This document shows positions 1 to 64,000 of a DNA stretch of 64,000 nucleotides, in pieces. How positions within the stretch are numbered: position 1 is the first letter of the stretch; each line of letters starts with the position of its first letter. The stretch covers positions 22,984 through 86,983 of the forward strand of contig SYHD01000215.1 in NCBI GenBank assembly GCA_005799265.1, written 5' to 3'. The DNA is from Planctomycetia bacterium. GTDB taxonomy: Bacteria > Planctomycetota > Planctomycetia > Gemmatales > Gemmataceae. The notes beneath the pieces are model-generated. The model ran no database searches. It was not told the origin of the DNA and saw only the letters and a list, made by a program, of their open reading frames with translations. The position numbers and the translations under genes were made by a program.

Positions 1-46
1 AGCAGCCTGACGGCCGCCTCTGCGAGGCGGGGCAAAACGAAGAGGG

Positions 47-1492
47 ATGGACATGAACCACGTTGACACTCCGCAGACTCGCTGTCACGCCGGCGTCGCG
101 CGTTGCGACATCACGCCGCCGGTGGGTATCTATCATCGCATGTGGGGGGCCGCGACACATGACCGCGCCACTGGCGTGCATCGTCCGCTCTTGGCGACGG
201 CGCTCTGGCTGCAGCCGACGGCGGGCGATGCGTCGCAGGCCCAACTCGTGATCGCATTGGATCATTGCGTCATCGACAGCGTCGAGATGACGCGGTTGTG
301 CGAGGCCGTCTGCCAGGCTACTTCGCTACAAGAAAGCCAGGTGCAGATCACGCTCTCGCACACGCATGGTTCCGGCTGGATGTCGCGGGCACGCGCACAC
401 TTCCCCGGCGGCGATCTTATCGGGCCGTACCTCGACGACGTCGCCGGCAAGCTTGCAATACTCGCCGTACAAGCGAAGCAGGCGCTGCAACCGGCGAGCA
501 TCGTCTACGGCCAGGGACGTTGCGATCTCGCAGGCCAGCGCGATTATTGGGACGCGGAGCATCGGCAATTCGTGTGCGGATTCAATCCCGCGGGGGTCGC
601 AGACGATACGGTGACAGTCGCGCGGATCACTGGCGCGGATGGCAAGATCACAGCGACGCTTGTCAACTACGCGTGCCATCCGACGACGCTGGCGTGGGAC
701 AATACCGCGATCAGCCCCGATTACGTCGGCGCCATGCGCGAGGTCGTTGAACAGGCGACTGGCGCCCCGTGTCTTTTTGTGCAAGGCGCTTCGGGCGATC
801 TTGGCCCGCGGGAAGGGTTCGTCGGCGACCCTGCGATTGCGGATCGCAACGGTCGGCAACTCGGCTACGCCGCCTTGAGTGCGCTCGAACCGCTGCCCCC
901 GGCGGGAACGCGCTTCGTCTATGCAGGGCCGGTCGTTTCGGGCACGACCATCGGCACCTGGAAGCATCAAACGCTCGACGCGAACACTCGAACGCAACAG
1001 GAGCGTTGGCAGACGAAACAGTGGTTGGTCGAGTTGCCGTATCGACACGATTTGCCAGCGCTCGAGGAAACGAAAGACGCACATCGCCGTCACCAAGCGG
1101 AGGAAGAGAAAGCGCGGGCCGCCGGCGATGCGCAGAAGGCGCGTGATTGCCGGGCGCTGGTAGAACAGATGAATCGCCGCATTCATCGGCTTTCGTCGCT
1201 TCCGGCGGGCAAAGTTTTTCCTTACCGTGTCAATCTCTGGCGGCTCGGCGATGCGCTGTGGGTGCTCGTGCCGGGTGAATTGTATCAGACGTTTCAGGTG
1301 ACGCTGCGCAAGCGATTTCCGGGCCAGCCGATCATCGTCGCGACGTTGACAGGCGATTGGCAGCCGGGCTATGTGCCAATGGCGTCGAGCTATGGCTATG
1401 GAATCTATCAGGATCTGATCGCGTGCGTTGGCCCGGGATCGCTTGAGGTATTGATCGAAAATCTTGCGCGTGAAATCGGCGCAATGGTTTAG
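47..1492 (+). CDS. Hypothetical hydrolase, neutral/alkaline (non-lysosomal) ceramidase N-terminal-domain-like
   Basis: 481-aa ORF with ATG at 47 preceded by GAAGAGGG. The N-terminus CHAGVARCDITPPVGIYHRMWGAA resembles the start of ceramidase-like hydrolases (recalled similarity, not searched). The stop TAG (1490-1492) lies inside palindrome 1487-1537. Confidence 0.45.
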   Translation: MDMNHVDTPQTRCHAGVARCDITPPVGIYHRMWGAATHDRATGVHRPLLATALWLQPTAGDASQAQLVIALDHCVIDSVEMTRLCEAVCQATSLQESQVQITLSHTHGSGWMSRARAHFPGGDLIGPYLDDVAGKLAILAVQAKQALQPASIVYGQGRCDLAGQRDYWDAEHRQFVCGFNPAGVADDTVTVARITGADGKITATLVNYACHPTTLAWDNTAISPDYVGAMREVVEQATGAPCLFVQGASGDLGPREGFVGDPAIADRNGRQLGYAALSALEPLPPAGTRFVYAGPVVSGTTIGTWKHQTLDANTRTQQERWQTKQWLVELPYRHDLPALEETKDAHRRHQAEEEKARAAGDAQKARDCRALVEQMNRRIHRLSSLPAGKVFPYRVNLWRLGDALWVLVPGELYQTFQVTLRKRFPGQPIIVATLTGDWQPGYVPMASSYGYGIYQDLIACVGPGSLEVLIENLAREIGAMV

Positions 1493-1537
1493 CCACGGGT
1501 CGTAGACCCGGGCGGTTCTGCGAACCGCGGCTAAACG
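1487..1537. repeat. Palindromic repeat, PAL-1 subfamily b (GTTTAGCC...GGCTAAAC)
   Basis: GTTTAGCCACGGGTCGTAGA-cccgggcggt-TCTGCGAACCGCGGCTAAACG: 20-nt arms with 3 mismatches. Same architecture, loop length and arm sequence as 32023-32074. Lies between convergent genes. Confidence 0.9.
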
Positions 1538-3568
1538 TCATTTGGGCAATGTCTGAATGTAGTGCCACAGCGCATCAAACTGTCGCCGCGCGTCGCCGTC
1601 GAAGACCTCGCGGATTTGCGTCATCTTGCCGTCGGTTGCGAACACTGGCATGCGCATGCTCACATCGACGCGGTCGGGCGTCAGCATCCAACGCTGGTAA
1701 TAGTGGTAGCGCAGACGCAGGGCGGCATCGACGAGGTTGATGCCGGGCGCCTCGAACGGAGCGATGGGCGGCGTCTTGCCGATGGCGTGGCAGTTGATGC
1801 AGTTGAATCCGCCTTGCTGTGGAATCAATTTTTCGCCGATGGCCGCGAGCTTGGCGTCGTGTTTGGGGCGTTCGTCTTCTAGGGCCCCGAAACCGTGCTC
1901 ATGCGACATACCGACGGCGAGCATGTCGGCGCGAGCGGGAAACGCGGGCATGCGGGCCTTGATCCACGGGCGGGCACGCTGATCGTGCTCTCCCGCGAGC
2001 ATCTTTTTTGTCCAGCCCGGCTGCAACTTCTCGCCAATCCAGGTCAAGCTCGGCAGCTTCTCCGGCTCCTTGCCTTCGTCTTCGAGCACGGCGTGCCAGC
2101 GCGTACTCTCGCCGTCGCGCCGATGGCACGAGTTGCACTGCAGCGTGTTGACTTGACGCAGGGAAAATTCGGCGGGCGTTTCGCGAGTAAGCGATATACC
2201 GTCGGTCTTCAAGAACGCCAGGAGAGCATTGCGTTGATCGGCATGTAAGCCAAAATCGGGGCCCTTGCCGTGATCCTTTGGCGCCAGGCAGCCCTTGTTC
2301 AGCGCTCGTAGGCGCTCCAATTGATAAAGCGCCGTTTGTTTGTCGGGACGAGTCGTGTGGCAACGGGCGCAGCCCGTCTTTTCAAACAATATTTCGCCAC
2401 GGGCCGCGTCGCCTTTGGGGCGTGCGGGGAGGACGCCCTTGGATTGATCGCGCAGGTGAGCTTCCAGTTGGGCGGCCTCGGCATCGGACAGCTTGAAATC
2501 GGGCATGCGCGTCCAGGCGTGGCGCCGGTGCGGTAACTTCAAGTAATGCCCCAGGGCATCAGGGGCGTATTTCGCCGCCGTGAAGAAATGCGACAGTCGG
2601 CCCAGCTCGTCTTTTTTCTGGGGATCATCCGGCCGATGGCACGTGTTGCAACCAAGTCTTTTGGCGAGGGCTCTACCGTCGGCAGCCTTGGGATTCGGAA
2701 CCGTCGCCGGGAGGGCATCGCCCGATTTCAGGGAAACGAGAAAGGCGGCGATGTCGGCAGCCTGCTTCTCGGCTTCCGGGCCGGACAGCACGCTGGGCAT
2801 GGTCGCTTCGGGACGCAAAGCACGCGGATTTAGGATCCAGGCGACCAGCCAATCGTACTGGAAACGCCGGCCAGCATTGTCCAGGTGAGGCGCGTGGCTT
2901 GTGCATTCAGGAATCGTCGGCACGATGGATTTTTCCGGGCCTTGAAACGTATGGCACTTCGCGCAGTGCAGATTGGCGAACAGGTTCCGCCCCTCGCGCA
3001 CCGCCGACTTCTCGACGAGATCGGCATCGTCATGGCGGGAATACAGCACGTCCGGTGGGACCGGCTCGAAATCGAATTTTTCTCCCGCCCAGTAGAGGCG
3101 CACGGTCGCATCCCCCTTCGCGGAGCTCATGCACGCGATTTCGATCTTGTTGTAGTTCTTCGTAAGCTCAATCTCGACGCTCTTATCCGTATCCGCCGGC
3201 AAGGTCAGGATCGTCTTGTCGTTGACCTTGAGCGTGATCGCGCCGGTGCCGACGAGCTTGAACGAGTAATCTCCCTTGAGGGGGTTCTTGAGGTAACCCG
3301 TCAACTTCGCGTGAAACGGCCCCGGCGCGATAAACGGCGTCGGCGGCGAATCGGCGGGCACGTGTAGCGCGGCCAGACGCACACGCCGGGCGTCGAGCGG
3401 CGTCTTGTTGTCTGGCTTGGCGTAGAATCGCAGCGTCAGCCCCGGCGCGAGAGCGGCGACCTCGGCGGGCGGCAGCTTGCCGGGCTTGAAGGGCTCACCG
3501 GGTTGGGACGACGGCGCGGCGGAACAGAGAGCGAGTGCAACAAGGACAGAGGCAAATGGACGGACCAT
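1538..3568 (-). CDS. Secreted multi-haem c-type cytochrome with PA14-like domain
   Basis: 676-aa ORF with signal-like N-terminus MVRPFASVLVALALCSA. Five CxxCH motifs (CAKCH, CNTCH, CARCH, CNSCH, CINCH). PA14-like segment GDYSFKLVGTGAITLKVNDKTIL. Its C-terminal part aligns by eye with 37574-40318. Confidence 0.75.
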   Translation of the reverse strand: MVRPFASVLVALALCSAAPSSQPGEPFKPGKLPPAEVAALAPGLTLRFYAKPDNKTPLDARRVRLAALHVPADSPPTPFIAPGPFHAKLTGYLKNPLKGDYSFKLVGTGAITLKVNDKTILTLPADTDKSVEIELTKNYNKIEIACMSSAKGDATVRLYWAGEKFDFEPVPPDVLYSRHDDADLVEKSAVREGRNLFANLHCAKCHTFQGPEKSIVPTIPECTSHAPHLDNAGRRFQYDWLVAWILNPRALRPEATMPSVLSGPEAEKQAADIAAFLVSLKSGDALPATVPNPKAADGRALAKRLGCNTCHRPDDPQKKDELGRLSHFFTAAKYAPDALGHYLKLPHRRHAWTRMPDFKLSDAEAAQLEAHLRDQSKGVLPARPKGDAARGEILFEKTGCARCHTTRPDKQTALYQLERLRALNKGCLAPKDHGKGPDFGLHADQRNALLAFLKTDGISLTRETPAEFSLRQVNTLQCNSCHRRDGESTRWHAVLEDEGKEPEKLPSLTWIGEKLQPGWTKKMLAGEHDQRARPWIKARMPAFPARADMLAVGMSHEHGFGALEDERPKHDAKLAAIGEKLIPQQGGFNCINCHAIGKTPPIAPFEAPGINLVDAALRLRYHYYQRWMLTPDRVDVSMRMPVFATDGKMTQIREVFDGDARRQFDALWHYIQTLPK

Positions 3569-3572
3569 GAAA

Positions 3573-3947
3573 TTACTTCTTTTCCTTCGAGTCTTCCTTC
3601 GCAGCGCCGCCTTTCTTGAGCACTTTGAAGGACGTGATGGCCGGGCCGTGATTGGTGCCGACCCATGCCAGCTCGACCCGTTCGCCGACCTTGGCGGCGC
3701 GCACGGCGGCCAAAATCGACGGAACCGGCCCCTTGATCTTGGCGTCGTACATCACGTGGTAGGAACGGGCTTTTTCCTCGCCAGGCGCCAGGACTTCGAT
3801 CATCGTGTTCCTGCCGTCTTTCGTGGCCTTGTGCGCTTTCACCTCGCCGATGACGGTGCCGGACGTCTTTGGTTCCTGGGCGCTGGTGGCGCCGAAAAGA
3901 ACCATCAGGCCGAAGAGCAGGGTGATGCCGATTACTCTTGTGAACAT
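3573..3947 (-). CDS. Small secreted hypothetical protein
   Basis: 124-aa ORF ending 4 nt before the start of the cytochrome gene on the same strand. Signal peptide MFTRVIGITLLFGLMVLFGATSAQE. No family recognised. Confidence 0.6.
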   Translation of the reverse strand: MFTRVIGITLLFGLMVLFGATSAQEPKTSGTVIGEVKAHKATKDGRNTMIEVLAPGEEKARSYHVMYDAKIKGPVPSILAAVRAAKVGERVELAWVGTNHGPAITSFKVLKKGGAAKEDSKEKK

Positions 3948-3978
3948 GGGATTCTCCTAATCTACATAAGAAAGCCAT

Positions 3979-4044
3979 GGGCCGTTTAGCGCTCGAATTG
4001 AAGCGCCGGCGATCTGGCGCTTCAATTCGAGCGCTAAACGGCCC
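3979..4044. repeat. Palindromic repeat, PAL-1 subfamily c (perfect 29-bp arms)
   Basis: GGGCCGTTTAGCGCTCGAATTGAAGCGCC (3979-4007) is the exact reverse complement of 4016-4044, with an 8-nt loop. Lies in the intergenic gap between two co-directional minus-strand genes. Confidence 0.95.
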
Positions 4045-4053
4045 GTGGCGGAA

Positions 4054-6405
4054 TTACTTGGACTGTACGACACGATACTCGCCGACGTGGACTTCGCCGC
4101 GCTGGTTGCCGACGACGTTGATCGTGTTCCAGATTGCACTCTTGACTGCGGCGCCATCTGCGGCTTTGAGGTTGTACTGGATCTTCATCTGCATCACGGG
4201 GCGGAGCTTGGCGATGCTAAGCGTGACCGTTTTGCCGTCCGGCGACAGCGTTGCGCCTTCCACCTCCACGGGGTCGTGGCCTTGCTTCTTCGGATCGGAG
4301 ACCTTGATTTGCGGCGAGCCGTAGTTCTCGGTCCAGCGGTAGTTCCATTGCTCGATGTTGAAGTTGTCGGCGTCGCCGGCGGACTTCCGATCGAGGGGAT
4401 CGCTGAAGGTGATCGCGAGTTGGCCGGGCGTGACCTTGAGATCGACGGGGAGATTGGCCTTCTTGCCGGTGTAGCGGACGCGATAGAAGCCGGCGTCCTT
4501 TTGGGCCGTGGTCTGCCAGCCGCGCAGGCCGGTGATGAAGAGAGCATTGGCCTTGTCGTTGAAGCGCAGGCGACTGATGCCGCTGTCAAACGTCGGCAAA
4601 ATCGGCGTGACACCTCCCTGCATCTGGCCGGTGACTTCTTCCTTTAGCACGTTGTAGAGGCGGCACTTGCCATAGGAGGCATGTAAGAGTTGGCCGGAGA
4701 GGGGGCCGAAGTTCTTGCCGGTGATCCAGACCTGGCTGCCGTTGGAGTTATCGACTTCGTTGTGCGGCAGCCAGCAGAGGGGGTTCTCGCGGATCTTCGG
4801 TTTCTCCTTCGAGGGGACGAAATCGGGAACGCCGTAAAAGCCGCCGGGCTTGATCCAGTTGATCGGGCAGGTCGGCGTCCAGGTGCCTTCGTTGTCGCCG
4901 GTGGTGATTTCGCCATTGGGGCCGACGCCCATGCCGTTGGGAGCGCGGAAGCCGCGTGCGACGACTTCGAGCTTCGAGCCGTCCTTCGAGACCTTGAACA
5001 CGCAGCCGTGGTGAGGCGTCACCTTGTCCCAGCCGCGGCCACCGGGTCTCACTGGCCCGCCTTTGATGAAGTAAAAGTTTCCTTCCGGATCGGTGTGCAG
5101 ATCGAAGGTGAACTCGTGGAAGTTGGTCGTGATCATCGCCTCGTTGTTGAAGCACTCGTAAAAGTCGGCCTCGCCATCGCCGTTGAGATCGTGAAGGCGC
5201 GTGATCTGATCGCGGCCAAGGACGTAGACCTGGTCATCGACGATTTTCAGGCCGAGCGCGTGAAACAATCCCGCGGCGTATCTCTTCCAGGTGAGCTTTT
5301 CGAGCTTGTCGTCGATGCCGGAGACGACCCAGACATCGCCTGACCAGGTGGAAATCGCGGCCCGACCATCAGCGAAGAAGTCGATGCCGCCGAAGCGCAG
5401 CCACGACTTGTACGAGTTCTTGAAGGGAGGCGTGAGCGAATCGACGGCATAGGCGCCCTTGTCGTCGCCGAGCTTGCCTTGGGTGGTGACGGTTTCGGTG
5501 AAGCGAGCCTTTGCTTCTTTCGTGAGCGGGGTGAGGTCGTCCGGCTTGCCGATCTTTTCGATGGCGATGGCGCCGAGCTCCGAATCCTTCTTCGCACCTC
5601 CCCAGACCCCAACGCGAATCTGCACCGGCTCAGCATTGGCAGGAACCTCGAGCACGATTCGCATTCCTTTAGCGAACGCCGTCCCCGCCGATCCGCCGAT
5701 GACCTTGGCGACGATTGCGTCCTGATCGTTCTGCAGCATCATCATGGACCCAGCATCGGCCTCCGTATTCGCCTTGGGCAAATCGGCGACCAACAAGAAA
5801 CGAGGCTCCTTCGAGGGCGACAGGTTGATCGTGCGGACCAGCACACGCTGTTTGTTGTGTACCGCCACGCTCGGCATGTCGAGTACCTGAGTATCGCCAA
5901 TCGTGTAGGAGAAGATGACGCCCTTATCCGTGCGATGAAGCCCCTTGTATCGGCCGATTTGACGTGCCATCGGTCCATGCGGATAATCGCGCGGATCGAC
6001 GAGCTTGGCTTGCCCAGTCGCTACACCTGTGGTCATGTTGGTCGCGAAGAGCAGCTTGCCCGCCGGCCCCGGGTTGCCGCCGTGGCTGCCGTTGAAGACG
6101 ACGCCGTTCCAGGTGATGAAGCCGCCGCTCCAGAAGCCGGAGTAACGCAACAACTCGGTGTCGAAGATGACGCCGCACTTGGCGGGGTTGTTCGGCAGTT
6201 TGCCTTTGCCGGCGGGCGGTGTGACGACATCACCGTCGATCGGCGCGTCGAACGCCACCGCGATGCCGCGTAGCGTCGTGTTGCCGTTGGGGAGCTGGAA
6301 GGTGTGCGAGAGGAAAGGCCCGTAGTCCATCTCGTCATAAGGGGCGGCAGACAATGAGGCGGCGACAGGCAGCGCAAGCAGCACGGCGGCAATGAGACGT
6401 TTCAT
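4054..6405 (-). CDS. Secreted beta-propeller protein (soluble glucose/sorbosone dehydrogenase-like) with C-terminal Ig-like domain
   Basis: 783-aa ORF with signal peptide MKRLIAAVLLALPVAASLSAAP. Propeller-type segments GFRAPNGMGVGPNGEITTGDNEGTW. The C-terminal ~110 aa (ITFSDPLDRKSAGDADNFNIEQWNYRWTENYGSPQ) parallels the C-terminus of 35930-37441. Confidence 0.6.
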   Translation of the reverse strand: MKRLIAAVLLALPVAASLSAAPYDEMDYGPFLSHTFQLPNGNTTLRGIAVAFDAPIDGDVVTPPAGKGKLPNNPAKCGVIFDTELLRYSGFWSGGFITWNGVVFNGSHGGNPGPAGKLLFATNMTTGVATGQAKLVDPRDYPHGPMARQIGRYKGLHRTDKGVIFSYTIGDTQVLDMPSVAVHNKQRVLVRTINLSPSKEPRFLLVADLPKANTEADAGSMMMLQNDQDAIVAKVIGGSAGTAFAKGMRIVLEVPANAEPVQIRVGVWGGAKKDSELGAIAIEKIGKPDDLTPLTKEAKARFTETVTTQGKLGDDKGAYAVDSLTPPFKNSYKSWLRFGGIDFFADGRAAISTWSGDVWVVSGIDDKLEKLTWKRYAAGLFHALGLKIVDDQVYVLGRDQITRLHDLNGDGEADFYECFNNEAMITTNFHEFTFDLHTDPEGNFYFIKGGPVRPGGRGWDKVTPHHGCVFKVSKDGSKLEVVARGFRAPNGMGVGPNGEITTGDNEGTWTPTCPINWIKPGGFYGVPDFVPSKEKPKIRENPLCWLPHNEVDNSNGSQVWITGKNFGPLSGQLLHASYGKCRLYNVLKEEVTGQMQGGVTPILPTFDSGISRLRFNDKANALFITGLRGWQTTAQKDAGFYRVRYTGKKANLPVDLKVTPGQLAITFSDPLDRKSAGDADNFNIEQWNYRWTENYGSPQIKVSDPKKQGHDPVEVEGATLSPDGKTVTLSIAKLRPVMQMKIQYNLKAADGAAVKSAIWNTINVVGNQRGEVHVGEYRVVQSK

Positions 6406-6711
6406 CGGATAGCGACCTCGTGAAGGTGAAAAGCGTTTGGCGGGGCAGGGCTATTGTCCGCCGCGAGGCCGCTTTCGTCCAGTCCACAAACATGAGCGGT
6501 ACGCCGAGCCGCGTGAACGGCCGGTCAGCTACGCACACATGCAACCGCACCGCGAAGTTAATCGCCTTCGATCGCGGCGTCAAGTCTGGGCAGATCAGCA
6601 TGCACCGGTTCCGGCCTTGAGGCGACGAGCAGTTGGAGAGATACCCGTAGCCGATGCGACATGGAGCGTCGTACCACATTGTGGCACGCCGCGCCGCGTT
6701 GTGAATGGTAC

Positions 6712-7968
6712 CTATTTTTCGCCGGGTGGCACACCGCGCGCGAACGCCCAGTTGGCGGGTTCGTAGCGGATGTTTAGCTCTGGCGTTTTGATGACGCGGT
6801 TGTTGTCCGCGGCGCTGTGCATGAGGGCGTCGAGCATGCCCGTCGTGAGCAAGGTGCGCTCGACCGGATACGCCGGTTTGCCGGTGTGGATGGTGTGCTC
6901 GATGGCGCGCAGGAGATGGGCGAAGTGGCCGTACGGGACGCCGTTTTGCAAACGAAACCAGGTTGTCGACGGACGGGCTTCGCCCTTGATCTGGCCCGCG
7001 AACGCGAATTGCGCCGCCAGGCCGGTGCTCATGGCGACCGCGGCCCGGAGCCCGTCCCGATACTCGATCAAGAAAAACGTGGCGTTCTTGGCGAACTCCT
7101 TCGGTCGACCCTTGGGAGGCATCGGCGTCGTGGCGGCCGCGGCGTCAAGCAATTCGCGCGACCAGCGCCGTTCCTTCAACGCGGCGGCGATTGCCTCGCC
7201 GGTTACCGCCTGCACGCTGGCCACGCCGGTCTCGCCGCCTCGGCGCCGTTCCACCATGCACTGCAAGGTTTCCAGGGCGTGAAAGCCGTACGATTCCAGG
7301 CCGCCATAGCCCAGCGCCAACGCGCCGGTCAATTCGCAGCGCATCGGCAGGTTTAGCTCCGGCGTGCGCCAGGCGACAGGCAGTGACGAGCCGGCCAGGA
7401 ACGGGATATTCATCTCACGAGCGGTATCGACCATGTGCCGGGCGTCGCGCCAGGCGTAGGACAGGTGCTTGTCGTTGAAGAGCGGCAAAACGCGTTTATG
7501 TTTGCGGAACACGTCGACGATGGCGTCGAAGAAACGCCGGCGCGGATACATGTGCTGGCGCGTGTCCTTGGTGTAGGGATAGTTGCCGTGTTCGCCGATG
7601 CTCAAGACGCCGGCCACCGCGATTTTGCCGCCGCCGAGCGTGATGGCTTCTTCGATCGTGCGGGCGATACGGAAGTTGTGCTTCTTCGCGAGATCCCGGC
7701 TGAGATCATTCTTGGGGACCTGATCGGTGTAGAGGGTCGCGAGTCGCAGGGCGGGACCCGCGCCGCCGTCTTGATTGAAGCCTTCGAGGATCTTGCCGAC
7801 GATCACGTCGGCGTGCGAATTGCGGCGGTACTCCGTGACGATGGCGGCGACCGGCAAGCGTTCGCGTTTGTCGGGTTGACCGGCGCCCAGCAACGCGCCG
7901 CCCGAAGCGCTCGCCAACACGGCGCCTGTGTGCAAGCCGAATTCTCGCCGGGTGATGACATTGGCCAT
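6712..7968 (-). CDS. Tat-signal hypothetical protein
   Basis: ATG at 7968 is 6 nt after GGAG; GTG at 7983 is the ORF-track alternative. Twin-arginine-like ITRREFGLHTGAVLASASGGALLGAG. Family not recognised. Confidence 0.6.
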   Translation of the reverse strand: MANVITRREFGLHTGAVLASASGGALLGAGQPDKRERLPVAAIVTEYRRNSHADVIVGKILEGFNQDGGAGPALRLATLYTDQVPKNDLSRDLAKKHNFRIARTIEEAITLGGGKIAVAGVLSIGEHGNYPYTKDTRQHMYPRRRFFDAIVDVFRKHKRVLPLFNDKHLSYAWRDARHMVDTAREMNIPFLAGSSLPVAWRTPELNLPMRCELTGALALGYGGLESYGFHALETLQCMVERRRGGETGVASVQAVTGEAIAAALKERRWSRELLDAAAATTPMPPKGRPKEFAKNATFFLIEYRDGLRAAVAMSTGLAAQFAFAGQIKGEARPSTTWFRLQNGVPYGHFAHLLRAIEHTIHTGKPAYPVERTLLTTGMLDALMHSAADNNRVIKTPELNIRYEPANWAFARGVPPGEK

Positions 7969-8275
7969 TGGTACTCCGATCACGATCGAGGAATGGGGAT
8001 TTCTTATGGAGTTTTCATTCCCAACGAAAGTAACTTTCTCCGTTCTCGCGAGCGTCTCCGCACAAACGGGACATCGATTCGAGCGTACCCGCCGCGCCCG
8101 TGCAACTGGAATTCACGGAACATTCGGAACGATCGATACGATCGATCGTGAATCAACCGTCAAAATAGAAATGATGGTAAGAATGAGCAAATCAGGATTG
8201 GACGGCATGGATTCCGTGTGTTAGCTTTTTTCACCCGCGCAGGTATTCGTCAAACTCCTTTAAGGAGGGAGTCCC

Positions 8276-9130
8276 GTGAAGAATCTTGTCGCGTCTGTTT
8301 TTCTGCTTGGATTCACTGGTTTCTTGAGCAACTCGGCTTTGGCGCAATTCCCTGCTCCAACCGCTCCGAAGCCTTTGTATCCCGCGCCAGGCGCTCCGGT
8401 CCCCAAACCCGTTTACCCGGCCCCAGGCGCCCCGGCTCCATACGGCCAAGCTCCAATCGTGCCGCATTGTGGTCCGGTCTATGTTGACCAGAAAATCATC
8501 GTCTACAAGCCGGTTTACAAGACCAAGACGGTTCCCATCGATGTGAAACGTCTGGTGCCGAAGATCATTGAGGAACCGTGCAGGTTCATCGAAATGGTGT
8601 CCGTGATGACGCCCGAGAAGCGCATTGAGAAGTACTACGTGTGCGTCGCCAAGGACGTGCCTTTCACTTACAAGGTGTGCGTGCCGACCGTGCACCAGGA
8701 GAAGCGCACGGTTGGCTACATGGACTGCGTGCAAAGGGAAGTGACGATTCGGGTTCCCGTGTGCCGCCCCATCTACGTGCAAGTGTATGACCCTTGCACC
8801 TGTTGCGTTCAGACGGTTTGCAAGTACATCACGGAATTCAAGGAAGTGCGTTGCCCGGTCACGGTCTATGTGCCGAAGACCAAGGACGTGACCGTGAACG
8901 TGCCTTCGATCCGCATCGAGGATCGCCTGGGCACGATGAAGGTCCTGGAAATAGTGCCGCAATCCCGCGAAGTCATCGTCAACGTCGTGAGCTGCGTGCC
9001 TATCGAAAAGGCTGGCGTGACGCGCCGCCTCGTTCATGAAACCGTGATCGACCGGCTCCATTGCGTACAAACGTATTGCGAAATGGTTCCGTACGAAATG
9101 TGCATACGTGTCCCGGTCTGCTGCAAATAA
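8276..9130 (+). CDS. Secreted Pro-rich / Cys-rich repeat protein
   Basis: GTG start just after AAGGAGGG. Signal peptide MKNLVASVFLLGFTGFLSNSALA. A PxP tract is followed by V/P/K/C-rich segments (VPVCRPIYVQVYDPCTCCVQTVCKY). The antisense 399-aa ORF is rejected. Confidence 0.7.
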   Translation: MKNLVASVFLLGFTGFLSNSALAQFPAPTAPKPLYPAPGAPVPKPVYPAPGAPAPYGQAPIVPHCGPVYVDQKIIVYKPVYKTKTVPIDVKRLVPKIIEEPCRFIEMVSVMTPEKRIEKYYVCVAKDVPFTYKVCVPTVHQEKRTVGYMDCVQREVTIRVPVCRPIYVQVYDPCTCCVQTVCKYITEFKEVRCPVTVYVPKTKDVTVNVPSIRIEDRLGTMKVLEIVPQSREVIVNVVSCVPIEKAGVTRRLVHETVIDRLHCVQTYCEMVPYEMCIRVPVCCK

Positions 9131-9147
9131 CGCCTTCTCTCTCGTGT

Positions 9148-9255
9148 AACCGCGAAACACCCAAATAACACGAAAAAGGGCCCTCCGGAAAGGAAATCCG
9201 CACCGCCTTCTTTTTCGTGTTATTCGGGTGTTTCGTGGTTGTCTGCGTTTTTTTT
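9148..9255 (+). terminator. Very long AT-rich hairpin followed by T8 (candidate intrinsic terminator or solitary palindromic element)
   Basis: Arm 9148-9178 AACCGCGAAACACCCAAATAACACGAAAAAG pairs with 9210-9240 (31 nt, one G.T and one A.C). The loop is 31 nt. TTTTTTTT at 9248-9255. Lies 18 nt after the stop of 8276-9130. Confidence 0.5.
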
Positions 9256-9337
9256 GGCGAAATTCCTCTGGACACTTCGAGCGATCCGTGGCATAAGGCT
9301 CGCCTGAATTCCGCACATATCGCAGTAAACGCATGCA

Positions 9338-9403
9338 CGTGGCAGACGATTCCAATCGTGTGATCCGCTGGCGGAATGTCACACGATTGAACTCGGATGC
9401 CAC
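9338..9403 (+). repeat. PAL-3 element copy A (CGTGGCAGACGATTCCAATCGTGTGA ... TCACACGATTGAACTCGGATGCCAC)
   Basis: The first 27 nt are nearly identical to copy B (46018-46088, minus orientation). Inner stem CGTGTGA/TCACACG is perfect. The element ends 16 nt before ATG 9420 (GGAGG RBS in between). Confidence 0.8.
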
Positions 9404-9419
9404 CTCACGGAGGTTTAGC

Positions 9420-10586
9420 ATGTCTCTCATTGAAGTGAGTCTAACCAGACGCCCGAGAGGGGCCGCAAGCTATCGACCACAGGTGGAGATGCTGGAGCAG
9501 CGCGAGTGCCTGGCCGTCGCGGCGCCGACTTTGACGCTGGCCGCACTGTCGCCGTCCCAGGTCAAGCTAACCTGGACGGATGTCGCCAACGAAGCTGGCT
9601 ATCGCATCTTTCGTTGGAACGGCACCGAGGCGGTGTTTGTGGCGCAGGTCAACCGCAATGTCGCTACCTACACGGTTGCCGGCTTGGCGCCAAATTCGAC
9701 GCAATGGTTCTATGTCCAGGCGTTCGACCTCTCCACGAACGCACGCAGTGCGTGGGGCTCGATCGTGACGCCGCGCGAGGCGATCACGGCGCCGAGCGGT
9801 GTCAATCTCACGAACATCACGCCTTCGCAGGTTACGGTGACCTGGTCGTTTGTGACCGGGGCGACGGGCTATCGCGTCTTCGGCTGGGACGGCACGAAGG
9901 CGGTGCAACTCGCCCAGGTCGCCAACACGGTCAACGCCTTCAACGTGCAGAATCTGGCGCCGGGGACGAATCACTCCTTCCAGGTGCAGGCCTTCAACGC
10001 GACCAACTCAGCCAGCAGCGCCTGGGTCTCGGGCGCGACGATGGCCGTCGGCTTGACCGCCCCCAAGGTCCAGACACAGGTCGCCAGCTCGTCGGTCATC
10101 AATTTGTCTTGGACCGACCAGCCCAGCGAAACCGGCTATCGCGTCTATCGCAACGACGGCAGTAAGACTGTACTCGTCGCAACCCTGGCGGCGAACACCA
10201 CGGGCTATCAGGCGACGGGCCTCCTGGCGGGCCGAGCCTACTCGTTCTACGTGCAGGCTTTCACGCCGACTAACACCGCCAACTCAGCGTGGGTGGCGGC
10301 GACGACGACGGGCGGCCCCTTGCAGGGGGTGACAAACCTGACTGCCGTCGCCATCGGTCCGTCTTCAGTCAAGCTCACCTGGACCGAACCGGCGCGGGCG
10401 GCCGGCTATCGCGTATACGTCTGGGGCGGCACGAGTTGGGTCCCTTACGCCGGCTTCGCGCGTGGCACAACCACCGTCACCGTCAACAATCTCTACAGCA
10501 ATCGTTCGCAATGGTTTCTCGTCGAAGCGTTCACCGAGAATTTCACGGAGCTGGCGCGTTCGAAACCGGTGTCGGTGTTCCTGTGA
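9420..10586 (+). CDS. Secreted protein with four fibronectin type III-like repeats
   Basis: ATG after GGAGGTTTAGC. N-terminal MLEQRECLAV (LExRxxL motif common in planctomycete secreted proteins). Four ~85-aa repeats, each with (S/P)SQVxLTWT...GYR(I/V)(F/Y)... Confidence 0.75.
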   Translation: MSLIEVSLTRRPRGAASYRPQVEMLEQRECLAVAAPTLTLAALSPSQVKLTWTDVANEAGYRIFRWNGTEAVFVAQVNRNVATYTVAGLAPNSTQWFYVQAFDLSTNARSAWGSIVTPREAITAPSGVNLTNITPSQVTVTWSFVTGATGYRVFGWDGTKAVQLAQVANTVNAFNVQNLAPGTNHSFQVQAFNATNSASSAWVSGATMAVGLTAPKVQTQVASSSVINLSWTDQPSETGYRVYRNDGSKTVLVATLAANTTGYQATGLLAGRAYSFYVQAFTPTNTANSAWVAATTTGGPLQGVTNLTAVAIGPSSVKLTWTEPARAAGYRVYVWGGTSWVPYAGFARGTTTVTVNNLYSNRSQWFLVEAFTENFTELARSKPVSVFL

Positions 10587-10759
10587 GATTGGTTGACGCG
10601 AAAAAATGATTGAGGATCAAGTCCAGGCTGTATGCGTCACTGCAATATCGACCGTGTGCACGTCGCCGCGGTTCTTTTCGGGGCTCCCGTAGACGCACGG
10701 AGGCTGACAAAAGCCGAGCGGACGTCCACCTAGGGCTCCCGTTGGCGCGTTGATGTACG

Positions 10760-12571
10760 TCAGCGAACGATGATGACAAAATCCGCGGGCGGCGACGTGA
10801 AAAGCTTCGCCGCGTCGCCGCCTGGAGCGACGTGTACGGTCGCGGTCTTGCCGCCGGTGCGCTGGATGGCGCGTTGCGGGATGCCGAAGCCCAGGTCAAT
10901 GTGGCCGCTGCCCGCGAGCACGACCATGCGACGCAGATGGCGCGTCGATTGAAACGCGGCGGCGCTCGCGCCCATGTATTCGTCCCACACGGTCATCACT
11001 TGATAGGAGCGTTCCTTCTGGTCGTCGCTGACTTTGAAGTTGCCGTGCATTTTGGCGAGCGTCTCGTACCAGTGGTCGCGATGCGCTTTGACGTGGAAAT
11101 CGACGGGGCCGAGCGCTTTCTTGTCGTCGTCGGTTAGACCCTTGAATCCGCCTTTGGAAATCTTGCTCGTGAGTTCGCGAGGCGTGTTGAGCGCGGCGAT
11201 CGGCACGGCGTTCTTTTTGCAGAAGTCGGCGATCGGTTGATATAGCGACCAATGGAAGCCCCAGCGCGTCTTGTACTCGGTCGCCTTGAGCATCTCCTCC
11301 TCGCTGATGTCACCGCGGATGAACTTGTCGAGCGGCTCCTGATAGGGGCGCTGAAACATCTCCATGCCGACGCCAAGCCGGCGGTCGGACGCATAAATCG
11401 CCTTGATGATTTGCAACTGCACGCGATGGCACAGCTCGTTGTCATGGCTCTCACCGACGCAAATCAAGTCGGCTTCGAGCAGGCGGTCGGTCAGCTCGCC
11501 GAAGGTCAAGTTGCGGTGTTCTTTCGCGCTGTAGATACTGAGCGCCGGCGCTTCGAGGCGCTCCAGCGCGGCGCGGAAAGCTTGCTCGTTCGGCGCTTCG
11601 ACGACGGCGACACGCGAACCGGTCAAGACGAGGCCGTACACCACGCCGTCCGTGTCGCGCCACACAAAATACGTGGAATGCGGCGAAGGGAGATAAGGCA
11701 GGGGAGTCGGATTCTTCTTGGTCGTTCGATAGGGGACCCACGCCGTCCAGAAGCGCGTGGCATGCTCATTCGTATCGAAGGCGAGCTGCCACGACATGAC
11801 AGCGCCATCCTCGACGATGCGATCGCCAAGCAGCCCCTGAATCGCCTGGATTGCCAGCGGTTTGGCCAGCGCATGTTCCGCGAACTTCTCGATGATGCCG
11901 AAGGCGCCGACCGATTTGCCCGGTCCGAGATTGATACTGCTCAAGGCTGGGTTGAGGATGGACGCCGTCGTGCGCGGCGGGAAGCGGTAACGAGCGTTGA
12001 CGGATGCCCAGCCGCCTTTTTCGTGGATGTTCTTCACGTAACGCGCGCCGACGCCATAGAGAAACGCATTGCGCAGATTCTTCGATTTTTCCAGGGAGGT
12101 TTCGAGCATGGCAGTGATTTTTGGCTGATCCTTCTTGAGCATCTCGATCATCGTGAAGGTCGCGTCGCCTTCGATCAGAGCCGCCATCGCGAGTTCGGCG
12201 TCGCTGCCGAAGGCTTCCTGGTGCAGATTCGCGAGGCCGAAGTGCTGGTCCTGTAGGGCGTGAACCATCTCGTGAATGAGAGTGCCACGTTCGTAGTTGC
12301 TCTTGATGTCGTCATAGAGATAGAGCGTTTTCTCCTGGATGCTGTAATATCCCTGGACGCCCTTGGCGCCGTCTTTGGGACGAGTGATTACCTTGGCGTT
12401 GACGGGCGTCTTGAACTCGAGCCCGCGCACGGCGGCGATGTCCTTTTCGAGTTGCCGCAGCGTCGCTTCGACGAGCTTCGTCTTTTCGTTGGTCTGAGCG
12501 CGGCTGACGGACGGAAGAGCGACGATCCACATTCCGAGAATGGCAAATCGGCAGCATCGGGAGAGGTACAT
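10760..12571 (-). CDS. Secreted fusion protein: HExxH metallopeptidase-like N-domain + ChaN/Tiki-type haem-binding-like C-domain
   Basis: ATG 12571 after GAGG. Signal peptide MYLSRCCRFAILGMWIVALPSVSRAQ. HEMVHALQD plus downstream IEGDAT (gluzincin-like). The C-terminal ADLICVGESHDNELCHRVQLQII...VGMEMFQRPYQEPLDKFI resembles the ChaN (PF04187) family. Confidence 0.65.
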   Translation of the reverse strand: MYLSRCCRFAILGMWIVALPSVSRAQTNEKTKLVEATLRQLEKDIAAVRGLEFKTPVNAKVITRPKDGAKGVQGYYSIQEKTLYLYDDIKSNYERGTLIHEMVHALQDQHFGLANLHQEAFGSDAELAMAALIEGDATFTMIEMLKKDQPKITAMLETSLEKSKNLRNAFLYGVGARYVKNIHEKGGWASVNARYRFPPRTTASILNPALSSINLGPGKSVGAFGIIEKFAEHALAKPLAIQAIQGLLGDRIVEDGAVMSWQLAFDTNEHATRFWTAWVPYRTTKKNPTPLPYLPSPHSTYFVWRDTDGVVYGLVLTGSRVAVVEAPNEQAFRAALERLEAPALSIYSAKEHRNLTFGELTDRLLEADLICVGESHDNELCHRVQLQIIKAIYASDRRLGVGMEMFQRPYQEPLDKFIRGDISEEEMLKATEYKTRWGFHWSLYQPIADFCKKNAVPIAALNTPRELTSKISKGGFKGLTDDDKKALGPVDFHVKAHRDHWYETLAKMHGNFKVSDDQKERSYQVMTVWDEYMGASAAAFQSTRHLRRMVVLAGSGHIDLGFGIPQRAIQRTGGKTATVHVAPGGDAAKLFTSPPADFVIIVR

Positions 12572-12727
12572 GGAAGCCTCAATAGAATGAGCAAGGTGTG
12601 GCAAATGACCGTAGAGTATCATGCTATCGGCGGCGAGGTAGCGCAGCAACGCATAGAAGCGTCATGTGGGCAAACGGACGCAATCCTCGTGCGACCCCGG
12701 CGAAATGTGTGAAACGGGAGCTCAATC

Positions 12728-13249
12728 ATGGCACGCACATCGATTCTCCTGGCTGCCTTTTTCGTGGCGATGCCGATGATCGGCTGCAACCAGCAGACGC
12801 GCGAGGACGCCGAGCGCGCGGCGAAGAAACGGCTCGAAGACGCCCGGCAGCTTGCCAAGGACGCACAGCCCTGGGTCGAGGCCGCCAAGGATGTCAAAAC
12901 GGAGTTGGACAAGGTCCTGCCATCGAAGACGGAGTACGAGTTGATCTTCGACGCACCGGAGGAAGGGGCGGACAAGCTCAAGACGCACCAAGCCCGACTC
13001 GTCAAGATGGATCGCGTCGAGGTTCAGGGCGTCACCGTCGGCTATGAAGAACGCAAGGATCGTTCGCTGGGCGGCACATCGTTCGAGCGGCACTTCCGCG
13101 CCACCTGGGTACTCGATCGCAAGGTGATCGCGGTCTCCTACTATTCGAAGAAAGGCATCGACGCCATCGCGTTTCAGGAATTGCTCAAGAAGCTCGTTCC
13201 GGCCTCGAATGACGTCTTCAAACACGTGCAATTGAAACGCGGCGAATGA
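12728..13249 (+). CDS. Lipoprotein, function unknown
   Basis: 173-aa ORF after GGGAG. Lipobox-like LLAAFFVAMPMIGC. Confidence 0.65.
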   Translation: MARTSILLAAFFVAMPMIGCNQQTREDAERAAKKRLEDARQLAKDAQPWVEAAKDVKTELDKVLPSKTEYELIFDAPEEGADKLKTHQARLVKMDRVEVQGVTVGYEERKDRSLGGTSFERHFRATWVLDRKVIAVSYYSKKGIDAIAFQELLKKLVPASNDVFKHVQLKRGE

Positions 13250-13257
13250 TCGCGACT

Positions 13258-13286
13258 GTAGACATCACGTTCCGCGTGATGTCTAC
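13258..13286. terminator. Perfect 12-bp hairpin between convergent genes (candidate bidirectional terminator)
   Basis: GTAGACATCACG-ttccg-CGTGATGTCTAC. The right arm overlaps the TAG stop (13283-13285) of the symporter gene. No T-tract. Confidence 0.45.
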
Positions 13287-14773
13287 GGTATACGATTATC
13301 TCGATCCTCGCCAAGCAACAGGCCCTGCACTTTTTCAGTGGGAGGCGCGGGAAACAGCAGGCTTGCGAGTGCGCCAACCACCAGGGTCGGTAGGCACGTA
13401 AACGCGCCATACCACCAGGCATTTATCTCGCTTGGGAAGACCAGCGCCAGCGACATGCCGCCCGCGGCTAGACCGATCAGGGCGCCCGGCGCATTCGCGC
13501 GTCGAACTGCCGCGCCCAGGACGAACAGGCCCAGAAGCGGACCGAAGAGGGCGCCGGAGATCCGGATGATGATGTCGAACACGTGTTCGCCAAGGTAGGG
13601 CGCGATGAGCGCCATGCCGATGGTGAGGATGCCGAAGAAGGCCGACATCAGACGACTCGTGCCCAGGTCCAGCTTTCGACCGGGCAGCCAGTCGCAGATC
13701 AGCAGTGACGACAATGAGCTCAGACCGCTGCTGATGCTGCCCATCACGGTGATAAACAATCCCGCCAACAAAAGTCCAATCAGGCCGGGGTAGGGCAATT
13801 CCGTTCGCACAAAGTGCATCGTCAACTGGTCTTGTTTCTCGAGCGGCGGGAAGATCTTGGAGCTGGCCGGGTTCTGCGCATAGAACGCAAACATGGTGCT
13901 GCCGAGCGCGAAGAAGAGAAGACACACCAGCGCCGTGCCGATGCCGTTGACCGCAAGCATCCGCCGGCTGGCAGCGACGCTCGGCAGCGATGCGTAGCGT
14001 TGGACCGCCCCTTGAGAAGCGACGGAAATGGCCCCGTAGACAAAGAGCCCAAAGGCGCACGCCGGCAAGAACGTTGCCCGGCTCGTCACATCGAAACGCA
14101 CGTCGAACATCGCGAATTTATCGTGTTCCAGCCCCAAGCGCCAGACGCTCGCCCAGCCGCCGTCGACGCGCGCGATCGCCAGAATCAAGACGGCAACCAC
14201 GACCGCAGCGAGGAAGGCGGACTTGAGCACGTTGGTCCAGACTGCGGCCTTGTAACCACCGAGCGTCGTGTACGCGGTCGTGGCGCCGCCGAGGACGATC
14301 ATCGTTAGAATGCGTTCCGTCTCACCCAGATTGAAAGCGACCTGCACGATCAAGCCGACCGCGTAGAGCATGCTCCCCATCCAGGCGAGGATGTAGAACC
14401 CCATCAGGAAGCTGCCGCAACGCCGCAACCGCCAATCGAAACGCAGCTCCAGATACTCGTAGGCACTCGTCAGCTTGAGCCGATGATAAAGCGGCACGAA
14501 CAGCCAGCCCGCGAACGGCGCCACCACCAGCGGAATGAACAGGATGGCCAGATAGAGATGATAGTTGGCATAGGCCGCCTCGCGCGGCAAGCCAACGAAC
14601 GACAGCGGGCTGAACGTGGCGGCGAACATCGACAGGCCGACGGCGAACCAATTCATTTGCCGGCCACCGACAAAATAATCATCGGTCGTCTTTTGCGTTC
14701 CGGAAACCCACCAGCCTTGAACGATCATCAAGACGACGGCGGCCACACAAATAATCCAGTCAAGAATGGCCAC
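13283..14773 (-). CDS. Sodium:solute symporter family (SSF) transporter
   Basis: 496-aa polytopic ORF with a GTG start. Typical SSF N-terminus DDYFVGGRQMNWFAVGLSMFAATFSPLSFVGLP and about 13 hydrophobic segments. Confidence 0.8.
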   Translation of the reverse strand: MAILDWIICVAAVVLMIVQGWWVSGTQKTTDDYFVGGRQMNWFAVGLSMFAATFSPLSFVGLPREAAYANYHLYLAILFIPLVVAPFAGWLFVPLYHRLKLTSAYEYLELRFDWRLRRCGSFLMGFYILAWMGSMLYAVGLIVQVAFNLGETERILTMIVLGGATTAYTTLGGYKAAVWTNVLKSAFLAAVVVAVLILAIARVDGGWASVWRLGLEHDKFAMFDVRFDVTSRATFLPACAFGLFVYGAISVASQGAVQRYASLPSVAASRRMLAVNGIGTALVCLLFFALGSTMFAFYAQNPASSKIFPPLEKQDQLTMHFVRTELPYPGLIGLLLAGLFITVMGSISSGLSSLSSLLICDWLPGRKLDLGTSRLMSAFFGILTIGMALIAPYLGEHVFDIIIRISGALFGPLLGLFVLGAAVRRANAPGALIGLAAGGMSLALVFPSEINAWWYGAFTCLPTLVVGALASLLFPAPPTEKVQGLLLGEDRDNRIP

Positions 14774-14814
14774 TGCGGCGCCGATCTCCCGTTTGAACGG
14801 GCAAATGCGCTGCG

Positions 14815-14878
14815 CGAAGGAAAAAGTAAAAGGGCAAAAGTAAAAAGTGACATTCGGTCCGACTTTTCCTTTTTACTT
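14815..14878 (-). terminator. AT-rich hairpin + U-rich tail (candidate intrinsic terminator after 14887-16236)
   Basis: On the minus strand, AAGTAAAAAG (rc of 14869-14878) pairs perfectly with CTTTTTACTT (rc of 14838-14847). It is followed by TTGCCCTTTTACTTTTTCC. An alternative partner exists at 14810-14830. Confidence 0.4.
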
Positions 14879-14886
14879 GCGCAGTC

Positions 14887-16236
14887 CTACTTCTTCGCTG
14901 CCATCACCTCCAGGCACACCAGCCGCTCCTCGCCGCGCACGTACAGCAAGCCGTGCGAGAGAATCGGGGCGGCCCAGCACGGGTATTCCAGGAGGGCACG
15001 GCCAGTCTTTGGATCCTTCAGTTCGAATTCGGAAACGACGTCAAGCTTCTGGGGATTCACTTTCAATAGACGCAGCGTGCCGTCCTCCGACAGGCAGATG
15101 AAGTGGCCGTCCACCATCAAGAGCGACGTGCGTGTCAGCCGTTTTTCGTTCCACGACTTCTCATTCCACATGACTTTGCCAGTCTCGAATTCGATACAGC
15201 GCAGGTCGGCGTCGGGTGTGTTGCGGCCAGAACATCCGTAGAGGTAGCCGTCGTGATAGATCGGCGTCATCCAGTGGCAGCCCATGCTCTTTCTGAACTT
15301 CTTCGACTCCTCGCGCAGGACTTCAAAGCCGTTCGGCTTGATCTTCAAGAGGGCGCTGCCGATGCCGTAGCACTCGGAGATGAAGACCTTGTCGCCCCCT
15401 AGTGGAATGACGGGATTGCTGGCATTGACACTCTCGACATCCTCGCAACGGAAAGGATGATGAAAGTCGATCTTGCCGTTGGCTGGGTCGAAGGCGAGCA
15501 GGCCGCCGCGCGCGAAGACGAAGCAGTAGCGGCGATTGTTGATCGTCGCCAATACGGGGCTGGCGTAGCTGGCGAGTTCGTCGCTGATTTTGTAGACGAC
15601 TTTGCCGGTGAGTTTGTCAAAGGCGACGACGCCGGAGCCGTTGCCCTTGAGCGTTTGCTGAAAGAGATCGCGCACCGTGCTGCCCTTGGGGCTGCCGCCG
15701 ACCTGGACGATGAGAAGGTTGCCCTCGATGGCGGGCACGCTGGCGACACCGAAGAAGTTCTGGATGACGTTGAATTCCTTGACGGTGTCGAACTTCCATA
15801 CGAGTTTTCCCGTATCGGCGCGCAGGCAGTGCAGCATCCCCTCGACGCCGTGGAGATAGACGTGATCGCCGTCGATGAGCGGGCTGCAGCGTGGGCCGTT
15901 GTTGTAGCCGAACTGGTCCTTGTAGGCAGAGGAGTACTCGAAGTCCCAGACGCGTTCGCCGGTTCGAGCATTCATGCAGGTGAGGCGGACGTTGGCGCCG
16001 TTGCGATCGAAGTGATAGAGCTTGCCCTTGGCGATGGTGGGCATGCCGTAGCCGGGACCAACTTCTTTATGCCAGAGGATCTTCAATCCGTCCTTGGGCC
16101 AAGGGGATAGGATGCCCTTCTCAGTGGAGACGCTGGCGCCTTGTGGGCCGAGAAATTTGGGCCAATCGCTGCCTTGCGCGTTGGCGAAGGAGGGGGCGAC
16201 AAACAGCAAAACGCAAACGACGGTTCTCATGCGCAT
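14887..16236 (-). CDS. PQQ-like (BamB-type) beta-propeller repeat protein, secreted
   Basis: The start is ambiguous (ATG 16236, ATG 16230 or GTG 16254). Signal peptide MRTVVCVLLFVAPSFANAQ. Repeated G.LY....G.L.C.D..TGK..W blocks typical of PQQ-like propellers. Confidence 0.7.
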   Translation of the reverse strand: MRMRTVVCVLLFVAPSFANAQGSDWPKFLGPQGASVSTEKGILSPWPKDGLKILWHKEVGPGYGMPTIAKGKLYHFDRNGANVRLTCMNARTGERVWDFEYSSAYKDQFGYNNGPRCSPLIDGDHVYLHGVEGMLHCLRADTGKLVWKFDTVKEFNVIQNFFGVASVPAIEGNLLIVQVGGSPKGSTVRDLFQQTLKGNGSGVVAFDKLTGKVVYKISDELASYASPVLATINNRRYCFVFARGGLLAFDPANGKIDFHHPFRCEDVESVNASNPVIPLGGDKVFISECYGIGSALLKIKPNGFEVLREESKKFRKSMGCHWMTPIYHDGYLYGCSGRNTPDADLRCIEFETGKVMWNEKSWNEKRLTRTSLLMVDGHFICLSEDGTLRLLKVNPQKLDVVSEFELKDPKTGRALLEYPCWAAPILSHGLLYVRGEERLVCLEVMAAKK

Positions 16237-16254
16237 GGTGATGGATCCTCGCAC

Positions 16255-16283
16255 CCCCAGGAATCGCTGCGCTCATCCTGCGG
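16255..16283 (-). repeat. 29-nt hairpin with conserved loop (family with 22208-22236)
   Basis: The minus-strand sequence CCGCAGGATGAGCGCAGCGATTCCTGGGG matches 22208-22236 at 26/29 positions. It starts 7 nt after the rpiB stop. Confidence 0.8.
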
Positions 16284-16289
16284 CTTGTC

Positions 16290-16742
16290 CTACTGACCGT
16301 ATTGTTCTGTTTCAATCTTGGTGATCTTCTCGACGCGCCGCGCGTGGCGGCCGCCGTCGAAGGGCGTTTCGAGAAAAATGCGGATCATCTGCGCCATCTG
16401 GTCCTCGCCCAGAAGATCGGCGGACAGGCAGAGCACGTTGGCGTCGTTGTGGCGGCGGCACATCTCGGCAGTCAGAACGTCCTGGCAACAGGCCGCGCGG
16501 ACGCCGCGAACCTTGTTGGCCGTGATGCTCATGCCGATGCCGGTGCCGCACACGAGCAGACCGCGTTCCATCTCGCCCTTGCCGACGCGTCTGGCGACCT
16601 CGTAAGCGAAATCGGGGTAATCGACGCTCTCGGCGCCGTCGGTGCCGATGTCGAGCACTTCGTGGCCCATGGATTGCAAGACGGCGACGAGCCGGCGCTT
16701 GATCTCCACGCCGCGATGGTCGCTGCCGATGACGATTTTCAT
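16290..16742 (-). CDS. rpiB: Ribose-5-phosphate isomerase B
   Basis: MKIVIGSDHRGVEIK...LLVCGTGIGMSITANKVRGVRAA...ARRHNDANVLCL-type motifs. ATG 16742 after GAGGTGAGG. The upstream 23 codons of the track ORF are discarded. Confidence 0.9.
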   Translation of the reverse strand: MKIVIGSDHRGVEIKRRLVAVLQSMGHEVLDIGTDGAESVDYPDFAYEVARRVGKGEMERGLLVCGTGIGMSITANKVRGVRAACCQDVLTAEMCRRHNDANVLCLSADLLGEDQMAQMIRIFLETPFDGGRHARRVEKITKIETEQYGQ

Positions 16743-16807
16743 TGCCTCACCTCTCTGCCTTTCGCCGCTTGCGGCTTGGCGTTCGCAATCGAACACGCAA
16801 GCGGCTA

Positions 16808-17896
16808 TCACATTGATTCCAAGATCTCCGGCAAGCGCTGCTGCAAGGAATCGAGTATTTGCCGTGCGCAGGTTTGATAGTCGAGCAGCCCGGCGCCGAT
16901 CGGATCAACAACGTCCTCAAACAGCGGCGACAACATGCGGGGCGTTGGCGCGCCCGGCACGTTTGCGCTCTTGAGCGAATACCAATGGCTGGCCGTCATC
17001 GCGAAGACGAAGTCGGCCCACTGAAGCATGGCGATGGTCGCTGGAGCGCTTCGGTGTGCCGACAAATCCGCTCCCAGGTCCGAGGCAACTTGCACGGCCT
17101 CCGAGCTCGCTTCATTCCCCATCATGGCAGCCAGGCCAGCGGATTGCACGCTAAATCCATGCTTCAACAGGTCCGCCCGCGTGCCGCCCAGGCGATCCGT
17201 CAGCAGTTTCGCACACAGGGCCTCGGCCATCGGACTGCGGCAAGTGTTGCCCGTGCAGACGAATAGAATTCGGCTGCACGTGAGTGCGTCGAGCTGTTCA
17301 CCGGTCAAGGCGCCGGCGCGCGTCAAGCGGCAGCGCCGGCCATCCGCTTCGACGATGCTCGGCGGCAGCGCGTGTTGGGCCGCTCCCGCATCGACGATGC
17401 ACGCCGCATTTTCGCCAACGAGCGACACCGCCATTCCCATATTAACAGCGCCGGGTAATGGCAGGGACACTAGTGGCAAACCCGCCTGACCAAGCTTCGC
17501 CCAAATCGGCTGGTCCGGCCAGCGCAGCGCCAGGCGATCGTCGCGCACGACCAGCCGGCGCGCGCTGTCCGGCAGGCGCGGCGCCAGACCCTGTTCATAT
17601 CCGCCGCGGCCGCGGAACGTGTACGGCCCCGCTCCAAGTTTGCGAAACAGCCGCGTGCCAGCTCCCGTGAGCCGCGGCATCCAATCGTGAAGCTGCGCGT
17701 AATCCGACAAGACAATTGCCGCAAACTCGCCGCTCACCACCGCTCGGCTCAATTGGTCGACCGCTTCGATGCAATGTGCCGACGCGACGAGCTCGTAAGT
17801 CGATTCCGTCGGTAGCGCGACGCACTGCCCGGACTGCAAATAACGCAGCACCTGATTGGCGGCTTCCGTCGGTTCCCAGGGAACGATCACGGGCAT
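16808..17896 (-). CDS. Fusion protein: YrdC/Sua5-type (threonylcarbamoyl-AMP synthase family) domain + low-molecular-weight protein phosphatase domain
   Basis: The N-domain CVALPTESTYELVA fits the YrdC PT(D/E)TVYGL motif. The C-domain ILFVCTGNTCRSPMAEA is the CX5R(S/T) LMW-PTP P-loop. The start is uncertain: ATG 17896 is chosen, with ATG 17962 and TTG 17992 possible. Confidence 0.7.
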   Translation of the reverse strand: MPVIVPWEPTEAANQVLRYLQSGQCVALPTESTYELVASAHCIEAVDQLSRAVVSGEFAAIVLSDYAQLHDWMPRLTGAGTRLFRKLGAGPYTFRGRGGYEQGLAPRLPDSARRLVVRDDRLALRWPDQPIWAKLGQAGLPLVSLPLPGAVNMGMAVSLVGENAACIVDAGAAQHALPPSIVEADGRRCRLTRAGALTGEQLDALTCSRILFVCTGNTCRSPMAEALCAKLLTDRLGGTRADLLKHGFSVQSAGLAAMMGNEASSEAVQVASDLGADLSAHRSAPATIAMLQWADFVFAMTASHWYSLKSANVPGAPTPRMLSPLFEDVVDPIGAGLLDYQTCARQILDSLQQRLPEILESM

Positions 17897-18184
17897 TCGG
17901 TTTGCCGATGGTAGTAACAAATCCGCAGCGACCAGGCCCGGCCGTCTGTACGGGTGTATCATCTTTTTATGGCGGTTGACGCACCGTGACAAGCATATCG
18001 GGGTTTGTTCTTATATGGAGAGCGGCAGGAGTGAGAATACCAACCCGAATCGTTAGGGAGTGATCATATAGCCCCTCGCCAACGATTCGAGTGGGAATAG
18101 CTACCATTGCCTGTCCCCCTATGCTCTTCACATTCATCCCAAACGTGGTATTTTACAAGTAGGTTATGGCTTCGGTCGATCGTC

Positions 18185-18213
18185 TTGACGCCGTTCATCT
18201 TCGCCTGTATAAG
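18185..18213 (+). promoter_or_regulatory. Sigma-70-like promoter candidate for 18252-19031
   Basis: TTGACG (18185-18190), a 17-nt spacer, then TATAAG (18208-18213). This would give a ~30-nt leader containing GGAGGAAGG before ATG 18252. Confidence 0.45.
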
Positions 18214-18251
18214 CCGACGCAGTCCGCCCATCCTTTCTCGGAGGAAGGTCC

Positions 18252-19031
18252 ATGAAGCGCAAGGGAATCCAACTCGGCGTCATCGCCGCGCTGTTCGGGC
18301 TTGGCATCTTCTTCCTGGCAATTCCAGGCGCTAGCCAGACCGGTTTCAACGAACGGGAGGTCAAGTCACAGCCGTCGCAGCTTGACAAGATCGGCGTCTG
18401 GGCCATGGATTTTCGCTTCAAAGATCCGCGCATTCTCAAGGTGAAGCTCCCCGCGCGCGGCGAACGTGTGTGCTGGTATTTGTGGTACCAAGTGATCAAT
18501 CGCTCCGAGAAACCGCAGGAGATTCAGCCCTACTTCGAATTGGTCACGCTCGACCAGCCGGGCATCTATCGCGACGAGATACTCATCACGGCCGAGGAGA
18601 AGATCAAGGCCATCGAGGACCCGACGGGCTACCAGAACATTCGCAACGCCGTGCTGATGTCGAAATTCGCCATTCCGCTGTCGAAGCCCGCGGACGAGGC
18701 GTTTCCCAAGCCTATCACGGGCGTCGCCATCTGGGACGCGGGGCCGGCGGATCCCAGGAAGGCCGATGGCAATTTCAAGGAGATGATGGAGACGACGCGC
18801 TTCACGATCTTCGTGCGCGGCCTGTCGAACGGCTCCGTCGAGGTGGACGCTCCCGCGCCGGGCTTGCCGCCGATCACGCAATACAAAACGCTGCAGCTCA
18901 ATTTCAAGCGCAAGGGGGACCGCTTCTCGACCGATTCGCGCGACATCGAATTTGTTTCGCCCGCCCAGTGGATTTATCGCTCGGCGGCTCGTACAATCTC
19001 CATTGTCAAGAAGGAAGAGAAGAAACTTTGA
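18252..19031 (+). CDS. Hypothetical membrane-anchored/secreted protein
   Basis: 259-aa ORF with a strong RBS. N-terminal hydrophobic segment [19 protein letters not shown]. No family recognised. Confidence 0.6.
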
Positions 19032-19063
19032 CTGCCGCTTGCGGCGTAGCAGGGGAATTTGCA

Positions 19064-19318
19064 ATGGCTCATAAGAAAGGTCAAGGTTCTACACGCACTG
19101 GTCGCGATTCCAAGGCCAAGCGCCGCGGCATCAAGGCGTACGGCGGCCAAACCGTCACTGCGGGGAGCATCATCGTGCGGCAGTGTGGCACCAAGTTTCA
19201 TCCGGGCCGCAACACCAGCATCGGCCGCGATAACACGATCTTCGCGCTCGTGGACGGCGTCGTCGAATTCGCCATCGGCGGAAGACGAATCAATGTCGTT
19301 CCCGTTGGAACCAACTAG
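19064..19318 (+). CDS. rpmA: 50S ribosomal protein L27
   Basis: [50 protein letters not shown]... is the canonical L27 sequence. It is embedded in the 3' part of track ORF 18470-19318. Confidence 0.95.
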
Positions 19319-19357
19319 CGCAATTTTATTTGGCGGTCGTAGAATCCCTGCGAGCGT

Positions 19358-20206
19358 TTACCGCCCCTCATTCCATGCATCGATCGCCAGTCGAAAATGC
19401 ATGATGTGGTCGGGCGTTGTGCCGCAGCATCCCCCGACCATTGCGATGCCTTCCTCCAAAAGCGGCCCCAAATCAGCCGCCATCGCGTCTGGCGACCGTG
19501 GATATCTCCATCCCGAAGCCGTCCGTTTCGGCGTCCCCGCATTGGGTCGAATGAACACCGGCAGTTCGCAAGCATCGTGATACCGCCGCACGATCTCTCG
19601 CATGTTCTTCATGCTCAGATTCCGCCCGCAGTTGACGCCGAGCGCGACAGCTCCAGTCTGCTGCGCGGCCCTCGCGCACGCTTCCGGTTGCTCATCCGTG
19701 AACGTTCGCCAACCTGCTTTGCGGCTTCGATAATACGTGAACGAAACCAGCAACGGCGGCGTCGATCGCTTCCGCGCGTGGGCAAATGTGCGCAAGTCAT
19801 CGAGGGACGACCACGTCTCCAATAGCACACCGTCAAGGGATTTGCATTCCCGCAGCACCTCGGACGCGACCTTCGGCATGCATTCGCTGAACGGGCCGAT
19901 GTCCCCCAGGATGTAACGCGGTGAAGGACGCGCGGACCGAGCGGCGTCGAGAGCGGATTGCCAAAGTGCGTGATGGAATTCAGCGGTGCAGCTCCGGCCG
20001 AGCACGACGGGATTGACTTGGAAAGTGTTCGTCAAGATGACGGATGCTTTCGCCGCGGTGTGCTGCGCATGGATCAAGGCGACGCGCTCGGGCTCCGTCC
20101 TGGCGGCAAATCTTGGCGATTCGTGCAGCCGCATTAACTCCGTGCCCATCGCGCCGTCCATGAGGAGAACGCAGCCGGAGTGCAGGGCTCGGACGAATTC
20201 GTTCAT
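19358..20206 (-). CDS. Homocysteine S-methyltransferase domain protein
   Basis: LLMDGAMGTEL at the N-terminus. GVNCG and GGCCGTTPDHI zinc-ligand motifs typical of the Hcy-binding (S-methyl_trans) domain. Confidence 0.8.
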   Translation of the reverse strand: MNEFVRALHSGCVLLMDGAMGTELMRLHESPRFAARTEPERVALIHAQHTAAKASVILTNTFQVNPVVLGRSCTAEFHHALWQSALDAARSARPSPRYILGDIGPFSECMPKVASEVLRECKSLDGVLLETWSSLDDLRTFAHARKRSTPPLLVSFTYYRSRKAGWRTFTDEQPEACARAAQQTGAVALGVNCGRNLSMKNMREIVRRYHDACELPVFIRPNAGTPKRTASGWRYPRSPDAMAADLGPLLEEGIAMVGGCCGTTPDHIMHFRLAIDAWNEGR

Positions 20207-20230
20207 GCGGGCATTCTATAACGACGGCCT

Positions 20231-20289
20231 CGTTTAGCGTTCGCAGTAAACCTGCGAGCCGCCTGGCGTTTCACTGCGAACGCTAAACG
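20231..20289. repeat. Palindromic repeat, PAL-1 subfamily a (CGTTTAGCGTTCGCAGT arms)
   Basis: CGTTTAGCGTTCGCAGT (20231-20247) is the perfect reverse complement of 20273-20289, with a 25-nt loop that extends the stem (AAAC/GTTT). Lies in the intergenic gap between co-directional minus genes. Confidence 0.9.
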
Positions 20290-20297
20290 AAAGGCGA

Positions 20298-20741
20298 TCA
20301 TTTCTGTTTCTCGAGAATCGGCGCGGCGTAGGCGCCAACGTACGAATCGAAGACGCGTACTTTCTTCCAGTTGTCCTTGTTCTCGGCGATGAATTCGTCG
20401 TGTCGTTTCGCGACCTGGTATTTGTCGTGTGCGTCGAGGTCCTTGAAGACAATGTGCAGAGCGACGTCGAAATCGACATCGTTGACCTCACGCTTGAGCG
20501 ATTCCACGAGCCCGCCGGTGGCGAAGAAGACCTCCCCTTCATGGCCGGTCAGGTATTTCTTGCACGCCTCGACCAGTTTTTGCTTGGCCGCGGGCGAGTT
20601 GTCCTTGAGTGAGAAATAGACATCATGGGACAGCATCATCTTCTCCTTTTTCTGCAGGACGGACGCATCCACGCCTTGCAGCGCGGCATAACCGACGACG
20701 GCGACAACAGCGAGCGCGACGAATTTCAGGGTCTGACGCAT
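20298..20741 (-). CDS. Secreted Dabb (stress-responsive alpha/beta-barrel) domain protein
   Basis: Signal peptide MRQTLKFVALAVVAVVGYAALQG. HDVYFSLKD...VALHIVFKDLDAHDKYQVAKRHDEFI fits the Dabb family pattern. Confidence 0.7.
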   Translation of the reverse strand: MRQTLKFVALAVVAVVGYAALQGVDASVLQKKEKMMLSHDVYFSLKDNSPAAKQKLVEACKKYLTGHEGEVFFATGGLVESLKREVNDVDFDVALHIVFKDLDAHDKYQVAKRHDEFIAENKDNWKKVRVFDSYVGAYAAPILEKQK

Positions 20742-20803
20742 GGCGGTCCTCCAGTTGAAGTGTAGGTTCCTTCAAAGTGTACGACGCTTTTCTGGATCGG
20801 CAA

Positions 20804-21703
20804 CTATGGCGAGGTGGCGGCAAGTCGCAGCGAAAACGTTTCCACGTCGCGAAAACACTTCCCGGCCGGATCATACGCCCGACGCACGGCGTTGAGCGCG
20901 TTGTCGTCGATCGCGTACTCGCCGTAGGACCAGAGTTCATTTTGCGTCGCAGTGCCGGAACAGATGACGGGAAAGGACGCGCCCGGCGGCATTTGAAAAT
21001 GGTAGGCCGAGTGGCGATGTCCGTGCAACCAAAGGTTGACGCCGCCGGCGTTGGCGACATCAAGCAATGCATCGAGATCTTGCAGACCGTGGTAGAAGGG
21101 TTCGCGCCGACCGCTGGATAGGCAAATCGGAAAGTGCAGCACGAGAATTCGCAAGCCAGGATCGAGTTGCGCGAGTAGCGACTTGAGCCGATCGAGTTGC
21201 TCCGCGCCGACGGTCCCGCCCGCGTCCCAGGGCCACCGATTGCCGGTAGCCGCGTTGATGCCGATGAGCCAGATCGGTCCGACCGGCTGGGCGAAGGGAT
21301 AGTGATGCGCGCCGATGCGCCGCCCCTGCTGCCAGGGCATGAAATGGCGTTCGAAGTCCCCGGAACTTGCTGCCGTTGGCGTGCAATAATCATGATTGCC
21401 CGGAATCGCCAGGCCCGGTATCGGCAGGTCATGGACGCGCAATGCCTCGGCGGCGCCGCGAATCTCGGACTCGAAGCCCAGCGCCGTGGCGTCGCCTGAG
21501 AAGACCACGTGATCGATTTCACGCCGCACTAGCTCGGCCATCAAACACGCGACGATCTCATCCGCGAGCGCAAATCGACGGGCCCGTCCGAGGAAGCGAT
21601 GATTGAACCAGGAGGTGAGCCGTTTCGAGAACCAGTCGCCGAGTTGCCATTCGAGACGCCCGGACGTGAGATGGATGTCGCTTATGTGTGCTAGGCGGAT
21701 CAT
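20804..21703 (-). CDS. Metallophosphoesterase (calcineurin-like)
   Basis: Motifs ISDIHL, FSGDAT, GNHD and HGHRH occur in the canonical order. Confidence 0.8.
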   Translation of the reverse strand: MIRLAHISDIHLTSGRLEWQLGDWFSKRLTSWFNHRFLGRARRFALADEIVACLMAELVRREIDHVVFSGDATALGFESEIRGAAEALRVHDLPIPGLAIPGNHDYCTPTAASSGDFERHFMPWQQGRRIGAHHYPFAQPVGPIWLIGINAATGNRWPWDAGGTVGAEQLDRLKSLLAQLDPGLRILVLHFPICLSSGRREPFYHGLQDLDALLDVANAGGVNLWLHGHRHSAYHFQMPPGASFPVICSGTATQNELWSYGEYAIDDNALNAVRRAYDPAGKCFRDVETFSLRLAATSP

Positions 21704-21744
21704 GCGTGTGTCTCGTTAGGAGATAATATTATGGAAGGCGCATC

Positions 21745-21758
21745 GCGAACGCTAAACG
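21745..21758. repeat. PAL-1 half-element (right arm only: GCGAACGCTAAACG)
   Basis: Matches the right arm of 20231-20289. No convincing left arm. Lies in the divergent intergenic region 69 nt upstream of ATG 21827. Confidence 0.5.
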
Positions 21759-21826
21759 AATTGCGCCGCGGTTCCTACAATGGGGCTATTCCGACATCAA
21801 CGTGGGCTTTTTGAAGGATTCAGCCG

Positions 21827-22195
21827 ATGCCGAAAATTACATTCGTCAATCAAAAGAAAGAAATCGAAGTCCCCGCCGGCTCGAATTTGCGAGACGAGGC
21901 GAAGAAAGCCGGCATTCAGATGCACCCGTCGTTTCCCCCCTTCAACTGCATGGGCCACGGGCTTTGCGCAACTTGCCGGGTTCTTGTCAAACAAGGCAAG
22001 GAAAACCTCAGCACAAAGGGCCTGGTCGAGAAAATCAGCTTTGCTGTCCTGCATCCGTTCGCGAATATCGGCAGTGAGGAGGAGATGCGTCTGGCCTGCC
22101 AGTGCACCATCAAGGGCGACGTCGCGGTCGAGACCACGCCGGCGCTGAACCTGAGCGGCGAGACGTTTTGGCAGAAGCCGTATCCCAACAAATAA
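21827..22195 (+). CDS. 2Fe-2S ferredoxin-like protein
   Basis: 122 aa. Cys cluster CMGHGLCATCRV plus distal RLACQC, in a beta-grasp-like context (KITFVNQKKEIEVPAGSNLRD). Confidence 0.6.
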   Translation: MPKITFVNQKKEIEVPAGSNLRDEAKKAGIQMHPSFPPFNCMGHGLCATCRVLVKQGKENLSTKGLVEKISFAVLHPFANIGSEEEMRLACQCTIKGDVAVETTPALNLSGETFWQKPYPNK

Positions 22196-22207
22196 CCATC
22201 CCGCGAG

Positions 22208-22236
22208 CCCCAGGATGAGCGCAGCGGATCCTGGGG
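22208..22236 (+). repeat. 29-nt hairpin with conserved loop (family with 16255-16283)
   Basis: CCCCAGGAT-gagcgcagcgg-ATCCTGGGG, a perfect 9-bp stem. It starts 13 nt after the ferredoxin stop. A T-run (GTTTTTTC) follows ~20 nt later. Confidence 0.8.
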
Positions 22237-22428
22237 CGCAGCGATTGTGGTTCATCTTGTTTTTTCGGCCTCCTTTATTTACCCTTGTTCCGGTAGCCAA
22301 GCGGCACCGTCGCGCCAGGATGGCGTGATGCCCCCCAAGCGATGCCGCTCCTTTGCGGCGCCGGCGCGAGTAGGTCCTCTTCGCGATTCACCGACGCCAG
22401 CTTAGCTTCGCACAGCAAGGATGCTTGC

Positions 22429-24138
22429 ATGTTCCGATTCGACATCGTCTCGCTCGTCGGACTGCTTCTGATCGCGCTGATTGGCAACGGCTATGCCGAT
22501 CCGCAAGATGAAAAAAATGACCGCATCCAGAAAACTCTTGCATTGCAGACGGCACTGGCACAGGCTCGCGTTCATCTGACGGACCGGCAGTCGCAAAAAG
22601 CCGTCGAGATCCTCGAACAGCAACTCCCCCATGTGAATGGCAACAACGCCTACCTGATCGCTCTGCGCCAGGCGTACCGCGCCTACATCATGGATCTATA
22701 CTTCGCGGGCCAACCGGAACAGGCCCGCCGCTATCACGAACGGCTCTGCATTATCGATCCGAGTGCCGCCAACGACCGGGCCTTGCAACCCCAACAGCCT
22801 GATCCAGAGCCGCGCAAGTTCGAGCCGGATCCTCCCAAGCAGGCGGCCAAGCTGCCATTTCCGCTCTTCAAGTTGCCGAGCTTTAACATTCCCTTCGCCA
22901 AACGAGACGAGAAAGGCCCGCCGACTGTGAAGCTGTCGATGGCACGTGGCGTGTCCGATGACGCGGTCATCGACGATCCCTTCGCGGTCCATAATCGGCG
23001 TGAAGCGATCGCGGTCGGTCCGTCTCCGGTTGTCAATCCGGCCCGAGCGCGGGACCTGCTCATGCGCGGCGCCGATGAATTTCGCAACGAACGCTACGCC
23101 GAGGCGCGTCACTGCTTCGAGCAGGCATATCAGGCGGATCAATCGACGTTGCCGACATACAAGACGCAGTGGGCGTATTGCATCATCAAAGGGGTCGCTG
23201 ACGTGATGGAGCAACCGGGCGTCTTGCCGGCACGCTTACCCGAACTCAAGCAGCAAGTCGAAGGCGCGATTGGCATGTCGCCGGGAAACTTCATGGCGGT
23301 GGGACAGCAGCTCCTGGAGCGGCTCGAACAGAAAGCCAAGCACAACGCCGTGCTGCCGCGGGGTCAGACTTTCAAGATCAAGCACTGGGGCAAGAATGAG
23401 GGAGGCTGGCTGGTCGCAGAGACGCCGCACTTCCACATTTTTCATCGCAAGGACAATGACTTCGCCGAGCGTGTCGCCCGGATCGCCGAACACACACGTT
23501 TAACTATGTATCGCAAATGGTTCAACAGTGACGGTCATGAATGGCAGCCCGTTTGCGACCTGATCCTGCATGCCAACGGCGCCGATTATACGCACATGAC
23601 CGGCGTCCAGGGCAACTCGCCGGGGCATTCGCGTATCGAGAGCGATCCCTCTGGTCGCGTCATTGATCGCCGCATGGATCTCCGTCTCGATATTCCGCGC
23701 ATGATGGACGACGTCCTGCCTCACGAAACCACGCACGTCGTGCTCGCGGGCATGTTCGGCAACGCCCCGGTGCCGCGCTGGGCGGATGAAGGCATCGCGG
23801 TTCTTTCGGAGCCGGATGACAAGGTCAATCAGCATCGCCAGAATTTGCTCAAGCATCACAAGGACGGTCTGCTCTTCGGCCTGAAGCAGCTAATGGAGTT
23901 GAAAGACTATCCGCACCCGCGTCAGATCTCCGCGTTCTACGCCCAGAGTGTCGTCCTGGTCGAATTCCTCACGCACAAACGCGGGCCCAAGACGCTGACC
24001 GATTTCGTGAAAGACTCCGTCCACTACGGTTACGACACGTCCTTACAACGCCATTATGGCTTGACGTTCGCCCAGCTCGAACAGGAATGGCGCACTCAAA
24101 TCATCGACAATCCGCAACGTCTGGCGGCGACGAAGTGA
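22429..24138 (+). CDS. Membrane-anchored TPR-like + peptidase MA-like (HExxH) protein
   Basis: ATG 22429 gives MFRFDIVSLVGLLLIALIG. C-terminal HETTHVVLAGMFGN...WADEGIAVLSE (HExxH plus a distal Glu). Confidence 0.6.
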   Translation: MFRFDIVSLVGLLLIALIGNGYADPQDEKNDRIQKTLALQTALAQARVHLTDRQSQKAVEILEQQLPHVNGNNAYLIALRQAYRAYIMDLYFAGQPEQARRYHERLCIIDPSAANDRALQPQQPDPEPRKFEPDPPKQAAKLPFPLFKLPSFNIPFAKRDEKGPPTVKLSMARGVSDDAVIDDPFAVHNRREAIAVGPSPVVNPARARDLLMRGADEFRNERYAEARHCFEQAYQADQSTLPTYKTQWAYCIIKGVADVMEQPGVLPARLPELKQQVEGAIGMSPGNFMAVGQQLLERLEQKAKHNAVLPRGQTFKIKHWGKNEGGWLVAETPHFHIFHRKDNDFAERVARIAEHTRLTMYRKWFNSDGHEWQPVCDLILHANGADYTHMTGVQGNSPGHSRIESDPSGRVIDRRMDLRLDIPRMMDDVLPHETTHVVLAGMFGNAPVPRWADEGIAVLSEPDDKVNQHRQNLLKHHKDGLLFGLKQLMELKDYPHPRQISAFYAQSVVLVEFLTHKRGPKTLTDFVKDSVHYGYDTSLQRHYGLTFAQLEQEWRTQIIDNPQRLAATK

Positions 24139-24145
24139 TCCATCA

Positions 24146-24206
24146 GTTAGTCGGACGCGCAAGCGACGGACATAGAAAAAATCCGTCGCTTGCGCGTCCG
24201 GCTAAC
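24146..24206. repeat. Palindromic repeat, PAL-2 (GTTAG(T/C)CGGACGCGCAAGCGACGGA arms), intergenic copy
   Basis: 25-nt arms 24146-24170 and 24182-24206 with a single T.G position; the 11-nt loop is CATAGAAAAAA. Lies between convergent genes. It contains the TAG stop (24202-24204) of the minus-strand gene. Confidence 0.95.
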
Positions 24207-26442
24207 GGCTGATCGCCTCGATCTGGTAGCTGACGGATTTCTCGCCATGCCACACGACAGGCATTGCAGCGCCGTCGAGCAAGTCGATCATCAAATTCCG
24301 ACATTGCGCCTTTGATAGATAGCGGTCCGTCCAGTCTTCGGGTGAAAGCTTGATACGTTGCGGCCGATCGAACGTGATGCGCACGCTGCCGCCGAAGCGT
24401 GTCAACTTCACGGCGGTGATGTGATCCTGATATTCCGTCGTCGCCGCGGCCCATTGACCCTTCGATTGCAATTCGATGATCGTCGCGACTTCCTTGGCCT
24501 GCCTGCCTGCTTCCTTGAGAAAAATAGGAATCGTCTCGTACAGTTCTGTAACTTTGTCCTGCCCTGTCGAATTCGCCGAGGTTTCGATGCGGACCTTGCT
24601 TGAATCAAACGTGAAGGTGCGCGTGAGCTGGATGCGACCTTCGAGAACCTTGCCCTGGCCCAATTGTTCGGCCGGGAGCGTGCCGGTGATCTTGACGATG
24701 CTGGCGTTCTTGTCCTGACGAGTGATCACTTCGGGTTGGCGAATGCGCGCGGACGTGAAGACCTTGCCGTTGTACTTGGCGCCGCTGACCGCGTGCAGAG
24801 GCCAGAGGCGCCAGTCTTCGACGAGGTCAAAGCTTTTGTCCCAGGAGTTGCCGCCGCGCCGGCCGAGAATGACCGCGCCGGTTGTCGGGGTCCAGAACGC
24901 GGAGAGTTGCCCGCCGCCGAAGCCAAGTGGGCCGGCGAATTTGAAATGGCCGTCTTCCAGGCTTGGATAGCCGATGGGGCCGCCGTGCACGATGGCGGCA
25001 TAAGTGTTTTGTTTGGCGACAGTAAACGCGCCGGCGAAATCGCGCACAAAGTTCTCGGTACGCAGAAACGGCGATTTCAACCACGGGGAGTTTTCGTCCT
25101 GCAGCTTGAGCCGTTTCGCATGACTGCCGGGTGGATAGAATTCGTAGCCGTAGTTGACCGTGGCGGGAAAATTGAACGATTGCCACAAGCGCCAGCGCCA
25201 GGGATGCGAGGTCAGTTGTTCATTCTTGAGAAAGCCTCCTCCCTTGGGATTGACGGGGTTCTCCGCCAACTGTTGGCGAAACGCGCTGGCACGCTGATCG
25301 GGAGCTTTCCTGAGGTCATCCGCGGTCGGCAACTTGTTCAAATAAACCGCTTCATCGGTCACCAGTGAGGCGAAGGAGTCGCGCGCGATGCCCCATTCCC
25401 ATTGGTCACCCCAGGCGTCGCTCGATGTGCGCGAATTGAAATGGGTGGGCCCAATGTATCGCCCGTCCGGCTCCGGCAGGCACAGATGCGCACGCAAGCG
25501 ATAACAGCGCGTGACCGCGTCCTTGGCGAATGGCCAATCGCTGGCGAGCGCCGCCCAGGTCGCGAAGAAATTGCTCATGCCCTGGTAGCCCATATCGATG
25601 CCGCGCTGATCGAGAAAAAATCCCGCCGGGTGAAAGTGTTGCGGATCGGTGAACAGCCGTCGCGCATACGCCTCGGCGTCTTTCGTGAACGCCGGATCTT
25701 TGAGCGCCTGGCTGACGTACCACAGTCCGACCGTGGCGACGACTTCCAGGTTCGGCTCCTCTCCCTCCGGCCCCCAGTCGAACACGCGCTGCCCCATGCG
25801 CCGCAACCCGGTTTCATATGCTTTTTGCACATCAACGGGCAGCTGGTCCTTGAAGCCCGCATACGGATGCGCAAACAGGATCAATTGGCTGCCGAACCAG
25901 TCCGAGCGACTGCCGCCGCGTTCGGGATGGTGTTCGAGCTGATCGTCGAGCATCATCAGATGAATGCTCGCCGTGACGAAAGCGCGCAGCTTCAAGGCGC
26001 GATTGTGATAGTAAGGATTGCCTGGTTGTTTCCAGGTGACGAAGGCGATCAACGCCTCCGGACAAACCGGCGGCACGTGGACGCCTTCCGGGCGCTCCAA
26101 TGCGCTCAAGACGAACAGCGCCGGTGGCGCGTTTACCGCCGGGGCGCCGCGTTTGGTCCCGACCAGCGGCTGAGCCATAAGCGTGAACAGGTGCTGGCGA
26201 TATTGGTACTCGGCATCGGCGGGCGTCGGCTGAGACGTGATCGGCTCCTTCACGCCGTGGGTAAAGTCCTTCTCGGATAGCGTTGCCATGAACGCACGGA
26301 GTTGCTTTTGATACGCATGCTCCTGCGGCAGGGTTGCCCGCGGCGGCGGCGGCACGGGCACTTTTCGACCCCCCGCGCGAACTGCGGGATTGCCGAGGAT
26401 CAACAGGCCAAGAATGCACGCCGCGATTTTTTGTGCGTTCAT
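24202..26442 (-). CDS. Large secreted hypothetical protein
   Basis: ATG 26442 gives MNAQKIAACILGLLILGNPAVRAG. 746 aa with no family recognised. The upstream 65 codons of the track ORF are discarded. Confidence 0.6.
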   Translation of the reverse strand: MNAQKIAACILGLLILGNPAVRAGGRKVPVPPPPRATLPQEHAYQKQLRAFMATLSEKDFTHGVKEPITSQPTPADAEYQYRQHLFTLMAQPLVGTKRGAPAVNAPPALFVLSALERPEGVHVPPVCPEALIAFVTWKQPGNPYYHNRALKLRAFVTASIHLMMLDDQLEHHPERGGSRSDWFGSQLILFAHPYAGFKDQLPVDVQKAYETGLRRMGQRVFDWGPEGEEPNLEVVATVGLWYVSQALKDPAFTKDAEAYARRLFTDPQHFHPAGFFLDQRGIDMGYQGMSNFFATWAALASDWPFAKDAVTRCYRLRAHLCLPEPDGRYIGPTHFNSRTSSDAWGDQWEWGIARDSFASLVTDEAVYLNKLPTADDLRKAPDQRASAFRQQLAENPVNPKGGGFLKNEQLTSHPWRWRLWQSFNFPATVNYGYEFYPPGSHAKRLKLQDENSPWLKSPFLRTENFVRDFAGAFTVAKQNTYAAIVHGGPIGYPSLEDGHFKFAGPLGFGGGQLSAFWTPTTGAVILGRRGGNSWDKSFDLVEDWRLWPLHAVSGAKYNGKVFTSARIRQPEVITRQDKNASIVKITGTLPAEQLGQGKVLEGRIQLTRTFTFDSSKVRIETSANSTGQDKVTELYETIPIFLKEAGRQAKEVATIIELQSKGQWAAATTEYQDHITAVKLTRFGGSVRITFDRPQRIKLSPEDWTDRYLSKAQCRNLMIDLLDGAAMPVVWHGEKSVSYQIEAISR

Positions 26443-26622
26443 CGGATTCCCTTGTGTGATGGGGCGTTTGAACGTGGACATTGTAGCGTGAATCCTTCGG
26501 AAATCTCGTGCATCGGGGCCGGCGGTAGAAGATAATCGAAGTGTCGTCGCGACGACCGATTTCGGTCGTGATGTGTGAAACCGCAAGCTTCGATTGGGGA
26601 TTCTCCTTTTGAGCGCATCCAC

Positions 26623-27792
26623 ATGATCGTCAATCATTCAGTCCTCTCTCTCGCAGCCTTGATCACTGCCGCCGTCGTGCCCGCGTTTGCGCAATTGATC
26701 GGCTACACCGAACTGCGCACGAATCTGCCCGGCGGCCGCCACGCCAATGTCCGCACCATGCGTGCCGCTGTCGTTCGCGGCGATGGCATGGGCCGACGCC
26801 TGCTCGCCGCGGACTTGGCCAACCAGCCCGATGCGTGGACGCAGTTCGCCGGTTGGTCGCCCGATGGTGCAACGGCGATCCTCGGACGCGGCTGGCAAAG
26901 CCCGGACAACGCGAAATGGGAAGAAGAACACAAGACCTTCCGTTTCACCAAGGACGGTTGGCTTCTTGATTCATACCTCGTCGATCTGGCGTCCGGAAAA
27001 ACAGAAAACGTGACGGCCGTCGAACGTGTCAGCTTCTACAACGGCGGACTTTTCTTTTGGCCGAACGACCCGACCAAGCTTGGCTTCACCGCCCTCATCA
27101 ACGGCAACTCGCATCCGTTTCGCATGGATCGCGATGGCCGTAACAAGGTCGATCTTACCAAGGCCTCGCGAGAGTTCGCCTACGGGTTCAACAGTTCACG
27201 CGACGGCAAACGGATCGCGTATCACAAGAATTATCACGTGTATCTCGCGGACGCCGACGGCTCGAACGTCGTCCACGTCAAGACGGGCAAGCCATTCAAC
27301 TTCGTGCCGACCTGGTCGCCCGACGGCAAGTGGGTGCTGTTCCTCAGTGGCGAGCACTACAACTGCCACCCGCATCTTGTCGGATCCGACGGCACGGGGC
27401 TGAAGAAACTCGCCGATCGCGGCGGCTACAAGGGCGTGATCGAATTCCTCGATGTCTTCGATTTCCATCACGGCAGCAGTGACACGCCCGTCTGGGCCGC
27501 GGATGGCAAATCGATCTTTCACGCCGGCCAAGTCGGCAAGAACGTCGAGCTGTTTCAGGTCGAACTCGACGGGAAAAGCACCCAGCTCACGAAGTCCGCA
27601 GACGGTTCCGTTCATTATCATCCGCAGCCATCCCCGGACGGCAAAGCGCTCGTCTACGGCTCGAAACGTGATGGCGTCCGACAACTCTACGTGATGAACC
27701 TCGTTGGTCGCAGCGAGACGCGCTTGACCGATCTCAAGGCCGGGTACGCCGCAATGTGGCCACACTGGCAGCCGACGCCGAACAAGAAATGA
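26623..27792 (+). CDS. Secreted PD40/TolB-like beta-propeller protein
   Basis: ATG 26623 gives MIVNHSVLSLAALITAAVVPAFAQ. Repeated WSPDG / PSPDGK blades. Confidence 0.65.
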   Translation: MIVNHSVLSLAALITAAVVPAFAQLIGYTELRTNLPGGRHANVRTMRAAVVRGDGMGRRLLAADLANQPDAWTQFAGWSPDGATAILGRGWQSPDNAKWEEEHKTFRFTKDGWLLDSYLVDLASGKTENVTAVERVSFYNGGLFFWPNDPTKLGFTALINGNSHPFRMDRDGRNKVDLTKASREFAYGFNSSRDGKRIAYHKNYHVYLADADGSNVVHVKTGKPFNFVPTWSPDGKWVLFLSGEHYNCHPHLVGSDGTGLKKLADRGGYKGVIEFLDVFDFHHGSSDTPVWAADGKSIFHAGQVGKNVELFQVELDGKSTQLTKSADGSVHYHPQPSPDGKALVYGSKRDGVRQLYVMNLVGRSETRLTDLKAGYAAMWPHWQPTPNKK

Positions 27793-27806
27793 CCACGCGC
27801 GATCCT

Positions 27807-30800
27807 CTATTTCCGCTCGTTCAGTGGCTGTCCCGAACGCAGATACCCGAACAGATCGCGTACCTCCTGATCGCTCAGGCCGTTGAGCAACCCTTCCGGC
27901 ATCAGCGAGATGCCGCTGCCCACCAACTCGGCGATGTCGTCCTTCGGCAGCACGACCCGCTGTCCGTCGGACGTTCGCAGGACCACGACGCGGGCGTCCT
28001 TCTCGATAACGATGCCCGTCAGCGTGCGGCCGTTCTCGGTGATGACGACCGAGCTTTCGTAGCCCTCGCGAATCTCGGCGTTCGGGTTGACGATATGCAG
28101 AAGCAGGTTCGCCACGTCGTCGCGTTTGAACACCGTCAAATCTGGGCCGACGATGCCGCCCCGGGCATGCAGGGTGTGGCAATTGGCGCAACGGGCCGTG
28201 TACAGTTTTTTACCCACATACGGATCCGCCTTGCCTTCCTGGACAAACACGGCGAGACGATCGATTTGTTTGCGCATCTGCTCTGTCGTGGCGCCTTTGA
28301 CCTCGCCGAAGTTTTTCTTGACGAGATTGGCGATCGCGTCGTCGCGATGTAAGAGGAGCTTGCGCAGCGTCGCCAACGGCACGGAATTCGGCTCGATCTT
28401 GCCCGCATCGACGGCCTGCACGAACTGCCGGCTCCATTCGCGCCGCCCGACCAGCAGCGATTCGGCGACCTCGCGCGTCTCGCCTGTCAAGCTCGGCAAG
28501 CGATTGACGACCTCGACGCCGATCTTATCGTCCTTGTATGCTTGCAGGGAGCCGAGCGTCGCTTTCTGGATCGCATCGGATTCCTTGTTTGACAAAAGCG
28601 CAAGCAATGGCTCAACGCAGCGCGGCTGTTTTGATTCGCCGAAGATGTCGATCAGCTCGACGCGATCAACGAGAGGCGTCTTCGGGTTCTGAATCATGGC
28701 GAGCGCTTTGGCGATCGCGTCGTCCTTGCCTTGACGCACGCCGAACGCGATCGAGCCGCCGCCGAGATTGGCGATCTCATTGAGCAATTCGTTTGGCAAC
28801 CCCGCGATCGAACGCCCCTTGAACGCCTCCTCGAAGCCCTTGAGCAGTATGGCGCCGTGTTTCTTTTCCGGTGCGAGGCGGAACAGCTCGACACACGTCT
28901 GATAGTCCTTCTGCGAACCGGCCATTGCGTAGCGTTTCATCAAGCGCGACAGGATCGTTTCCTCGGCGATCTTCGCCCGCCAAAGTGTCGATTCGCGGAA
29001 CATATCGAGCACCTTGTCGCGATCCTTCTCGCAATGCGCCTCGATTGCCCACCACAAAAGCAGCGGCACATGGATATCGGCGGCGTCCTCATCGCGCATT
29101 AACAAGCTTTGCACGACAGGCAATCCCTCGCTCGCTGACAGTCGTTTCGCGCTCGCGGCGAACTGACTGCGGGCCTGAACGCTCCGCTCGGCACGGGCTA
29201 ACTCGGTCAGTTTCAGCGCGATCTTGCTGCCGAGCCGATGATCGTCGCCGAGCAGACGCACCGTCCAGGCGCGCACCTGCGGTTCCGGATGCGTGAGCGC
29301 GCGTTCCGCGAGGGCCGCATCGAATCCGCCGCTGAGATTGATCGCCCACAGGCATTCCAGTGCGAACTGCCCCTTGCTGGCGAAAAGATGCGTGTTGAGC
29401 GTGGGCAGCACCGAACGGTCCTTGCGATCGCCGAAAAGTCGCTGGGCCATTTCGCGTTCCCAGCGACTGTCGCACTTGAGCAGTTCGATAAGCTCCGCCG
29501 ACGTCTTCTTGCTGAGATCGATCGACTTGCGATGTTTCGCGTCTTTTGCGGAGAGCCGGTAAATGCGACCAGAGTCGCGATCGATAACGCCATCGTTGTG
29601 GCCGAGGTGCGCGATCTTCGCTTCGTAGAAGTCGGCGACGAAGAGCGAGCCGTCGGGCGCCGGCTTGATGTCGACGGGGCGAAACCACGTGTCGCTGCTG
29701 GATACAATCGGGCCGAGGTCCTTTGTCTCATAAGACGAGCGATCCGCCTTCACCTCGCTCAGCATCACGCGGCTGTGCAACGGCTCGACGCCGAACAGCT
29801 TGCCGCGATATTGGCCGGGCAAGCCGTCGGCCTCGTTGATGACGAAGGTGTGCGTGAATCGTTGCGATTTGTTCGCCTTCATCGCCTCGAAGAAGCCGAA
29901 CGAAAAGGGATTGGCGAGCACGCCATGCTTCTCGAAGCCCTTGCGATACGACGCGCCTTGCACGTAATGGAAGCCGCGCGTATCGCCGCCGTTGTGCCCG
30001 GAGAAGACGCGGCCCTTCTCGTCGATCTCGACGCCGAAGGCATTGCCGCCGCCTTCCGCGTAGATCTCGAAACGTTTCTTTTCGGGATGATAACGCCACA
30101 TGTGCTGCCCAATCATCTGAATCGGTTTTTCTTTCACTCCCGGCCTCGTCACGTGTGCGGAGACGGTGCTGCCGTGCGCGCCATAAAGCCAGCCATCGGG
30201 GCCCCAGCGCAGGTTGCTGGCGCAGGAGTGCGTGTCTTCGAGGCCGAAGCCTTGCAGATGCACGATCGGATCGCCTGCGGGGGCATCCACGCCGTCCTTC
30301 ATCGGATAAAACAGCAGATAGGGAGGATTCAGTACCCACAAGCCGCCGCGGCCGCGCACCACCGACGTGACGATGTTGAGCCCTTCGAGGAAGACCGTGT
30401 GCTTGTCGAAGACGCCGTTGCCCTGTGTGTCCTCGTGAATGCTGATGACGTCCCTGCCGCGAAATTCGCTGCCGACGCGATGAGGCGGCGGCGGCGGAAT
30501 TTTGTCATAAACGACGCGCCAGAAAATATCACGGCTCAGGACTTTCAAGCCCGCCGGATGCGGATATTGCAGGTACTGCACGACCCACAGCCGGCCGCGT
30601 TCATCGAACGAGAGCGACAGCGGTTGCCTGACGGTCGGCTCCGCAAGCACCTGCTCGAAGCGAAGATCGTCGGCGACCTTGAACGACTTCACGGCATCGG
30701 CGGGCGCAAGCTTCGGCATCGGCGCCTTCGGATCCTTGCCGGTTTGCGCCCCGGATTGCCCGACGAAGCCGATGAGGACGTGAAGGATGAGCGCGGCTAC

Positions 30801-30812
30801 AATTCGTTTCAT
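27807..30812 (-). CDS. PVC-type haem-binding CxxCH protein (beta-propeller dehydrogenase-like domain + HEAT-like repeats + C-terminal cytochrome c)
   Basis: ATG 30812 gives MKRIVAALILHVLIGFVGQSGAQ. N-terminal propeller (RGGLWVLNPPYLLFY). A long helical-repeat middle. C-terminal GKKLYTARCANCHTLHARGGIVGPDLT. Confidence 0.75.
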   Translation of the reverse strand: MKRIVAALILHVLIGFVGQSGAQTGKDPKAPMPKLAPADAVKSFKVADDLRFEQVLAEPTVRQPLSLSFDERGRLWVVQYLQYPHPAGLKVLSRDIFWRVVYDKIPPPPPHRVGSEFRGRDVISIHEDTQGNGVFDKHTVFLEGLNIVTSVVRGRGGLWVLNPPYLLFYPMKDGVDAPAGDPIVHLQGFGLEDTHSCASNLRWGPDGWLYGAHGSTVSAHVTRPGVKEKPIQMIGQHMWRYHPEKKRFEIYAEGGGNAFGVEIDEKGRVFSGHNGGDTRGFHYVQGASYRKGFEKHGVLANPFSFGFFEAMKANKSQRFTHTFVINEADGLPGQYRGKLFGVEPLHSRVMLSEVKADRSSYETKDLGPIVSSSDTWFRPVDIKPAPDGSLFVADFYEAKIAHLGHNDGVIDRDSGRIYRLSAKDAKHRKSIDLSKKTSAELIELLKCDSRWEREMAQRLFGDRKDRSVLPTLNTHLFASKGQFALECLWAINLSGGFDAALAERALTHPEPQVRAWTVRLLGDDHRLGSKIALKLTELARAERSVQARSQFAASAKRLSASEGLPVVQSLLMRDEDAADIHVPLLLWWAIEAHCEKDRDKVLDMFRESTLWRAKIAEETILSRLMKRYAMAGSQKDYQTCVELFRLAPEKKHGAILLKGFEEAFKGRSIAGLPNELLNEIANLGGGSIAFGVRQGKDDAIAKALAMIQNPKTPLVDRVELIDIFGESKQPRCVEPLLALLSNKESDAIQKATLGSLQAYKDDKIGVEVVNRLPSLTGETREVAESLLVGRREWSRQFVQAVDAGKIEPNSVPLATLRKLLLHRDDAIANLVKKNFGEVKGATTEQMRKQIDRLAVFVQEGKADPYVGKKLYTARCANCHTLHARGGIVGPDLTVFKRDDVANLLLHIVNPNAEIREGYESSVVITENGRTLTGIVIEKDARVVVLRTSDGQRVVLPKDDIAELVGSGISLMPEGLLNGLSDQEVRDLFGYLRSGQPLNERK

Positions 30813-30826
30813 GTTGAATCCGTATT

Positions 30827-30844
30827 CGTTTAGCGTTCGCAGTA
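30827..30844. repeat. PAL-1 half-element (left arm only: CGTTTAGCGTTCGCAGTA)
   Basis: Matches the arm of 20231-20289. In minus orientation, GCGAACGCTAAACG ends 14 nt upstream of ATG 30812. Confidence 0.5.
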
Positions 30845-30931
30845 TCACTCGCGAGTAAGAGATCCCATTGCCACTATTCGACCGTTTCACGAAGAAAAGA
30901 GCAACGAAGAAATCGGAAAGGTGGGACCCTA

Positions 30932-32020
30932 ATGCGGAATCGAATCCTCGGTAAAACCGACCTCGTCGTCAGCGAGCTTGCGTTCGGCAGCCTCTTCACC
31001 TCGTCCTTGGGCCCCGGCTTCGATGAAAGCCGCGCCGCTGTTCACAAGGCGCTCGAACTCGGCATCAACTACTTCGACACTGCGCCCGCCTACGCCAATA
31101 GCGAGGAGGTGCTCGGAAAAATTATGCACGGCATCAAGACGCCGACGATTCTCTCGACCAAACTCGGCGGCCGCCCGCAACCGTTCGAGCCGCGCAACTC
31201 GAAACAATTGCTCGACTCCGCCAAGGAAAGTCTGCGGCTGTTGCACCGCGACGTCATCGACATTCTATTCGTGCACGAGCCGGATCGCCCGCAACAATAC
31301 GATTGGTGGAGCGACCCCGAAGCGGCCTACGGTCCTGTCATCGATGTGCTAGAGCAGCTCAAGAAGCAAGGAGTGATTCGCTACACGGGCCTGGGCGGCA
31401 CGACGATGGCTGAGATGGCGCATCTCATTCGCTCAGACCGCTTCGATGTCGTCCTGACCGCGTTCAACTACAGCGCCCTCTTTCGCGAGGCGACGCACGA
31501 GGTTCTGCCCGCCGCGAAAGAGCGCAACATGGGCATCGTGCTGGGCTCCGTCTTGCAGCAAGGCGGGCTGGGCAGGCGTTATGACGTCGTGGTTCGCGCG
31601 AAGCCGGCGTGGCTGTCGAAAGCACGGCAGCAGCAGTTCCTCGCGTTCTATGAGCTGCTTGACGAGAGCGGGTTATCGATTGTCGAATTGTGCTTGCGCT
31701 TCGCGATTTCGGAAATCACACAGTTAGCCGGACGCGCAAGCGACGGACCGGGCCATCCGTCGCTTGCGCGTCCGGCTAACAATCTGGGCCATTGCGTGCT
31801 CATCGGCCCGAAGACGGCGAAGCAGGTCGAGGATTCCATCAATGCAGTCGAGAAGGGCCCGTTGCCGTCGGATGTGACGAAGCGGCTCGATGAGATCGCG
31901 GCGATGGTGCCGTATCGTCCATTCGAGGAGCCGATGATTCTGCCGCTCAATCGGCCGCGCGATTATTGGGGGCCGGGAAGTTCGAACGTCGGCGCTGGGG
32001 CGAAGGTCGGTAAGCTGTGA
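30932..32020 (+). CDS. Aldo/keto reductase carrying a 20-codon palindrome-derived insertion
   Basis: AKR motifs are present: NYFDTAPAYANSE (Asp/Tyr), LSTKLG (Lys), FVHEPD (His) and C-terminal CVLIGPKTAKQVEDSI. Residues QLAGRASDGPGHPSLARPAN are encoded by repeat 31721-31780. Confidence 0.85.
   Translation: MRNRILGKTDLVVSELAFGSLFTSSLGPGFDESRAAVHKALELGINYFDTAPAYANSEEVLGKIMHGIKTPTILSTKLGGRPQPFEPRNSKQLLDSAKESLRLLHRDVIDILFVHEPDRPQQYDWWSDPEAAYGPVIDVLEQLKKQGVIRYTGLGGTTMAEMAHLIRSDRFDVVLTAFNYSALFREATHEVLPAAKERNMGIVLGSVLQQGGLGRRYDVVVRAKPAWLSKARQQQFLAFYELLDESGLSIVELCLRFAISEITQLAGRASDGPGHPSLARPANNLGHCVLIGPKTAKQVEDSINAVEKGPLPSDVTKRLDEIAAMVPYRPFEEPMILPLNRPRDYWGPGSSNVGAGAKVGKL
31723..31780. repeat. Palindromic repeat, PAL-2, intragenic in-frame copy (in AKR gene)
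   Basis: Perfect 25-nt arms GTTAGCCGGACGCGCAAGCGACGGA / TCCGTCGCTTGCGCGTCCGGCTAAC with an 8-nt loop CCGGGCCA. Confidence 0.95.
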
Positions 32021-32022
32021 TT

Positions 32023-32074
32023 CGTTTAGCCGCGGTTCGCAGAGCCGAGCGGTTCTACGAACCGCGGCTAAACG
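32023..32074. repeat. Palindromic repeat, PAL-1 subfamily b
   Basis: CGTTTAGCCGCGGTTCGCAGA-gccgagcggt-TCTACGAACCGCGGCTAAACG, 21-nt arms with 1 mismatch. Lies between convergent genes. It contains the TAG stop (32068-32070) of the DUF1501 gene. Confidence 0.95.
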
Positions 32075-33504
32075 AGGATCTGATTGACAACCCGTGCTGG
32101 CTCGACGCCGGTCAAACGCATGTCCAATCCCTGATGGCGGTACGTCAAACGCGTGTGATCGATGCCCAGCGTGTGCAGCATGGTTGCGTGCAGATCGCGC
32201 ACGTGGACCGGGTTTTCGACAGCGCGATAACCCAACTCGTCGGTCGCGCCATAGGTGACGCCCCCCTTGATGCCGCCGCCCGCGAGCCACATCGAGTAGC
32301 CGCGGATGTGATGGTCGCGGCCTGGCGCTGAGCCCTTGAATTGCACCATTGGCGTGCGGCCGAACTCACCGCCCCAAATGATAAGCGTATCGTCGAGCAT
32401 GCCGCGAGCCTTGAGATCGCGAACAAGCGCGGCGGAGGGGCCGTCGCAATGGCCGGCGCAGATGCGCATGGTGTTGACGATGCTATCGTGCGTGTCCCAG
32501 TCGCGATGGTAGAGCTGGATGAAGCGGACACCGCGCTCGGCCAAACGACGTGCGAGTAGGCAATTATAGCCGAAGCTGCCGTCGGCCGCGCTGACGCCGT
32601 ACATCTCCTTGACGTGGCGAGGCTCGTTGGCGATGTCCATCAGCTCCGGCACGCTCGTTTGCATGCGGAAGGCCATCTCGTACTGGGCAATGCGCGTCTC
32701 GACTTCGGGATTGCGCGAGCGCTCGTTTTGCACCAGATTCAAGTCGCGAATCGCATCAATCGAGTCACGTTGCAAATTGCGTGATACGCCTGGCGGATTG
32801 CTCAGGTAGTGAACCGGATCGCCCGTGGAAGAGAATGGCACGCCCTGGTAGCGCCCCGGCAGAAAGCCCGCCGCCCATTGACGCTGCGAAATCGGCTGTG
32901 GATTGCGGCCGCCGAAGCTCGTCAACACGATGAAGCCGGGCAGGTTGTCGCTTTCGCTGCCCAGGCCGTAGGTGATCCACGAGCCCATGCTTGGCCGGCC
33001 GGAGATCTGCGTGCCGGTGTTCATCAGCGTGTGGGCGGGATCGTGATTGATCTGATCGGTGTGCATCGAGCGGACGATGGCGATGTCGTCGGCGATGCGG
33101 CTGATGTTCGGCAAAAGCTCTGATATCTCTTGCCCCGACTGCCCGGCCCGACGAAAGCGAAACTGTGGCGCGAAACATTTTAGCTCGGCGTTTTGAAGCT
33201 GGGCGATCGGCTGGCCGCGCGTGAACGATTCCGGCATCGGTTGCAGGTGTAGGCGCGCGAGCGCCGGCTTGTGATCGAACAATTCCAGATGCGACGGGCC
33301 GCCGGACATGTACAGGAAGATGACGCGCTTTGCCGTCGGCGCGAAGTGCGGCAAGTTGTTAGCCGAACGCGCAAGCGACGGCTGGGCTTGTTCGTCGCTT
33401 GCGCGTCCGGCTAACGTCATTGACGCCAGGGCTGCGGCGCCGAAGCCGATGGACGAGTCGCCGAGGAAGGCGCGGCGCGTGAGGTTGAGCTTCGTGTTGT
33501 ACAT
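32068..33504 (-). CDS. DUF1501 family protein (sulfatase-like, Tat signal) carrying a 20-codon palindrome-derived insertion
   Basis: ATG 33504 after GGAGAT. TRRAFLGD twin-arginine motif. SGGPSHLELFDHKP, HRDWDTH and GGEFGRTP motifs. Residues TLAGRASDEQAQPSLARSAN are encoded by repeat 33358-33417. Confidence 0.85.
   Translation of the reverse strand: MYNTKLNLTRRAFLGDSSIGFGAAALASMTLAGRASDEQAQPSLARSANNLPHFAPTAKRVIFLYMSGGPSHLELFDHKPALARLHLQPMPESFTRGQPIAQLQNAELKCFAPQFRFRRAGQSGQEISELLPNISRIADDIAIVRSMHTDQINHDPAHTLMNTGTQISGRPSMGSWITYGLGSESDNLPGFIVLTSFGGRNPQPISQRQWAAGFLPGRYQGVPFSSTGDPVHYLSNPPGVSRNLQRDSIDAIRDLNLVQNERSRNPEVETRIAQYEMAFRMQTSVPELMDIANEPRHVKEMYGVSAADGSFGYNCLLARRLAERGVRFIQLYHRDWDTHDSIVNTMRICAGHCDGPSAALVRDLKARGMLDDTLIIWGGEFGRTPMVQFKGSAPGRDHHIRGYSMWLAGGGIKGGVTYGATDELGYRAVENPVHVRDLHATMLHTLGIDHTRLTYRHQGLDMRLTGVEPARVVNQILV
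33358..33415. repeat. Palindromic repeat, PAL-2, intragenic in-frame copy (in DUF1501 gene)
   Basis: 23-nt arms 33358-33380 / 33393-33415 with one mismatch (A versus G); the 12-nt loop is GCTGGGCTTGTT. Confidence 0.9.
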
Positions 33505-33534
33505 GGACTTATCTCCGAGCCGCATGTGGCGAAA

Positions 33535-35862
33535 TCAGTTTCGCGTCAAAGCCTCATCGAGATTGAACAGCACGCGTGCCACGTTTGTCCATGCCGCCAG
33601 TTCGACGACGTTGACGCCGTCCGCCCGCGGCGTCTGGCCTACGCTCACGAGCTTGGCCGCAGCGGCGGGATCAGCGGCGAAGTGCTTGTGGCTCTGCGCG
33701 AGCAGTCTGCCAACGAGGGCAGCCTCGCGATCTTGCGGCGAGCGCGACAGCACTTGCCGCCACGCCCAGCGGATGCGTGCGGCTTCGTCGTTGCCGCCCT
33801 CGCGCAGGATGCGCGTTGCGAACACGCGTGAGCATTCGGCGAACGTCGGATCGTTCAACAGCACGAGCGCGGCGAGCGGCGTATTGCTGATCGGCCGCTG
33901 GGCAGTGCATTCTTCGCGCGTCGGGGCGTCGAACGCCTTCAGCATCGGGTGCAGATAGGTGCGCTGCCAATGGGTGTAGACGCCGCGGCGGTATTGATCA
34001 AGCCCCTTGTCGGCGACGTAGGTCCGTTTCGGGAAGTTGAGGAATGCATAATAGCCGTCTGGCTGTTGCGGCCTCACGCTGCGTCCGCCGACGCGATCAA
34101 CCAGAAGCCCACTGACGACGAGCGACTGATCGCGAATCATCTCCGCCGGCAAACGAAAACGCGACTGGCGCGCGTAGAGACGGTTATCGGGATCGAGCTT
34201 GCGGAGTTCGTCGGATTCGAGCGAGTCCTGGCGATAGGTGCTTGAGGTAACGAGAAGCTTGACGAGCTGCTTGACATTCCAACCGCTGGCGACGAATTCG
34301 ATCGCGAGCCAATCGAGCAGCTCCGGGTGGGTTGGCCATTCACCCTGCGAGCCCGCGTCCTCCAGTGATTTCGACAGACCGTTGCCGTGGAAGAGGTACC
34401 ACAGGCGATTGACGAACACGCGCGCCGTCTGCGGATGTTCGGGCGATGTGAGCCATTTCGCGAGGTCGAGGCGAGTTGCGCGGTCCTTCCTGGCAATCTG
34501 CTTCATGAACTGAGGCACGCCGGGCTGGACAAGTTCGCCCTTGGTGTCCAGCCAGTCGCCGCGGCTGAGAACGCGAATCGTGCGCGGTGCGACGGCTTTC
34601 GTGATCATCGTCATGCGCTGGCGTTTTTCGAGCTCGGCCAGCAGCTTCTTTTGCGCGGCTAGCTCTTCCACGGCATCGGCTTTGAGTCCGGCGATGCGTT
34701 TGCGCACGGACTCAACTTCCTCACGATCAAGCGGCGACAGTACGTCGATCTCCGGCGGGCGTTTGGTGGGCGTCGCGTCGGGGCCCTTGTAGGCGCCGCG
34801 TTCGTCGATGTCGGCAAAAAACGCGGCGATGCGATAGAAGTCCTTCTGGGTGTACGGATCGTAGCGATGATTGTGGCACTGGGCGCAGCCGATGGTCGCG
34901 CCCATCCACACGGCGCCGAAGTTGCGCACGCGGTCCGCGGAGTAGATTGCGAGGTACTCCTTGTCTTGCGCCCCGCCTTCATGCGTCGTCTGCAGCAAGC
35001 GATTGTAGCCCGTCGCGATGAGCTGATCGGTCGTCGGCTGCGGCAACAAATCCCCGGCGAGTTGCTCCACCGTAAAGCGATCGAAAGGCATGTTGTCGTT
35101 GAACGCCTTGAGAACGTAATCGCGATAAGGCGAGATGTGATGTTCCTGATCGCCGTGATAGCCCACCGTGTCGGCGTAGCGCACCAGGTCGAGCCAGTAC
35201 ATCGCCATGCGTTCGCCGTAGTGCGGCGATGACAACAGGGCATCGACGAGCCGTGCGTAGGCGTCGGGCCGCGCGTCCTTGACGAATGCCTCAACCTGAG
35301 CCGGGGATGGCGGCAGCCCGAGCAGGTCGAAATAAAGCCGGCGCATCAACATGGCCTTGTCGGCTTCCGGCGACGGCGAGACCCCATGCTGGTCGAGCCG
35401 GGCCAGGATGAACGCGTCGATTGGATTGCGTGGCCACGCACCAGCCAGCTTACGCTGGCCGTTCGCCTTGGGCACATCTGGGCGTTTGGGAGGCGCGAAC
35501 GACCAGTGAAGTTGGAATGCGCCGCCTTGGTCGATCCAACGGCGAATCAACTCGATCTCCGCCTTTGTCAGGGTCTTGCCCGATTTCTTGGGCGGCATGC
35601 GTTTGTCGGCGTCGTCGGTGGTGATGCGCGCGAACAGGTCGCTCTCGGCGGGCTTGCCGGCGACGATGACTTTGGCGCCTTCGTCGGTGTCGAGCCGTAG
35701 CTTGGCCTTGCGATGCGTCGAATCGGGACCGTGGCACTGGAAGCACTTATCCGAGAGGATGGGACGGATATCACGGTTGAATTCGACTTTGGGCGCGGAT
35801 TGGGCATGCGCGCCCAGCGGCAAACAAATGAAAACCACCAGAGTGCAGAGCCGGTGAATCAT
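33535..35862 (-). CDS. PSCyt (planctomycete cytochrome c) + DUF1549 + DUF1553 protein
   Basis: Signal peptide, then ILSDKCFQCHGPD (CxxCH). NPIDAFILARL (DUF1549-like). C-terminal FDAPTREECTAQRPISNTPLAALVLLNDP (DUF1553-like). Lies directly upstream of the DUF1501 gene, the classic pairing. Confidence 0.85.
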   Translation of the reverse strand: MIHRLCTLVVFICLPLGAHAQSAPKVEFNRDIRPILSDKCFQCHGPDSTHRKAKLRLDTDEGAKVIVAGKPAESDLFARITTDDADKRMPPKKSGKTLTKAEIELIRRWIDQGGAFQLHWSFAPPKRPDVPKANGQRKLAGAWPRNPIDAFILARLDQHGVSPSPEADKAMLMRRLYFDLLGLPPSPAQVEAFVKDARPDAYARLVDALLSSPHYGERMAMYWLDLVRYADTVGYHGDQEHHISPYRDYVLKAFNDNMPFDRFTVEQLAGDLLPQPTTDQLIATGYNRLLQTTHEGGAQDKEYLAIYSADRVRNFGAVWMGATIGCAQCHNHRYDPYTQKDFYRIAAFFADIDERGAYKGPDATPTKRPPEIDVLSPLDREEVESVRKRIAGLKADAVEELAAQKKLLAELEKRQRMTMITKAVAPRTIRVLSRGDWLDTKGELVQPGVPQFMKQIARKDRATRLDLAKWLTSPEHPQTARVFVNRLWYLFHGNGLSKSLEDAGSQGEWPTHPELLDWLAIEFVASGWNVKQLVKLLVTSSTYRQDSLESDELRKLDPDNRLYARQSRFRLPAEMIRDQSLVVSGLLVDRVGGRSVRPQQPDGYYAFLNFPKRTYVADKGLDQYRRGVYTHWQRTYLHPMLKAFDAPTREECTAQRPISNTPLAALVLLNDPTFAECSRVFATRILREGGNDEAARIRWAWRQVLSRSPQDREAALVGRLLAQSHKHFAADPAAAAKLVSVGQTPRADGVNVVELAAWTNVARVLFNLDEALTRN

Positions 35863-35929
35863 GAGTCTACCTTGCCCGCTTGCGAATTAGCGAGCGCATG
35901 GCGCCAGTCGAGCGCCAAGCCGCACGCGG

Positions 35930-37441
35930 CTACTTCGTTGGAATGTAGTTGAGCGTATAGTAGGCGATGTTGTGCAAAAGCGGCGAGCCTTCCGTGGAAC
36001 GCACACCCGTGGCCGTCAGTTGATGGATGTGCCCTTCCTGGAGTTTGCTCACCCAGATGCGGGCGCTCTTGTTGTCTTTGGCGACGACCACCTTGTCGAT
36101 GGTCGGATTGGTGCGATCGACTTCAGGACTGCCGTAGTCCGCTTGATAGATGTAGGTGTACGTTTCCATCTTGTACGAGGCGATTTCGCCGGCGGTCTGC
36201 GGATCGACCGGTTTGGTGAACGTCAACGTGAAGCCGTCAGGCTCGGCCTTCATCTCGTGGATCTCGAAAGGGACTTTGCCCGTCCACACCAAACGTTCGA
36301 GAGCGAATGGCTTGCCGCCGCGCGAGCCCCAGCCGCGACTGGTGCCACCGACGAACAGCGAACCGTCCGGCGCGAAGCAGGCCGGCACAATGCCGCAACT
36401 GAAACCCTGACGGAACGGATAGCAGGCGCCCTGGTATCGGCCGTTCACCTTTTCGAGGGTGACACGCATGATCGTGCTGTGCGTTTGATCGCCGACGAAG
36501 ACCTGTTTTTCGAACGGGCCGAACTTGCCGCCGGAGAGATCGCATTCGATACCCGCCGCAGATTGCCCCATCTTGCCGTAAGGGAAGAGGATGGCGGTCG
36601 GCGTGAACTGCGGGATGCGTTTCGCCTCGGTCATGATGCGGCTCTTGGTTTTCGGCACGAGCGGGGCCACACCGAGGTATTTTGCTTCGGGATCGTCATA
36701 CCACTTGAAGCCGCCGGGATGGCCGACGAAGCCGCCGACAGTCAAATGCTTGAGGCCGCAGGTTCCGTTCCAGGGGCCTTGATTGTCGGTGTAGAAAACA
36801 TCTCCCTCGGCGTTGAAGCCGACGCCGCCGGGCGAACGCACGCCGCTGGTCGTGGGAATGAACTTGCCGCCGGGCGTGACTTTGCCAGCCCACCCACGGT
36901 ATTTGCTGTTGGAGTTGAAGCTGCCGGTCAGGCAGAGCGTGATCCAGATATCGCCGTTCTTGTCGAAGCGCGAACCGAAGGCGTACTCGTGATAGTCGCC
37001 GTTCACCTCCCAGCCGTCGGTGACGACCTCGAAGGTGTCGGCCTTGCCTTTGCCGCGTGAGTCCTTGATGCGCGTCACGTCGCAGCGCTGCGTGACGTAG
37101 AGCCAGCCGTCCTTCTTGCTGTAGGCGAGGCCGAGGATTTCGTGCATGCCGTGAGCGAAGCGCGTGAACTTGGCGTCCTTGGGATTGTCGGTGAAGGCGT
37201 TCTCGACGATCCAGATCTCGCCGCGGCGCGTGCCGAACGCGACTTTGCCGTCGGGCAGCATTTCGAGGGCGCCCCCTTCGAGCACTTCGCCCTCGGGGAG
37301 CGGCAAGGTGACGAGCTTGTAGTAGGCGTCCTCGCTCTCGGTCGGCTTCGGCTCGCCCGGCTTTTTCTTTTGGGCGACGGCGAACGACGTAGGCAACAAC
37401 CAGAAGCCAATGGCGATAGTCAGAAACAGGACGGCTCGCAT
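35930..37441 (-). CDS. Secreted beta-propeller (glucose/sorbosone dehydrogenase-like) protein with C-terminal Ig-like domain
   Basis: ATG 37441 gives [24 protein letters not shown]. Propeller blades. The C-terminal [33 protein letters not shown] parallels 4054-6405. Confidence 0.6.
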
Positions 37442-37573
37442 GAAAGACTCCAATTGATAACACGATTTCGATTCAGACTAACATTCACGGGCGTGTTGTC
37501 GCCCCGAAGGGGCCCAAACAAATCAGCACAGGGAAACGCAACGGTGTTCGGGAACGAGGCGAGCCGGGTCCAG

Positions 37574-40318
37574 TTACCACACATACTCCTGCACAATCTT
37601 CGCGCTGTTCCCCTGGAAGCGCACCGGCACCAGCAGTTCCATCTTCTTGCCCGACTGACGAATGATCGGCTCCGCCCCCGCTTCGATACGCATGCGCCAG
37701 GCGCCAATGCGATACCAGCCGTCCTTCTCCGCGGCGATCTGGTCGGCGACCGCAGCGCGATAGTACAGCTTGTCGATCGGATTGTCCGTCGTCAATGTGA
37801 ACGTTCGCCGAATCGCGGGGCTTTGCTTCGTGTCGATCGCGTTCGGCATGTCATCGATCTGGATCTCGTTGAACGAATACAGAAACGTCGGCCGTTGATC
37901 GTCGGTCAAGCGATAGCCTTTGAACTTGTAGCCGAGCTCCTTCGCGGTTTTCGCCGGCCACGCTTCGTCTGTTTTGGCCAGGACGAAAAAGCTGACGCCG
38001 GTCGGCAATGTGATCACGTTTTCGCCCGCCGGCGGCTCGAAGCCGACGCCGCGATCGGTCCAGTGGCGTTTTGCGTCGATGAAGGCGCCTTGCCAGATCA
38101 TCGCCAGGCGAATGTCGTTGGCGTCGAAAGCGATATGGGCGCGTTCGGGGTAACCGACGCCGATCGCGCGCGAGCCGGCCCCTTGAATAAAGTTGCGATA
38201 GATGATCGCATCACCAACCGGGATGAGCGGGATTGTCTTGCCGGTGGTGCCCGTCGGCATCGTCGCCGCCTTGCCGTCTGCCAGATACGTCCAGATCGCT
38301 TCGATCTGCGTCTCCGCCTTGCCGTCAAGCACCGTCTTCAACAGCGTTCTACCTTCGGGGAACGACGACGGCATGCGCGTGCCGGGCCGGTATTTGCCCG
38401 GATCGATCATGTAGTTGAAGAACCAATCGTGGTTCAAACGCTGTGTCATGATGGCGAGATCGATGCCTTGAACACCTTCGGCTTTGTTGCCCGCGAAGGT
38501 GTGGCACTTGATGCAACCGAACGCTTGCGGTCCGACCATGTGCCGGGCTGCGAACTTCGCTTTGTTGAGCGGTTCGGGCAGCACAACCTTTGGCGCCTTC
38601 TCCGGGGTATCGAGGCTGGCGAACATATCCACCAGATTGGTGGGGTCGCTGCCGAATCTCGGCATGCGCGTGTGCATGTACGGACGATCGTGCGAGCCTT
38701 CTTCGATAATCTTCTTGAGATACGCGGGCTTCAGTTTCGCGCCGACTCCGGTCAGGGAGGGCGGGATGCGGCCTTCGTCTCCCATTTCGGGCATGACGGT
38801 CGTGAAGTGCTTGTTGAGATCGTCCTCGACGCCGCCGAGCTTGTCGCGTTCGTGGCAGGCAGAACAGTTTTTCAGTTTCATCGTGAACGTAAGAAGTTCC
38901 TTCTTCTCCAGCGGCGTCGCCCAGGGCTTCATCTTAATGGCCGCGCTCAATGCGGCCTGTTGCTGCTGGCTGAACCCGAACCAGGGGACACCTTTCTTCG
39001 GGGTTACGTCGAGGCAGCCACCGACGGGCTTCAAGTCCGTGACAACGGGAGCGTTCAGGCGTTTGGTCTCCTTTTGCATCTCATGGCAATTTGCACAACC
39101 CATCGACGCGAACAGGTCCTTGCCTTTCTTGATCAATTCCGGCTGCAGCGGAGAGTTGTCAGGCTCCTTCGCGTTGACGATCGGCTTCACCTCGTCCTTC
39201 AACTGAACCATCGATCCCAGCGGCATCTTGGCGATGCCCGGCCCCTCGACTTCGACGGCAAGCTCGAAGCCGCCGCCGCCATTGAAGACGCCCACAGTCA
39301 GCTTGTGCGTTCCCTTGGCGAGCTTGGCCTTGCCCGACTTGGTTGCCGGCGCGTGGATGCCGTCGTGGTTGACGACGACCTTGCCGTCGATCCAGAGCTT
39401 CGAGCCATCATCGCTGGTGAGATGGAATGTGTAGCTGCCTTCGGTTTCGATCTTGAGCAGACCGTCAAACTTGAGAGCGCAATTGTTGAGGCGTTTGGCC
39501 ACGCTCAACTCGAAGTCCGGCGCCTCGCCGGTCTTGACGGGCTTGAGCTTGTCGAAGTCGGGGAGGTTTTTCCAGGCGCCCTCGTAATAGGCGTAATTCA
39601 TGTTGCTGCTCGATCCGGCGCCGGCCGTGCCTTGCATCAGATAATTGGCGACGTCGCTCGCTTCCTTCACCGTCAAGAGGCCCGGCATGCGCCCGTGCGG
39701 TCGCGTCTCGTGCGGGTTTTGCACGAACGACCGCAAACTGGCGAGCGTGTACTTCGACTTGAGATTGCCGAGCGCAACGGATGTGGCAAAAAGTTTGTCC
39801 TGATCGCCGCTGGCGTCGCGCGTGCCGTGACAGGCGACGCAGCCGACCTTGTGATACAAATCGCGGCCCAACGCGATCCCCTTTTGATCAGCTCGCGCCT
39901 GGGCCGGCGTTCCCGTCGAGGCCAGGAAGTGCACGAGGGCTTCAACCTTGTCCTTCTTTTCTTCCGCGTCGAGACCGGCGAAGAGGTTCGGCATCGTGGT
40001 GCCCGGCTTGACCTTGTGCGGATCGGTGAGAAACTCGCGCAAATGGCTGCGCTTGACGCGGGCGCCGACTTCGTCAAGAATCGGCCCCGGCTTGGCAATA
40101 TTCGGCGGCGCCTCGGGCGTCGAATGGCAACTGGCGCAGTTGAGCGTTGCGTATAGCAGGCGGCCTCCTTCGGTATCCGACTTGCCGTCCGCGTGAAAGC
40201 GAACGAAGCCCGGAACCGTCGGGCCGGCATGCTTACCCCCTTGTGCCCAAGCGGGGCTGGCGGTGATTAGACACGAGATCGCGAGTAAAAACGAGGCGAT
40301 GCGTACGTGAAACGGCAT
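37574..40318 (-). CDS. Secreted multi-haem c-type cytochrome with PA14 domain
   Basis: 914 aa with signal peptide MPFHVRIASFLLAISCLITASPAWA. CxxCH x5 (CASCH, CVACH, CANCH, CSACH, CIKCH). PA14-like GSYTFHLTSDDGSKLWIDGKVVVNHDG. Confidence 0.8.
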   Translation of the reverse strand: MPFHVRIASFLLAISCLITASPAWAQGGKHAGPTVPGFVRFHADGKSDTEGGRLLYATLNCASCHSTPEAPPNIAKPGPILDEVGARVKRSHLREFLTDPHKVKPGTTMPNLFAGLDAEEKKDKVEALVHFLASTGTPAQARADQKGIALGRDLYHKVGCVACHGTRDASGDQDKLFATSVALGNLKSKYTLASLRSFVQNPHETRPHGRMPGLLTVKEASDVANYLMQGTAGAGSSSNMNYAYYEGAWKNLPDFDKLKPVKTGEAPDFELSVAKRLNNCALKFDGLLKIETEGSYTFHLTSDDGSKLWIDGKVVVNHDGIHAPATKSGKAKLAKGTHKLTVGVFNGGGGFELAVEVEGPGIAKMPLGSMVQLKDEVKPIVNAKEPDNSPLQPELIKKGKDLFASMGCANCHEMQKETKRLNAPVVTDLKPVGGCLDVTPKKGVPWFGFSQQQQAALSAAIKMKPWATPLEKKELLTFTMKLKNCSACHERDKLGGVEDDLNKHFTTVMPEMGDEGRIPPSLTGVGAKLKPAYLKKIIEEGSHDRPYMHTRMPRFGSDPTNLVDMFASLDTPEKAPKVVLPEPLNKAKFAARHMVGPQAFGCIKCHTFAGNKAEGVQGIDLAIMTQRLNHDWFFNYMIDPGKYRPGTRMPSSFPEGRTLLKTVLDGKAETQIEAIWTYLADGKAATMPTGTTGKTIPLIPVGDAIIYRNFIQGAGSRAIGVGYPERAHIAFDANDIRLAMIWQGAFIDAKRHWTDRGVGFEPPAGENVITLPTGVSFFVLAKTDEAWPAKTAKELGYKFKGYRLTDDQRPTFLYSFNEIQIDDMPNAIDTKQSPAIRRTFTLTTDNPIDKLYYRAAVADQIAAEKDGWYRIGAWRMRIEAGAEPIIRQSGKKMELLVPVRFQGNSAKIVQEYVW

Positions 40319-40545
40319 GAGGTAGGCTCTCCAATAGGCGACGGAAGGATTTTACGGGTAAGGGCGACAATGTGCAAGCGATTACTTCCGCTGTGTCGCC
40401 ACTAAAAAACACAAAGGGTGCGAAAAGTAAACGCACGGTTGGACCGTTCTCACTTTTGCGTATTTTGGCGGTCACCGCTTGGTTATGTCGCGCGAGGAGG
40501 TACGGTTGGCTTCTTGTGATCGATGTCCCGAAGGAAACCGCCTAT

Positions 40546-41463
40546 ATGATGCGTCCGTTGCCACTGCTCGTTTCCCCCATTCGCGAAGCGATGATGCAGA
40601 GTTTTCTGGGCCTTGCACTCTGGAGCGTCGCGACGATGTTGATCGAGCCGGGGTGGGCCCCTGCGCTTTTGATGTTTGGGCCGCTCGTTCTGTTTCCCCT
40701 ACTCTTCGACATTTGGGGAGACGTAACTCCGGCACTGCGCCGGCTCGCCTTTCTTGCGTTTCTGCCCGTGATCGCGTCCTATGCGTGCGAGCAATCGCCC
40801 ATCGCCGCTTTTTTTGTGCTGGCGTGGCTGGCGTTCACGCTCCTTCTGTTCGCGCATCGACTCCAGGAAAACCTGCGTGCAAAGGACTGTGTCAAAGTTC
40901 TTATCAAGGCCTATCTGATCGTCGGCGCCAGCTGGCTCGTCCTGGCGCGTTTCGGACATCGGCCGCTCGGTTTCGAACACGTCATCGTTCACGCGACGGC
41001 GGTGCACTTTCACTATGCGGGCTTCGTGTTGCCGATTGTCGCGTCGCTGTTCGTTGCGGCCACGCCAAGTCAGCGTCGGCGTGTCATGTTGATCGGCTTG
41101 CTGGCGGGGATGCCGCTCGTCGCGGCGGGAATTACGCTATCGCAATACGGTGTCTACTGGATCGAGACCGTGGCCGCGTGTACGTTCAGCCTGACGTGCA
41201 TGTGGTTCGCGGTCGAGCAGATGTATTTTGCCATGGCGTGGCGACGACCGCTGCTGTTGATATCGGGTGCGTTGCTGTTGGCGGCAATGACTCTGGCGAT
41301 CCTTTATGCGATTCGCCATTTTTTGCGTATCGAGTTGATCAACATCGATTTCATGATCCGAGCGCACGGTCCGCTCCAGGTGATTGGGTTCGCACTGCCG
41401 GGCGTGATCGGCTGGTGGCTGATCGCAGGGCAAGTAAACCGCGTTCCCAGCGAGAAACGGTGA
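40546..41463 (+). CDS. Polytopic membrane protein (possibly YndJ-like)
   Basis: ATG 40546 lies ~10 nt after AAGGA. About 8 hydrophobic segments. The HFHYAGF motif is recalled from YndJ-like proteins, which is a weak assignment. Confidence 0.5.
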   Translation: MMRPLPLLVSPIREAMMQSFLGLALWSVATMLIEPGWAPALLMFGPLVLFPLLFDIWGDVTPALRRLAFLAFLPVIASYACEQSPIAAFFVLAWLAFTLLLFAHRLQENLRAKDCVKVLIKAYLIVGASWLVLARFGHRPLGFEHVIVHATAVHFHYAGFVLPIVASLFVAATPSQRRRVMLIGLLAGMPLVAAGITLSQYGVYWIETVAACTFSLTCMWFAVEQMYFAMAWRRPLLLISGALLLAAMTLAILYAIRHFLRIELINIDFMIRAHGPLQVIGFALPGVIGWWLIAGQVNRVPSEKR

Positions 41464-41468
41464 ATCGC

Positions 41469-42128
41469 ATGAACTGGCTTTGGCTGAACACACCTGCCGA
41501 TTTGAGCGCCTGGGAAACACGGGCATTCTCCGCGACGGCCGACCTCGGTCCGCAGCCCGGAGACAAGCGCGACAATCACGAACGTGTTGTCGCCGTCGAA
41601 GGCCCCGGTTTGCCTGATTCAAACGGCCCCGCGCGTCACCTGGCGAACGCGATCTTGCGTTTCGATGTCTTCCCGCCGGGCTGGCTCTCGTGCTTAATGC
41701 GTCGAACGCCTGTCGAGATTGGCGACACCATCGGCCTGTGTCATCCACTTGTGCCCGGCCTGCGTTTGTTCTTTGCCGCGCGCGTAACCGAGCGCTTTGA
41801 ACACGCGGATCACAAACAATGGCGATGCGGCTTCACGTATCGCACCCTGGAAGGCCATCCCGCGTGCGGCGAGGAGACGTTCTGCGTCGAGAAGGACCTG
41901 GCGACCGGCCAAATTACCGTGGCGCTGCGCTCGTGGTCGCGTCCAGGCATCTGGATCGCGAAGCTAACGTATCCCATTATGCGTTCTCTCCAACTGCGCG
42001 CGGCAAGGGCGGCGCTCGATAACCTTCAATCGATTGCCCATAGCGAAGCGCAAACTGACGGCCGTCCGCCTAACTTCGCGGCAGGGCGTCATCTCCGCAC
42101 AATGTTGCTTGGGAGTCCCTGGTTATGA
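41469..42128 (+). CDS. DUF1990 domain protein
   Basis: ATG 41469 within track ORF 40479-42128. GFTYRTLEGHPACGEETFCVEKDLATGQITVALRSWSRPG matches the DUF1990 core pattern (YxTLxGHPExGEExF). Confidence 0.7.
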   Translation: MNWLWLNTPADLSAWETRAFSATADLGPQPGDKRDNHERVVAVEGPGLPDSNGPARHLANAILRFDVFPPGWLSCLMRRTPVEIGDTIGLCHPLVPGLRLFFAARVTERFEHADHKQWRCGFTYRTLEGHPACGEETFCVEKDLATGQITVALRSWSRPGIWIAKLTYPIMRSLQLRAARAALDNLQSIAHSEAQTDGRPPNFAAGRHLRTMLLGSPWL

Positions 42129-42595
42129 ACGGGAGTGAATTGCTTCGAGTACTCTTGACGCTGCTGCACGCCCTGGCAGCGGCGGCGTGGTTCGGGTCGA
42201 TGTTCTACAGTATCTTCGTGCTCTATCATCGCCTGGGCCGATACTTCGGCGACATCGCCGAGCGTGAGCGATTTCTGCTGACGCTCGCCCACGGAGCGCG
42301 CTGGCACATGGTCGCCGCGATCGCCCTGGTCGGACTGAGCGGCGTGGGATTGGCGTTGTTGCCGCGCGAGTCGAAGACATCCGCATGGTTGATCGTGATG
42401 GAAGTCAAAATGGCCTTGCTGCTCGCCAGCGCCGTCTTCTTTTGGCGCATCTCCTGGCACTGGTGGCCTGCCCGACTCTTTGCCCTGGAAGCCGAACTGC
42501 CCGCCATTCATCGCCGCTTTCGCATCGGGGCGGCGTGCATGCTGGTCATGGTCGGCTTGAATATGTTGCTCGGCGTGCTAGGGCGCATTTTCTAG
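42125..42595 (+). CDS. Small integral membrane protein (4 TM)
   Basis: The start overlaps the previous stop (ATGA at 42125-42128). Four hydrophobic segments. No family recognised. Confidence 0.6.
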   Translation: MNGSELLRVLLTLLHALAAAAWFGSMFYSIFVLYHRLGRYFGDIAERERFLLTLAHGARWHMVAAIALVGLSGVGLALLPRESKTSAWLIVMEVKMALLLASAVFFWRISWHWWPARLFALEAELPAIHRRFRIGAACMLVMVGLNMLLGVLGRIF

Positions 42596-42600
42596 CACCG

Positions 42601-43371
42601 CTAATATTCGATCACTGGCCCCCACATGTTCTTGATTGAGAGGCGTCGATCGACCGCGTGCTGTTCTATCTCGCTCAGGTCGCGGAATAACACTAACGCG
42701 GATGTGAAACGCGGCGCACGCAGTTCCGCACGCAGATCGCATGTCAGCGAATTTGGATCGAAAAACCATAGCCAAGGATCGATGATGAAACGCGTTTCCT
42801 CGGATTGCCACGCGCCCTCCTTGATTCTGACAATGGTTCGAGCCAAGCTGTTCTTCCTGCGGAGGGCGTCCAGGTCGAATTCTTCAGCATCGCACCACGG
42901 CATGAACAGTTGTCCGTGGCGACTCTCAGACCAGAAGCCACTCGGCTGTCGACACCAGTGAACAGGAAAAGAATCGGCCGTGAGCGCCCCCTCGAAATCC
43001 CCGAATCCACGCACGGGTACGAAACCGCGCGTCCGGTATTCAATTGTCTGCCTGACCTCGTCGATGGCTTCACGGCAATGCGCGTGGCATTCAGCCAATG
43101 CGGTTGTTGGGACGCAGTTCGCGGTGTTCAACGGTAGGAGCGAATGCGTCGAACAAAACGAGATATGCACGGCCTGCGCAATTGGCCGGGGCGAATTCAA
43201 GCCGGCTGCGGGGATTGGAAAACGCCCGAATGACCATGAAGCCATGTTCCAGGTTGCATTCACGACGGGAAAAAGTGAATAATCAGGCGGTCGTCGTTCC
43301 TCCTCCCAGCGGGCGATAATCTCACCGCACGGATTCAAGAGCACGAGTGCATGAATCAGTAAGGTTGACAT
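42601..43371 (-). CDS. Hypothetical cytoplasmic protein (orphan, lower-GC)
   Basis: ATG 43371 gives MSTLLIHALVLLNPCGEII... (256 aa, Trp/Cys/His-rich). The upstream 194 codons of the track ORF overlap the rbfA-like gene in another frame and are discarded. Confidence 0.5.
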   Translation of the reverse strand: MSTLLIHALVLLNPCGEIIARWEEERRPPDYSLFPVVNATWNMASWSFGRFPIPAAGLNSPRPIAQAVHISFCSTHSLLPLNTANCVPTTALAECHAHCREAIDEVRQTIEYRTRGFVPVRGFGDFEGALTADSFPVHWCRQPSGFWSESRHGQLFMPWCDAEEFDLDALRRKNSLARTIVRIKEGAWQSEETRFIIDPWLWFFDPNSLTCDLRAELRAPRFTSALVLFRDLSEIEQHAVDRRLSIKNMWGPVIEY

Positions 43372-43493
43372 CGGCGTATCCACCTTCGGGGGTAAGAGGA
43401 ACGCCGCCGCTGATAGCAGAGGAGCGAAATTCTCGCCAGAGCAATTGCGCTGGCGAATCAGCAATCCAGGCAAACCAGGCGGGATTGCGGCGC

Positions 43494-43883
43494 TCAGCGC
43501 ACCACCTGGAACGCCAGTTCCGGCGTCTTGCGGCGATGTACGGCCGCCGCGATCGCGCCGCGCAGTTTGGCGTGTTGCGTCTGCAGCGCGTCGAGGATGT
43601 CCTTTGTTGCGATCGTTTCCAGGCCGTGAAAGCGAACCGTGACCAGCAATCGTGACGAATCGGGCGCCGGCACAGATGATTCGACGGTCAGATCGCGCAG
43701 CAACTCGCCTTCGAGCGCCATGCTCAAGACGCGCTCGACCTCCCGGCAAAGCTGCAACGCCTTGCGATTTGATACTTTGCCCGGCGGATACTTCGGCACG
43801 AAACGCGGATCGATGCCGTCGTCGGCCGCGGGTTCGGAACTGAGGCCCGTGGGCGGTTTGCTGACAAAGCGGCGCGAAGCCAT
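43494..43883 (-). CDS. rbfA: Ribosome-binding factor A-like protein
   Basis: ATG 43883 after GGAG. KALQLCREVERVLSMAL...SRLLVTVRF...LRGAIAAAVHRRKTPELAFQV fits the RbfA pattern (R..ql...i...l / D.s.a.Vyv / lR..l...l.lr..PeL.F) with an N-terminal extension. Confidence 0.55.
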   Translation of the reverse strand: MASRRFVSKPPTGLSSEPAADDGIDPRFVPKYPPGKVSNRKALQLCREVERVLSMALEGELLRDLTVESSVPAPDSSRLLVTVRFHGLETIATKDILDALQTQHAKLRGAIAAAVHRRKTPELAFQVVR

Positions 43884-43904
43884 CAATAAATCTCCTGGGC
43901 TGGC

Positions 43905-43929
43905 GTGGCATGGGATTGGAATCGTCTGC
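43905..43929 (-). repeat. PAL-3 half-element copy C (GCAGACGATTCCAATCCCATGCCAC on minus strand)
   Basis: Shares GCAGACGATTCCAATC with copy A and ATGCCAC with copies A and B. It ends 21 nt upstream of the rbfA-like ATG. Confidence 0.7.
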
Positions 43930-43960
43930 TACGAACGAAGGAAATGACACCAATTGGGGT

Positions 43961-43996
43961 CGTTGTGTTCGCGCGGCGCCGCGCGAACGCTAAACG
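43961..43996. repeat. Short/degenerate PAL-1-like element
   Basis: Hairpin GTTCGCGCG-gcgc-CGCGCGAAC (43967-43988) is followed by GCTAAACG (43989-43996). The left end CGTTGT is degenerate relative to CGTTTAGC. Confidence 0.6.
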
Positions 43997-44022
43997 TTTG
44001 CTCGGCCATTCAGCGGAGTTTT

Positions 44023-45009
44023 TTATCCTGGATACCAGATCTGGCGAAGGTCGTCCGACGCACGCCGATAGTCGAACGCCACATCGATCATGTGCGTCAG
44101 ATCGTATTTCGGTCGCCAGCCGAGGAGGAACTTTGCTTTCGCGTTATCGAGCCAGGTCGAACGATACGGCGTCCTAATCTCCACCGACGGATAGCCGCGT
44201 GTCTGCTTCAGATGTTCGGCGAGCGCGCGATAGTTGACCGGCTCGTCCATGCAAATGTTGAGCGTCTGTTGCCTGGCCTTCGGATGATCGATGGCAGCGA
44301 GAATCGCGTCCGTGAGATCCTCGACGTGTACGAAGTTGCGCAGTACCGGTTCGCCGTCGGGATCGAGCATTACCGGGATCGTGTTGGTCTTCACATACTG
44401 ATCGGCGCGTTCGGCGCCGACGAAATCGCGCCAGCGCGGGCCGCCGAAGACGTCGTCGCCGAACGAGAGCTGGTACTTGAAATCGTCCTTCTCCATGATC
44501 CACGGCGCACGTAAGCAGCAGACGTTGAGGCCGTGTTGGATTGCGAATTGCTCCAGCATCACTTCCTCGAGTACCTTCGACAGGGCATAGCAGCCCGGAT
44601 ACGCGGAGTGCTTCTGCGTCTCGGTGACGGGAATCGGATGCGGATAAAAGAAGTGCCCCATGCCGGCGTCGCCGCCGATTAAGATAAATTGCTGAAATGA
44701 TTTGCTCGTACGCGCTTCTTCGAGTATCCAGAACAGCCCCTTGATCGCGACATCCATGATGTCTTCGGGCGTCTCCTTGCAGGTCGCCAGGTGCAAGATA
44801 TGCGTGACGCCGTCCAGTGCGGTTTTCACGTCGGCGCGCTCCGCGATGCTGCCACGCGCGATCTCCAGGCGCGGACGCGACTCAAGCGTGCGGCTATGGC
44901 ATAGCGCGCGAACGATGACGCCGTCGAATCGCGCGTCGGCGAATAAGCGGCGTATGAAGTGGGCGCCGACCTTACCGGTGGCGCCGGTGACGAGGATGCG
45001 TTTTTGCAT
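44023..45009 (-). CDS. NAD-dependent epimerase/dehydratase family protein
   Basis: MQKRILVTGATGKVGAHFIRRL Rossmann motif. YALSK catalytic Tyr-x3-Lys. Confidence 0.8.
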   Translation of the reverse strand: MQKRILVTGATGKVGAHFIRRLFADARFDGVIVRALCHSRTLESRPRLEIARGSIAERADVKTALDGVTHILHLATCKETPEDIMDVAIKGLFWILEEARTSKSFQQFILIGGDAGMGHFFYPHPIPVTETQKHSAYPGCYALSKVLEEVMLEQFAIQHGLNVCCLRAPWIMEKDDFKYQLSFGDDVFGGPRWRDFVGAERADQYVKTNTIPVMLDPDGEPVLRNFVHVEDLTDAILAAIDHPKARQQTLNICMDEPVNYRALAEHLKQTRGYPSVEIRTPYRSTWLDNAKAKFLLGWRPKYDLTHMIDVAFDYRRASDDLRQIWYPG

Positions 45010-45016
45010 GATCGAG

Positions 45017-45997
45017 CTATTCTAGGACAATCACGCACGGATCAATGTCATCGCGTTTCGAGTTGAGCCCCGGCGTTGGCAGCAACTTTTGCGCGTGTCG
45101 ATCGTAGAGATAGATGTCGCGTTCCCCGTCCCCCTTGATGCGCTCGGAGACGAACACGAGATAGCGGCCATCGGGGCTCAGGTTCGGCGTCTGTTCGTTG
45201 GCGATTGAGTTGACGCCCGGCAATGGCAGAAAATTCTTCTTGGCCCGATCGTACAGATAGATGTCACGGCCCCCCATCCCATCAGGCCGATCCGACGCGA
45301 AGGCGACAAGATTGCCGTCCGCGCTCAGCGACGGTGTCAGATCGGCGAGCGGCGAGTTGAGCTCCGGCAGGGCAGCGACTTTGTCGTTCTGGCGATCGTA
45401 TAGGTAAATATCCGCAGCGCCGACGCCGTCCTTCTGATTGGAGACGTACGCCAGCCAGCGGCCGTCGGCGCTTAGCGCGGGCATCCGTTCGTCGTACCTC
45501 GTCGAATTGACACCGGGTACGTCGAGGTACTTCTTGCTGGCGAATTCAAATAGCATCACGTCCCAGCGTTGGCTCGCACCGGGCTTGTCCCACGAGGCGT
45601 AGGCGATCAGTGTGCCGTCGCTGTTGATCGTCGGATGAAGCTGCGCATTCTTCGACGTGTTGATGGCGGGCGGCGTCACGAGCTTCTTGTCGGCCATGTC
45701 CCAGAGGAAGATCTTGCTGACCTCGTTCTCCAGCTCGGACGCGAAGACGCAAAGCTTGCTGTTCTTCGACAGGATCGCGTGGTAGTCCTGGCGATTGGAG
45801 ACGGTCGGGACGTTGCCGACGATCTTGCCCTGGGCGACGCCGTCGTGTTCGTAGAAGTAAATTTGCGCGTGCTTGGGGCGATCGCGATAGGAGGAGAGGG
45901 CGATCAGGAGGCGGTTAGGAGAGCCTTCTTGCGGCTGCTGTGCAAGGACGAAAAACGGGGCGCAACCGATCAGAAGCAAAAGGAGCCAACGATTCAT
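45017..45997 (-). CDS. Secreted PD40/TolB-like beta-propeller protein
   Basis: ATG 45997 gives MNRWLLLLLIGCAPFFVLAQQ. Repeated P.LS.DG..L.F.S.R..G.G..DIYLYDR blades. It ends 7 nt before the epimerase start. Confidence 0.7.
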   Translation of the reverse strand: MNRWLLLLLIGCAPFFVLAQQPQEGSPNRLLIALSSYRDRPKHAQIYFYEHDGVAQGKIVGNVPTVSNRQDYHAILSKNSKLCVFASELENEVSKIFLWDMADKKLVTPPAINTSKNAQLHPTINSDGTLIAYASWDKPGASQRWDVMLFEFASKKYLDVPGVNSTRYDERMPALSADGRWLAYVSNQKDGVGAADIYLYDRQNDKVAALPELNSPLADLTPSLSADGNLVAFASDRPDGMGGRDIYLYDRAKKNFLPLPGVNSIANEQTPNLSPDGRYLVFVSERIKGDGERDIYLYDRHAQKLLPTPGLNSKRDDIDPCVIVLE

Positions 45998-46017
45998 GAG
46001 AGGTCTCGCAGGATTAT

Positions 46018-46088
46018 CGTGGCATACGATTGGAATCGCGTGATTGCGATGGCAATCCTTAATCACACGATTGGAATCGTATGCCACG
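46018..46088 (-). repeat. PAL-3 element copy B (full 71-nt palindrome)
   Basis: Minus strand: CGTGGCATACGATTCCAATCGTGTGATT-aaggattgccatcgc-AATCACGCGATTCCAATCGTATGCCACG. The arms are complementary except for the central CC and one T/C. The element ends about 20 nt upstream of ATG 45997, and its conserved ATGCCAC ends 21 nt upstream. Confidence 0.85.
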
Positions 46089-46092
46089 TTTT

Positions 46093-47391
46093 TCAGCCCA
46101 CAATCTCCTGCACCGGCAGCGCCTCGCGCAAGAATGGCCGCATCCGGGCGTCGGTCGTGTCGATGCCCACCAGCCGATACAAGCTCGCCGCGAACTGCGC
46201 GGGACCGACCGGTGTGTGCGCGGGGCGTGAACCAGTGGCGTCACTGGCGCCGACGATGCGGCCCCCTTCGAGACCGCCGCCCGCCAGCAGATACGTGAAG
46301 CAATACGGAAAGTGATCGCGCGCTCCGAATCGATTGACGCGCGGCGTGCGGCCGAACTCGCCGCCGGCGACGATCAGCGTGTTCTGCAACATGCGGCGTT
46401 CTTGCAGATCGGTCAAGAGCGCGGTGAGGCCCTGATCAAGCCGTGGGCACAAATGCTGTTCCATGCGGACCATGCCGCCCAGGTCGGCGCCGTGCACGTC
46501 CCAGGCGTCCCAGGCGGGGCCGTCGTACCATTTGATTTGCACGAATCGGCTCCCCGCTTGTACGAGCCGGCGGGCCAGTAAGCACGATTGGCCGAACAGA
46601 TTGGCGCCGTAGCGGTCGCGCAACGCTTCGTTCTCGCGCGCCAGGTCGAATGCGTCGCGCACCTGCGTCGACGTCAGCATGTCGACAGCACGTTGATAGT
46701 TTTGATCCATGCGTTCGATGGCTTCGTTGGCGTGCGCCGTCTGACGGAAGCGATCGACCGCAGTCAAGAGTTCGCGGCGCTGGCTGAAGCGGTCGGCCTG
46801 CATGTCGGCCGAGAGTTGGAACTGCGGCAGCGCGGCGCGGTTGCCCGTCGGGTCGGCGATCTCGACGGGGAAGAACGGGGCGCCCAGACGGCCGCCGCCA
46901 ACGCCGAGCCGCGAGCCGATGTGTACATACGGCGGCATGTTGCCGCGGTAGCCCTGGATGCGCGAGATGACGGCGCCGTATGATGTCGTCTCGCCGGGGA
47001 AGCCGGTCAGCATCGGGATCGGCGAATGGGCGTCGATGTTGTGCGACATCGACCGCACCAGCACGCACTTGTCCATGTGCCGCGACAGGCGCGGCAACAG
47101 CTCGCAGATCTGCATGCCGGGGACGTTAGTCTGGATCGGGCCGTATGGGCCGCGAATCGTGTCGGGGGTATCGGGCTTGGGATCGAAAGTCTCGAAGTGA
47201 CTCGGGCCACCGTCGAGCCAGAGAAAGATGACCGAGACATCGCGGCTGCCGGCGCCGGGCGATGCGGCCGCTTTCGTGCGGAACCAATCCGCGAGCGTAA
47301 GCCCGGCGATGCCCAGCCCGCCGACGGTGAGCATGTCGCGTCTTGTCAGGCCGCTGCAATTGCGAACCGCGGTTTTGCCGATGGTGAACAT
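46093..47391 (-). CDS. DUF1501 family protein (second copy, no adjacent DUF1553 partner)
   Basis: ATG 47391. LTRRDMLTVGG Tat-like motif. LDGGPSHFETFDPKPD, WDVHG and GGEFGRTPRVN. Confidence 0.85.
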   Translation of the reverse strand: MFTIGKTAVRNCSGLTRRDMLTVGGLGIAGLTLADWFRTKAAASPGAGSRDVSVIFLWLDGGPSHFETFDPKPDTPDTIRGPYGPIQTNVPGMQICELLPRLSRHMDKCVLVRSMSHNIDAHSPIPMLTGFPGETTSYGAVISRIQGYRGNMPPYVHIGSRLGVGGGRLGAPFFPVEIADPTGNRAALPQFQLSADMQADRFSQRRELLTAVDRFRQTAHANEAIERMDQNYQRAVDMLTSTQVRDAFDLARENEALRDRYGANLFGQSCLLARRLVQAGSRFVQIKWYDGPAWDAWDVHGADLGGMVRMEQHLCPRLDQGLTALLTDLQERRMLQNTLIVAGGEFGRTPRVNRFGARDHFPYCFTYLLAGGGLEGGRIVGASDATGSRPAHTPVGPAQFAASLYRLVGIDTTDARMRPFLREALPVQEIVG

Positions 47392-47417
47392 GAGCTGCCC
47401 CCCCCCCTGAAATATCG

Positions 47418-48170
47418 TCACGCGGAGCATGCCGATAACGGTCTTACCTGAACGATGAATTGTGCAAATCCGAGTGGGTCCAACGTGCGCTCGATGCGAA
47501 ACGAGCGCCCGAGTACGTCGGAACGCAGCCAGCCTTCCTCGGCCGGCGTCGCTTGATACTCTTCATTTGTGAGTCGAAGTATGTCGAAGACTACGCCGTC
47601 ACCGCGCGCGTCGACAAGCCAATACTCGGGAATCTGTGCCTTCCGGTACAAATCGCGCAGCGTCTTGAGATCCTTGACCTTCGAGCCGTCGCTGACGATC
47701 TCCAGGATGATGTCTGGAGTTCCCTCAAGTCGCATGTAGCCCAGGTTTTGGCCGGGGATCAGCCGCAGTCTCCCGGCCTGCATCGTGGCCCAATGATAGT
47801 AAAGGCCGTCGGGTTCGGTTGACAGGTTGGCCGCCTCGTTAACGAGCAGCATTCGATCCGGCACGAAACGTCCGGTTGGGTATTGTACCAAGAAAGAGTA
47901 GAACATGCCATTGAAGGCCTGTTTGGCCTGGTTGTGCGTAAGGAATTCTTCCATGCTCGCGTCCACCCAGATTTTGCCGTCAAGATAAGAAACCCAGCCA
48001 TTCTCCGGGTACGCGTCAGATTCTACCCAGCGGCGATAGTCATCCAGGCTATCGATCCAACCGGGTATCGTGATCTTGTTCTCGACAACAACATCGGCGC
48101 GGCGCGTAGTCGCCTTCACTGTAGGCACAGCGACGCTCGTTTGCGGCATAGGTGAGAGGACAGTGCTCAT
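47418..48170 (-). CDS. Uma2 (DUF820) family endonuclease-like protein
   Basis: The C-terminal core PDIILEIVSDGSKVKDLKTLRDLYRKAQIPEYWLVD fits the Uma2 PD-(D/E)xK pattern (PD..vEv.S......d...K...Y...gv.eYW.vD). Confidence 0.7.
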   Translation of the reverse strand: MSTVLSPMPQTSVAVPTVKATTRRADVVVENKITIPGWIDSLDDYRRWVESDAYPENGWVSYLDGKIWVDASMEEFLTHNQAKQAFNGMFYSFLVQYPTGRFVPDRMLLVNEAANLSTEPDGLYYHWATMQAGRLRLIPGQNLGYMRLEGTPDIILEIVSDGSKVKDLKTLRDLYRKAQIPEYWLVDARGDGVVFDILRLTNEEYQATPAEEGWLRSDVLGRSFRIERTLDPLGFAQFIVQVRPLSACSA

Positions 48171-48307
48171 GGCGAAATTCGTCCTGGGGTATCAACGATG
48201 TTATCCTACCACAATGACGCATGACCGTGCGAGCCAAATGCGCATAAAACGCATTCGCTAACCGAGCCGCGCGCGTAGGAAAGCGGTTGGTCAGGCCCGC
48301 CGTTTCC

Positions 48308-50938
48308 TCACGGGCGAGGCTCGGAAAAAGGCACGAGCCGATAGCGCAGGCCGAGCTTGCTCGCTGGCGTCGGCGTGGTGCACAAGGCGATCAACAGCGT
48401 GTTGTTTTGGCCGCGCTGGATCAGGCGCGGCTGGTCGAGCTCAATCTTCACGCCGAAACCGCCGCGGTCGATAATGACGGCGTCGGCCTCGACCGCGTCC
48501 TTGGCGAGCAGACCGAGCTCCTTGCCCTTGAGGGACAGGATGATGTCGGTCGTGTCGGCCCCCTTCTTGGCGGCTTTGCCCTTTTTCTTGGGCAGGAATG
48601 GGATCATCTCGTAGCATTCGGCGACTTTGCCCCGTTCCTTATAGGGGATCCACAGGTTCAACAGATCGTTGTGGCCGGTCTCACGCAGGTTGACGGTGCA
48701 GACAATAGCGTCATCCTCGTAGGTGTACGAACGGGCGATGTGGACGGCGTTTTCGCGGATGGCGCCGGAGCTGGTGACGACGTTCTTGACGAGCTTGGCG
48801 TCGTCGTGCTCGCCGTTGGCCCCGACGAGCGGTTTGCCGTCGGTGGTTTGGCCGACGATCGAGTGCAGATGGAAGTTGCGCCAGAGATGGATCGCCATGC
48901 CCTCGCCGTAGCTGCCGTTGAGGGTGGAGGCGAGTACGGGACCATGGCTGGGGATGTGCAGCTGGCAAATGACGCCTCCGGAGTAGCCGATCTGGCCCGC
49001 GAAGGCAAGGCCGATGAACGCCGGCGTGATGCGGCCATGATAAGACAATAGGTAATAATTCTTGCGTCGGGCGGCGAACCATTCGTCGCCGCCATTGACG
49101 CTTGCGGTGAAGTCGGGGCCGGGCAGTCCCTTCCAGGCGAAGGGGCCGTCCTTCGCGGGCGCCATCGGCGGACCATGGCTCGTGCGCGAGCTCCAGGGCG
49201 ACGCGGAAACCTCCTCGCTCAGGGTGTAGCTGTAAACCATGCGCATGCGATCATGGACCTTCTTGAAGCGCTCTTCGCCGAGGTCGGCAATGATCGTTGG
49301 CCAGGTGTCGATGACGTAGCTGCCGTAGTGGTGATCATAGCCGAAGCCTTCTTGACAGGGCCCCGATTTGCCGATGCCAGAGCGCTCGCCCCAACCGCCG
49401 GTCGCGAAGCGGTCGAAGTACGTCTCGGCAAGTTGTTTTTGCAGCGGATCACCGGTGGCTTCCTGGCAATAGCGCAATGAGGCGACGACCTGGGCGAATG
49501 AGTTGCCATTGGTCCGCGCCCAGGTGACGCAGAAGGCGAGCCGATCGCCGCACAGGAGGAAGGCGTCGCGGACGATTTCCTTGGCCTCGGCCGGGGCGTC
49601 CGACTGTTTGAGGATGCGCCAGGCCGGTCGCCAGAACTGCCAGGCGTAGTTCGAGTATTCATAGCCCATGTTGGCCCACGGTCCGCCGACCGCGACCGCT
49701 GGAATATCGCCCGGTCCGATCGAGCGCAGGCCGTGATAGAGATCGCGCAGCGCGACGTTGAGCGCCTGACGATTTTTGTTGGCGGCATAGTGGTGCATGA
49801 TGCCGTCGCACTTCGGCGGCGTCCAGTAGATGGCGTTGACGTTGAGAAAGCCGGGCTGGGTCGCGAGGCCGAGGAAGTGGACGTCACCGTTTTTCCCCTT
49901 GCCGAGTGGGAGTTCCTTGCCGTCTTGCTTGACGATAAATTCCTCGGCGGGGAACTTCTTGAGCCAGTCGTGCAGGCGAACCTGGAACGGATGCCAGAAG
50001 ACGCGCTCGTCGTGATAGATGGCGCCCCCCTGTATCGCCTTAGCCGTCTTTTCATCCGGGGTGAAGACGCCAACCACGGCCGGCACGCCGCGATGCGCGA
50101 TCTCGCTGTCCTTGTCGCGCAGCAGCTTGACGTTGACGAGGTAATCGTTCGGCCCCTCGGTCGTGTCGAGCGTCAGGATCTTGTCGTCCCATTTGCCTTT
50201 CACGGCGAACGGAATTTGCTTGACCATGTAGCCGTCGCCGGTCGTGCCGTCGAAGAGTTTTTCGCCGTTGGGCGCGGTCAATGTGAAGCGGCGCGTGTGC
50301 GGCGTGTCGAACTCCGCGAGCATCAGGAATAAGCCGTTAGTCCCACGTGGCACGTAGAGGTAGCTGCGATTGGCCTTGCCACGATCGCGCAAGGGCGAAC
50401 CGTGCAGCCAGGTCGGATGGCCGCACACACCGAAAGTCAAATCGGGATCGAGCGACAGAGTTACGTAATGATCCGGGAAGCCGACAATCTGAATGCGATA
50501 GATCCCCTTGCCGCCCCCCTGGATCGGATAGGTAAACGTCCTCTTGGTATGATTGCCTAGTCTATCCGCGGACGAGAACGCGCTCCAGCGCACCATCGGC
50601 AGCGTCCCCTGCATTCGGCAATAAGCGTAGTACCACGCCTCATGGTCCCAGGCGCCGGCTGGGGGTAGGGTCGCCTTGGAGACGATGCCGTCATCGGCAA
50701 TCACCGTGCGCACGACCGGTTTGCCCGCCGGATCGTAAATCTTGACGAGGACCTCGCGTGGCCCCGTCTCCAACAGGTTGAGATCGCGCACGTCGAGCTT
50801 GACGGTGAAGTCCTTGCCATCGGGATTCGGCACATACGCGGTGATGCCGTCGTACAGGCGGAAGGTCTCGGCCGCGTGAACAGCGCCGGGCACCAAGGTG
50901 GAAATAATTGCCGCGAAAATGTACCGCTGCCAGTGCAT
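48308..50938 (-). CDS. Large secreted hypothetical protein
   Basis: ATG 50938 gives MHWQRYIFAAIISTLVPGAVHAAE. 876 aa with no family recognised. Confidence 0.6.
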   Translation of the reverse strand: MHWQRYIFAAIISTLVPGAVHAAETFRLYDGITAYVPNPDGKDFTVKLDVRDLNLLETGPREVLVKIYDPAGKPVVRTVIADDGIVSKATLPPAGAWDHEAWYYAYCRMQGTLPMVRWSAFSSADRLGNHTKRTFTYPIQGGGKGIYRIQIVGFPDHYVTLSLDPDLTFGVCGHPTWLHGSPLRDRGKANRSYLYVPRGTNGLFLMLAEFDTPHTRRFTLTAPNGEKLFDGTTGDGYMVKQIPFAVKGKWDDKILTLDTTEGPNDYLVNVKLLRDKDSEIAHRGVPAVVGVFTPDEKTAKAIQGGAIYHDERVFWHPFQVRLHDWLKKFPAEEFIVKQDGKELPLGKGKNGDVHFLGLATQPGFLNVNAIYWTPPKCDGIMHHYAANKNRQALNVALRDLYHGLRSIGPGDIPAVAVGGPWANMGYEYSNYAWQFWRPAWRILKQSDAPAEAKEIVRDAFLLCGDRLAFCVTWARTNGNSFAQVVASLRYCQEATGDPLQKQLAETYFDRFATGGWGERSGIGKSGPCQEGFGYDHHYGSYVIDTWPTIIADLGEERFKKVHDRMRMVYSYTLSEEVSASPWSSRTSHGPPMAPAKDGPFAWKGLPGPDFTASVNGGDEWFAARRKNYYLLSYHGRITPAFIGLAFAGQIGYSGGVICQLHIPSHGPVLASTLNGSYGEGMAIHLWRNFHLHSIVGQTTDGKPLVGANGEHDDAKLVKNVVTSSGAIRENAVHIARSYTYEDDAIVCTVNLRETGHNDLLNLWIPYKERGKVAECYEMIPFLPKKKGKAAKKGADTTDIILSLKGKELGLLAKDAVEADAVIIDRGGFGVKIELDQPRLIQRGQNNTLLIALCTTPTPASKLGLRYRLVPFSEPRP

Positions 50939-51118
50939 GCCGTTTCCCCCTGTGAAGCGATGAAGTCGAACTCGGATCGTCATCAACATAAACGACGCGG
51001 CGACGAGTTGCAAAGGAAATCAGAAATGCCGCTTGCGGCCGATGGCTTCGCGACTACTTTTTACGCGCTAGAATGCTAGGATGGCAACAAGAATCCTCAA
51101 GTCAACGCAGGTGCAATC

Positions 51119-51514
51119 ATGAAAACGCTTGGCCTCGTGCTTGTATTGCTCCCCATCATGGCGCTCGCCGCCGACGCGCAGGACATTCGCAAAGGCGGCT
51201 CCCTCATTGGCCGCGTTGAGTCCAACGGGGACGTGCGCATCAAGGGCGCCATCGTCGGCCGCTTCGAGGCGAACGGCGACATCCGCGCCAAGGGGGCGAT
51301 CGTTGGCCGCATCGAAGCAGACGGCGACATTCGCAAGAAAGGCGCGATCGTCGGCCGCGTCGAGAAGGACGGAGACGTGCGCATGGGCGGAAAAATCGTC
51401 GGCCGGGTCGAGAAGGACGGCGACATTCGCAAGGGAGGCAGCATCATCGGCAAGGCCGCGGGCGTCAAGAAAGAACACGCGGCGGCGATCTTCTTCTTTG
51501 GTTTTTTTGAATAA
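51119..51514 (+). CDS. Secreted protein made of 16-residue tandem repeats
   Basis: Signal peptide MKTLGLVLVLLPIMALAADA. Five and a half copies of (I/V)R.(K/G)G.I(V/I)GR(V/F/I)E..GD (48-nt period, 51185-51463). Hydrophobic tail AAAIFFFGFFE. Confidence 0.65.
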   Translation: MKTLGLVLVLLPIMALAADAQDIRKGGSLIGRVESNGDVRIKGAIVGRFEANGDIRAKGAIVGRIEADGDIRKKGAIVGRVEKDGDVRMGGKIVGRVEKDGDIRKGGSIIGKAAGVKKEHAAAIFFFGFFE

Positions 51515-51515
51515 C

Positions 51516-52613
51516 ATGATCCACCTTCGCATGCTGCCATTTGTGTCGGCCATGATCTTGCTCGCGAGCCCGTGCCTCGCCCAAGACACGCCGCCCTCGA
51601 TCTTGCTCTTCGATTCCGGCAAGGAAGGCTATAAACGCTATCGCATCCCCGCCTTGATCACGACGAAAAATGGCCGCGTGCTCGCCTTCTCCGAAGGACG
51701 CAAAGGCGGAGGCGGACTCACGGGCGATATCGACATCGTCCTCAAGCGTTCCAGCGACAGCGGCAAGACGTGGACGCCGCTCGAGGTCGCCCTCTCAGGC
51801 AAGGGGCATACGCTTGGCAATCCGTGCCCCGTCGTCGATCGCAACGACGGCACGATCTGGCTCGCCGTCACTCGGAGCCACGGGCAAGACACCGAGGACG
51901 CCATCGTCAAGCGGACGAGCCGGGAGGCGACGCGCGTTCTCGTCACCTCCTCCAAGGACGACGGCAAGACCTGGGCTCCTTTGCGCGACATCAGCGATAC
52001 CTGCCGCAAACCGAATTGGACCTGGTACGGCACCGGCCCTGGCATCGGCATCCAGCTCAAATCCGGCCGACTGCTGCTGCCGTGCTATCACGCCGAGGCG
52101 ATTACGCAGATTTACCGAAGCCACACGATCTACTCTGACGATCACGGCAAGACCTGGCAGCTAGGCGAATCGGTCGGCGAACACTGTACCGAATGCGCGG
52201 TCGCCGAACGAAGCAATGGCGAGGTCGTCCTGCTTTCGCGCACCATCAAGGGCAAGCAAGAGAAGACGGCCGCTTTCAGCAAAGACGGCGGGAAGACATG
52301 GGCCGACATCAAGACGGATGCGAACCTGTACGACCCTAGCTGCCAGGCGTCGCTTTTGCGATTGGACGACACGAAGTCGCGCTGGCTCTTTTGCCATCCC
52401 GCCGGGCCGGGGCGGCGCGATTTGACAGTGCGCACAAGTGACGACGAGGGAAAGACGTGGACGAACGCCAAGCTGCTGCGCAAAGGGGACAGTCAGTATT
52501 CGTCGCTGGCGAAGATGCCGGACGGTTCGCTCGGTTGCCTGTACGATTGCTGGGTGGATGGCAATTATCGGATGTTCTTCACGCGATTCAGTTTGGAGTG
52601 GCTGTCAAATTAA
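51516..52613 (+). CDS. Exo-alpha-sialidase (GH33, BNR/Asp-box)
   Basis: ATG 51516 lies 1 nt after the TAA of the previous gene. Signal peptide. YRIP motif. Five Asp-boxes (SSDSGKTW, SKDDGKTW, SDDHGKTW, SKDGGKTW, SDDEGKTW). Confidence 0.85.
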   Translation: MIHLRMLPFVSAMILLASPCLAQDTPPSILLFDSGKEGYKRYRIPALITTKNGRVLAFSEGRKGGGGLTGDIDIVLKRSSDSGKTWTPLEVALSGKGHTLGNPCPVVDRNDGTIWLAVTRSHGQDTEDAIVKRTSREATRVLVTSSKDDGKTWAPLRDISDTCRKPNWTWYGTGPGIGIQLKSGRLLLPCYHAEAITQIYRSHTIYSDDHGKTWQLGESVGEHCTECAVAERSNGEVVLLSRTIKGKQEKTAAFSKDGGKTWADIKTDANLYDPSCQASLLRLDDTKSRWLFCHPAGPGRRDLTVRTSDDEGKTWTNAKLLRKGDSQYSSLAKMPDGSLGCLYDCWVDGNYRMFFTRFSLEWLSN

Positions 52614-52671
52614 CTCTCAAGCCCGCAGGTGACGCAGGAGCCTGCGGGGTTCCAGGTTGAGGACCAACCCT

Positions 52672-54135
52672 ATGCGCATCGCCACCGGCGGCATCTCGCA
52701 CGAGACCAGCACCTTCGCGCCGACGCCGACCACGCGGCGCGAGTTTGAAAATGGCATCGGCTTCTTCCGCGGCGGAGACATCCTCGCGCGGTTTTGCGGC
52801 GCCAATAACTGCACCGGCGGCTTCATCACCGGAGCCGACCGCCACGGCTACGAGCTGGTCCCGCTCCTGTGGACCTTCGCCTATCCCGGTGGCTTGATTC
52901 CCCGCGCCGATTACGACGCGCTGAAAGCCGAATTCCTCGATGGCTTGAAGAAAGCGCTCCCTGTCGATGGCGTGCTGCTCGATTTGCATGGCGCCATGGT
53001 CGTCGAAGGCATCGACGACGGTGAAGGTGATTTCATCGCTGCGGTGCGCCGCGTCGTCGGGCAGAAATGTCCGATCGTCGCGACGTTTGACCTGCACGGC
53101 AATCACACTCAGGCACGCATCGACGCAGCCGACGCCGTCATCGGCTTCGACACGTATCCACACGTTGACATGGCGGATCGCGGCGTCGAGGCGGCGGACC
53201 TCATCGTGCGCATCATACGCGGCGAAGTGCGGCCCGTGACGGCGTTTCGCGATTTGCCGCTGTTCTGGAGTGCGGCGTGCCAGGTGACGGGACATCCACC
53301 CATTGATGAAGCATTTCGTCTGGTTCACGAAGTCGAACGTCGTCCGGGCATCCTTTCGGTGACGCTGGCGACAGGCTTCCCTTGGGCCGATGTGCCGCAC
53401 ATGGGGGCGTCGGTCATCGTCGTCGCGGACAAGGACGCCGGACTGGCTCGCAAAACCGCGGATGAAATCGGCGACTGGGTTTGGGCGCGGCGTGAACGCT
53501 GGCATCGCAAGCCGTTGACGATTGACGAGGCGCTTGGCCAGCAAGCGACGCGATTTCCCGTCATGCTCGCCGACATGGCCGACAACACCGGCGGAGGCGC
53601 ACCAGGCGATTCGACGGAGGTCTTGCGCACTTTCGTGGAACGCGACTTGCGTAACGCGCTGATTCTCTACCTGGTCGATCCTGATGTCGCCCAGCAAGCT
53701 CATGCGGCGGGCGTCGGCAAGCGCATTCACGTCGATCTCGGCGGCAAGTCGCATCCGATGCAAGGAACGCCCGTGCCGCTCGATGTCGAGGTAGTGGCTC
53801 TTTCGGACGGAAAATTCACCTATGACGGTCCCATGTATGGGGGCCTTACCGGCGATCTCGGCACATCCGCCTGGTTGCGGCAGCGCGGCGTCAACGTCGT
53901 CGTCGTCAGCGCCCGCATGCAGCCGCTCGATCAAGCGTTCGCCCGCGCGCTCGGCATCGATTGTGCCGGGATGGAATACATCGCCGTCAAATCCGCCGTC
54001 CACTTCCGCTCCGGCTTCGAGAGGATTGCCGGCGCGATCCACAACATCGACGCCCAGGCGATCCACACGCACGATTTCGGCAGGCTGCCGTATCGCCAGC
54101 GCCGCAAGCCGATGTTTCCGCTGGATGGAAAATGA
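52672..54135 (+). CDS. M81 family metallopeptidase (MlrC-like)
   Basis: MRIATGGISHETSTFAP is the characteristic MlrC N-terminus. The length (~487 aa) fits. The antisense 527-aa ORF is rejected. Confidence 0.75.
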   Translation: MRIATGGISHETSTFAPTPTTRREFENGIGFFRGGDILARFCGANNCTGGFITGADRHGYELVPLLWTFAYPGGLIPRADYDALKAEFLDGLKKALPVDGVLLDLHGAMVVEGIDDGEGDFIAAVRRVVGQKCPIVATFDLHGNHTQARIDAADAVIGFDTYPHVDMADRGVEAADLIVRIIRGEVRPVTAFRDLPLFWSAACQVTGHPPIDEAFRLVHEVERRPGILSVTLATGFPWADVPHMGASVIVVADKDAGLARKTADEIGDWVWARRERWHRKPLTIDEALGQQATRFPVMLADMADNTGGGAPGDSTEVLRTFVERDLRNALILYLVDPDVAQQAHAAGVGKRIHVDLGGKSHPMQGTPVPLDVEVVALSDGKFTYDGPMYGGLTGDLGTSAWLRQRGVNVVVVSARMQPLDQAFARALGIDCAGMEYIAVKSAVHFRSGFERIAGAIHNIDAQAIHTHDFGRLPYRQRRKPMFPLDGK

Positions 54136-54203
54136 TAATCGCCACGCGATCCGTAGAATGTAGATCGCCATCGACGATCCTTCTTCCCTACGGAGTTCAA
54201 TTC

Positions 54204-55088
54204 ATGTTGCAGCGCACTCGAATCAGTTTTATTGCGACGGCCCTTCTCACGGCTTTGCTGCTGAGCAACGGCTCCGCACGCGCTCAAACCGACATGAAAG
54301 GCCAACGGATTTTTTTCTCGGGCCATAGCTTCCATTACTTCATGCCGCCGATTCTCGCCGACCTCGCGAAGAAGGCGGACATCAAGGACCACATGCAAGT
54401 CGGCCTGTCGTCGATCGGTGGCTCGCGCGTCCATCAGCACTGGAATGCGGCCGGCGGCAAGAACAAGGCCCGCGAATCGCTCTCAGCCGGCACGCTCGAC
54501 GTCTTCACGATGGCGCCGATCTATCTGCCCGACGACGGCATCGAGAACTTCGTCAAGCTTGGCGTCGAGAAGAATCCGAAGATGCGTATCTTCGTGCAAG
54601 AGAATTGGCTGCCCTGGGACCATTATGAGCCGGCCTTCAAGGCCCCGAAGGAAAAGGTCGATCACAACGCCCCGACCAGCGAATCACTGCGCAAAATGCA
54701 CGAGCCGTATTTCAAGAGCATCGACGAGCACGTGGCCGCATTGAACATGAAGTACAAGACCAATGCCGTCCGAGTCGCTCCCGTCGGCCAGGCGGTCATC
54801 AAACTGCGTGAGGCGATCATCGCGGGTAAGGCGCCGGGCCTGAAAGAGCAAAACGATCTCTTCACCGACGCGATCGGCCACGCTCGTCCGCCGCTGCAAG
54901 CGCTCGTGGCCTATTGCTATTATGTGTCGATCTACGAGAAGTCCCCGGCCGGCTTGCCGATCCCCGCCGTGCTTGCGAAGGCAAACGAAGCGGCGAAGCT
55001 CAATCGGTTCTTGCAAGAAATCGCTTTCGACGCAGTAACGTCGCATCCCCTCAGCGGAGTGAAGGTGGAGAAGCTACCCGCCAAATAG
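54204..55088 (+). CDS. Secreted SGNH/GDSL-like hydrolase (tentative)
   Basis: ATG 54204 after GGAG. Signal peptide ...LLLSNGSARAQ. IFFSGHSF (block I-like) and DAIGHA (block V DxxH-like). The assignment rests on these two motifs only. Confidence 0.45.
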   Translation: MLQRTRISFIATALLTALLLSNGSARAQTDMKGQRIFFSGHSFHYFMPPILADLAKKADIKDHMQVGLSSIGGSRVHQHWNAAGGKNKARESLSAGTLDVFTMAPIYLPDDGIENFVKLGVEKNPKMRIFVQENWLPWDHYEPAFKAPKEKVDHNAPTSESLRKMHEPYFKSIDEHVAALNMKYKTNAVRVAPVGQAVIKLREAIIAGKAPGLKEQNDLFTDAIGHARPPLQALVAYCYYVSIYEKSPAGLPIPAVLAKANEAAKLNRFLQEIAFDAVTSHPLSGVKVEKLPAK

Positions 55089-55270
55089 CCGTAGCCGAAG
55101 AGCTGAATAGAAAACGACGACCGCTCGAACATGCGACAGAAAAGTGAGTGATAGAAAATACACCCTGAATGAGCCGTCTTGCCAAGACGCAGGGCAGGCG
55201 CTGGATCTTGATCGCGCCATCACGTATCATCGGGGCCGATTCGATCAACCTTTTTTTCTTGGAGTCCACC

Positions 55271-56323
55271 ATGCAGCGCAGCCATGTTTGTCGAACCATT
55301 GGCGTCATCCTGCTCGGCCTCGTTTTTCTTGGCAGCCAGGATCGCTCGCTATCGCAGCAGCAAAAGAACGACATCGTCCCGAAAGGCGCGAAGCTGGAAC
55401 TCCTCTTCGACGGCGGCCTCGTGCTCACCGAAGGCTGCGCCGTCGCGCCCGATGGCACGGTCTATTTCAGCGACATCACTTTTTCGCACGTCGCCAAGGA
55501 CAAGCGCGGCTTCATCGAGGCGGGGCATATTTGGAAGTTCGATCCGGCCACCAAGAAGGCGACGATCTTCCGCTCCCCTAGCGGCATGTCCAATGGCATC
55601 AAATTCGACGCCGAGGGGAACATGATCGTCGCGGAAGGCGCGGACTTCGGCGGCCGGCGCGTCATCAAGACCGACATGAAGACCGGCCGAAGCTGGATCA
55701 TCGCCCACAGCTTCGAGGGCCGGCGCCTCAATTCGCCGAACGATATCACCATCGACGTAAAGGGGCGAATCTACTTCAGCGATCCGCGCTACCTGGGCCA
55801 CGAGGCGATCGATCAGCCGGTGCAGGCCGTCTATCGCATCGATACCGACGGTTCGCTTAGCCGCATCATTACCGACGCCGGCAAGCCGAACGGCGTCTGT
55901 ATTTCGCCCGATCAGAAGACGCTGTACGTCGTTTCGAACGACAATGGCCAATGGGGCATCGAGCGAATGCCGAAAGACGCGCCGGCGCGCAAGGGCTTGA
56001 TGGCGCTGCTGGCGTATGATCTGGCCCCAGACGGCAGCGCGAAGTTTCGCAAAATCCTCGTCAACTACGCGCCACAGGACGGCCCCGACGGTCTGGTCGT
56101 TGACAAGGAGGGAAACATCTACGTCGCCGTGCGTGATGAGACGCGCCCAGGCATCTGTGTCTATTCTCCCGAAGGCAAGGAGTTGGCGTACATCAAGACG
56201 GAAGTGCCGACGAATGTTTCCTTCGGCCGCGGCGTGGATGCGAGTGTGCTTTACATCACGGCGGGGAAGAGCCTGTATCGCATCCGGCTGAGCAAAGAAG
56301 GGTATCAGTTGCCGTCGAAGTGA
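55271..56323 (+). CDS. SMP-30/gluconolactonase/LRE family protein, secreted
   Basis: ATG 55271 after GGAG. EGCAVAPDGTVYFSD, NGIKFDAEGNMIV, PNDITIDVKGRIYFSDP and PDGLVVDKEGNIYVA are typical six-blade lactonase repeats. Confidence 0.7.
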   Translation: MQRSHVCRTIGVILLGLVFLGSQDRSLSQQQKNDIVPKGAKLELLFDGGLVLTEGCAVAPDGTVYFSDITFSHVAKDKRGFIEAGHIWKFDPATKKATIFRSPSGMSNGIKFDAEGNMIVAEGADFGGRRVIKTDMKTGRSWIIAHSFEGRRLNSPNDITIDVKGRIYFSDPRYLGHEAIDQPVQAVYRIDTDGSLSRIITDAGKPNGVCISPDQKTLYVVSNDNGQWGIERMPKDAPARKGLMALLAYDLAPDGSAKFRKILVNYAPQDGPDGLVVDKEGNIYVAVRDETRPGICVYSPEGKELAYIKTEVPTNVSFGRGVDASVLYITAGKSLYRIRLSKEGYQLPSK

Positions 56324-56408
56324 GCGGTGTAAGCTTAGCGCTCGCGGTCGGGCGTCATGCCGCCTGACCCCTCACGGCGCGCTCTCAACGAAATGCAATT
56401 GCCAGACG

Positions 56409-59400
56409 CTACGAAATCACGCGCGTCGGGCAGCCCGCATACGCACGCCGCGGCAGCAGCCGTTCGCGCTTCATCACGACGCTATGCTCGGCGACCGTGG
56501 TGTACTCACCGATGTCGGCGCCATACAGCAGGACCGCGGCGTTGCCCGCCGTCGCGTTTCGACGGATACACACGTAGTCGATTTTGAGCACCCGGTCCTC
56601 GAAGGTATGGGCCTGGAATTGACAGTTCACCGTCGCGCCATCCTCGAATTCCAACATGTCCGGGTCCACCACGTGGGCGAAGCCGCTGCCCAGGAGGACG
56701 TGTCGGCCTATCTTCATGCCCATGGCTCGCAAGTACCAATTCAGCACCAAGGTTCCTTCCAGCGCGGCAAGCGGTCCATGGGCCCAGTAATGCCACGCCA
56801 CGTATAGAAAATCCCAGCGGCTGCACCAGCACGACCAAAGCGGGTGAATCCCAGGGCGAACACGCCCGAGCAGGATCCATTTGAGCGCCAGCACCAACAC
56901 GCACTGCGTCGCGACAATGCCCAATTCGACTGCGGGCGCTACCACCAGAAGCAGCACGACTAGGGAGGTTGTCGCTTCCACATGCAAAAGCACGCTCAAC
57001 CATGTGACGGCGATCAACATCGGCGCCAACGGCAGCGCGAAGCGCAGTAGTTCCCAGAACATGCGACTGACGTAGCGTATGCCGGACGGCTCATGGGTCA
57101 GACCGCGATCGACCTCGATGATCTCGCGTTTGGGAAGCTCGAACGGCGAATGACCGAACCAGGACGTGCCAGAGCGCATGATCGTGTCGTCGGCCACCGT
57201 GCTGACGCCGAGGAGAATGTCGTCGGGCAATTTTTGGCCGGCCGCGATGACGGCATGATTGCCCAGGAACGTATTCTTGCCCAGGCGAACCCCAGCCAGC
57301 GTGACGGTTCCTTGTTGAATGCGGGGGCCGGCCAGATAAATGCCGTCGGCAAAGAAAGTCTCCGCGCCGATCTCGACGAGTTCCGGGACCGTGTCGATAA
57401 TCGTGCTGATTTCGCAGCCGCGTCCGATTTTCATGCCTGCCGCACGAAGCCAAACGGGCCAGAACAAAGTCCCGCTGAGCCATTTGCTCGCAGCATCGAG
57501 GATGCCGGCCTTCAGCCAAACGCGCACGTAGGCCAGACTCCAGCGGCTAATCACACCTTCCTGTACCTGTCCCAGCGCCCGCATGGCGATGGCCTGCAAG
57601 ATCAGCGTTATTGGCACGGCCAGCACCATGAGCCCGGCGCCGAGAAGGAGCGGCCAGGCGTCCTGCCAGGGATTGAGCAGCATCTCTCCCGCGTGCTCGA
57701 CATTCATTCCTTCAAACTGCCAGAACACGAGGGCCAGCGCCGCGGCCGGCAATGTCAGGAACAGCCCCACCGCCATGCGTGCCAGGATCAGGACTACGCC
57801 ATGTAGCGCGGGAGAAAGTTCGCGGGCGCCGTCGGGTATCGACGGCGGCGGCGAGGCTTGTCCTGCCGGACGGGCCGGAACGCCATCCCAGCGCTCGCCG
57901 CGCGGTATGTGACCATGCGCTGGCAGAAACGATAACGCCGCCAGACGGGAATTCGCCTCCAGTTTTGAATGCCGCGCAACGCCCGCGCGGATCTCCAGAG
58001 TGCAGCCGTTTTCCAGGAAGATCGGGCCGACATGGACCTGGCCATCTTGGTATTCCACCACCAATAACGACGCCTCCTGGCTGAGCGTCACGTCATCGCC
58101 GATGTCGAGGAGGTCCCACCCGCCTCTGAGTAAATCGACGCCGCGATGGATGTGTACCCGTTTGCCAATGCGCGCTCCCAGGGCGCGCAGGACGGCATGC
58201 TGAAAAACCGTTCCTTCGAGGATCCGCCACGGAATCAACCGAACGATTTGCTGAACCATCCAGTTACGCACGTAGAAGCTGCCCCAAGCAGGCGCCTGCA
58301 TCGGTCGATAGCGACCGATCAGCAGTTTCTTGGCAAGCACCGCCGCGGCCATCGTCAACATCGAGTAGAGCAAAAAGCCCCCGATGCCTAGTAGCGGCGT
58401 CAACAGCAGCAGTTGAAGAGAACTGAATGAACTCGTCAGGTAAGGCAAAGCCTGGAAAAGCAGCAGATAGCCAAGCGAGGCGGACGCGATGAGGCCCAGG
58501 AGCAGCCAGAGCATCTGGACGAACGTAGCCAAAGCCGGATGTCCCTTGGGGCGATCGGACTCCCTGTCAAGGACGGGTCTGGATTCGCCTGCGGTTCGGG
58601 CGAGCTTGGCCAAGCCGGCGGCAGTGCGCGCTTCATATACGTCGCGCACCGTCAACGACGACGTGACTGGGTCGTCACGCAACATCGAGATCAACTGGGC
58701 GGCCAACAAGGAATCACCACCGAGGCCGCCGAAGAAGTCATCGGCCGTGGACACACGCGAAGGTGTGCCCAGGATTTTCTGGAACGCCAACGTCAATTTT
58801 TGCTCAAGCGAGTCCTTGGACGCCAGGATTGGCTCATTCGGAACCGGAGCCTGAACTTCGAGCACCGGTAGGGCCGCGCGATTGAGTTTCCCCCCCACGC
58901 TGGTGGGAAGTCGAGCCAGCAGTCCAAAATGACTGGGAACCATGTATGCAGGCAGTGTCAAGTGCAGGGCAGACCGGAGCGCGTCGAAGCCCGGAGGAGT
59001 GGCGGCATCGGCCGCGATGATGTACGCCACGATCTTTTGCTGCGGCCCGGTTCCCTGAACCTTACACGCAGCCTCACGGACGCCAGCGCATGCCATCAGT
59101 TGCGCCTCGATCGCCTCTAGCTCGATACGGTAGCCGCGAATCTTGACTTGCGCGTCGATCCGCCCATGACAGTGAAAACGCCCCTCGGCATCGCAATGCA
59201 CAAGGTCGCCCGTTCGGTAAATGCGGCCCAGTTCGGGATGATGCGGGAATTTTCGCGCGGTCAGCGCCGGGTCATTCAGATAGCCGCGCGCCAGTGCGAC
59301 GCCCCCCAAACACAATTCGCCCCGTTGGCCATCGGCGACGACTTCGAGCGCATCGTTCAACACCCAGGCCTTCACTCCCGGCACGGGCTGGCCAATCGTA

Positions 59401-60383
59401 ATCACTTCGCCGGGCTCGATCTTCCCGCGCACGGAGGTGACAGCGCACTCCGTCGGACCATAGCCGTTCACCAAACACCCGCCAGGCGCCCATTGTTCGG
59501 CCACGTCCGAAGGCAAGGCTTCGCCTCCGACGTACACGAGACGTAGATCAGGCAAATTCGCGTCTGCATCGATGTGTCCCATGGAACGAAGCATCGTCGG
59601 CGTGGGACAGAGTACCGAGATGCGCTCCCGACGCAGCCAGGCCGGCAAATCCGGCCCCAGGCGTGCTGCCGTGTCATCAACGACGACCAGCGTGGCGCCC
59701 GCGGCCAGCGCGAGCCAAGTCTCCTCGATCGAGGAGTCATAAGCGCACGACGAATTCTGTGCCACGCGATCGTCCGGCGTGAGCGAAAATTCAGGAAGAT
59801 CACCGCGCACGAGATTGGCAATGGCGGCGTGCTCGATCATGACCCCTTTGGGTCGCCCCGACGTGCCGGAGGTGTAGATGAGATACGCGAGGCTGCGCGG
59901 TGTCAGCCAGGGCGCCGGTACTGCGGACTCGATGGGGTCATGGGCGAGAGCAAGCCAGGCGACGACATCAAGAGAGTATGGCACATCGAGTTGGGCGCCG
60001 CGCACGCGTGCCTCACCCGCAGCGTCCGTAAGAAGAACGACAGCGCGCGAATCCCGCAGAATATCGCGAATCTGTTCGTCGGGGAATAGAGGATCAAGAC
60101 AGGTGTAAGCCGCGCCCGCCTTCATCACGGCGAGTTGAGCAACATAGACGTCCGGAGAAGTTCGCGGCAACAAGATGGCGATCACGCATTCTTCTACGAC
60201 GGTGTCGCGCAGGAGGTTGGCGAGGGCATCGCTTTGTCGCCGTGCCTCGTCATACGTGAGCGTGCGCCGTACGGGACGTTCGGTGCCAGGCGGCGCGTCC
60301 AGCGCGATTCGCTCGGGCCAGAGTCGGGCCGCACGCTCGAAAAACTCATGCAGCAACACGGGCTCATCCGCAACCGCCGGCAT
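56409..60383 (-). CDS. Pls/PosA-type single-module NRPS (homopoly-amino-acid synthetase-like): A domain, T domain, three hexapeptide-repeat domains separated by TM segments
   Basis: A-domain cores MKAGAAYTCLDP, LAYLIYTSGTSGRPKG, NGYGPTE, YRTGDL, GRIDAQVKIRGYRIELEAIE and GGKLNR. T core DDFFGGLGGDSLLA. After that come TM pairs alternating with three LbH-like blocks (GARIGKRVHI..., AAGMKIGRGCEI..., AMGMKIGRHVLL...). No C or TE domain. The start is ATG 60383 (TTG 60440 possible). Confidence 0.8.
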   Translation of the reverse strand: MPAVADEPVLLHEFFERAARLWPERIALDAPPGTERPVRRTLTYDEARRQSDALANLLRDTVVEECVIAILLPRTSPDVYVAQLAVMKAGAAYTCLDPLFPDEQIRDILRDSRAVVLLTDAAGEARVRGAQLDVPYSLDVVAWLALAHDPIESAVPAPWLTPRSLAYLIYTSGTSGRPKGVMIEHAAIANLVRGDLPEFSLTPDDRVAQNSSCAYDSSIEETWLALAAGATLVVVDDTAARLGPDLPAWLRRERISVLCPTPTMLRSMGHIDADANLPDLRLVYVGGEALPSDVAEQWAPGGCLVNGYGPTECAVTSVRGKIEPGEVITIGQPVPGVKAWVLNDALEVVADGQRGELCLGGVALARGYLNDPALTARKFPHHPELGRIYRTGDLVHCDAEGRFHCHGRIDAQVKIRGYRIELEAIEAQLMACAGVREAACKVQGTGPQQKIVAYIIAADAATPPGFDALRSALHLTLPAYMVPSHFGLLARLPTSVGGKLNRAALPVLEVQAPVPNEPILASKDSLEQKLTLAFQKILGTPSRVSTADDFFGGLGGDSLLAAQLISMLRDDPVTSSLTVRDVYEARTAAGLAKLARTAGESRPVLDRESDRPKGHPALATFVQMLWLLLGLIASASLGYLLLFQALPYLTSSFSSLQLLLLTPLLGIGGFLLYSMLTMAAAVLAKKLLIGRYRPMQAPAWGSFYVRNWMVQQIVRLIPWRILEGTVFQHAVLRALGARIGKRVHIHRGVDLLRGGWDLLDIGDDVTLSQEASLLVVEYQDGQVHVGPIFLENGCTLEIRAGVARHSKLEANSRLAALSFLPAHGHIPRGERWDGVPARPAGQASPPPSIPDGARELSPALHGVVLILARMAVGLFLTLPAAALALVFWQFEGMNVEHAGEMLLNPWQDAWPLLLGAGLMVLAVPITLILQAIAMRALGQVQEGVISRWSLAYVRVWLKAGILDAASKWLSGTLFWPVWLRAAGMKIGRGCEISTIIDTVPELVEIGAETFFADGIYLAGPRIQQGTVTLAGVRLGKNTFLGNHAVIAAGQKLPDDILLGVSTVADDTIMRSGTSWFGHSPFELPKREIIEVDRGLTHEPSGIRYVSRMFWELLRFALPLAPMLIAVTWLSVLLHVEATTSLVVLLLVVAPAVELGIVATQCVLVLALKWILLGRVRPGIHPLWSCWCSRWDFLYVAWHYWAHGPLAALEGTLVLNWYLRAMGMKIGRHVLLGSGFAHVVDPDMLEFEDGATVNCQFQAHTFEDRVLKIDYVCIRRNATAGNAAVLLYGADIGEYTTVAEHSVVMKRERLLPRRAYAGCPTRVIS

Positions 60384-60816
60384 CCATTCACAGGCCTCAA
60401 AGCTTGTTTCTGCCGTTCCACTTAGCGATGTGATTTCCAAGTCGTATTCTCACTTCCGCGGCAATGAATTCTCTGGCACATTCCAGGCGCCTTCGATTTC
60501 GAAATCAGACCTCGCATTGGCTGAGTCGCGATCTCGCCCCAAATTGGCGTCTCGCTTCCGTGTTGCACGTATTGACTCAACCCCATTCCGCGCCCCTGGT
60601 TTCGCGCCTCTCATATTCTAAGTTTTTCTCGTGATTCCGATAGCCGTATCGTGCTGGAATTCCTTGAATTTTATCGCGTCGAAAGGATCGAACGAAGAGC
60701 GGTCAAATTCTCGTTAGGTTGAGCTGATTTCTCATGGATCTCTCACCCCCCGATTGATACGATCCATGGTTTGATCGAACCGGTACGATCAAGGACATCC
60801 ATCGGGAATTCACACC

Positions 60817-61638
60817 ATGAAGCGTACGCTTGTCTCGTTGTCGTGTATTCTCTTTGCCTGTATCGCACTCACGCGCGCAGCGGAACGGCAAGCCCCAGAG
60901 AAACAGAGCGTTTACCTTCGCGTGCTGGTTCCCACCGAAAACAGCAAAGTGTTCATCGACGACAGCCTCACCAAGCAGACAGGCGTCAGCCGGCTTTACG
61001 TCACGCCGCCGCTGGATTCCGACAAGCAGTTTAGCTACACGGTCACCGCCAAGTGGTGGCCGAATAACTACACCCAAGTCATCCGCACTCGCGTGGTCCT
61101 TCTGAAGGTAGGCCAGGAAGTGGAGGTCGATCTGCGTAAAGCGGATGACAAGATCCCGGACGGCTTCCACATCCGCTATGTCCCCACACCGGAAGAGGTC
61201 GTCGACGCCATGTGCAAGCTCGCCGGCGTCGGCGCCGACGATGTCGTCTACGATCTCGGCTGCGGCGACGGCCGCATCGTCATCACCGCCGTACAGAAGT
61301 TCAAGGCCAAGCGAGGGGTCGGCGTCGATATCGATGACAAGCTGGTCGCCGAGTCGACCAAGAATGCCAAGGCCGCTGGGCTATCGGACAAGGTGACGTT
61401 CCGCCAACAGGACGTGTTGACGCTCAAGGACCTGGGCGACGCCAGCGTGGTCATGATGTACATGGGCGAGGATGTGAACAAGAGATTGGCACCGATCCTG
61501 AAGAATACGCTCAAGCCGGGGTCGCGCATCGTGTCGCACGATTTCGAGATGGGCGACTGGAAGCCGGATCAAAAGCTCGTGGTCATGGACGACGAAGGGG
61601 ACGACCACGAACTGTATCTCTGGAAGATCGCCAAGTAA
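60817..61638 (+). CDS. Secreted TIGR03000-like domain + class I SAM-dependent methyltransferase fusion
   Basis: Signal peptide MKRTLVSLSCILFACIALTRA. VYLRVLVPTENSKVFIDDSLTKQTGVSRLYVTPPLDSDKQFSYTVTAKW fits the planctomycete TIGR03000 domain pattern. VVYDLGCGDGRIVITAV is SAM motif I. Confidence 0.7.
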   Translation: MKRTLVSLSCILFACIALTRAAERQAPEKQSVYLRVLVPTENSKVFIDDSLTKQTGVSRLYVTPPLDSDKQFSYTVTAKWWPNNYTQVIRTRVVLLKVGQEVEVDLRKADDKIPDGFHIRYVPTPEEVVDAMCKLAGVGADDVVYDLGCGDGRIVITAVQKFKAKRGVGVDIDDKLVAESTKNAKAAGLSDKVTFRQQDVLTLKDLGDASVVMMYMGEDVNKRLAPILKNTLKPGSRIVSHDFEMGDWKPDQKLVVMDDEGDDHELYLWKIAK

Positions 61639-63312
61639 TCACCGCACCAGCCGCAGAGCCCGCCCCGGCCGCGCTCCGGTATGCTTGCCCGCTTCCAGGA
61701 CGACCGTGCCATTGACGATCACGTACTCGATGCCGACCGAATACTGGAACGGCTCCGTGTAGGTCGCGCGGTCGATCACCTTGTCGGCGTCGAAGAGCGT
61801 AATGTCCGCGAATTGGCCGGGCCGCAGCAAGCCGCGCTCGTGCAGGCCGAGCTTGGCGGCGTTGAGTGAGGTCATCTTGCGCACGGCGTCCTCCAGCTTC
61901 AGCAGGCCCTTCTGGCGGACGTAGACGCCGAGCACGCGCGGGAAGGTGCCGAAGCTGCGCGGATGCGGGTTGCCGCGCCGCAGCGGGCCTTCCGTCGCGT
62001 ACGCCAGGCCGTCGGAGCCGATCGAGACCCACGGCTGCTGCATCGCCAGGTTCATGTCCTTTTCGGTGTGATGATCGTACACCGTCGAGACCGAGCCGCC
62101 CTCCTCGATGAGAAAATCGAAGAACTCGTACAACAGGTCGGCGTTCTTCTTGCCCTTGACGCGCTCGGCGAGGACGCGGTCCATCGTCAATCCCTTGTAG
62201 CTGTTGTTGGCGGCGATGAGCATTCGCGACCAGTCGCCGCCAACCGCAGTGTAATGGTTGTACCAGCCCGGGATGCCTTCGGTGATGTTCACTCGGATGC
62301 GCGCCCGCACCTTCGGATCCTTGAGCCGCCTGAGCATCTCGGCCGTCCCGCCTGCGTGCGCCCACGGCGGGATGATGCTCGCCAGATTGTTGTTGCCGCG
62401 CGTGTAAGGATAGACGTTGGCGCCGATGTTGACACCCTGGCTGCGGGCGGCGTCCACGAGCTTGATGATCTCGTTCATGCGGCCCCAGTATTGTTGATCG
62501 GCGATCTTGATGTGCAGGATCTCGACAGTGATGCCCGCAAGTCGGCCGATCTCGATGACCTCGCGGATGGCCTCGAAGACGCCGGTGCCTTCGTTACGGA
62601 TGTGCACGACGAAGATGCCGCCGTGCCCGGCGACGATCTTGCACAACTCGACGAGTTCGTCCTTGGTGGCGAGCGAATCGGGCGGCGCGGCGAGCATGCA
62701 CGACAGGCCGCGCGCGCCGTTCCGCATCGCCTCCTCGACGAGCGACTTCATTTGCTTGAATTGCTCCTTGGTCGGCCGAGCGTGTGAATTGCCCATGACG
62801 GAGCGCCAGACATTGCTGAGTCCGACGTGCGAGACGATGTTTGTCGAGACGCCGGCTTTTTCGACGGCGTCAAAGTAGCCGCCGAGCGTGGTCCACGAGA
62901 TTTGCTTGTCCTTGACGAGCACCTGGGGCGGCGTGAGTTTGCCTTGATAGGGGCCGGGCGACGTGCTTTCGCCGAGCACTTCGGTGGTGACGCCCTGACG
63001 AATCTTGCTCTGGGCGTTGCCGTCTTCGAGGATCGTGAAGTCGGAGTGCGAGTGCATGTCGATGAAGCCGGGCGCGACGATCAGGCCCATGGCGTCGATT
63101 TCGCGCCCGCCGGCCTGGGGTGCGATACGTCCGATCGCGGCGATCTTGTCTCCCTTGATCGCGACGTCGCCAAAGAACCAGGGATTGCCGGTCCCGTCGA
63201 CGATCTTGCCGTTGCGGATGACGAGATCGTAGGTGGGGCTAGGTTGCGAAGAGAAGATCAGGCTCGCCAGAACCGGACCCGCGAGTAGAGCAATCAGGGG
63301 AGAACGGCGCAT
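61639..63312 (-). CDS. D-aminoacylase (N-acyl-D-amino-acid deacylase) family amidohydrolase, secreted
   Basis: Signal peptide. DLVIRNGKIVDGTGNPWFFGDVAIKGDKIAAIG and GFIDMHSHSD motifs. Its stop abuts the stop of 60817-61638 with zero spacer. Confidence 0.75.
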   Translation of the reverse strand: MRRSPLIALLAGPVLASLIFSSQPSPTYDLVIRNGKIVDGTGNPWFFGDVAIKGDKIAAIGRIAPQAGGREIDAMGLIVAPGFIDMHSHSDFTILEDGNAQSKIRQGVTTEVLGESTSPGPYQGKLTPPQVLVKDKQISWTTLGGYFDAVEKAGVSTNIVSHVGLSNVWRSVMGNSHARPTKEQFKQMKSLVEEAMRNGARGLSCMLAAPPDSLATKDELVELCKIVAGHGGIFVVHIRNEGTGVFEAIREVIEIGRLAGITVEILHIKIADQQYWGRMNEIIKLVDAARSQGVNIGANVYPYTRGNNNLASIIPPWAHAGGTAEMLRRLKDPKVRARIRVNITEGIPGWYNHYTAVGGDWSRMLIAANNSYKGLTMDRVLAERVKGKKNADLLYEFFDFLIEEGGSVSTVYDHHTEKDMNLAMQQPWVSIGSDGLAYATEGPLRRGNPHPRSFGTFPRVLGVYVRQKGLLKLEDAVRKMTSLNAAKLGLHERGLLRPGQFADITLFDADKVIDRATYTEPFQYSVGIEYVIVNGTVVLEAGKHTGARPGRALRLVR

Positions 63313-63449
63313 CGATTCACCTTTTTCCGCAAAGTTGGTCAGTCATTGCCACCAACCGATTCTTGCCGATTTGGAACGAGACCAACCACTCGAGTGAACC
63401 AGCGACCGTCGGCCGGTTTCTTCGGCGCCCCGTTTTCTCCGGATACAAC

Positions 63450-63725
63450 ATGAAAATGACCGATTCAGAAATCGGAGTACTAATCATGTTGCGCTGTGAA
63501 CACGGTGGCGGCAATATTCCCGATGGCCAGGAAATTCAAGAAACGACCACGAGTTCCAGTGGCATAGCACCAAGCTACCTTACAACGCATGGCGAGTCGT
63601 ATTTTCTTTGCAAGAGTTGCGCACGCCGCAAGAGCCGCTTCTGGAACGTGTTGATCATCTTGTTTCTCGTCGTCCCGGTGGTAATTTGCTTATTCAGCAG
63701 CATCGCTTCAATGTTTCGGCGATAG
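63450..63725 (+). CDS. Small tail-anchored hypothetical protein (Cys/His pairs)
   Basis: 91 aa. CEH...CKSC followed by a C-terminal TM segment (VLIILFLVVPVVICLFSSI). No clear RBS and a lower-GC stretch, so the call is weak. Confidence 0.3.
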   Translation: MKMTDSEIGVLIMLRCEHGGGNIPDGQEIQETTTSSSGIAPSYLTTHGESYFLCKSCARRKSRFWNVLIILFLVVPVVICLFSSIASMFRR

Positions 63726-63752
63726 TCCAGAATCAAGCGGAGGGGGAGAAAC

Positions 63753-64000
63753 TCAATCCCTGCGAGCGATCTTCACCTCGAAGTTTCCCGCGGACGGCAC
63801 GTTCCACTGGCTCGGCCCGATGTGCAGATAGAGCCGGCCTTCGGTTTCAGGCACGGCTTCGTAGCGGTCGCCGATGATGAATACTTCGCCGTCCTCGCCG
63901 ATCTTGCCGAGCAGCATGCCGCAGTGGGCTTGCTGATTGATGGCGGCGACTTTGCGTCCGCCCACGAACATGCCACCCGCGCCGCCGCGCTGTGTCGCCT
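63753..64000 (-). CDS. Partial CDS (C-terminal end only), possibly PA-IL/LecA-like beta-sandwich domain
   Basis: The frame stays open to the window edge. ...LLGKIGEDGEVFIIGDRYEAVPETEGRLYLHIGPSQWNVPSAGNFEVKI resembles the LVGKIG...G.LYL..ND...DN.G.F.V pattern. Confidence 0.4.
   Translation of the reverse strand, partial: ATQRGGAGGMFVGGRKVAAINQQAHCGMLLGKIGEDGEVFIIGDRYEAVPETEGRLYLHIGPSQWNVPSAGNFEVKIARRD

Follow-up and report, generated by a model that had tools for sequence, protein, structure and literature searches.

The main feature of the 64-kb window (i.e., the whole stretch of DNA analysed here) is a palindrome, hereafter PAL-2, that lies within an aldo/keto reductase (AKR) gene (Table 1). 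Its two arms (31723-31747 and 31756-31780) are complementary at 25 of 25 positions and enclose an 8-nt loop, CCGGGCCA (31748-31755). This architecture, as originally predicted, was recovered by reading the sequence, by pattern search and with a repeat finder. The 58-mer folds into one 25-bp hairpin, at −36.4 kcal/mol as DNA (z = −11.1) and at −53.3 kcal/mol as RNA. Together with the preceding CA, it is read in the AKR frame as QLAGRASDGPGHPSLARPAN within an ORF of 362 aa, and six-frame translation agrees with the claim that this frame is the only one free of stops: each strand has a single open frame, both reading LAGRASDG-xxx-PSLARPAN, and the remaining frames are stopped by GT-TAG and GGC-TAA in the element heads. 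That one frame out of three is open is in itself unremarkable for 58 nt at 60% GC. When the window was searched for the arm with up to three mismatches, six arms were found, corresponding to three PAL-2 elements, versus no match at all in 100 dinucleotide-preserving shuffles.

Table 1. PAL-2 copies and their host genes in the window (positions) and examples of host genes elsewhere (locus identifiers).
Feature	Position or locus	Strand	Basis or content
PAL-2 copy, one mismatch, 11-nt A-rich loop	24146-24206	.	between ORFs 22342-24138 (+) and 24202-26637 (−)
Host gene, aldo/keto reductase, 362 aa	30932-32020	+	PF00248, alignment, AlphaFold model
PAL-2 copy, minimal form	31723-31780	.	+ strand translation LAGRASDGPGHPSLARPAN; pattern search, repeat finder, folding
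Host gene, DUF1501 (PF07394) protein	32068-33525	−	gene-caller start 33504
PAL-2 copy, three arm mismatches, 8-nt loop	33358-33415	.	− strand translation LAGRASDEQAQPSLARSAN
LeuA-like synthase	L043		Pfam domains flank (both sides) or span the element
KdpA	L069		Pfam domains flank (both sides) or span the element
ArgZ-like TIGR00300 enzyme	L068		Pfam domains flank (both sides) or span the element
Pterin-binding protein	L017		Pfam domains flank (both sides) or span the element
PKS, element in the ER-KR linker	L035		Pfam domains flank (both sides) or span the element
Hosts with a Pfam domain on one side only	L006, L028

The two other elements had been announced as near-identical copies, one in frame in a second gene and one intergenic. 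The former is indeed an in-frame copy, located after a conserved twin-arginine motif (Tat-type RR signal) and before the DUF1501 domain of its host. In DUF1501 homologues that are at most 59% identical, this position is taken by a variable linker of comparable length, and they are uninformative on insertion; an 85%-identical orthologue (from the same 90% cluster) is devoid of the palindrome, the DNA between conserved anchors amounting to 63 nt (2 + 58 + 3) here and, in that gene, to 45 nt of unrelated sequence. Judging from this alignment, the copy looks like a lineage-specific event in which a variable linker was replaced and six codons (+18 nt) were gained overall, so that its in-frame residence stands but not a clean insertion of 20 codons. 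As for the copy at 24146-24206, it fills the gap between two convergent ORFs, and it is not simply intergenic, since its head, on the minus strand, gives the TAG stop of the putative ORF 24202-26637.

Considering that the source is a MAG and that chimeric reads can make palindromes, the element might be suspected to be an assembly artefact, or its host a pseudogene. However, two MAGs and one Logan assembly share the insert. The window corresponds to contig SXHH01000017.1 of the first MAG (GCA_005773745.1), the Logan assembly independently yields the same 362-aa AKR protein, and the second MAG (GCA_005793545.1) has both in-frame copies, with three differences in 9450 aligned nt. The palindrome at 31723-31780 is therefore no assembly artefact, and hundreds of copies in unrelated assemblies argue likewise; moreover, the AKR ORF is intact and its catalytic residues are conserved, which leaves this twofold suspicion with a negligible probability. 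One of the three differences falls in an arm and breaks the palindrome; together with the perfect arms observed here, this indicates that PAL-2 is recent and still evolving. The original prediction had staked itself on the existence of further copies, on the locus being genuine and on the gene not being pseudogene-like, and this is what we find.

The host gene is an AKR according to its match to PF00248 (Aldo_ket_red, residues 27-323, E = 1.7e-43), to its (alpha/beta)8 barrel fold in an AlphaFold2 model computed from the AKR alignment (pTM 0.80; TM 0.72-0.77 with solved AKRs) and to its Asp-Tyr-Lys-His tetrad (D49, Y54, K77, H115), which is invariant in the alignment. As anticipated, the gene is thus undisrupted; the enzyme is most likely functional, its 20 extra residues forming no domain. 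The best 120 AKR homologues are nearly all 339-345 aa long, versus 362 aa for this protein. In all 18 aligned orthologues (71-85% identical), a gap of 20-22 columns falls exactly at the palindrome, where the present AKR reads ISEITQLAGRASDGPGHPSLARPANNLGHCVLIGPK and the orthologues IS-CPDAHT-VLIGPK. The segment is therefore a lineage-specific indel, as had been proposed, without any homologous segment encoded by non-palindromic DNA in these orthologues. The insert covers approximately residues 263-284, and the alignments of the protein to solved AKRs are interrupted at residues 259-282. In the model, it appears as a coil (residues 267-283, pLDDT <50) between helix 250-263 and strand 288-291, i.e., preceding the strand VLIG, in line with the surface loop expected before the last strand. 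Helix-to-strand connections of TIM barrels are found on the face opposite the active site and, by this general geometry, the insert would be away from the active site of the AKR. Provided that PAL-2 as a whole is read as proposed below, this copy is quite probably a recent lineage-specific gain of about 20 residues in a predicted loop before VLIG. The net gain is of +60 to +66 nt, the boundaries of the insertion being blurred because the closest orthologue with an empty site (L086, 85% in the alignment) is locally too diverged.

Beyond the window, a scan for further copies, both intergenic and in-frame, had been suggested. The PAL-2 arm was found in more than 85 genome-contig stretches when considering one genome per species, and in more than 119 further stretches when scanning metagenomes for both arms, with intergenic as well as in-frame copies. 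The arm-bearing stretches listed are nearly all from Gemmataceae, Fimbriiglobus, Limnoglobus or Planctomycetota. Altogether, more than 200 PAL-2 copies are spread over many MAGs and metagenomes, with three copies in the 64-kb window and many loci in single MAGs (e.g., JAPLMQ01). Their arms have 0-2 mismatches and their interiors are 4-221 nt long, which also holds for the 62 non-redundant paired elements among the matches listed in the genome scan; interior length in these 62 elements has its mode at 8 nt, with long classes at 48, 76-78 and 125-134 nt. The arms are 25-26 nt long and headed by (Y)GTTAGCC, and the flank logos feature a pyrimidine at −1 in 86% of half-sites; in the long forms, TT at −2 and −1 extends the inverted repeat by TT/AA. 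A lone arm combines a GTTAG tail with CCG..CGC-GCAA-GCG..CGG, an interrupted 6-bp stem (−5.8 kcal/mol, z −1.65 to −1.73), and two of the four sister-family arms reach a z of about −3.3. No ORF that spans a long-form element has Pfam support, and these elements are often found directly after stop codons. Viral contigs yielded a single match (L091), phages being no evident reservoir, and a search of 5.8 billion proteins with a profile of the doubled peptide returned nine weak matches among 729 candidates, a 20-aa match being such that it cannot reach significance.

Outside the window, PAL-2 is in frame in no fewer than 24 genes with Pfam support (examples in Table 1). The L068 protein, when compared to Synechocystis ArgZ (6JUY), displays a 19-residue gap that coincides exactly with LAGRASDGSRSPSLARPA; PAL-2 is likewise where the alignment of the L069 protein with KdpA of E. 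coli breaks in two. Hosts identified in metagenomes include DAHP synthase, HisRS, MutL, phosphoglucomutase, peptidase M3, an aminotransferase, an epimerase, two PSCyt2/PSD1 proteins and another DUF1501 protein. Residence in genes follows a phase rule, as established on the metagenome copies having enough flank to judge and counting as genic those in a Pfam-supported gene. Elements with a loop of 2 mod 3 are genic in 18 cases out of 37 (16/24 for the 8-nt loop), versus 0/26 for all other loop lengths (Fisher p = 8e-6), and every validated genic copy has a loop of 2 mod 3 and the peptide LAGRASDG-x-PSLARPAN. Similarly, Pfam support was obtained for 18 of the 21 spanning ORFs that read LAGRASDG...PSLARPAN in the metagenome census, but for none of the seven ORFs spanning PAL-2 in other phases (Fisher p = 1e-4). 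Wrong loop lengths and phases are never genic because of the TAG and TAA stops that they introduce. Where a long ORF runs across a long-form or wrong-phase element, it lacks Pfam support and was taken as spurious.

A very stable hairpin within a coding sequence (−53 kcal/mol as RNA) might also go untranslated, being either skipped (bypassing, as for the mitochondrial byp elements and T4 gene 60) or excised from the RNA. Yet, skipping would set both phase and stops free, whereas all Pfam-supported genic copies are in the single open phase and have lengths that preserve the downstream frame, which makes such an escape from translation very improbable.

The cleanest comparison between filled and empty sites is provided by the TIGR00300 enzymes, of which the baseline is a protein of 409-410 aa with DCGIVLDL-KKQTA-RC. 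PAL-2 is present in two of them, P0283 and P0284 (88% identity), while five carry a different insert, PSPLTPLPxGEGK, encoded by another palindromic repeat, and two more carry other inserts. At the DNA level, the empty site (CTCGATTTG/AAAAAGCAGACG/GCC) and the filled site (CTCGACCTG/CC + 58 nt + GAGCCGCGG/GCT) differ by a net +57 nt, with no duplication. PAL-2 is found at the identical junction in P0283 and P0284. The two genes have diverged by 17.7% at the nucleotide level (39% at third positions), while the arms of the element differ at 0/50 positions (18 third-codon positions included) and the loop at 2/8; among 1108 control windows, none is as conserved as the arms. In a neighbour-joining tree inferred without the insert columns, P0283 and P0284 are never sisters (0/300 bootstraps), and 245/300 bootstraps unite P0283 with empty-site proteins while leaving P0284 outside. 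The loop is empty, occupied by PAL-2 or occupied by the second palindromic insert in lineages whose proteins differ by less than 10%. The simplest reading of these sequences is a recurrent and recent insertion into one permissive loop, homogenisation of the arms or selection on them being conceivable alternatives.

At face value, arms left unchanged in genes as diverged as these suggest that they are a selected DNA or RNA site even within genes, and more than tolerated junk, for instance a site bound or cleaved by a host or domesticated protein, a target of RNase III or a terminator that acts in both directions. The near-invariance of the arm sequence across genera would fit such a function, as would intergenic copies lying right behind stop codons or between convergent genes. 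On the other hand, because the carriers are not sisters, recent independent insertion accounts for the identity of the arms without selection, the host genes are functionally unrelated, the arm mutation of the sister MAG breaks the palindrome and the whole window has no Rfam match at gathering thresholds, so that we regard a functional site as unlikely. Nevertheless, with an identical junction and unchanged arms in non-sister lineages, purely neutral random insertion needs an extra assumption such as a hot spot, homogenisation or selection on the arms. That PAL-2 is non-random, in the sense that it targets certain permissive loops of conserved proteins or is actively kept there, its arms being held constant inside coding regions by homogenisation or by selection at the DNA/RNA level, is slightly easier to envision than a functional site, yet still doubtful.

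According to our preferred interpretation, to which we give a probability of about 0.8, PAL-2 is a non-autonomous mobile palindrome of the REPIN/RPE kind, filtered by selection, in Gemmataceae-type Planctomycetota. Each copy has two near-invariant arms around a variable interior, from 8 nt in the minimal (58-nt) form to about 220 nt, and a trans-acting enzyme would insert new copies around the chromosome without target-site duplication; the tag-plus-hairpin anatomy makes an HUH/RAYT-like enzyme our leading guess. Selection would then sort the copies by landing phase. With a loop of 2 mod 3, in one codon phase and on either strand (the element being a palindrome), a copy is stop-free and encodes the small, polar, Gly/Pro/Ser-rich peptide LAGRASDG-xxx-PSLARPAN. 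Such open-phase copies, when landing in a surface loop or an inter-domain linker, would be read through and persist, presumably as neutral additions to the enzyme, and the AKR copy would be one of these survivors. A copy in either remaining phase would halt translation at its GT-TAG or GGC-TAA head, which would restrict its survival to intergenic positions and to the very 3' end of a gene, where it can serve as the source of the stop codon.

In the two sets of copies (62 + 74), we found no target-site duplication at any length from 2 to 9 bp and any offset from 0 to 5, observed values being close to expected ones. Combined with the tag-plus-variable-hairpin anatomy, which is seen when the sister palindromes of the window are considered and resembles that of tagged REPs, this makes a RAYT-like single-strand mechanism appear likelier than a DDE transposase. 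A scan of 1.4 Mb of flanks for HUH/Y1 (RAYT) motifs returned none, and there is no transposase among the gene calls with Pfam hits that cover parts of the window (approximately 27.9-57.4 kb). Where two arms are 1-3 kb apart, the intervening genes all have ordinary metabolic or housekeeping roles (PhyH, esterase, aminotransferase, DNA pol III delta', GyrA, TauE, M48, UbiD, kinase), without any mobilising gene. Furthermore, the net inserted length varies from one host to the other (+57 nt in TIGR00300, +60 to +66 nt in the AKR, +18 nt with replacement in DUF1501), and simple insertion of a fixed unit thus stays a proposal.

PAL-2 could alternatively be a classical MITE, i.e., a deleted IS with TIRs of 25-28 bp that depends on a DDE transposase encoded elsewhere, the parent IS having GTTAGCCGGACGCG as termini. 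Its conserved arms are TIR-like and within the 15-30 bp of MITE TIRs, its interior is non-coding and variable, with the length classes mentioned above (48, 76-78 and 125-134 nt), and the TT/AA of the long forms does lengthen the inverted repeat. But the duplication typical of MITEs is missing, both in the survey of 62 + 74 copies and at the TIGR00300 filled/empty site, and no transposase is bracketed by an arm pair in the loci examined; we consider this origin to be as unlikely as a functional site. A parent IS with PAL-2 termini did not turn up in these loci. Bacterial MITEs overlapping ORFs are known, such as QMITE1 of Coxiella (PMC5896051; reviewed in PMC10969869). PAL-2 resembles them in being small and TIR-bounded, and in its ability to overlap or extend ORFs with short peptides, but they are 150-400 bp long with direct-repeat target duplications, whereas PAL-2 is much shorter and has no duplication.

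To return to the mobile palindrome that we favour, three known systems offer points of comparison. REPINs, which according to Bertels and Rainey are reportedly mobilised by RAYT transposases, usually differ in sequence between genera. Like them, PAL-2 is composed of two inverted units, is non-autonomous, lacks target-site duplications and forms a within-genome population of conserved sequence. Unlike them, it has arms that are common to several genera and no RAYT beside any copy examined, and REPINs are described as extragenic (for the REPIN/RAYT context, see PMC8049555 and PMC5581495).

Tagged REPs come closer in several respects. Di Nocera et al. 2013 (PMC3733652), who also summarise the RPEs of Rickettsia, reported GTAG- and CGTC-tagged REPs in >80 species from eight phyla. 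In their survey, intragenic REP dimers, in frame in several phyla, encode 20-30 aa and are most numerous in O. terrae (a PVC member) and R. conorii, REP termini donate stop codons, some RAYT-like genes are flanked by long TIRs, REPs are mentioned in Planctomycetes and a bias towards repair genes is listed (PMC3733652). PAL-2 likewise consists of tag + hairpin units arranged head-to-head, the inverted units pairing into a larger hairpin; its dimers in ORFs add a segment of similar size, its ends donate TAG, it occurs in the PVC superphylum and the repair gene MutL is among its hosts. Both kinds of repeats also share a location mostly after genes or between convergent genes. In contrast, the conserved, unpaired GTAG tetranucleotide that ends each REP unit is absent from PAL-2, of which the head, GTTAG (GTTTAG in four sister palindromes), is similar but base-paired in the dimer. 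A REP unit is by itself an imperfect palindrome with a stem of 5-13 bp; a single PAL-2 arm is a weak hairpin (z = −1.7), both arms making up one perfect 25-bp stem, and two thirds of the minimal (L = 8) copies are genic in the metagenome census, instead of a minority. Our literature search returned no paper on the PAL-2 family or on in-frame palindromes in Gemmataceae. PAL-2 is a previously undescribed family, while the phenomenon itself is known from RPEs and intragenic REP dimers. Regarding the novelty initially suspected for Planctomycetota, the family is thus undescribed in the literature found, but the behaviour is not limited to Rickettsia (PMC3733652).

The comparison with Rickettsia, on which the original prediction was built, is supported by the dispersed family, the gaps in 18/18 orthologues and the predicted loop: PAL-2 is a dispersed palindrome and occurs in frame in genes whose orthologues lack it. 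Rickettsia palindromic elements (RPE-1 to RPE-8) are said to have been described by Ogata et al. in 2000. RPE-1 is an AT-rich element of about 100-150 bp in a reduced intracellular genome, and RPEs decay along with their hosts. Like RPEs, PAL-2 is often in frame in intact and unrelated genes, where it adds a short segment at tolerated positions. Unlike them, its genic form is of 58 nt, it is GC-rich, it inhabits large free-living genomes and its arms are near-identical across genera; homology between PAL-2 and RPE-1 to RPE-8 is not expected in view of composition and length. In-frame selfish palindromes are textbook knowledge for Rickettsia and are often tied to the relaxed selection that acts in small populations of intracellular bacteria. 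The planctomycetes studied here are free-living and have large genomes, and in-frame residence is common in them too, including in core genes (HisRS, MutL, DAHP synthase, KdpA, LeuA-like). Both the frequency with which minimal copies are genic in free-living bacteria and the nucleotide-level constancy of the arms inside diverged genes deserve attention. The phase rule is clean and testable, and the copies amount to a natural insertion scan of permissive enzyme loops. They also generate a lineage-specific variation in protein length that annotation and alignment pipelines will misread, while the conservation of the arms inside coding DNA offers a way to ask whether such repeats are tolerated or maintained.

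Integron attC sites, which have RYYYAAC at their 5' end and GTTRRRY at their 3' end and occur in cassette arrays, were considered and rejected: PAL-2 has the reverse polarity (GTTAGCC at 5' and GGCTAAC at 3', on both strands) and its copies reside in conserved genes, not in arrays. Finally, four further palindromes of 50-57 nt occur in the window; they share the head GTTTAGC but not the stem, and two of them donate TAG stops to flanking genes.

In the TIGR00300 enzyme (an ArgZ-like protein), the in-frame segment PSPLTPLPxGEGK is encoded by a second dispersed palindromic repeat, of the form CCTCTCCCC-N-GGGGAGAGG, within the loop that is empty, PAL-2-filled or otherwise filled depending on the lineage. 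This repeat occupies the same loop in at least five lineages, which are scattered across the gene tree. A second DUF1501 protein with PAL-2 was found at the retrieved locus L156; as in the DUF1501 gene of the window, the element follows the signal peptide and precedes the domain. From these equivalent positions, the linker would seem to tolerate insertions generally across this family, which is rich in paralogues.

The AKR (aldo/keto reductase) element can be compared with that of the sister MAG GCA_005793545.1, in which 3 of 9450 nt are not those of the window. One of these three differences, A>C (Leu>Phe) at position 31726, falls within an arm of the AKR palindrome, and the perfect stem is broken in the sister MAG. 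Four other palindromes of the window (50–57 nt) share the head GTTTAGC...GCTAAAC, while their stems differ; they have the appearance of families related to PAL-2 as sisters. Two of them provide the TAG stop of a gene (see table).

Coordinates of repeats and associated features in the window and in retrieved genome or metagenome loci (L-numbers)
Feature	Location	Remark
PSPLTPLPxGEGK repeat	L097:1915 region; L079:2456; L058; L041	
DUF1501 linker	window 32068-35862, 46093-47430; L156	
GTTTAGC palindrome	window 1487-1536	TAG stop of ORF 47..1492 (+)
GTTTAGC palindrome	window 3984-4039	extended 3974-4049
GTTTAGC palindrome	window 20232-20288	
GTTTAGC palindrome	window 32024-32073	occupies 47-nt AKR/DUF1501 gap; TAG stop of DUF1501 (-)
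PAL-2 cluster	L046:4992-5211	
PAL-2 arm in gyrA	L189:3614	ORF 1182-4019
PAL-2, viral collection	L091:11641-11701	
GTGGCAKACGATTSSAATCG family	window 9339-9403	
GTGGCAKACGATTSSAATCG family	window 46018-46088	between DUF1501 and PD40-repeat genes
31-nt-arm inverted repeat	window 9148-9240	

PAL-2 was also observed in other open frames: at one locus, two complete elements and one extra arm are clustered within 220 nt, with a single 264-aa open frame running across them, and at another, the stop-free frame coding for DNA gyrase subunit A contains an arm, located downstream of the C-terminal propeller repeat with the highest score. Arms were further detected on contigs of MAGs labelled as Chloroflexi (L051) and Acidobacteria (L067), reflecting either mis-binned planctomycete contigs or horizontal spread. 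The only viral-collection contig with PAL-2 (IMG/VR) bears the element close to its end, and this copy could correspond to the host flank of a prophage. Finally, the window holds two copies of a palindromic repeat family unrelated to PAL-2 (arms GTGGCAKACGATTSSAATCG), as well as an inverted repeat with 31-nt arms (AACCGCGAAACACCCAAATAACACGAAAAAG) and a 31-nt spacer, of which the AT content is above that of its surroundings.

Follow-up and report, generated by a model that had tools for sequence, protein, structure and literature searches.

A palindromic repeat of probable REP/REPIN-like origin encodes a shared peptide in a DUF1501 protein and an aldo/keto reductase of Gemmataceae

The products of a DUF1501 gene and of the neighboring aldo/keto reductase (AKR) gene, in the 64,000-nucleotide stretch of planctomycete DNA analyzed here (the window), share a peptide of about 20 residues that is encoded by a hairpin repeat (Table 1). 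We consider it quite likely that this segment is a copy of a family of REP/REPIN-like, non-autonomous palindromic DNA elements of Gemmataceae (Planctomycetota). Direct support comes from the identity of the repeat, its absence from homologues, its distribution, the logic of its reading frames, the lack of target-site duplications (TSDs) and the permissive nature of the sites that it occupies.

Table 1. Repeat copies and their genes in the window, and further genes with in-frame copies
Feature	Position	Strand	Description
Flagged 58-nt palindrome	33358..33415	-	Two arms, 12-nt loop, inside DUF1501 gene
DUF1501 gene	32068..33504	-	478 aa from ATG 33504; maximal ORF extends to 33525
Second in-frame copy	31723..31780	+	Perfect 25-nt arms, 8-nt loop, in AKR gene
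AKR gene	30932..32020	+	362 aa; homologues ~340 aa
Third copy	24146..24206	.	61 nt, 11-nt loop, intergenic
In-frame host: citramalate/IPM synthase			Copy within LeuA_dimer
In-frame host: PKS			Copy in ER-KR linker
In-frame host: pterin-binding protein			
In-frame host: GH63-like protein			
In-frame host: TolC-like protein			
In-frame host: squalene-cyclase-like protein			Copy immediately past signal peptide
In-frame host: ECF sigma factor			Sigma2-sigma4 linker; profile search of protein representatives
In-frame host: RND fragment			Profile search of protein representatives

A repeat search recovered the palindrome that the original prediction had placed at 33358, with 23-nt arms, one mismatch and a 12-nt loop: the arms, 33358-33380 and 33393-33415, are 96% complementary and 12 nt apart, and the arm consensus is 25 nt long. 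The predicted RNA hairpin of this element has a folding energy of -46.4 kcal/mol (z -8.5). On the minus strand it translates in frame as (T)LAGRASDEQAQPSLARSAN, residues 31-49 of the product, with the codon of Thr30 completed by base 33415 of the element. The proposed in-frame reading within a DUF1501 gene is confirmed by the ORF and its Pfam match: ORF 32068..33525 matches DUF1501 at 4e-159, and the domain begins at residue 65, directly past the repeat-coded segment, in the order ...TRRAFLGDSSIGFGAAALASM-TLAGRASDEQAQPSLARSAN-NLPHF. The likely start of this gene is the second ATG, which is preceded by a GGAG 8 nt to its 5' side; the 478-aa version is the form recorded in public assemblies. At the other end of the gene, the stop codon TAG (32068-32070) belongs to the head of another, different palindrome.

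The defining parts of a Tat signal are the twin-arginine motif (S/T)RRxFLK, an h-region beyond it and then a c-region whose -3 and -1 residues are small. The DUF1501 product shows the twin-arginine motif TRRAFLG at residues 9-15, then DSSIGFGAAALASM, and its c-region is now repeat-coded, LAGRA/SD (the slash marks the presumed cut). The second DUF1501 paralogue in the window (46093..47430) is without the segment, as had been claimed, and neither GRASD nor SLARP was encountered in any of 120 DUF1501 homologues, which upholds an origin from a nucleotide repeat. The distance from the RR pair to KRVIFL is 49 residues in the query; it has a median of 48 and a range of 37-62 in 109 homologues, and is 37-45 in the 20 closest. 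In the DNA alignment, 63 nt of the query stand in place of a native 45-nt linker. The repeat-coded codons of the supposed 20-residue insert are thus present, but they were not simply added, as the native linker has been replaced. Judged from these alignments, the repeat is a substitute for the native signal c-region and linker, without plain lengthening. Repeat-coded AGRA/S is a possible, putative signal peptidase site, and LAGRA/SD probably supplies the small -3/-1 residues for the peptidase.

The element in the AKR gene is translated as LAGRASDGPGHPSLARPAN, the ORF at 31721-31780 reading QLAGRASDGPGHPSLARPAN, and its predicted RNA hairpin reaches -54.8 kcal/mol. The segment is absent from all 119 AKR homologues, and the net gain over all homologues is 22 residues. 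Taken with the DUF1501 comparison (0 of 120), this agrees with the earlier view of a nucleotide-level repeat rather than a protein motif. Comparison with orthologue DNA shows that 9 ancestral nt were exchanged for 11 + 58 + 6 nt. In an AF2 model the insert lies in the loop joining helix 250-260 to strand 288-291 of the TIM barrel, with a pLDDT of <50; it probably forms a disordered loop, on the barrel face away from the active site. From the alignments, neither of the coding insertions in the window is a clean cut-and-paste event, and further changes at each site have to be postulated.

The third copy occupies the gap between the convergent genes 22342..24138 (+) and 24202..26637 (-), and the stop codon of the latter is the TAG in the head of the element (24202-24204, minus strand). 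Together these three elements account for six arm matches in the 64-kb window, against 0.00 expected from shuffles. An Rfam scan of the window at the gathering threshold gave 0 matches. The window is identical to contig SXHH01000017.1 of MAG GCA_005773745.1. An assembly artefact is ruled out, because the DUF1501 protein with the repeat recurs on 8 contigs of several assemblies, including independent ones.

The unit of the family is a 25-nt arm, (TY)GTTAGCCGGACGCGCAAGCGACGGA, which recurs in many Gemmataceae MAGs. At least 93 stretches with the arm are present in genome contigs; among the matches listed, these are mostly from Fimbriiglobus, Limnoglobus, Gemmataceae and Planctomycetota MAGs. A complete Gemmataceae chromosome, OY970367.1 (6.49 Mb), has the arm as well. 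The multi-copy nature of the family rests on the three copies in 64 kb, at least 20 stretches with the arm in one MAG alone, and 37 singlets (unpaired arms) among the matches listed. Also among the matches listed, the arm is conserved at 86-100% per position with sharp boundaries, and in 53 doublets, of a total length of 54-341 nt, the arms always face each other. The doublet spacers are unrelated in sequence between copies, variable in length and often self-complementary, with the hairpin kept. A lone arm is predicted to fold into an unpaired head and a bulged 6-bp stem capped by a GCAA loop (-5.8 kcal/mol, z -1.65), a weak fold that 12 of 200 shuffles match.

It is unlikely that the elements are classical MITEs. 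In that case an insertion sequence (IS) with a DDE transposase would have the 25-nt arms as its terminal inverted repeats, the short elements would have arisen from this parent IS by internal deletion and would move by cut-and-paste, and in-frame copies would be accidental. The arms are indeed terminal, inverted and strongly conserved around a variable, dispensable interior, and in-frame MITEs within genes are known (PMC10969869), but TSDs are absent at any length from 2 to 9: among the matches listed a duplication is seen in 1 of 53 doublets at k=2, where 3.9 are expected by chance, and in 0 of 53 at k=3-9. Moreover, lone arms are frequent (37 against 53 doublets among the matches listed), the unrelated spacers do not behave as deletion derivatives of one parent, and no IS bounded by such arms was seen in the loci scanned.

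The gene neighborhoods bear on a further alternative, namely that the repeat is a host-serving structural element (a terminator, mRNA-stabilizing hairpin or RNase III site) maintained by selection, with the peptide as a by-product. In this case the coding hairpins would limit how efficiently the DUF1501 and AKR mRNAs are translated or how long they last. The predicted RNA hairpins of the window copies (-46 to -55 kcal/mol, z = -8.5 to -11) have perfect stems of 23-25 bp, a length that could in principle suffice for RNase III. Copies are flush with gene 3' ends, mostly in convergent or tandem gaps: among the matches listed, the neighborhoods of the doublets comprise 12 convergent, 17 tandem and 2 divergent gene pairs, and many doublets are no more than 20 nt away from a stop codon according to the crude home-made gene caller that supplied the gene context at other loci, with Pfam confirmation for the eight in-frame cases. 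Arm conservation also spans genera, and comparable roles have been proposed for REPs (PMC3733652). Nevertheless, we regard this alternative as improbable, given that no U-tract was seen 3' of the hairpin in the copies examined, that an Rfam match is absent from the window, and that unrelated loci share one sequence that is missing at orthologous positions in relatives, which fits spread better than local conservation. A host-serving role leaves the multiplication of copies unexplained, and would therefore complement the REPIN-like explanation more than replace it.

Among the matches listed, 8 of the 53 doublets are in frame within genes that Pfam confirms; each of them encodes LAGRASD...PSLARPAN and is 1 mod 3 in length. 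One frame of the arm contains a TAG, and a TAA in the complement of the arm closes another. Whichever strand is read, a doublet of 1 mod 3 (58, 73 or 76 nt) therefore keeps a single frame free of stops, LAGRASD-loop-PSLARPAN, and its near-perfect palindromy makes the peptide independent of orientation, in agreement with the proposal that the repeat is translated in its sole open frame. Accordingly, 6 of 8 copies of 58 nt are in frame, as against none of 6 copies of 57 nt that is convincingly so (Fisher p ~0.009; matches listed). At 76 loci of other genomes (matches listed), all copies within intact genes use one shared frame, rather than being scattered over all frames as they would be in genes that are simply broken. 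The suggested exclusive use of the open frame thus holds for every intact-gene copy at these loci, but it is forced by the TAG or TAA in the other two frames, and closed-frame contacts do exist, albeit at gene 3' ends only, where the TAG of the element serves as the stop; in the matches listed, seven arms overlap the gene end by exactly 5 nt, GTTAG giving the TAG. Open-frame exclusivity is a selection filter and not a designed property. Three apparent intragenic copies (L027, L035 and L098) were rejected as gene-caller artefacts arising from 5' extension of maximal ORFs; in L035 the true RNase PH start is downstream of the element.

A profile of the peptide, made from six window-derived translations and searched against 1.84 billion protein representatives, yielded 44 matches, mostly short ORFs, a number that is a floor and not a census because cluster representatives seldom carry the insert. 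A word-indexed protein search with the 40-aa doubled peptide gave 0 candidates.

Most coding copies have arms that are identical even at synonymous sites, while the residues coded by the loop vary; the predicted contrast of conserved arms and differing loops is borne out further by DNA-identical arms in coding and intergenic copies. In one old coding copy (L043) the arm substitutions are synonymous in 5 of 5 cases, which suggests that it was translated and constrained once inserted. That LAGRASD...PSLARPAN is a functional protein module (a linker, cleavage or recognition motif) selected as amino acids, with an incidental palindrome, is very improbable and close to refuted as the origin of the segment: the peptide is found in many unrelated proteins, 2 of 8 coding copies come directly past a signal-peptide h-region and L043 has its synonymous pattern, but identical DNA is also intergenic, the arms of most coding copies are conserved beyond the amino acid level, loop-encoded residues vary freely, all orthologues function without the segment, and the AF2 model shows it as unstructured. 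It also appears rather unlikely that the 58-nt form goes beyond a tolerated passenger and repeatedly supplies Gemmataceae proteins with translated linker and cleavage modules, an idea raised by the in-frame share of the 58-nt copies (6/8), the wholly synonymous changes of L043 and the copies at signal junctions (2/8), of which the one in DUF1501 has taken the place of the c-region and offers AGRA/S. If true, exaptation of a selfish hairpin would have remodeled the cleavage regions of export signals, and might at the same time have given the mRNA a hairpin of RNase III size.

On the favored REP/REPIN-like interpretation, the common form would be two inverted arms around a hairpin-keeping spacer, copied as DNA without target duplication, probably by means of a single-strand (RAYT/Y1 HUH-type) transposase. 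Copies would build up where they are least harmful, just 3' of genes and between convergent or tandem genes. Insertions in coding regions would persist only if the open frame coincides with that of the gene, the gene length changes by a multiple of 3 overall, and the protein structure tolerates an insert at that point, for instance in a linker, in a surface loop or at the junction of signal peptide and mature protein; the remaining insertions would survive only in the last codons, with the TAG of the element becoming the stop. The peptide itself is probably neutral for the host proteins.

We scanned the window and all loci in six frames for RAYT-type (Y..NP) and class-3 (NHVH / YV..EQ) transposase motifs. 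No ORF with HUH and Y motifs was detected in the window and ~0.6 Mb of loci, a sample in which a single-copy gene would probably be missed. By eye, the ORFs between neighboring arms are ordinary, namely an aminotransferase, a membrane protein, a shikimate kinase, a DUF1080-like protein, a desaturase and RNase PH. A search of metagenome contigs for flank-gap-flank patterns gave no empty-site alleles of DUF1501 and AKR, and because of this the coding insertions are deduced solely from orthologues of 80-85% identity.

These elements are relevant to annotation, as they account for odd 20-residue inserts and repeat-donated stop codons in planctomycete MAGs, and a shared LAGRASD/PSLARPAN "motif" does not indicate protein homology. 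They also provide an unusually clean case, in which the palindrome gives one peptide and simple frame arithmetic (1 mod 3, TAG + TAA) predicts the survivors in genes. The DUF1501 copy may be viewed as a natural test of the extent to which the c-region of a Tat signal can be exchanged.

With respect to known systems, the element shares with integron attC sites an imperfect palindrome of ~57-140 nt, ends resembling GTTRRRY / RYYYAAC and a variable center. However, the end motifs of attC are ordered 5'-RYYYAAC...GTTRRRY-3', whereas the order in the Gemmataceae element is reversed (5'-GTTAGCC...GGCTAAC-3'), and its copies are single among housekeeping genes, without cassette arrays or intI. An attC identity was rejected on these grounds of motif order and context.

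In its anatomy, the element agrees with REPs and REPINs. A REP unit is a short imperfect palindrome tagged at one end, and the gene of the cognate transposase (RAYT, of the Y1 HUH type) has the same REPs on its flanks. In REPINs, spacer length and sequence vary while the hairpin is kept (Bertels & Rainey 2011; PMC3337134); REPs are mainly located between convergent or unidirectional ORFs near 3' ends and seldom between divergent ORFs, and GTAG/CGTC-tagged REPs, including intragenic ones, have been described (Di Nocera et al. 2013; PMC3733652). Like these, the Gemmataceae element has the doublet anatomy of ~25-nt conserved units inverted around a variable, hairpin-keeping spacer, is dispersed and multi-copy with additional singlets, lacks TSDs, and shows an extragenic bias, with most copies near 3' ends in the gaps of convergent or unidirectional ORFs. 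In both, a minority of copies lies inside ORFs and codes for 20-30 residues, and several families with related heads exist within one genome. The differences are a (TY)GTTAG head instead of the canonical GTAG or CGTC tags, a single unit that is a weak stem-loop, and no cognate RAYT seen in the window and ~0.6 Mb of loci. The in-frame share (8/53 among the matches listed) also looks high in comparison to classical enterobacterial or Pseudomonas REPs. The host family, Gemmataceae, does not figure in the surveys, and neither PMC3733652 nor PMC6006769 contains the word "Gemmata".

The Rickettsia palindromic elements (RPEs; Ogata et al. 2000, summarized in PMC10969869) are palindromic repeats of ~100-150 bp found in frame in unrelated housekeeping genes of obligate intracellular α-proteobacteria. 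Both they and the Gemmataceae element add a conserved peptide at fold-compatible sites and also occur in non-coding DNA; ours is an in-frame palindromic repeat with a conserved peptide in eight Pfam-confirmed hosts as well as hosts from the profile search. In contrast to the RPEs, the Gemmataceae element is commonly 58 nt long and resides in free-living Planctomycetota with large genomes, and its peptide is identical from both orientations. Given these differences in length and host phylum, it is better regarded as an analogue of RPE-1 to RPE-10 than filed as a member. Intragenic palindromic repeats are thus already known, as intragenic REPs and Rickettsia RPEs, and the Gemmataceae case represents a new example, by which free-living, large-genome Planctomycetota would join the few lineages that routinely translate palindromic selfish DNA in housekeeping genes.

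A repeat search places the inverted repeat of the DUF1501 gene at 33358-33380 and 33393-33415, with 23-nt arms, one mismatch and 12 nt between them, exactly as the original prediction had it. It lies within the minus-strand ORF 32068..33525, whose product matches the Pfam DUF1501 domain (4e-159) from residue 65. Translation probably starts at the second ATG (33504), with GGAG 8 nt upstream, and the resulting 478-aa product is the version recorded in public assemblies. The N-terminus reads MYNTKLNLTRRAFLGDSSIGFGAAALASM-TLAGRASDEQAQPSLARSAN-NLPHF..., i.e. a twin-arginine signal and then the segment encoded by the repeat. As 8 contigs of several assemblies carry the exact protein, and part of SXHH01000017.1 (MAG GCA_005773745.1) is identical to the window, the feature is not an assembly artefact.

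The repeat indeed codes a segment at this position, but it is not the plain insertion that had been proposed. The stretch from the h-region to LPHF is naturally variable among DUF1501 homologues (9-28 residues), and the RR-to-KRVIFL distance of 49 residues compares with a median of 48 (range 37-62) in 109 homologues and with 37-45 residues in the 20 closest. In a DNA alignment the window has 63 nt, 58 of which are the element, where the closest orthologue has a 45-nt linker. Thus, the native c-region and linker were replaced rather than extended. Relatives possess AxA-like sites (e.g. KVAA↓DD), and in the window protein AGRA↓SD, which the repeat encodes and which places small residues at -3 and -1, is a putative signal cleavage site. 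At the orthologous locus of the closest relative (L004) there is no in-frame element, and an CGCTAAACG-type palindrome arm (about 3945-3990) stands just before the start codon of the orthologue, P0001; repeat content at this locus therefore varies between relatives. Two substitutions in the arms of the DUF1501 copy, each altering the amino acid (Gly to Glu, Pro to Ser), suggest that this copy is older than the one with perfect arms in the aldo/keto reductase (AKR) gene.

A protein motif is contradicted by the homologues of both hosts: GRASD, SLARP and SLARS are absent from the 120 top-scoring DUF1501 homologues (identity up to 85%), and each of the 119 top-scoring AKR homologues (aligned identity up to about 85%) has a gap in place of the segment. 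The arms are identical or nearly so at the nucleotide level in coding and intergenic copies, third codon positions included, whereas the loops vary in both sequence and length. The three elements of the window account for six occurrences of the arm, where 0.00 are expected. Folded as RNA, they form hairpins with energies between -46 and -55 kcal/mol (z = -8.5 to -11); a single arm folds as a weak stem-loop. The in-frame DUF1501 palindrome is real, and its original interpretation as a nucleotide-level repeat with conserved arms and divergent loops is essentially correct.

An exact-pattern scan for the arm, with one genome per species, recovered at least 93 stretches. Among the matches listed, the great majority belong to Fimbriiglobus, Limnoglobus and MAGs named 'Gemmataceae bacterium' or 'Planctomycetota bacterium'; those in unrelated taxa lacked the full arm and were rejected as chance. 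The 76 arm-bearing loci drawn from the matches listed contain 53 doublets, i.e. two inverted arms with a spacer, and 37 single arms. The two arms of a doublet invariably point towards one another, the whole doublet measures 54 to 341 nt, and the spacers are unrelated in sequence between copies and often self-complementary past the arms. Arm positions 1-24 are 86-100% conserved and position 25 just 47%; as the flanks favour T at -2 and T/C at -1, the unit is about TYGTTAGCC...GGCTAACRA. No Rfam family matches the element. According to a home-made codon-usage gene caller, doublets between genes are convergent in 12 cases, tandem in 17 and divergent in only 2, and doublets often lie <=20 nt from a stop codon. 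One complete doublet (L079, 27-105) is at the very edge of a Chloroflexi-binned contig (JACPOR010000051.1), possibly mis-binned or a chimeric join at the repeat.

The three frames of the arm GTTAGCC... give VSRTRKRR, LAGRASDG or a TAG stop, and those of the complementary arm SVACASG followed by a TAA stop, PSLARPAN or RRLRVRL. In a doublet of length 1 mod 3 the sole stop-free frame is LAGRASD...PSLARPAN, which is open on both strands because the element is a palindrome. The nearly identical peptides of the opposite-strand AKR and DUF1501 genes are thus forced by the sequence and no coincidence, in keeping with the prediction that either orientation yields the same peptide. Long ORFs that show coding-type GC1/GC2/GC3 to either side of the element contain eight of the 53 doublets, in hosts that are real genes by Pfam; all eight have lengths of 1 mod 3 and use this frame.

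Copies of the element in the window and in coding sequences of other genomes
Copy	Coordinates	Host or setting	Length (nt)	Translation
Window, third copy	24146-24206	intergenic		
Window AKR	31723-31780	AKR gene 30932..32020 (+)	58	QLAGRASDGPGHPSLARPAN
Window DUF1501	33358-33415	DUF1501 gene (minus strand)	58	
L066		citramalate/isopropylmalate synthase (HMGL-like + LeuA_dimer), LeuA_dimer interrupted	58	
L054		polyketide synthase, ER-KR linker	76	
L030		DUF6513/pterin-binding protein	58	
L060		MGH1/GH63-like hydrolase	58	
L043	2809-2881 (Gemmataceae MAG JAXMBB010000002.1)	TolC-like OEP protein	73	
L014	2018-2075 (Gemmataceae MAG DAIOGM010000123.1)	squalene-cyclase-like repeat protein	58	

In-frame placement in genes is seen for 6 of 8 copies of 58 nt and convincingly for none of 6 copies of 57 nt (Fisher p about 0.009), while in-frame single arms (L028, L032, L074) read LAGRASDG. 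Stop codons in the other frames leave no alternative to this one. The expectation that only the open frame is used holds for doublets in long ORFs, but closed-frame contacts also occur, at gene ends only. Seven ORFs, including window gene 24202..26637, overlap an arm by exactly 5 nt, their stop codon being the TAG of GTTAG. The picture is one of insertions that land anywhere and persist only where the gene stays readable, a filter imposed by selection. When 1.84 billion cluster representatives were searched with a profile built from six translations of the window (E <= 0.001), 44 proteins were retrieved. Short ORFs make up most of them; the others include an RND transporter fragment and an ECF sigma factor in which the insert occupies the sigma2-sigma4 linker. 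In L014 (N-terminus MKLSRLLAVLLLIASSAPL-LLAGRASDGVESPSLARPAN-EQEKK) the element directly follows the signal-peptide h-region, a second copy exactly at the signal-peptide/mature junction, parallel to DUF1501.

Across the eight coding copies the arms differ by 10 substitutions, of which 6 affect third codon positions. All five in L043, the most diverged copy, are synonymous third-position changes, and two of these also remove an out-of-frame TAG and TAA. Judged by its substitutions, this copy looks like an old, translated one under amino-acid constraint, a single case that hints at purifying selection after insertion.

The window AKR has 362 aa against about 340 in homologues. Alignment with two orthologous loci indicates that 9 ancestral nt, coding a variable Cys-Pro-Asp tripeptide, gave way to 11 nt, the 58-nt element and 6 nt, which lengthened the gene by 66 nt. 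In an AlphaFold2 model based on 47 homologues (mean pLDDT 81, pTM 0.84), residues 264-283 have pLDDT below 50 and lie between helix 250-260 and strand 288-291. Helix-to-strand loops of the TIM barrel are on the face opposite the catalytic face, and this modelled location is a permissive site. Locus L101 (Logan SRR12053441), from a relative, is partially syntenic with window 27806-37453, both having the order DUF7133/HEAT/cytochrome c gene, AKR, DUF7133 and PA14/cytochrome c gene. As L101 lacks the DUF1501 and PSCyt/PSD1 pair found between AKR and DUF7133 in the window, this pair was gained or lost there.

Other palindrome families with related heads (TCGTTTAGC...) coexist in the window. The AKR and DUF1501 genes converge on a different palindrome with 26-nt arms (TCGTTTAGCCGCGGTTCGCAGAGCCG / its complement) and a 2-nt loop (32022-32075), which occupies the gap. 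Its head supplies both the last codon of DUF1501, GTT, and the stop codon, TAG (32068-32070, minus strand); the C-terminus is as long as that of homologues. A palindrome of one family thus lies in the 5' part of this gene, and the end of the gene falls within a member of another. Palindromes 3974-4049, 20230-20290 and 32022-32075 have a common CGTTTAGC head resembling (TY)GTTAGCC. A further family (GTGGCATACGATTGGAATCG...) has copies at 46018-46088 and 9339-9403; the short interval that separates the second DUF1501 paralogue (46093..47430) from the upstream-ending ORF 45017..46087 contains one of them. An unrelated, AT-richer palindrome with 31-nt arms is at 9148-9240. The related heads suggest that one genome houses several related REP-like families, a situation reported from other REP-rich bacteria.

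Readings as a MITE with target-site duplication or as an integron attC site each fail on a defining feature. A search for target-site duplications (k=2-9) in the 53 doublets found one at k=2 and none at k=3-9. Their lack, the hairpin architecture, the singlets and the coexisting families with related heads fit a single-strand, RAYT-type mobilisation, by which the element may have spread. Neither the window nor about 0.6 Mb of loci yielded a Y1/HUH transposase, and a search for empty-site alleles found none. Quentin et al. (PMC6006769) report a Y1 transposase class whose members come mostly from Planctomycetes and have atypical structures at their flanks, a lead to a possible link with the element's mobility.

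In REPINs, conserved inverted REPs enclose a spacer of variable length and sequence that preserves the hairpin, and singlets are decaying remnants of REP doublets (PMC3337134); the Gemmataceae element is alike in its inverted arms, variable hairpin-keeping spacers and singlets. REPs mostly lie between unidirectional and convergent ORFs, near 3' ends (PMC3733652), as does this element in its convergent and tandem placement, but its head, GTTAG, differs from GTAG or CGTC. The family thus has REPIN anatomy with a putative RAYT association, and is grouped with known intragenic palindromes: it works like the intragenic REPs that are catalogued for several phyla and code for 20-30 residues (PMC3733652), and like the Rickettsia RPEs, the classic in-frame palindromic elements (PMC10969869).

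Follow-up and report, generated by a model that had tools for sequence, protein, structure and literature searches.

The locus analyzed here poses a simple question: why does a long and nearly perfect palindrome occupy the short gap between the stop codon of one gene and the start codon of the next? A sequence-only reading had left three answers standing side by side, namely, a structured 5' leader RNA, a tandem operator for a dimeric regulator, and a mobile palindrome family. The palindrome, named PAL-3, lies in a 64-kb stretch of DNA that we call the window (G+C content, 60.6%), whose proteins have their closest named relatives in Gemmataceae MAGs. An exhaustive Hamming scan recovered only three PAL-3 loci in the window, copies A, B, and C, and it is copy B that separates a DUF1501 gene from a PD40 gene 95 nt away (Table 1).

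Table 1. PAL-3 copies in the window, the parts of copy B, and the genes that flank it
Feature	Position	Strand	Description
PAL-3 copy A, doublet	9339..9403		1 and 3 mismatches in its units; 16 nt upstream of ATG 9420 of a fibronectin-III repeat protein
PAL-3 copy C, single recognizable unit	43905..43928	+	3 mismatches; partner decayed beyond detection; 21 nt upstream of rbfA-like ATG 43883
Downstream gene of copy B, secreted PD40/TolB-like beta-propeller protein, 326 aa	45017..45997	-	ATG 21 nt after ...ATGCCAC
PAL-3 copy B, complete REP doublet (REPIN-like palindrome)	46018..46088		In the gap that separates the DUF1501 stop codon from the PD40 start codon
REP unit 2 of copy B, inverted, GTGGCATACGATTGGAATCGCGTG	46019..46042	+	1 substitution; central CC flipped to GG
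Spacer of copy B between its 24-nt units	46043..46063		Copy specific; att...aat ends lengthen the stem; remainder in no other copy
REP unit 1 of copy B, GTGGCATACGATTCCAATCGTGTG	46064..46087	-	Exact family consensus; unpaired GTGG tag and hairpin CATACGATT-CC-AATCGTGTG
Upstream gene of copy B, DUF1501 protein, 445 aa	46093..47430	-	TGA stop ends 4 nt before copy B

Structure of copy B and its surroundings

Read on the minus strand from 46088 to 46018, copy B has the layout CGTGGCAT-ACGATTCCAATCGT-GTGATT-aaggattgccatcgc-AATCAC-GCGATTCCAATCGT-ATGCCACG, with aaggattgccatcgc as a 15-nt loop, in agreement with its first description. The two 14-mer boxes start at 46080 and 46039, 41 nt apart, and the terminal ATGCCAC ends at 46019, 21 nt before ATG 45997; both placements had been given correctly, as had the identical distance that separates copy C from the rbfA-like ATG 43883. 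The outer and inner segments had been described as separately complementary; they are complementary, but together with the boxes they form one continuous 28-bp stem broken only by a CC/CC mismatch. A repeat finder likewise returned arms of 28 nt that are 89% complementary around the 15-nt loop. The mismatch arises from one box whose central dinucleotide is inverted with respect to the family consensus: in nearly all other PAL-3 copies, the central CC of one arm pairs with the GG of the other, and the flip from CC to GG that one copy B arm carries matches the outcome of a loop inversion in the small hairpin. For copy A the earlier description had to be amended, as it matches at 26 of its first 27 nt (GTGGCAG, not GTGGCAT) rather than at all of them, and its start codon lies 16 nt away, not 21 nt.

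The copy B palindrome is real and far beyond chance. Folded as RNA it reaches -40 kcal/mol (z = -7.8), a value equaled by none of 200 shuffles, and folded as DNA it reaches -25.5 kcal/mol (z = -9.1). With up to two mismatches allowed, the 14-mer box occurs six times in the window against 0.66 expected, a number that none of 100 shuffles attained, while the 21-mer GTGGCATACGATTCCAATCGT with up to three mismatches occurs four times against 0 expected. If the DUF1501 and PD40 genes are cotranscribed, their transcript carries the -40 kcal/mol hairpin 4 to 5 nt past the stop codon of the former and 21 nt ahead of the start codon of the latter.

A consensus scan in and beside copy B detected no sigma-70-like promoter and no intrinsic terminator. 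The candidate sigma-54 or sigma-70 promoter within the arm, TGGCAT-N4-TTCC, was dismissed for its wrong spacing and wrong -12 element, and a terminator for the flanks of the hairpin, which on both strands are T rich before it and A rich after it, the reverse of what a terminator has. The intergenic region that holds copy A also contains, about 100 nt farther upstream, a separate inverted repeat at 9148-9240, with 31-nt arms (AACCGCGAAACACCCAAATAACACGAAAAAG) and a 31-nt spacer.

The PAL-3 family and its 24-nt unit

A degenerate arm pattern scanned over 185,579 species genomes gave mostly single chance matches, as the information content of the pattern predicts, the exception being the Gemmataceae MAG DAIOGM01, which was matched on four contigs and with both arms on three of them. 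The metagenome scan returned 57 loci, mostly from soil assemblies of the same project series as the window, and the viral contigs that were scanned for the arm gave no match. From this MAG and the soil metagenomes, we obtained 46 nonredundant full doublets, drawn from many incompletely assembled genomes, and a Hamming scan counted 144 arms with four or fewer mismatches across the collected loci. Three copies per 64 kb would extrapolate to a few hundred per genome.

All 46 elements consist of the 24-nt unit GTGGCATACGATTCCAATCGTGTG arranged as an inverted doublet, span 56 to 72 bp, and are conserved in their arms only. The conservation of the arms is in part an artifact of the search, which forced one arm to match an exact 21-mer and biased the set of copies toward intact arms; the partner arm, which fell outside the pattern and provides an unbiased sample, shows no mismatch in about half of the copies and, as a rule, no more than two. 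The spacers between the units are mostly 8 to 25 nt long and, apart from their att...aat ends, have a sequence unique to each copy, and the spacing from box to box ranges across the family from about 32 to 52 nt and more. Immediately outside the units stand a C on the left and a G on the right in 81% of the copies, followed by an outward A-rich run that is gone within 5 nt. With arms that hardly vary and spacers that cannot be aligned, the family is better recovered by exact and Hamming scans than it would be by a covariance model. A protein search with the concatenated arm-encoded peptides yielded 0 candidates, though one GatB protein (P0001) contains such peptides.

On its own, the 24-mer folds into an unpaired GTGG followed by an 8-bp stem with a 4-nt loop. 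Between this tag and a perfect 6-bp core lies CAT, which pairs only via T·G, or via C-G in the common T7C variant; the DNA fold has -4.1 kcal/mol in the former case and -7.5 kcal/mol in the latter. Among 26 distinct arm variants, T2, G3, and G4 of the tag are invariant, and G1 is retained in more than 90%. Within the arm, pairs 5-24, 6-23, and 10-19 have changed on both sides across these variants (7 cells), and neither this covariation nor the percentage of paired positions was reached by any of 500 shuffles, with all slid-register controls far lower. For the 24-bp stem formed from arm to arm, no covariation was detected, every measure being equal to the shuffled expectation, and arm variants such as CCGATCG, ACCATT..AATGGT, and GTGGCAC are usually unmirrored in the partner arm. 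Covariation inside the arm and none between the arms indicates that the recognized object is the single tagged hairpin, and the long palindrome exists because two copies of the unit face each other.

Several loci depart from the simple doublet. One (L040 2857-3012, the same locus as L077 4818-4973) carries two tandem doublets of a PAL-3 subfamily, GTGGACTACGATTCCAATCGTGG(C/A), in a small BIME-like cluster, and its arms show a compensatory change at pair 6-23, from A-T to C-G. At another (L066, positions ~6950-7068), the spacer holds a nested palindrome (CCCCTCTCCCC tgtactc AGGGGAGAGGGG plus flanks); the second arm of this copy is decayed, and the element ends 15 nt before an ATG. Two contigs that are 99.94% identical over 10.5 kb have two of their six differences in a single 24-nt PAL-3 arm (L067 6281-6304 versus L080 6011-6034), which could mark either a mutational hot spot in the hairpin or an assembly error.

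Two candidates for a longer, autonomous form were rejected. A pair of arms 808 bp apart (the 832-bp case) lies on a contig, L083, that as a whole is a fold-back palindrome and an assembly artifact, and two copies 780 bp apart that might have bounded a RAYT cassette (L073) enclose an interval that belongs to a 635-aa ORF and contains no transposase. The L083 contig (Ga0137405_1345610) folds back on itself nearly perfectly, with inverted repeats across all 6.7 kb.

Position relative to genes and traces of mobility

To relate the copies to genes, we used a codon-usage gene caller trained on the window, so that starts are approximate, and took as the null random intergenic positions in the same loci put through the same procedure. 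Of 39 intergenic copies, 19 (49%) have an arm end 10 to 26 nt short of a start codon, against 16.7% for the null (p = 4e-6), and a stop codon lies 3 to 13 nt from an arm end in 18 of 39 (46%) against 8.4% (p = 4e-10). The placement near start codons that had been noted for copies B and C holds family-wide. Such proximity to starts and stops means that many copies fill nearly the entire gap between two genes: a residual gap of 40 nt or less was counted by eye in ~17 copies, and gaps of this kind make up only ~1.6% of intergenic bases. In one divergent gene pair (L093), the element leaves 26 and 25 nt on its two sides, and other copies lie between convergent gene ends.

The functional coherence of downstream genes that had been raised as a possibility was not found. 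They encode proteins as unrelated as an SMP-30/gluconolactonase-like protein (SGL), DapA, DUF1501, Band 7, PdxA, and PdxJ, and further GFO/IDH/MocA, NAD kinase, T2SS protein F, fn3, PD40, and RbfA.

Five copies are read through inside genes: in gatB (L069), in the genes for a FAD-linked oxidase (L053), a membrane protein (L078), and a 1,481-aa protein (L099), and in a further ORF (L073). Five of the six frames of the arms are free of stop codons, and the sixth ends in TGA at the arm-spacer junction if an A begins the spacer. The GatB protein with the insertion has the sequence HVP-L[RGIRFQSCDEPGAITRLESYAT]NAA-F and gains ~21 aa in a loop; the insertion is missing from all 119 nearest homologs (down to ~66% identity), which have HVP-QPDGS-F or a comparably short loop instead. 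In the DNA, gtgccgctcc[64 nt]gaatgcggccttc at the filled site corresponds to gtgccgcaac-cggatggctccttc at the empty site of a relative with 83% identity, a net gain of 63 nt with no duplicated target. The idea that the spacer of the gatB copy is a target-derived loop, suggested by its faint likeness to the displaced codons, was abandoned, as the DNA alignment puts all displaced codons outside the element. In the last of the five, a 635-aa ORF (L073 32-1939, minus strand) crosses the PAL-3 copy at 1063-1123, between its N-terminal and polyprenyl-synthase domains, and represents either a linker insertion or two genes fused via the stop-free repeat.

The same GatB loop, HVP-QPDGS-F, carries other, unrelated insert peptides in P0043, P0047, P0048, P0072, P0075, P0113, P0114, P0117, and P0118, for example, ..SPLPLSPEGRGERGEG... 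The GatB inserts of these other lineages look like translated palindromes of the CCCCTCTCCCC/GGGGAGAGGGG type, and the surface loop of GatB appears to be a permissive hot spot for the insertion of repeats.

None of 44 copies has a direct repeat of at least 4 nt at any of five boundary offsets, and repeats of 2 to 3 nt occur at chance level, so that no target-site duplication was detected. Orthologs of the window locus with 74 to 80% identity in the PD40 protein lack the element. A 4-nt overlap (ATGA) joins the DUF1501 and PD40 genes in two of the relatives (L112 and the P0131 contig); what occupies the junction is an extra 117-aa gene in L111, PAL-3 in the window, and a set of three small genes in L110. 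Copy B separates two genes that are translationally coupled in relatives. The junction is altogether very plastic among relatives (window 45997-47430 compared with L110, L111, and L112). At the divergent intergenic region occupied by PAL-3 in L093, the orthologous region in L082 has an unrelated palindrome, GCGGCTTAGCG...CGCTAAGCCGC. Among the answers proposed at the outset, the mobile palindrome family is the one supported, with dozens of copies in unrelated contexts, absence at orthologous loci, and in-frame copies in genes.

Interpretation of PAL-3 and sister palindromes

Taken together, these data make it likely that PAL-3 is a nonautonomous mobile repeat of the REP/REPIN type. The closest known systems are the REPINs and GTAG-tagged REPs (Bertels and Rainey 2011, PMC3337134, PMC3116915; Di Nocera et al. 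2013, PMC3733652). Like a REP, each PAL-3 unit combines a short, imperfect palindrome with a 5' tag that stays unpaired; the GTAG tag of REPs has GTGG among its described variants, as in Opitutus terrae GTAG-20, and the stem of 8 to 9 bp in PAL-3 is within the REP range of 6 to 9 bp (PMC3733652). As in REPINs, two inverted units form a long hairpin around a spacer whose length and sequence differ in every copy, REPIN spacers being of many lengths with no two identical (PMC3337134), and a nonpalindromic center marks the orientation of the unit (CC/GG in PAL-3 and AA/TT in Pseudomonas fluorescens SBW25). REPs and REPINs also share with PAL-3 the lack of target-site duplications, a mostly extragenic location near ORF ends with occasional copies within ORFs (PMC3733652), and decayed singlets, of which copy C is the PAL-3 example. 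In a nonsystematic comparison, its sequence resembles no REP consensus in the cited REP literature, and to that extent PAL-3 represents a known kind of element in a family not described before. It further differs from known REPINs in its host, an uncultured Gemmataceae-type planctomycete, and in that no associated RAYT was found in the loci scanned; its spacers (8 to 25 nt) are much shorter than those of the common SBW25 REPINs, and positions just ahead of starts are as frequent among its copies as positions past stops.

Other repeat classes share individual traits with PAL-3. Rickettsia palindromic elements are likewise found in frame in functional genes and lengthen a tolerant surface region of the protein by a short peptide (PMC3733652); unlike PAL-3, which is mostly intergenic and conserved in its arms only, they are ~100 to 150 bp long, have a conserved interior, and inhabit reduced intracellular genomes, and a comparison of PAL-3 with their consensus found no sequence resemblance. 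The BIMEs of Escherichia coli, clusters of REPs that are bound by IHF and gyrase and lie within operons, also place alternating units in short operon gaps, and the PAL-3 locus with two tandem doublets is comparable, but their linkers belong to a few conserved types.

As a selfish repeat of this ordinary kind, PAL-3 is not a dedicated regulator of the gene downstream. It is probably mobilized by a Y1 (RAYT-type) transposase. In the mechanism we envisage, PAL-3 would spread through single-stranded DNA hairpins: the tag and hairpin of each unit would be recognized by a RAYT-type Y1/HUH transposase that acts in trans from a gene at another place in the genome. Insertion may prefer short A/T-rich tracts, which at 60% G+C would be found mainly just past stop codons and just before ribosome-binding sites, and purifying selection would remove those insertions that damage an ORF or a ribosome-binding site. 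The tight packing of copies against gene ends most likely reflects these two processes, A/T-tract insertion and purifying selection. Effects on expression, such as uncoupling the translation of two genes, stabilizing mRNA ends, or impeding a terminating ribosome, would then be by-products of the element rather than its raison d'être. By analogy with the REPs of E. coli, the -40 kcal/mol hairpin of copy B might impede the ribosome that terminates on a DUF1501-PD40 transcript.

The planctomycete Rhodopirellula baltica has many tyrosine transposases with flanking repeats (PMC3733652). REP and REPIN families are defined by their association with a cognate RAYT gene (Y1 transposase, PF01797) of the same genome, which as a rule has the same REPs on its flanks. 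A RAYT or IS200-like gene was not among the 20 genes scanned of the 47 predicted in the window, and a regular-expression search in all six frames found no HUH...Y1 motif in ~110 loci, comprising ~0.9 Mb of fragments. With one RAYT against hundreds of repeat copies per genome, its absence from fragments says little. A point against the REPIN reading is that the CAT following the tag pairs only via T·G, so that the hairpin is short and, as DNA, weak at the -4.1 kcal/mol given above. Furthermore, the enrichment near starts and stops exceeds what passive tolerance alone would produce, leaving room for targeting or function.

In these planctomycetes, REP doublets might have been co-opted as junction elements, kept at or aimed to positions 3 to 13 nt past stops and 10 to 26 nt before starts, with a position bias that is functional; we hold this to be unlikely, and if it were true, the hairpin or a bound protein could uncouple the translation of neighbors, fix mRNA ends, or, where the element nearly fills a divergent intergenic region, provide outward transcription starts. 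A rival reading of PAL-3 as a co-opted cis-element, which we judge quite unlikely, has the boxes or units bound by a protein, be it a domesticated RAYT, a nucleoid protein, or a regulator that acts as a dimer, or has the hairpin modulate expression at cistron junctions as an insulator, mRNA stabilizer, translation-termination brake, or carrier of outward promoters. It would account for arms that stay conserved while spacers are saturated with change, for the enrichment before starts (p = 4e-6) and after stops (p = 4e-10), and for elements that nearly fill a divergent region, as in L093 with its 26 and 25 nt left, where promoters would have to overlap them. Liang, Rudd, and Deutscher are also said to have reported in 2015 that E. 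coli REPs no more than 15 nt from a stop codon reduce upstream translation. Against it stand the unrelated functions of the neighboring genes, the unfixed box spacing, the copies in frame within genes and between convergent gene ends, the missing element at orthologous loci with 74 to 80% protein identity, and the lack of a detected sigma-70-like promoter or terminator, as well as the near-identical strains that put two of six differences over 10.5 kb into one arm, which speaks against constraint in place, if it is not assembly noise. The tandem operator for a dimeric regulator is not supported either: its boxes stand at spacings from about 32 to 52 nt and more, the genes beside them are unrelated in function, and some copies lie between convergent gene ends or within coding sequence.

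Bacterial MITEs (Correia/NEMIS, ERIC, RUP, and Nezha) are, like PAL-3, small, noncoding, bounded by inverted repeats, and located beside genes, and they are cotranscribed with genes and can change mRNA stability or supply promoters. If PAL-3 were a classical MITE, it would belong to an insertion sequence with a DDE transposase, whose terminal inverted repeats would be the arms of 24 to 28 nt, and the short copies would have arisen by internal deletion and been moved in trans. The perfect inverted ends of 24 to 28 bp, the small size without coding capacity, the many dispersed copies, and the favored A/T-rich flanks fit such an origin, which is nevertheless very unlikely: PAL-3 shows neither the target-site duplications nor the conserved interior nor the cognate insertion sequence with a DDE transposase that MITEs have, the only longer arm-bounded case (832 bp) being the assembly artifact, and the covariation lies within each arm and not between the arms. 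A structured RNA, which could be a small RNA gene or could serve the PD40 gene as 5' leader or riboregulator, finds its appeal in the very stable hairpin 21 nt before a start codon and in the similar placement of copies A and C. This answer is extremely improbable and is already largely refuted by the comparative data, as the long stem shows no covariation beyond the shuffled expectation, the loops are unconstrained, the symmetric element marks neither strand as the transcribed one, the neighboring genes are unrelated, and the element is missing at orthologous PD40 loci. Rfam gave no match at the gathering score in the whole window, and around copy B only chance-level miRNA and snoRNA matches (best E of ~0.3, for a miRNA).

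The REP/REPIN reading extends REPIN-type elements to soil planctomycetes and accounts for a "conserved motif upstream of genes" that recurs in Gemmataceae-type genomes: the motif is selfish repeat DNA and should not be annotated as an operator, leader RNA, or promoter. PAL-3 splits translationally coupled gene pairs and enters essential genes such as gatB in frame, and it accounts for spurious N-terminal extensions or odd peptide inserts such as VAYDSNRV..., RGIRFQSC..., and ...TRLESYAT. Its tight packing against gene ends offers a testable case of repeats that are either merely tolerated or used at cistron junctions.

The other palindrome families in the window behave like PAL-3. A second family, GTTAGCCGGACGCGCAAGCGACGGA with an inverted partner, occurs at 24141-24211, 31723-31780, and 33358-33415, with two copies in frame in genes, one in an aldo/keto reductase gene at 30932-32020 (...AISEIT[QLAGRASDGPGHPSLARPAN]NLGH...) and one in a DUF1501 gene at 32068-33525, just past the signal region ([TLAGRASDEQAQPSLARSAN]). 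A peptide of this family is also present in a PriA gene (L070), and a sister palindrome family explains peptide inserts of the type LAGRASDG...PSLARPAN. A third family, (TC)GTTTAGCG...CGCTAAACGA, is found at 3974-4049, 20230-20290, and 32022-32075, where its copies fill short intergenic gaps as PAL-3 does, and the GCGGCTTAGCG...CGCTAAGCCGC element of L082 is related to it.

Follow-up and report, generated by a model that had tools for sequence, protein, structure and literature searches.

We propose, with moderate confidence, that a gene on the minus strand (56409..60383) of the 64,000-nucleotide planctomycete stretch analysed here (the window) encodes a membrane-anchored single-module enzyme of the Pls/PosA superfamily, which belongs to a deep lineage marked by the specificity code DSECYGGVTK and iteratively makes a cationic oligomer from an arginine-like monomer. 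Judged by its sequence, the gene is intact and its product is a membrane-anchored single-module NRPS-like enzyme. All domain coordinates given below refer to the minus strand.

The gene and its surroundings

An ORF scan, translation and public gene calls agree on a complete open reading frame of 1324 codons plus a stop codon (56409-56411). The frame is uninterrupted as far as a TTG codon (56409..60440), leaving two candidate starts: the ATG at 60383 (1324 aa), chosen by gene callers on identical public contigs, and the TTG at 60440, which adds 19 residues (1343 aa). Homologues carry 24-27 residues ahead of the LLHEFF motif, compared with nine in the ATG version and 28 in the TTG version. An identical protein sequence is encoded by seven independent public contigs.

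The divergent intergenic region upstream (60384..60816, no strand assigned) extends to the gene at 60817 and presumably holds the promoter and 5' leader. Its length of 433 bp (376 bp from the TTG) and comparatively AT-rich composition (GC 0.52-0.55 versus 0.60-0.65 inside the gene) are as originally predicted. Searching these 433 bp against Rfam returned zero families at the gathering threshold or at E<=1, and no promoter or terminator signal exceeded shuffled expectation in a scan for the sigma-70 consensus, to which planctomycete promoters are not expected to conform. The upstream neighbour is divergent and the downstream one convergent, both being encoded opposite to this gene, a geometry that bears out the description of the gene as monocistronic. 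No exporter or degrading peptidase had been noticed nearby, and this holds: ten neighbouring ORFs gave zero transporter family matches, and the nearest peptidase candidate, resembling M81/MlrC, is encoded on the other strand at a distance of 2.3 kb and is not kept near the relatives' genes at the loci compared. No conserved neighbours with tailoring, resistance, degradation or export functions were found among 13 loci. The planctomycete context agrees with the PSCyt1/PSCyt2/PSD1 and DUF1501 genes present in the window and with the Gemmataceae labels of the closest relatives.

Domain architecture and placement in the superfamily

The adenylation (A) domain (residues about 15-505; 58869..60341) is complete, as predicted, with matches to Pfam AMP-binding (residues 15-369, E 2.7e-74) and NCBIfam TIGR01733 (residues 43-439, 359 bits, above the cut-off of 317), as well as to NRPS A domains in the PDB. 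All core motifs are legible in the translation, namely LKAGAAYTCLDP, YTSGTSGRPKG, AYDSS, NGYGPTE, GELCLGG..ARGY, YRTGD, GRIDAQVKIRGYRIE and GGK499, the last containing the A10 lysine. It is followed by the expected thiolation (T) domain (residues 529-593; 58605..58799; Pfam PP-binding, E 2.8e-8), in which the phosphopantetheine site is Ser558 (codon 58710-58712) within GGDSL, corresponding to GGHSL in Pls. Pfam and NCBIfam searches of the whole protein reported no reductase family and, in line with the original prediction, no condensation or thioesterase family. PDB search scores for the A-T part were to LgrA (259 bits), GrsA (242), the TycA core (205), Pls (7WEW, 197) and the PosA core (189), so that the A domain scores lower against that of Pls than against GrsA or LgrA. 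With identities of 31-39% to Pls/PosA-type and ordinary NRPS modules alike, the A-T part is, at the sequence level, no nearer to the former than to the latter.

Hydropathy, AlphaFold2 and Foldseek confirm that the C-terminal residues, some 700 in number, alternate pairs of transmembrane (TM) helices with three beta-helix blocks. TM hairpin 1 (58323..58535) comprises TM1 (about 617-647) and TM2 (about 655-687), predicted by AlphaFold2 as helices 2-31 and 34-67 of the modelled fragment; hairpin 2 (57576..57812) comprises TM3 (about 858-888) and TM4 (about 910-936); and hairpin 3 (56868..57056) comprises TM5 (about 1110-1133) and TM6 (about 1140-1172). Hydropathy and AlphaFold2 support all three. 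The soluble blocks between and after them, C1 (about 690-855; 57819..58316), C2 (about 940-1107; 57063..57566; best Hexapep stretch 1019-1047) and C3 (about 1175-1324; 56412..56861), are each identified as left-handed beta-helices by AlphaFold2, Foldseek and repeat alignment, together with HMM matches for C1 and C3 and Pfam for C2. The three units of TM pair plus soluble block are 24-26% identical to one another. AlphaFold2 modelled the last 703 residues with high confidence (pLDDT 92.4, pTM 0.91) as three helical hairpins and three beta-helix blocks.

For each soluble block the best PDB matches by Foldseek were hexapeptide-repeat acetyltransferases of the trimeric serine, maltose and galactoside types (prob. 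1.0, E about 1e-4), with low TM-scores because each match spans one third of the model. In such acyltransferases, too, the donor is a phosphopantetheine thioester (acyl-CoA), and the active sites lie between beta-helices. They are soluble homotrimers, whereas the window protein holds three diverged copies in one chain, interleaved with TM hairpins, and only its C3 block retains the invariant histidine motif. This motif, Q1257-A-H1259-T-F-E-D-R-V-L-K1267 (56583..56615), was recognised from the translation, the repeat alignment and alignment invariants; its histidine is without counterpart in C1 or C2, and the pattern QxHxFEDRxxK is invariant both in the DSECYGGVTK clade described below and in canonical members of the Pls family. 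It is a candidate catalytic motif. It is also among 67 C-terminal positions at which both groups share one residue, conserved to >=95%, which argues that the chemistry is conserved between them.

HMM searching of the C-terminal half, on which the original prediction had staked its reading, gave a full-length match to NCBIfam TIGR02353 (residues 623-1319 on model positions 3-694 of 695, E 1.7e-109). The score of 367.1 bits does not reach the NCBI curated cut-off of 423.1. All clade members tested fall under this cut-off (341-368 bits), compared with 561-605 bits for relatives with lysine codes, indicating a divergent sister lineage rather than the canonical Pls/PosA family, in which codes for Lys, Orn, beta-Lys or Dap are found. 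Terminal domain identity is about 28% to canonical members and about 25-29% to Lys-code relatives. The names that NCBI gives to clade members are unspecific, in most cases 'amino acid adenylation domain-containing protein', with one 'lgrD 2' and one 'hypothetical protein', and the label 'Pls/PosA family' was never among them. The assignment as a Pls/PosA-type enzyme therefore stands for the order of domains, A-T and then a terminal membrane domain of the Pls type, and fails for canonical membership.

The features common to the superfamily are present, including a single A and a single T domain ahead of a terminal domain of about 700 aa, three TM pairs separating three soluble blocks of weak mutual similarity and, in the AlphaFold2 prediction, a helical membrane bundle carrying three left-handed beta-helices packed together. 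As far as the description of Pls from Streptomyces albulus (BAG68864.1; Yamanaka et al. 2008) is relayed in PMC10522769, that enzyme likewise has a single A-T module without condensation or thioesterase domains, and its terminal domain, some 700-730 aa long, comprises six TM helices, arranged as three pairs, along with three soluble blocks, each of ~180 aa; homology to the window protein extends over the full terminal domain. PosA from Acinetobacter baumannii (ATY43264.1; PDB 8G95-8G98; PMC10522769) has the same architecture, and its terminal domain has been modelled as a helical bundle with three packed left-handed beta-helices in approximate three-fold symmetry, which the prediction for the window protein resembles.

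Specificity code and the DSECYGGVTK clade

Nine of the ten specificity residues lie in the substrate-pocket segment (residues 216-316; 59436..59738). Reading the ten Stachelhaus positions from motif anchors gives D216, S217, E220, C259, Y284, G286, G307, V315, T316 and K499, or DSECYGGVTK, identical to the code previously obtained by hand alignment and to one listed in Supplementary Table 2 of PMC10522769. D216 and E220 follow the superfamily rule that code positions 1 and 3 are Asp and Glu, and Asp235, Glu239 and Lys517 (GrsA numbering) are retained, as in Pls. Every cationic homopolymer synthetase characterised so far has Glu at position 3, and PosA crystal structures place it in contact with the side-chain amine (PMC10522769, Supplementary Fig. 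21 legend). The remainder differs from the lysine code, as had been predicted: five of ten positions agree with that of Pls (DAESIGTVVK), or with the general form DAESIG[TS]V[VI]K, arguing against an epsilon-poly-L-lysine synthetase in the strict sense. Agreement is also five of ten with the ornithine code DMEHNG[TS]V[ST]K, and the protein is not a PosA sensu stricto. In PosA (DMEHNGTVSK) the position-2 methionine (Met218) restricts chain length, and the delta-amine is held by Thr304 and Ser313 (PMC10522769). Their replacement by Ser, Gly and Thr, respectively, in the window protein predicts a larger, differently held side chain.

The same code was tabulated by Patel & Gulick (2023; PMC10522769) as 'unknown substrate' for homologues from Bdellovibrionales (OFZ39577.1) and Novosphingobium (WP_072382105.1). 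These proteins, which belong to other phyla and share the architecture, are the closest described relatives and, by their code, members of the same clade. Over the readable stretches of its published sequence, the Bdellovibrionales A domain is roughly 45-55% identical to that of the window protein. Assayed as an isolated domain (Bdello_A), it showed modest activity with L-Arg, its highest, whereas that with Lys, Orn, Dab or Dap was not elevated, and Patel & Gulick raised the possibility that a larger analogue is the true substrate (PMC10522769). The small residues Ser217, Gly286 and Gly307 imply a pocket with more room than that of the Lys or Orn enzymes. Most probably, then, the monomer would be L-arginine or a longer basic analogue, rather than Lys, Orn, Dab or Dap, an assignment that derives from this single published assay of a homologue sharing the code.

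We define the DSECYGGVTK clade by the grouping of terminal domains in a tree together with this code. A neighbour-joining analysis separated 40 from 37 representatives in 60/60 bootstraps, with an internal branch of 0.37. The code co-varies with the clade, representatives with canonical codes sit across the split, and the window protein, used as the query, carries the clade's majority code. Identical codes were found in 73/120 close homologues and in 34 of the 41 full-length representatives (50% identity) placed with the clade by the C-terminal tree, and another five are one substitution off; the exceptions are P0243 and the borderline P0310. The code is near-invariant in Planctomycetota, Acidobacteriota, Verrucomicrobiota, Gemmatimonadota, Chloroflexota, Myxococcota and Sphingomonas. 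At individual loci it is exact in Sphingomonas (including one protein 54% identical to that of the window), Gemmatimonadetes, Singulisphaera, Phycisphaeraceae and Acidobacteriota, and one position off in Anaerolineae. Such conservation across phyla indicates strong selection for one substrate. As placed by tree and code, the clade is a large, separately evolving branch spread across many soil bacterial phyla. In P0243, a canonical Dap-code A-T module is joined to a clade-type terminal domain, which suggests that this terminal domain is able to serve a diamino-acid polymerase.

Proposed mechanism and alternatives

By analogy with the characterised Pls and PosA enzymes, the cytoplasmic A domain would adenylate a cationic alpha-amino acid, with Asp216 binding the alpha-amine, Glu220 binding the distal positive group, and the roomier pocket admitting L-arginine or a longer basic analogue. 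The aminoacyl group would then be loaded as a thioester onto the phosphopantetheine arm at Ser558. The C-terminal domain, viewed as a single-chain pseudo-trimer of left-handed beta-helices on three TM hairpins with the fold of CoA-thioester-dependent hexapeptide acyltransferases, would pass it to an amine, either on a free monomer or on the chain being extended, His1259 probably acting as the base. Repeated cycles would yield short, polydisperse cationic chains, oligomeric or polymeric, which would then exit the cell; a polycationic product is what family membership would predict. Arginine has no second primary amine, so making an isopeptide homopolymer like those already known is not straightforward, and alpha-linkage or guanidino acylation would be needed.

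The poor fit of arginine, the best monomer assayed, to isopeptide polymerisation is one reason to weigh a transferase that moves a basic amino acid once or a few times to a non-amino-acid membrane acceptor (a lipid head group, or an amine or hydroxyl of an envelope glycan), as a self-contained system charging the envelope in the manner of Dlt or MprF. An HGSNAT_cat plus DUF418 multi-pass membrane domain is fused to 4/41 full-length clade representatives (about 10%; P0244, P0251, P0252 and P0258). HGSNAT is understood to move acyl groups across the membrane onto glycan amines, and the fusions hint at another acceptor, with aminoacyl decoration of an envelope component as the alternative product. 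The strong divergence of the terminal domain from those of polymerases fits such a role, and a stand-alone, strongly conserved, cross-phylum gene without cluster partners is more suggestive of a housekeeping role in the envelope than of a cluster for secondary metabolism. We nevertheless consider this explanation rather unlikely, since the invariant residues of true polymerases are all retained, the C3 histidine motif among them, every characterised relative is a polymerase, and P0243 pairs the clade's terminal domain with a Dap-type A-T module; moreover, the fusion occurs in a minority of members and no homologue of the fused domain was found in the window.

That the gene might instead specify a divergent synthetase of a known polymer (epsilon-poly-L-lysine, delta-poly-ornithine, poly-Dab or poly-Dap) is improbable, even though the architecture and the Asp235, Glu239 and Lys517 residues are shared and A-domain codes are imperfect predictors. 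Half of the code departs from both the Lys and Orn codes, position 2, which determines chain length in PosA, is Ser, Gly and Thr replace the polar amine-holding residues of PosA, Bdello_A did not favour any of the four monomers (PMC10522769), and canonical-code representatives fall on the other side of the fully supported split. A silent or decaying gene without present function in its host would accord with the lack of a recognisable promoter in the sigma-70 scan, poorly suited as that consensus is to planctomycetes, with the lack of partner genes and with no PPTase having been identified in a non-systematic look through the window. We regard it as highly improbable, given 3975 nt of uninterrupted frame, the intact catalytic motifs and Ser558 site, the recurrence of the identical protein on independent contigs and the high conservation over thousands of homologues.

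The favoured reading, an iterative synthetase of an arginine-like cationic oligomer, is less novel than first suggested: describing the product as new biology was an overstatement, as the code DSECYGGVTK is already tabulated (PMC10522769) and NAPAA clusters have been counted in planctomycete genomes (PMC12402505). More tentatively, and at somewhat less than even chances, the DSECYGGVTK lineage, distributed over at least seven bacterial phyla, may use arginine or a longer basic amino acid to make a product new to this enzyme family, either an alpha- or guanidino-linked polycation resembling oligo- or poly-arginine or an aminoacyl decoration of an envelope component. If true, this would represent an overlooked and widespread aspect of the surface biology or chemical warfare of soil bacteria, whichever of the two the product may be.

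Domain architecture, gene start and neighbourhood

The product of the synthetase gene (56409-60383, minus strand; 1324 residues) matched the Pfam families AMP-binding (residues 15-369, E = 2.7e-74), PP-binding (residues 529-593) and Hexapep, exceeded the cut-off of the NCBIfam model TIGR01733, and aligned over residues 623-1319 with positions 3-694 of the 695 in TIGR02353, the "Pls/PosA family NRPS" model (E = 1.7e-109). No condensation, thioesterase or reductase family of Pfam or NCBIfam was matched in the protein. Read directly from the translation, the core motifs of the adenylation (A) domain are complete and the site of the carrier (T) domain is GGDS558L, and the ten specificity positions, located via motif anchors, spell DSECYGGVTK, the same code as had been derived by hand in the original prediction. 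Hydropathy gives six transmembrane segments in three pairs, and the three units of transmembrane hairpin plus soluble block (C1, C2 and C3) are 24-26% identical to one another. Every checked detail of the earlier observation was borne out, and its interpretation as a Pls/PosA-type stand-alone synthetase holds at the level of architecture and superfamily, namely an A-T module, TIGR02353 over its full length and six transmembrane segments.

An AlphaFold2 model of the last 703 residues, based on the 81-sequence terminal-domain alignment A1 (pLDDT 92.4, pTM 0.91), comprises three helical hairpins and three beta-helix blocks, giving a predicted pseudo-threefold left-handed beta-helix domain that by the positive-inside rule is predicted on the cytoplasmic side, the same as the A-T module. 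The top Foldseek matches of the model in the PDB were hexapeptide-repeat acetyltransferases; a solved Pls-type terminal-domain structure was not found in the PDB by sequence or by fold. The terminal domain shares 67 conserved positions with the canonical polymerases, that is, Pls/PosA relatives with Lys, Orn, beta-Lys or Dap codes; among these positions is a motif in C3, Q1257-x-H1259-x-F-E-D-R-x-x-K1267, the histidine of which has no counterpart in C1 or C2. The carrier core motif (58701-58727, minus strand), examined in the clade alignment, reads GGDSL in 112 of 120 close homologues and GGHSL in nearly all canonical Pls-family representatives; in multimodular NRPSs, GGDS is typical of carriers feeding epimerisation domains.

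The minus-strand reading frame is open from 56409 to 60440, yielding 1324 residues from the ATG at 60383, which was chosen by gene callers on identical public metagenome contigs, or 1343 from a TTG at 60440. The start codon (60384-60440 region) is ambiguous: the conserved LLHEFF motif is preceded by 24-27 residues in homologues, by 9 from the ATG and by 28 from the TTG, the latter being nearer to the homologues. The same synthetase sequence was recovered on seven public contigs. As originally described, the upstream gap measures 433 bp and is lower in GC (0.52-0.55), and the neighbours on both sides lie on the opposite strand. Rfam families were sought as a clue to the monomer; none was present within the window at the gathering threshold, nor at E <= 1 in the 601-nt region upstream of the gene, and a riboswitch or leader RNA was set aside as a pointer to the monomer. 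Promoter and terminator scans gave no signal exceeding shuffled expectation.

The divergent neighbour (60817-61638, plus strand) encodes a class-I methyltransferase with a signal peptide, presumptively secreted. On the other side, an M81/MlrC-like metallopeptidase gene (52657-54135, plus strand) lies on the strand opposite to the synthetase gene, 2.3 kb away from its stop codon, preceded upstream by a gene for a BNR/sialidase-like protein (51129-52613, plus strand), and the remaining flank genes encode an Amidohydro_3 protein, a convergent SGL lactonase and one protein without a family match. These flanking genes look unrelated in function to the synthetase, and the BNR/sialidase-like and M81 pair is not kept beside homologues. 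Neighbours were compared by tabulating Pfam families in five contexts and by running BLAST between all flank ORFs of 13 loci; the window neighbourhood had nothing consistently in common with those of four close homologues and of eight clade members further removed, and only spurious overlapping-frame ORFs and ubiquitous Ser/Thr kinases were returned. Conserved neighbours were thus discarded as a guide to how the monomer is supplied or the product exported or degraded, and an SGL lactonase adjoining the synthetase in both the window and the related locus L083, with an unrelated lactonase family in locus L084, was judged local synteny or chance. Like its counterparts in the relatives, the synthetase gene stands alone.

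Elsewhere, the window carries PSCyt1/PSCyt2/PSD1 and DUF1501 genes and several large cytochrome-c/PA14/DUF7133 proteins (33535-35862, 46093-47430, 1538-3568, 27807-30890 and 37574-40318, minus strand), and this dense group of genes typical of planctomycetes, with PSCyt1/PSCyt2/PSD1 and DUF1501 as hallmark families, supports its taxonomic context. A 131-residue ORF (51119-51514, plus strand) begins with a signal-peptide-like stretch and holds about seven 14-residue tandem repeats with a consensus of roughly GDIRKxGxIVGRVE, and no Pfam family is on record for it in the public gene call. Two large minus-strand ORFs of 901 (48308-51013) and 811 residues (24202-26637) had no Pfam match at the thresholds used.

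A phylum-spanning branch of the Pls/PosA family

The window protein scored 367 bits against TIGR02353, under the curated cut-off of 423.1. Four same-code relatives also stayed below it, at 341-368 bits (Sphingomonas L001, Gemmatimonadetes L002, Singulisphaera L004 and Phycisphaeraceae L006), and three relatives with Lys-type codes scored 561-605 bits (L008, L012 and L015). The sub-threshold score is systematic and not an effect of noise; the reason why the window protein falls under the curated threshold is that it is part of a distinct sister lineage spanning several phyla and carrying DSECYGGVTK, referred to here as the clade. Same-code relatives, if named by NCBI at all, bear generic names, mostly "amino acid adenylation domain-containing protein", and many Lys-type-code relatives are named "Pls/PosA family non-ribosomal peptide synthetase". 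The clade is easily overlooked because the NCBI curated family model does not name this branch Pls/PosA.

A HMMER scan with the terminal domain over 1.84 billion 50%-identity representatives gave 2563 matching proteins at E <= 1e-3, 445 of them also at E <= 1e-30, and codes were surveyed in the 78 full-length representatives within the best 150 matches, using reference codes from Supplementary Table 2 of PMC10522769. Where the terminal domain was at least 33% identical to the query, DSECYGGVTK was found exactly or with one substitution in 39 of 42 proteins, the exceptions being P0243, P0263 and P0300. At 24-29% identity, the codes were mostly those for Lys (DAESIGTV[VI]K), Orn (DMEHNGTVSK) and beta-Lys (DGESISVVNK), and a few were Dap-like or unassigned. 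In a neighbour-joining tree built from the terminal domain, 40 clade members were split from 37 others along an internal branch of 0.37 substitutions per site, and the split was recovered in 60 of 60 bootstraps after removal of two borderline sequences (P0300 and P0310), and exactly in 18 of 50 with both included. Mean terminal-domain identity was 41% within the clade and 28% between the groups. Of the best 150 clusters at 50% identity, roughly 60-70 belong to the clade, which has members in Planctomycetota, Acidobacteriota, Verrucomicrobiota, Gemmatimonadota, Chloroflexota, Myxococcota and Alphaproteobacteria. The clade is a separate, abundant branch of the Pls/PosA enzyme family.

Identity of the A-T part is 35-38% with Lys-code members of the family and 31-39% with ordinary NRPS modules, and its PDB matches were LgrA (259 bits), GrsA (242) and the TycA core (205) versus the Pls A domain (197) and the PosA core (189); it is not specifically Pls-like. 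A back-translated-pattern scan of genome contigs gave 79 loci, of which only about 13 are true family members, the rest being mostly generic NRPS A domains; the window's own genome was not represented. Some of the nearest relatives, at 60-65% identity, carry the labels Gemmataceae, Gemmata and Urbifossiella. In these closest, planctomycete-type relatives (P0002-P0011 and named Gemmataceae, Gemmata, Urbifossiella and Planctomycetaceae proteins), the pocket is derived (DSE[ACSV]HGDV[TV]K), with Tyr299 replaced by His and Gly322 by Asp, which suggests substrate drift within planctomycetes; the window protein retains the widespread DSECYGGVTK.

Several relatives depart from the common architecture. 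Four clade representatives of 1691-1728 residues (P0244, P0251, P0252 and P0258) are extended at the C-terminus by about 370 residues of multi-pass membrane protein, an addition which in the two scanned (P0244 and P0252) matched HGSNAT_cat (PF07786) and DUF418 (PF04235), a trans-membrane acyltransferase-like module, and is similar by eye in P0251 and P0258; this extension may have a bearing on export or acceptor. P0041 (1500 residues, 59% identical to the window protein) is a clade member of code DSECYGGVTK with an N-terminal SET domain (PF00856), a fusion that hints at N-methylation of substrate or product amines in some lineages. The window's divergent class-I methyltransferase is unrelated to this SET domain, and no HGSNAT/DUF418 or SET homologues were found elsewhere within the window. 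P0243 (1349 residues, on a 112.8-kb contig) combines an A-T part 53% identical to canonical Pls-family members, with a Dap-like code (DFEALGTVTK) and GGHSL, with a terminal domain 59% identical to those of clade members, and appears to be a natural chimera, if it is not an assembly artefact.

Monomer and product of the clade

To our knowledge, seven cationic homopoly(amino acid)s are known, every one made from diamino acids; epsilon-poly-lysine is used industrially as a food preservative. The code "D S E C Y G G V T K" was tabulated for Novosphingobium and Bdellovibrionales homologues with the substrate marked unknown (Patel & Gulick, Commun Biol 2023; PMC10522769). In that study, the expressed Bdellovibrionales A domain gave no elevated activity with four known diamino acids and activated L-arginine modestly, and the authors suggested that the true substrate may be a larger analogue fit for polymerisation. 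Identity to the assayed domain could be estimated only roughly, the supplementary DNA being OCR-corrupted with frameshifts. In the literature searched, no other paper dealt with this code or with a synthetase for poly-arginine, and an earlier count had already credited the planctomycete Singulisphaera acidiphila with one NAPAA cluster in its genome (PMC12402505). The window locus thus adds to a clade that had been noticed but not solved, its defining code having been flagged as unknown in 2023.

By analogy with Pls and PosA, the monomer would be adenylated and held as a thioester on the carrier, the terminal domain would pass the aminoacyl group to the amine of a free monomer or growing chain, and the cycle would repeat with no need of a thioesterase. 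The terminal domain resembles the CoA-thioester-dependent hexapeptide acyltransferases in fold, which makes a phosphopantetheine-delivered acyl donor and a histidine base plausible. The PosA pocket has Glu at code position 3, which binds the amine of the side chain, Met at position 2, which limits chain length, and Thr304 and Ser313, which hold the amine (PMC10522769). In the window protein, position 3, position 2 and the counterparts of Thr304 and Ser313 are Glu, Ser, Gly and Thr. These pocket residues predict a monomer side chain that is cationic but larger than in PosA, in agreement with the L-arginine result for the same code.

We consider it probable that the enzyme polymerises iteratively, building a cationic oligomer out of an arginine-like monomer; given such an enzyme, L-arginine itself would be a tentative, somewhat doubtful candidate. 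Aminoacyl transfer to an acceptor lipid or glycan would fit the fusion of four representative clusters to an HGSNAT_cat and DUF418 membrane domain, the housekeeping-like stand-alone distribution of the clade and the lack of a second primary amine in arginine. However, such a transferase is unlikely in view of the polymerase residues conserved in the terminal domain and of P0243, in which a terminal domain of the clade type follows a canonical A-T part with a Dap code. A known polymer made by a divergent enzyme is disfavoured by the code, by the published assay and by the tree, and we regard it as very improbable, and a silent relic gene is scarcely credible with frame and motifs intact and the same sequence on seven public contigs.

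The window gene is one more ordinary member of the clade, and the value lies in the clade and not in the locus. The clade pocket is nearly invariant, and in the sole assay available the known monomers were not taken. The testable question concerns the monomer and product of the clade rather than the window gene itself. Identifying that product could yield a new natural polycation, possibly arginine-based and therefore related to cell-penetrating peptides, or alternatively could reveal a new route of envelope modification in diderm soil bacteria.
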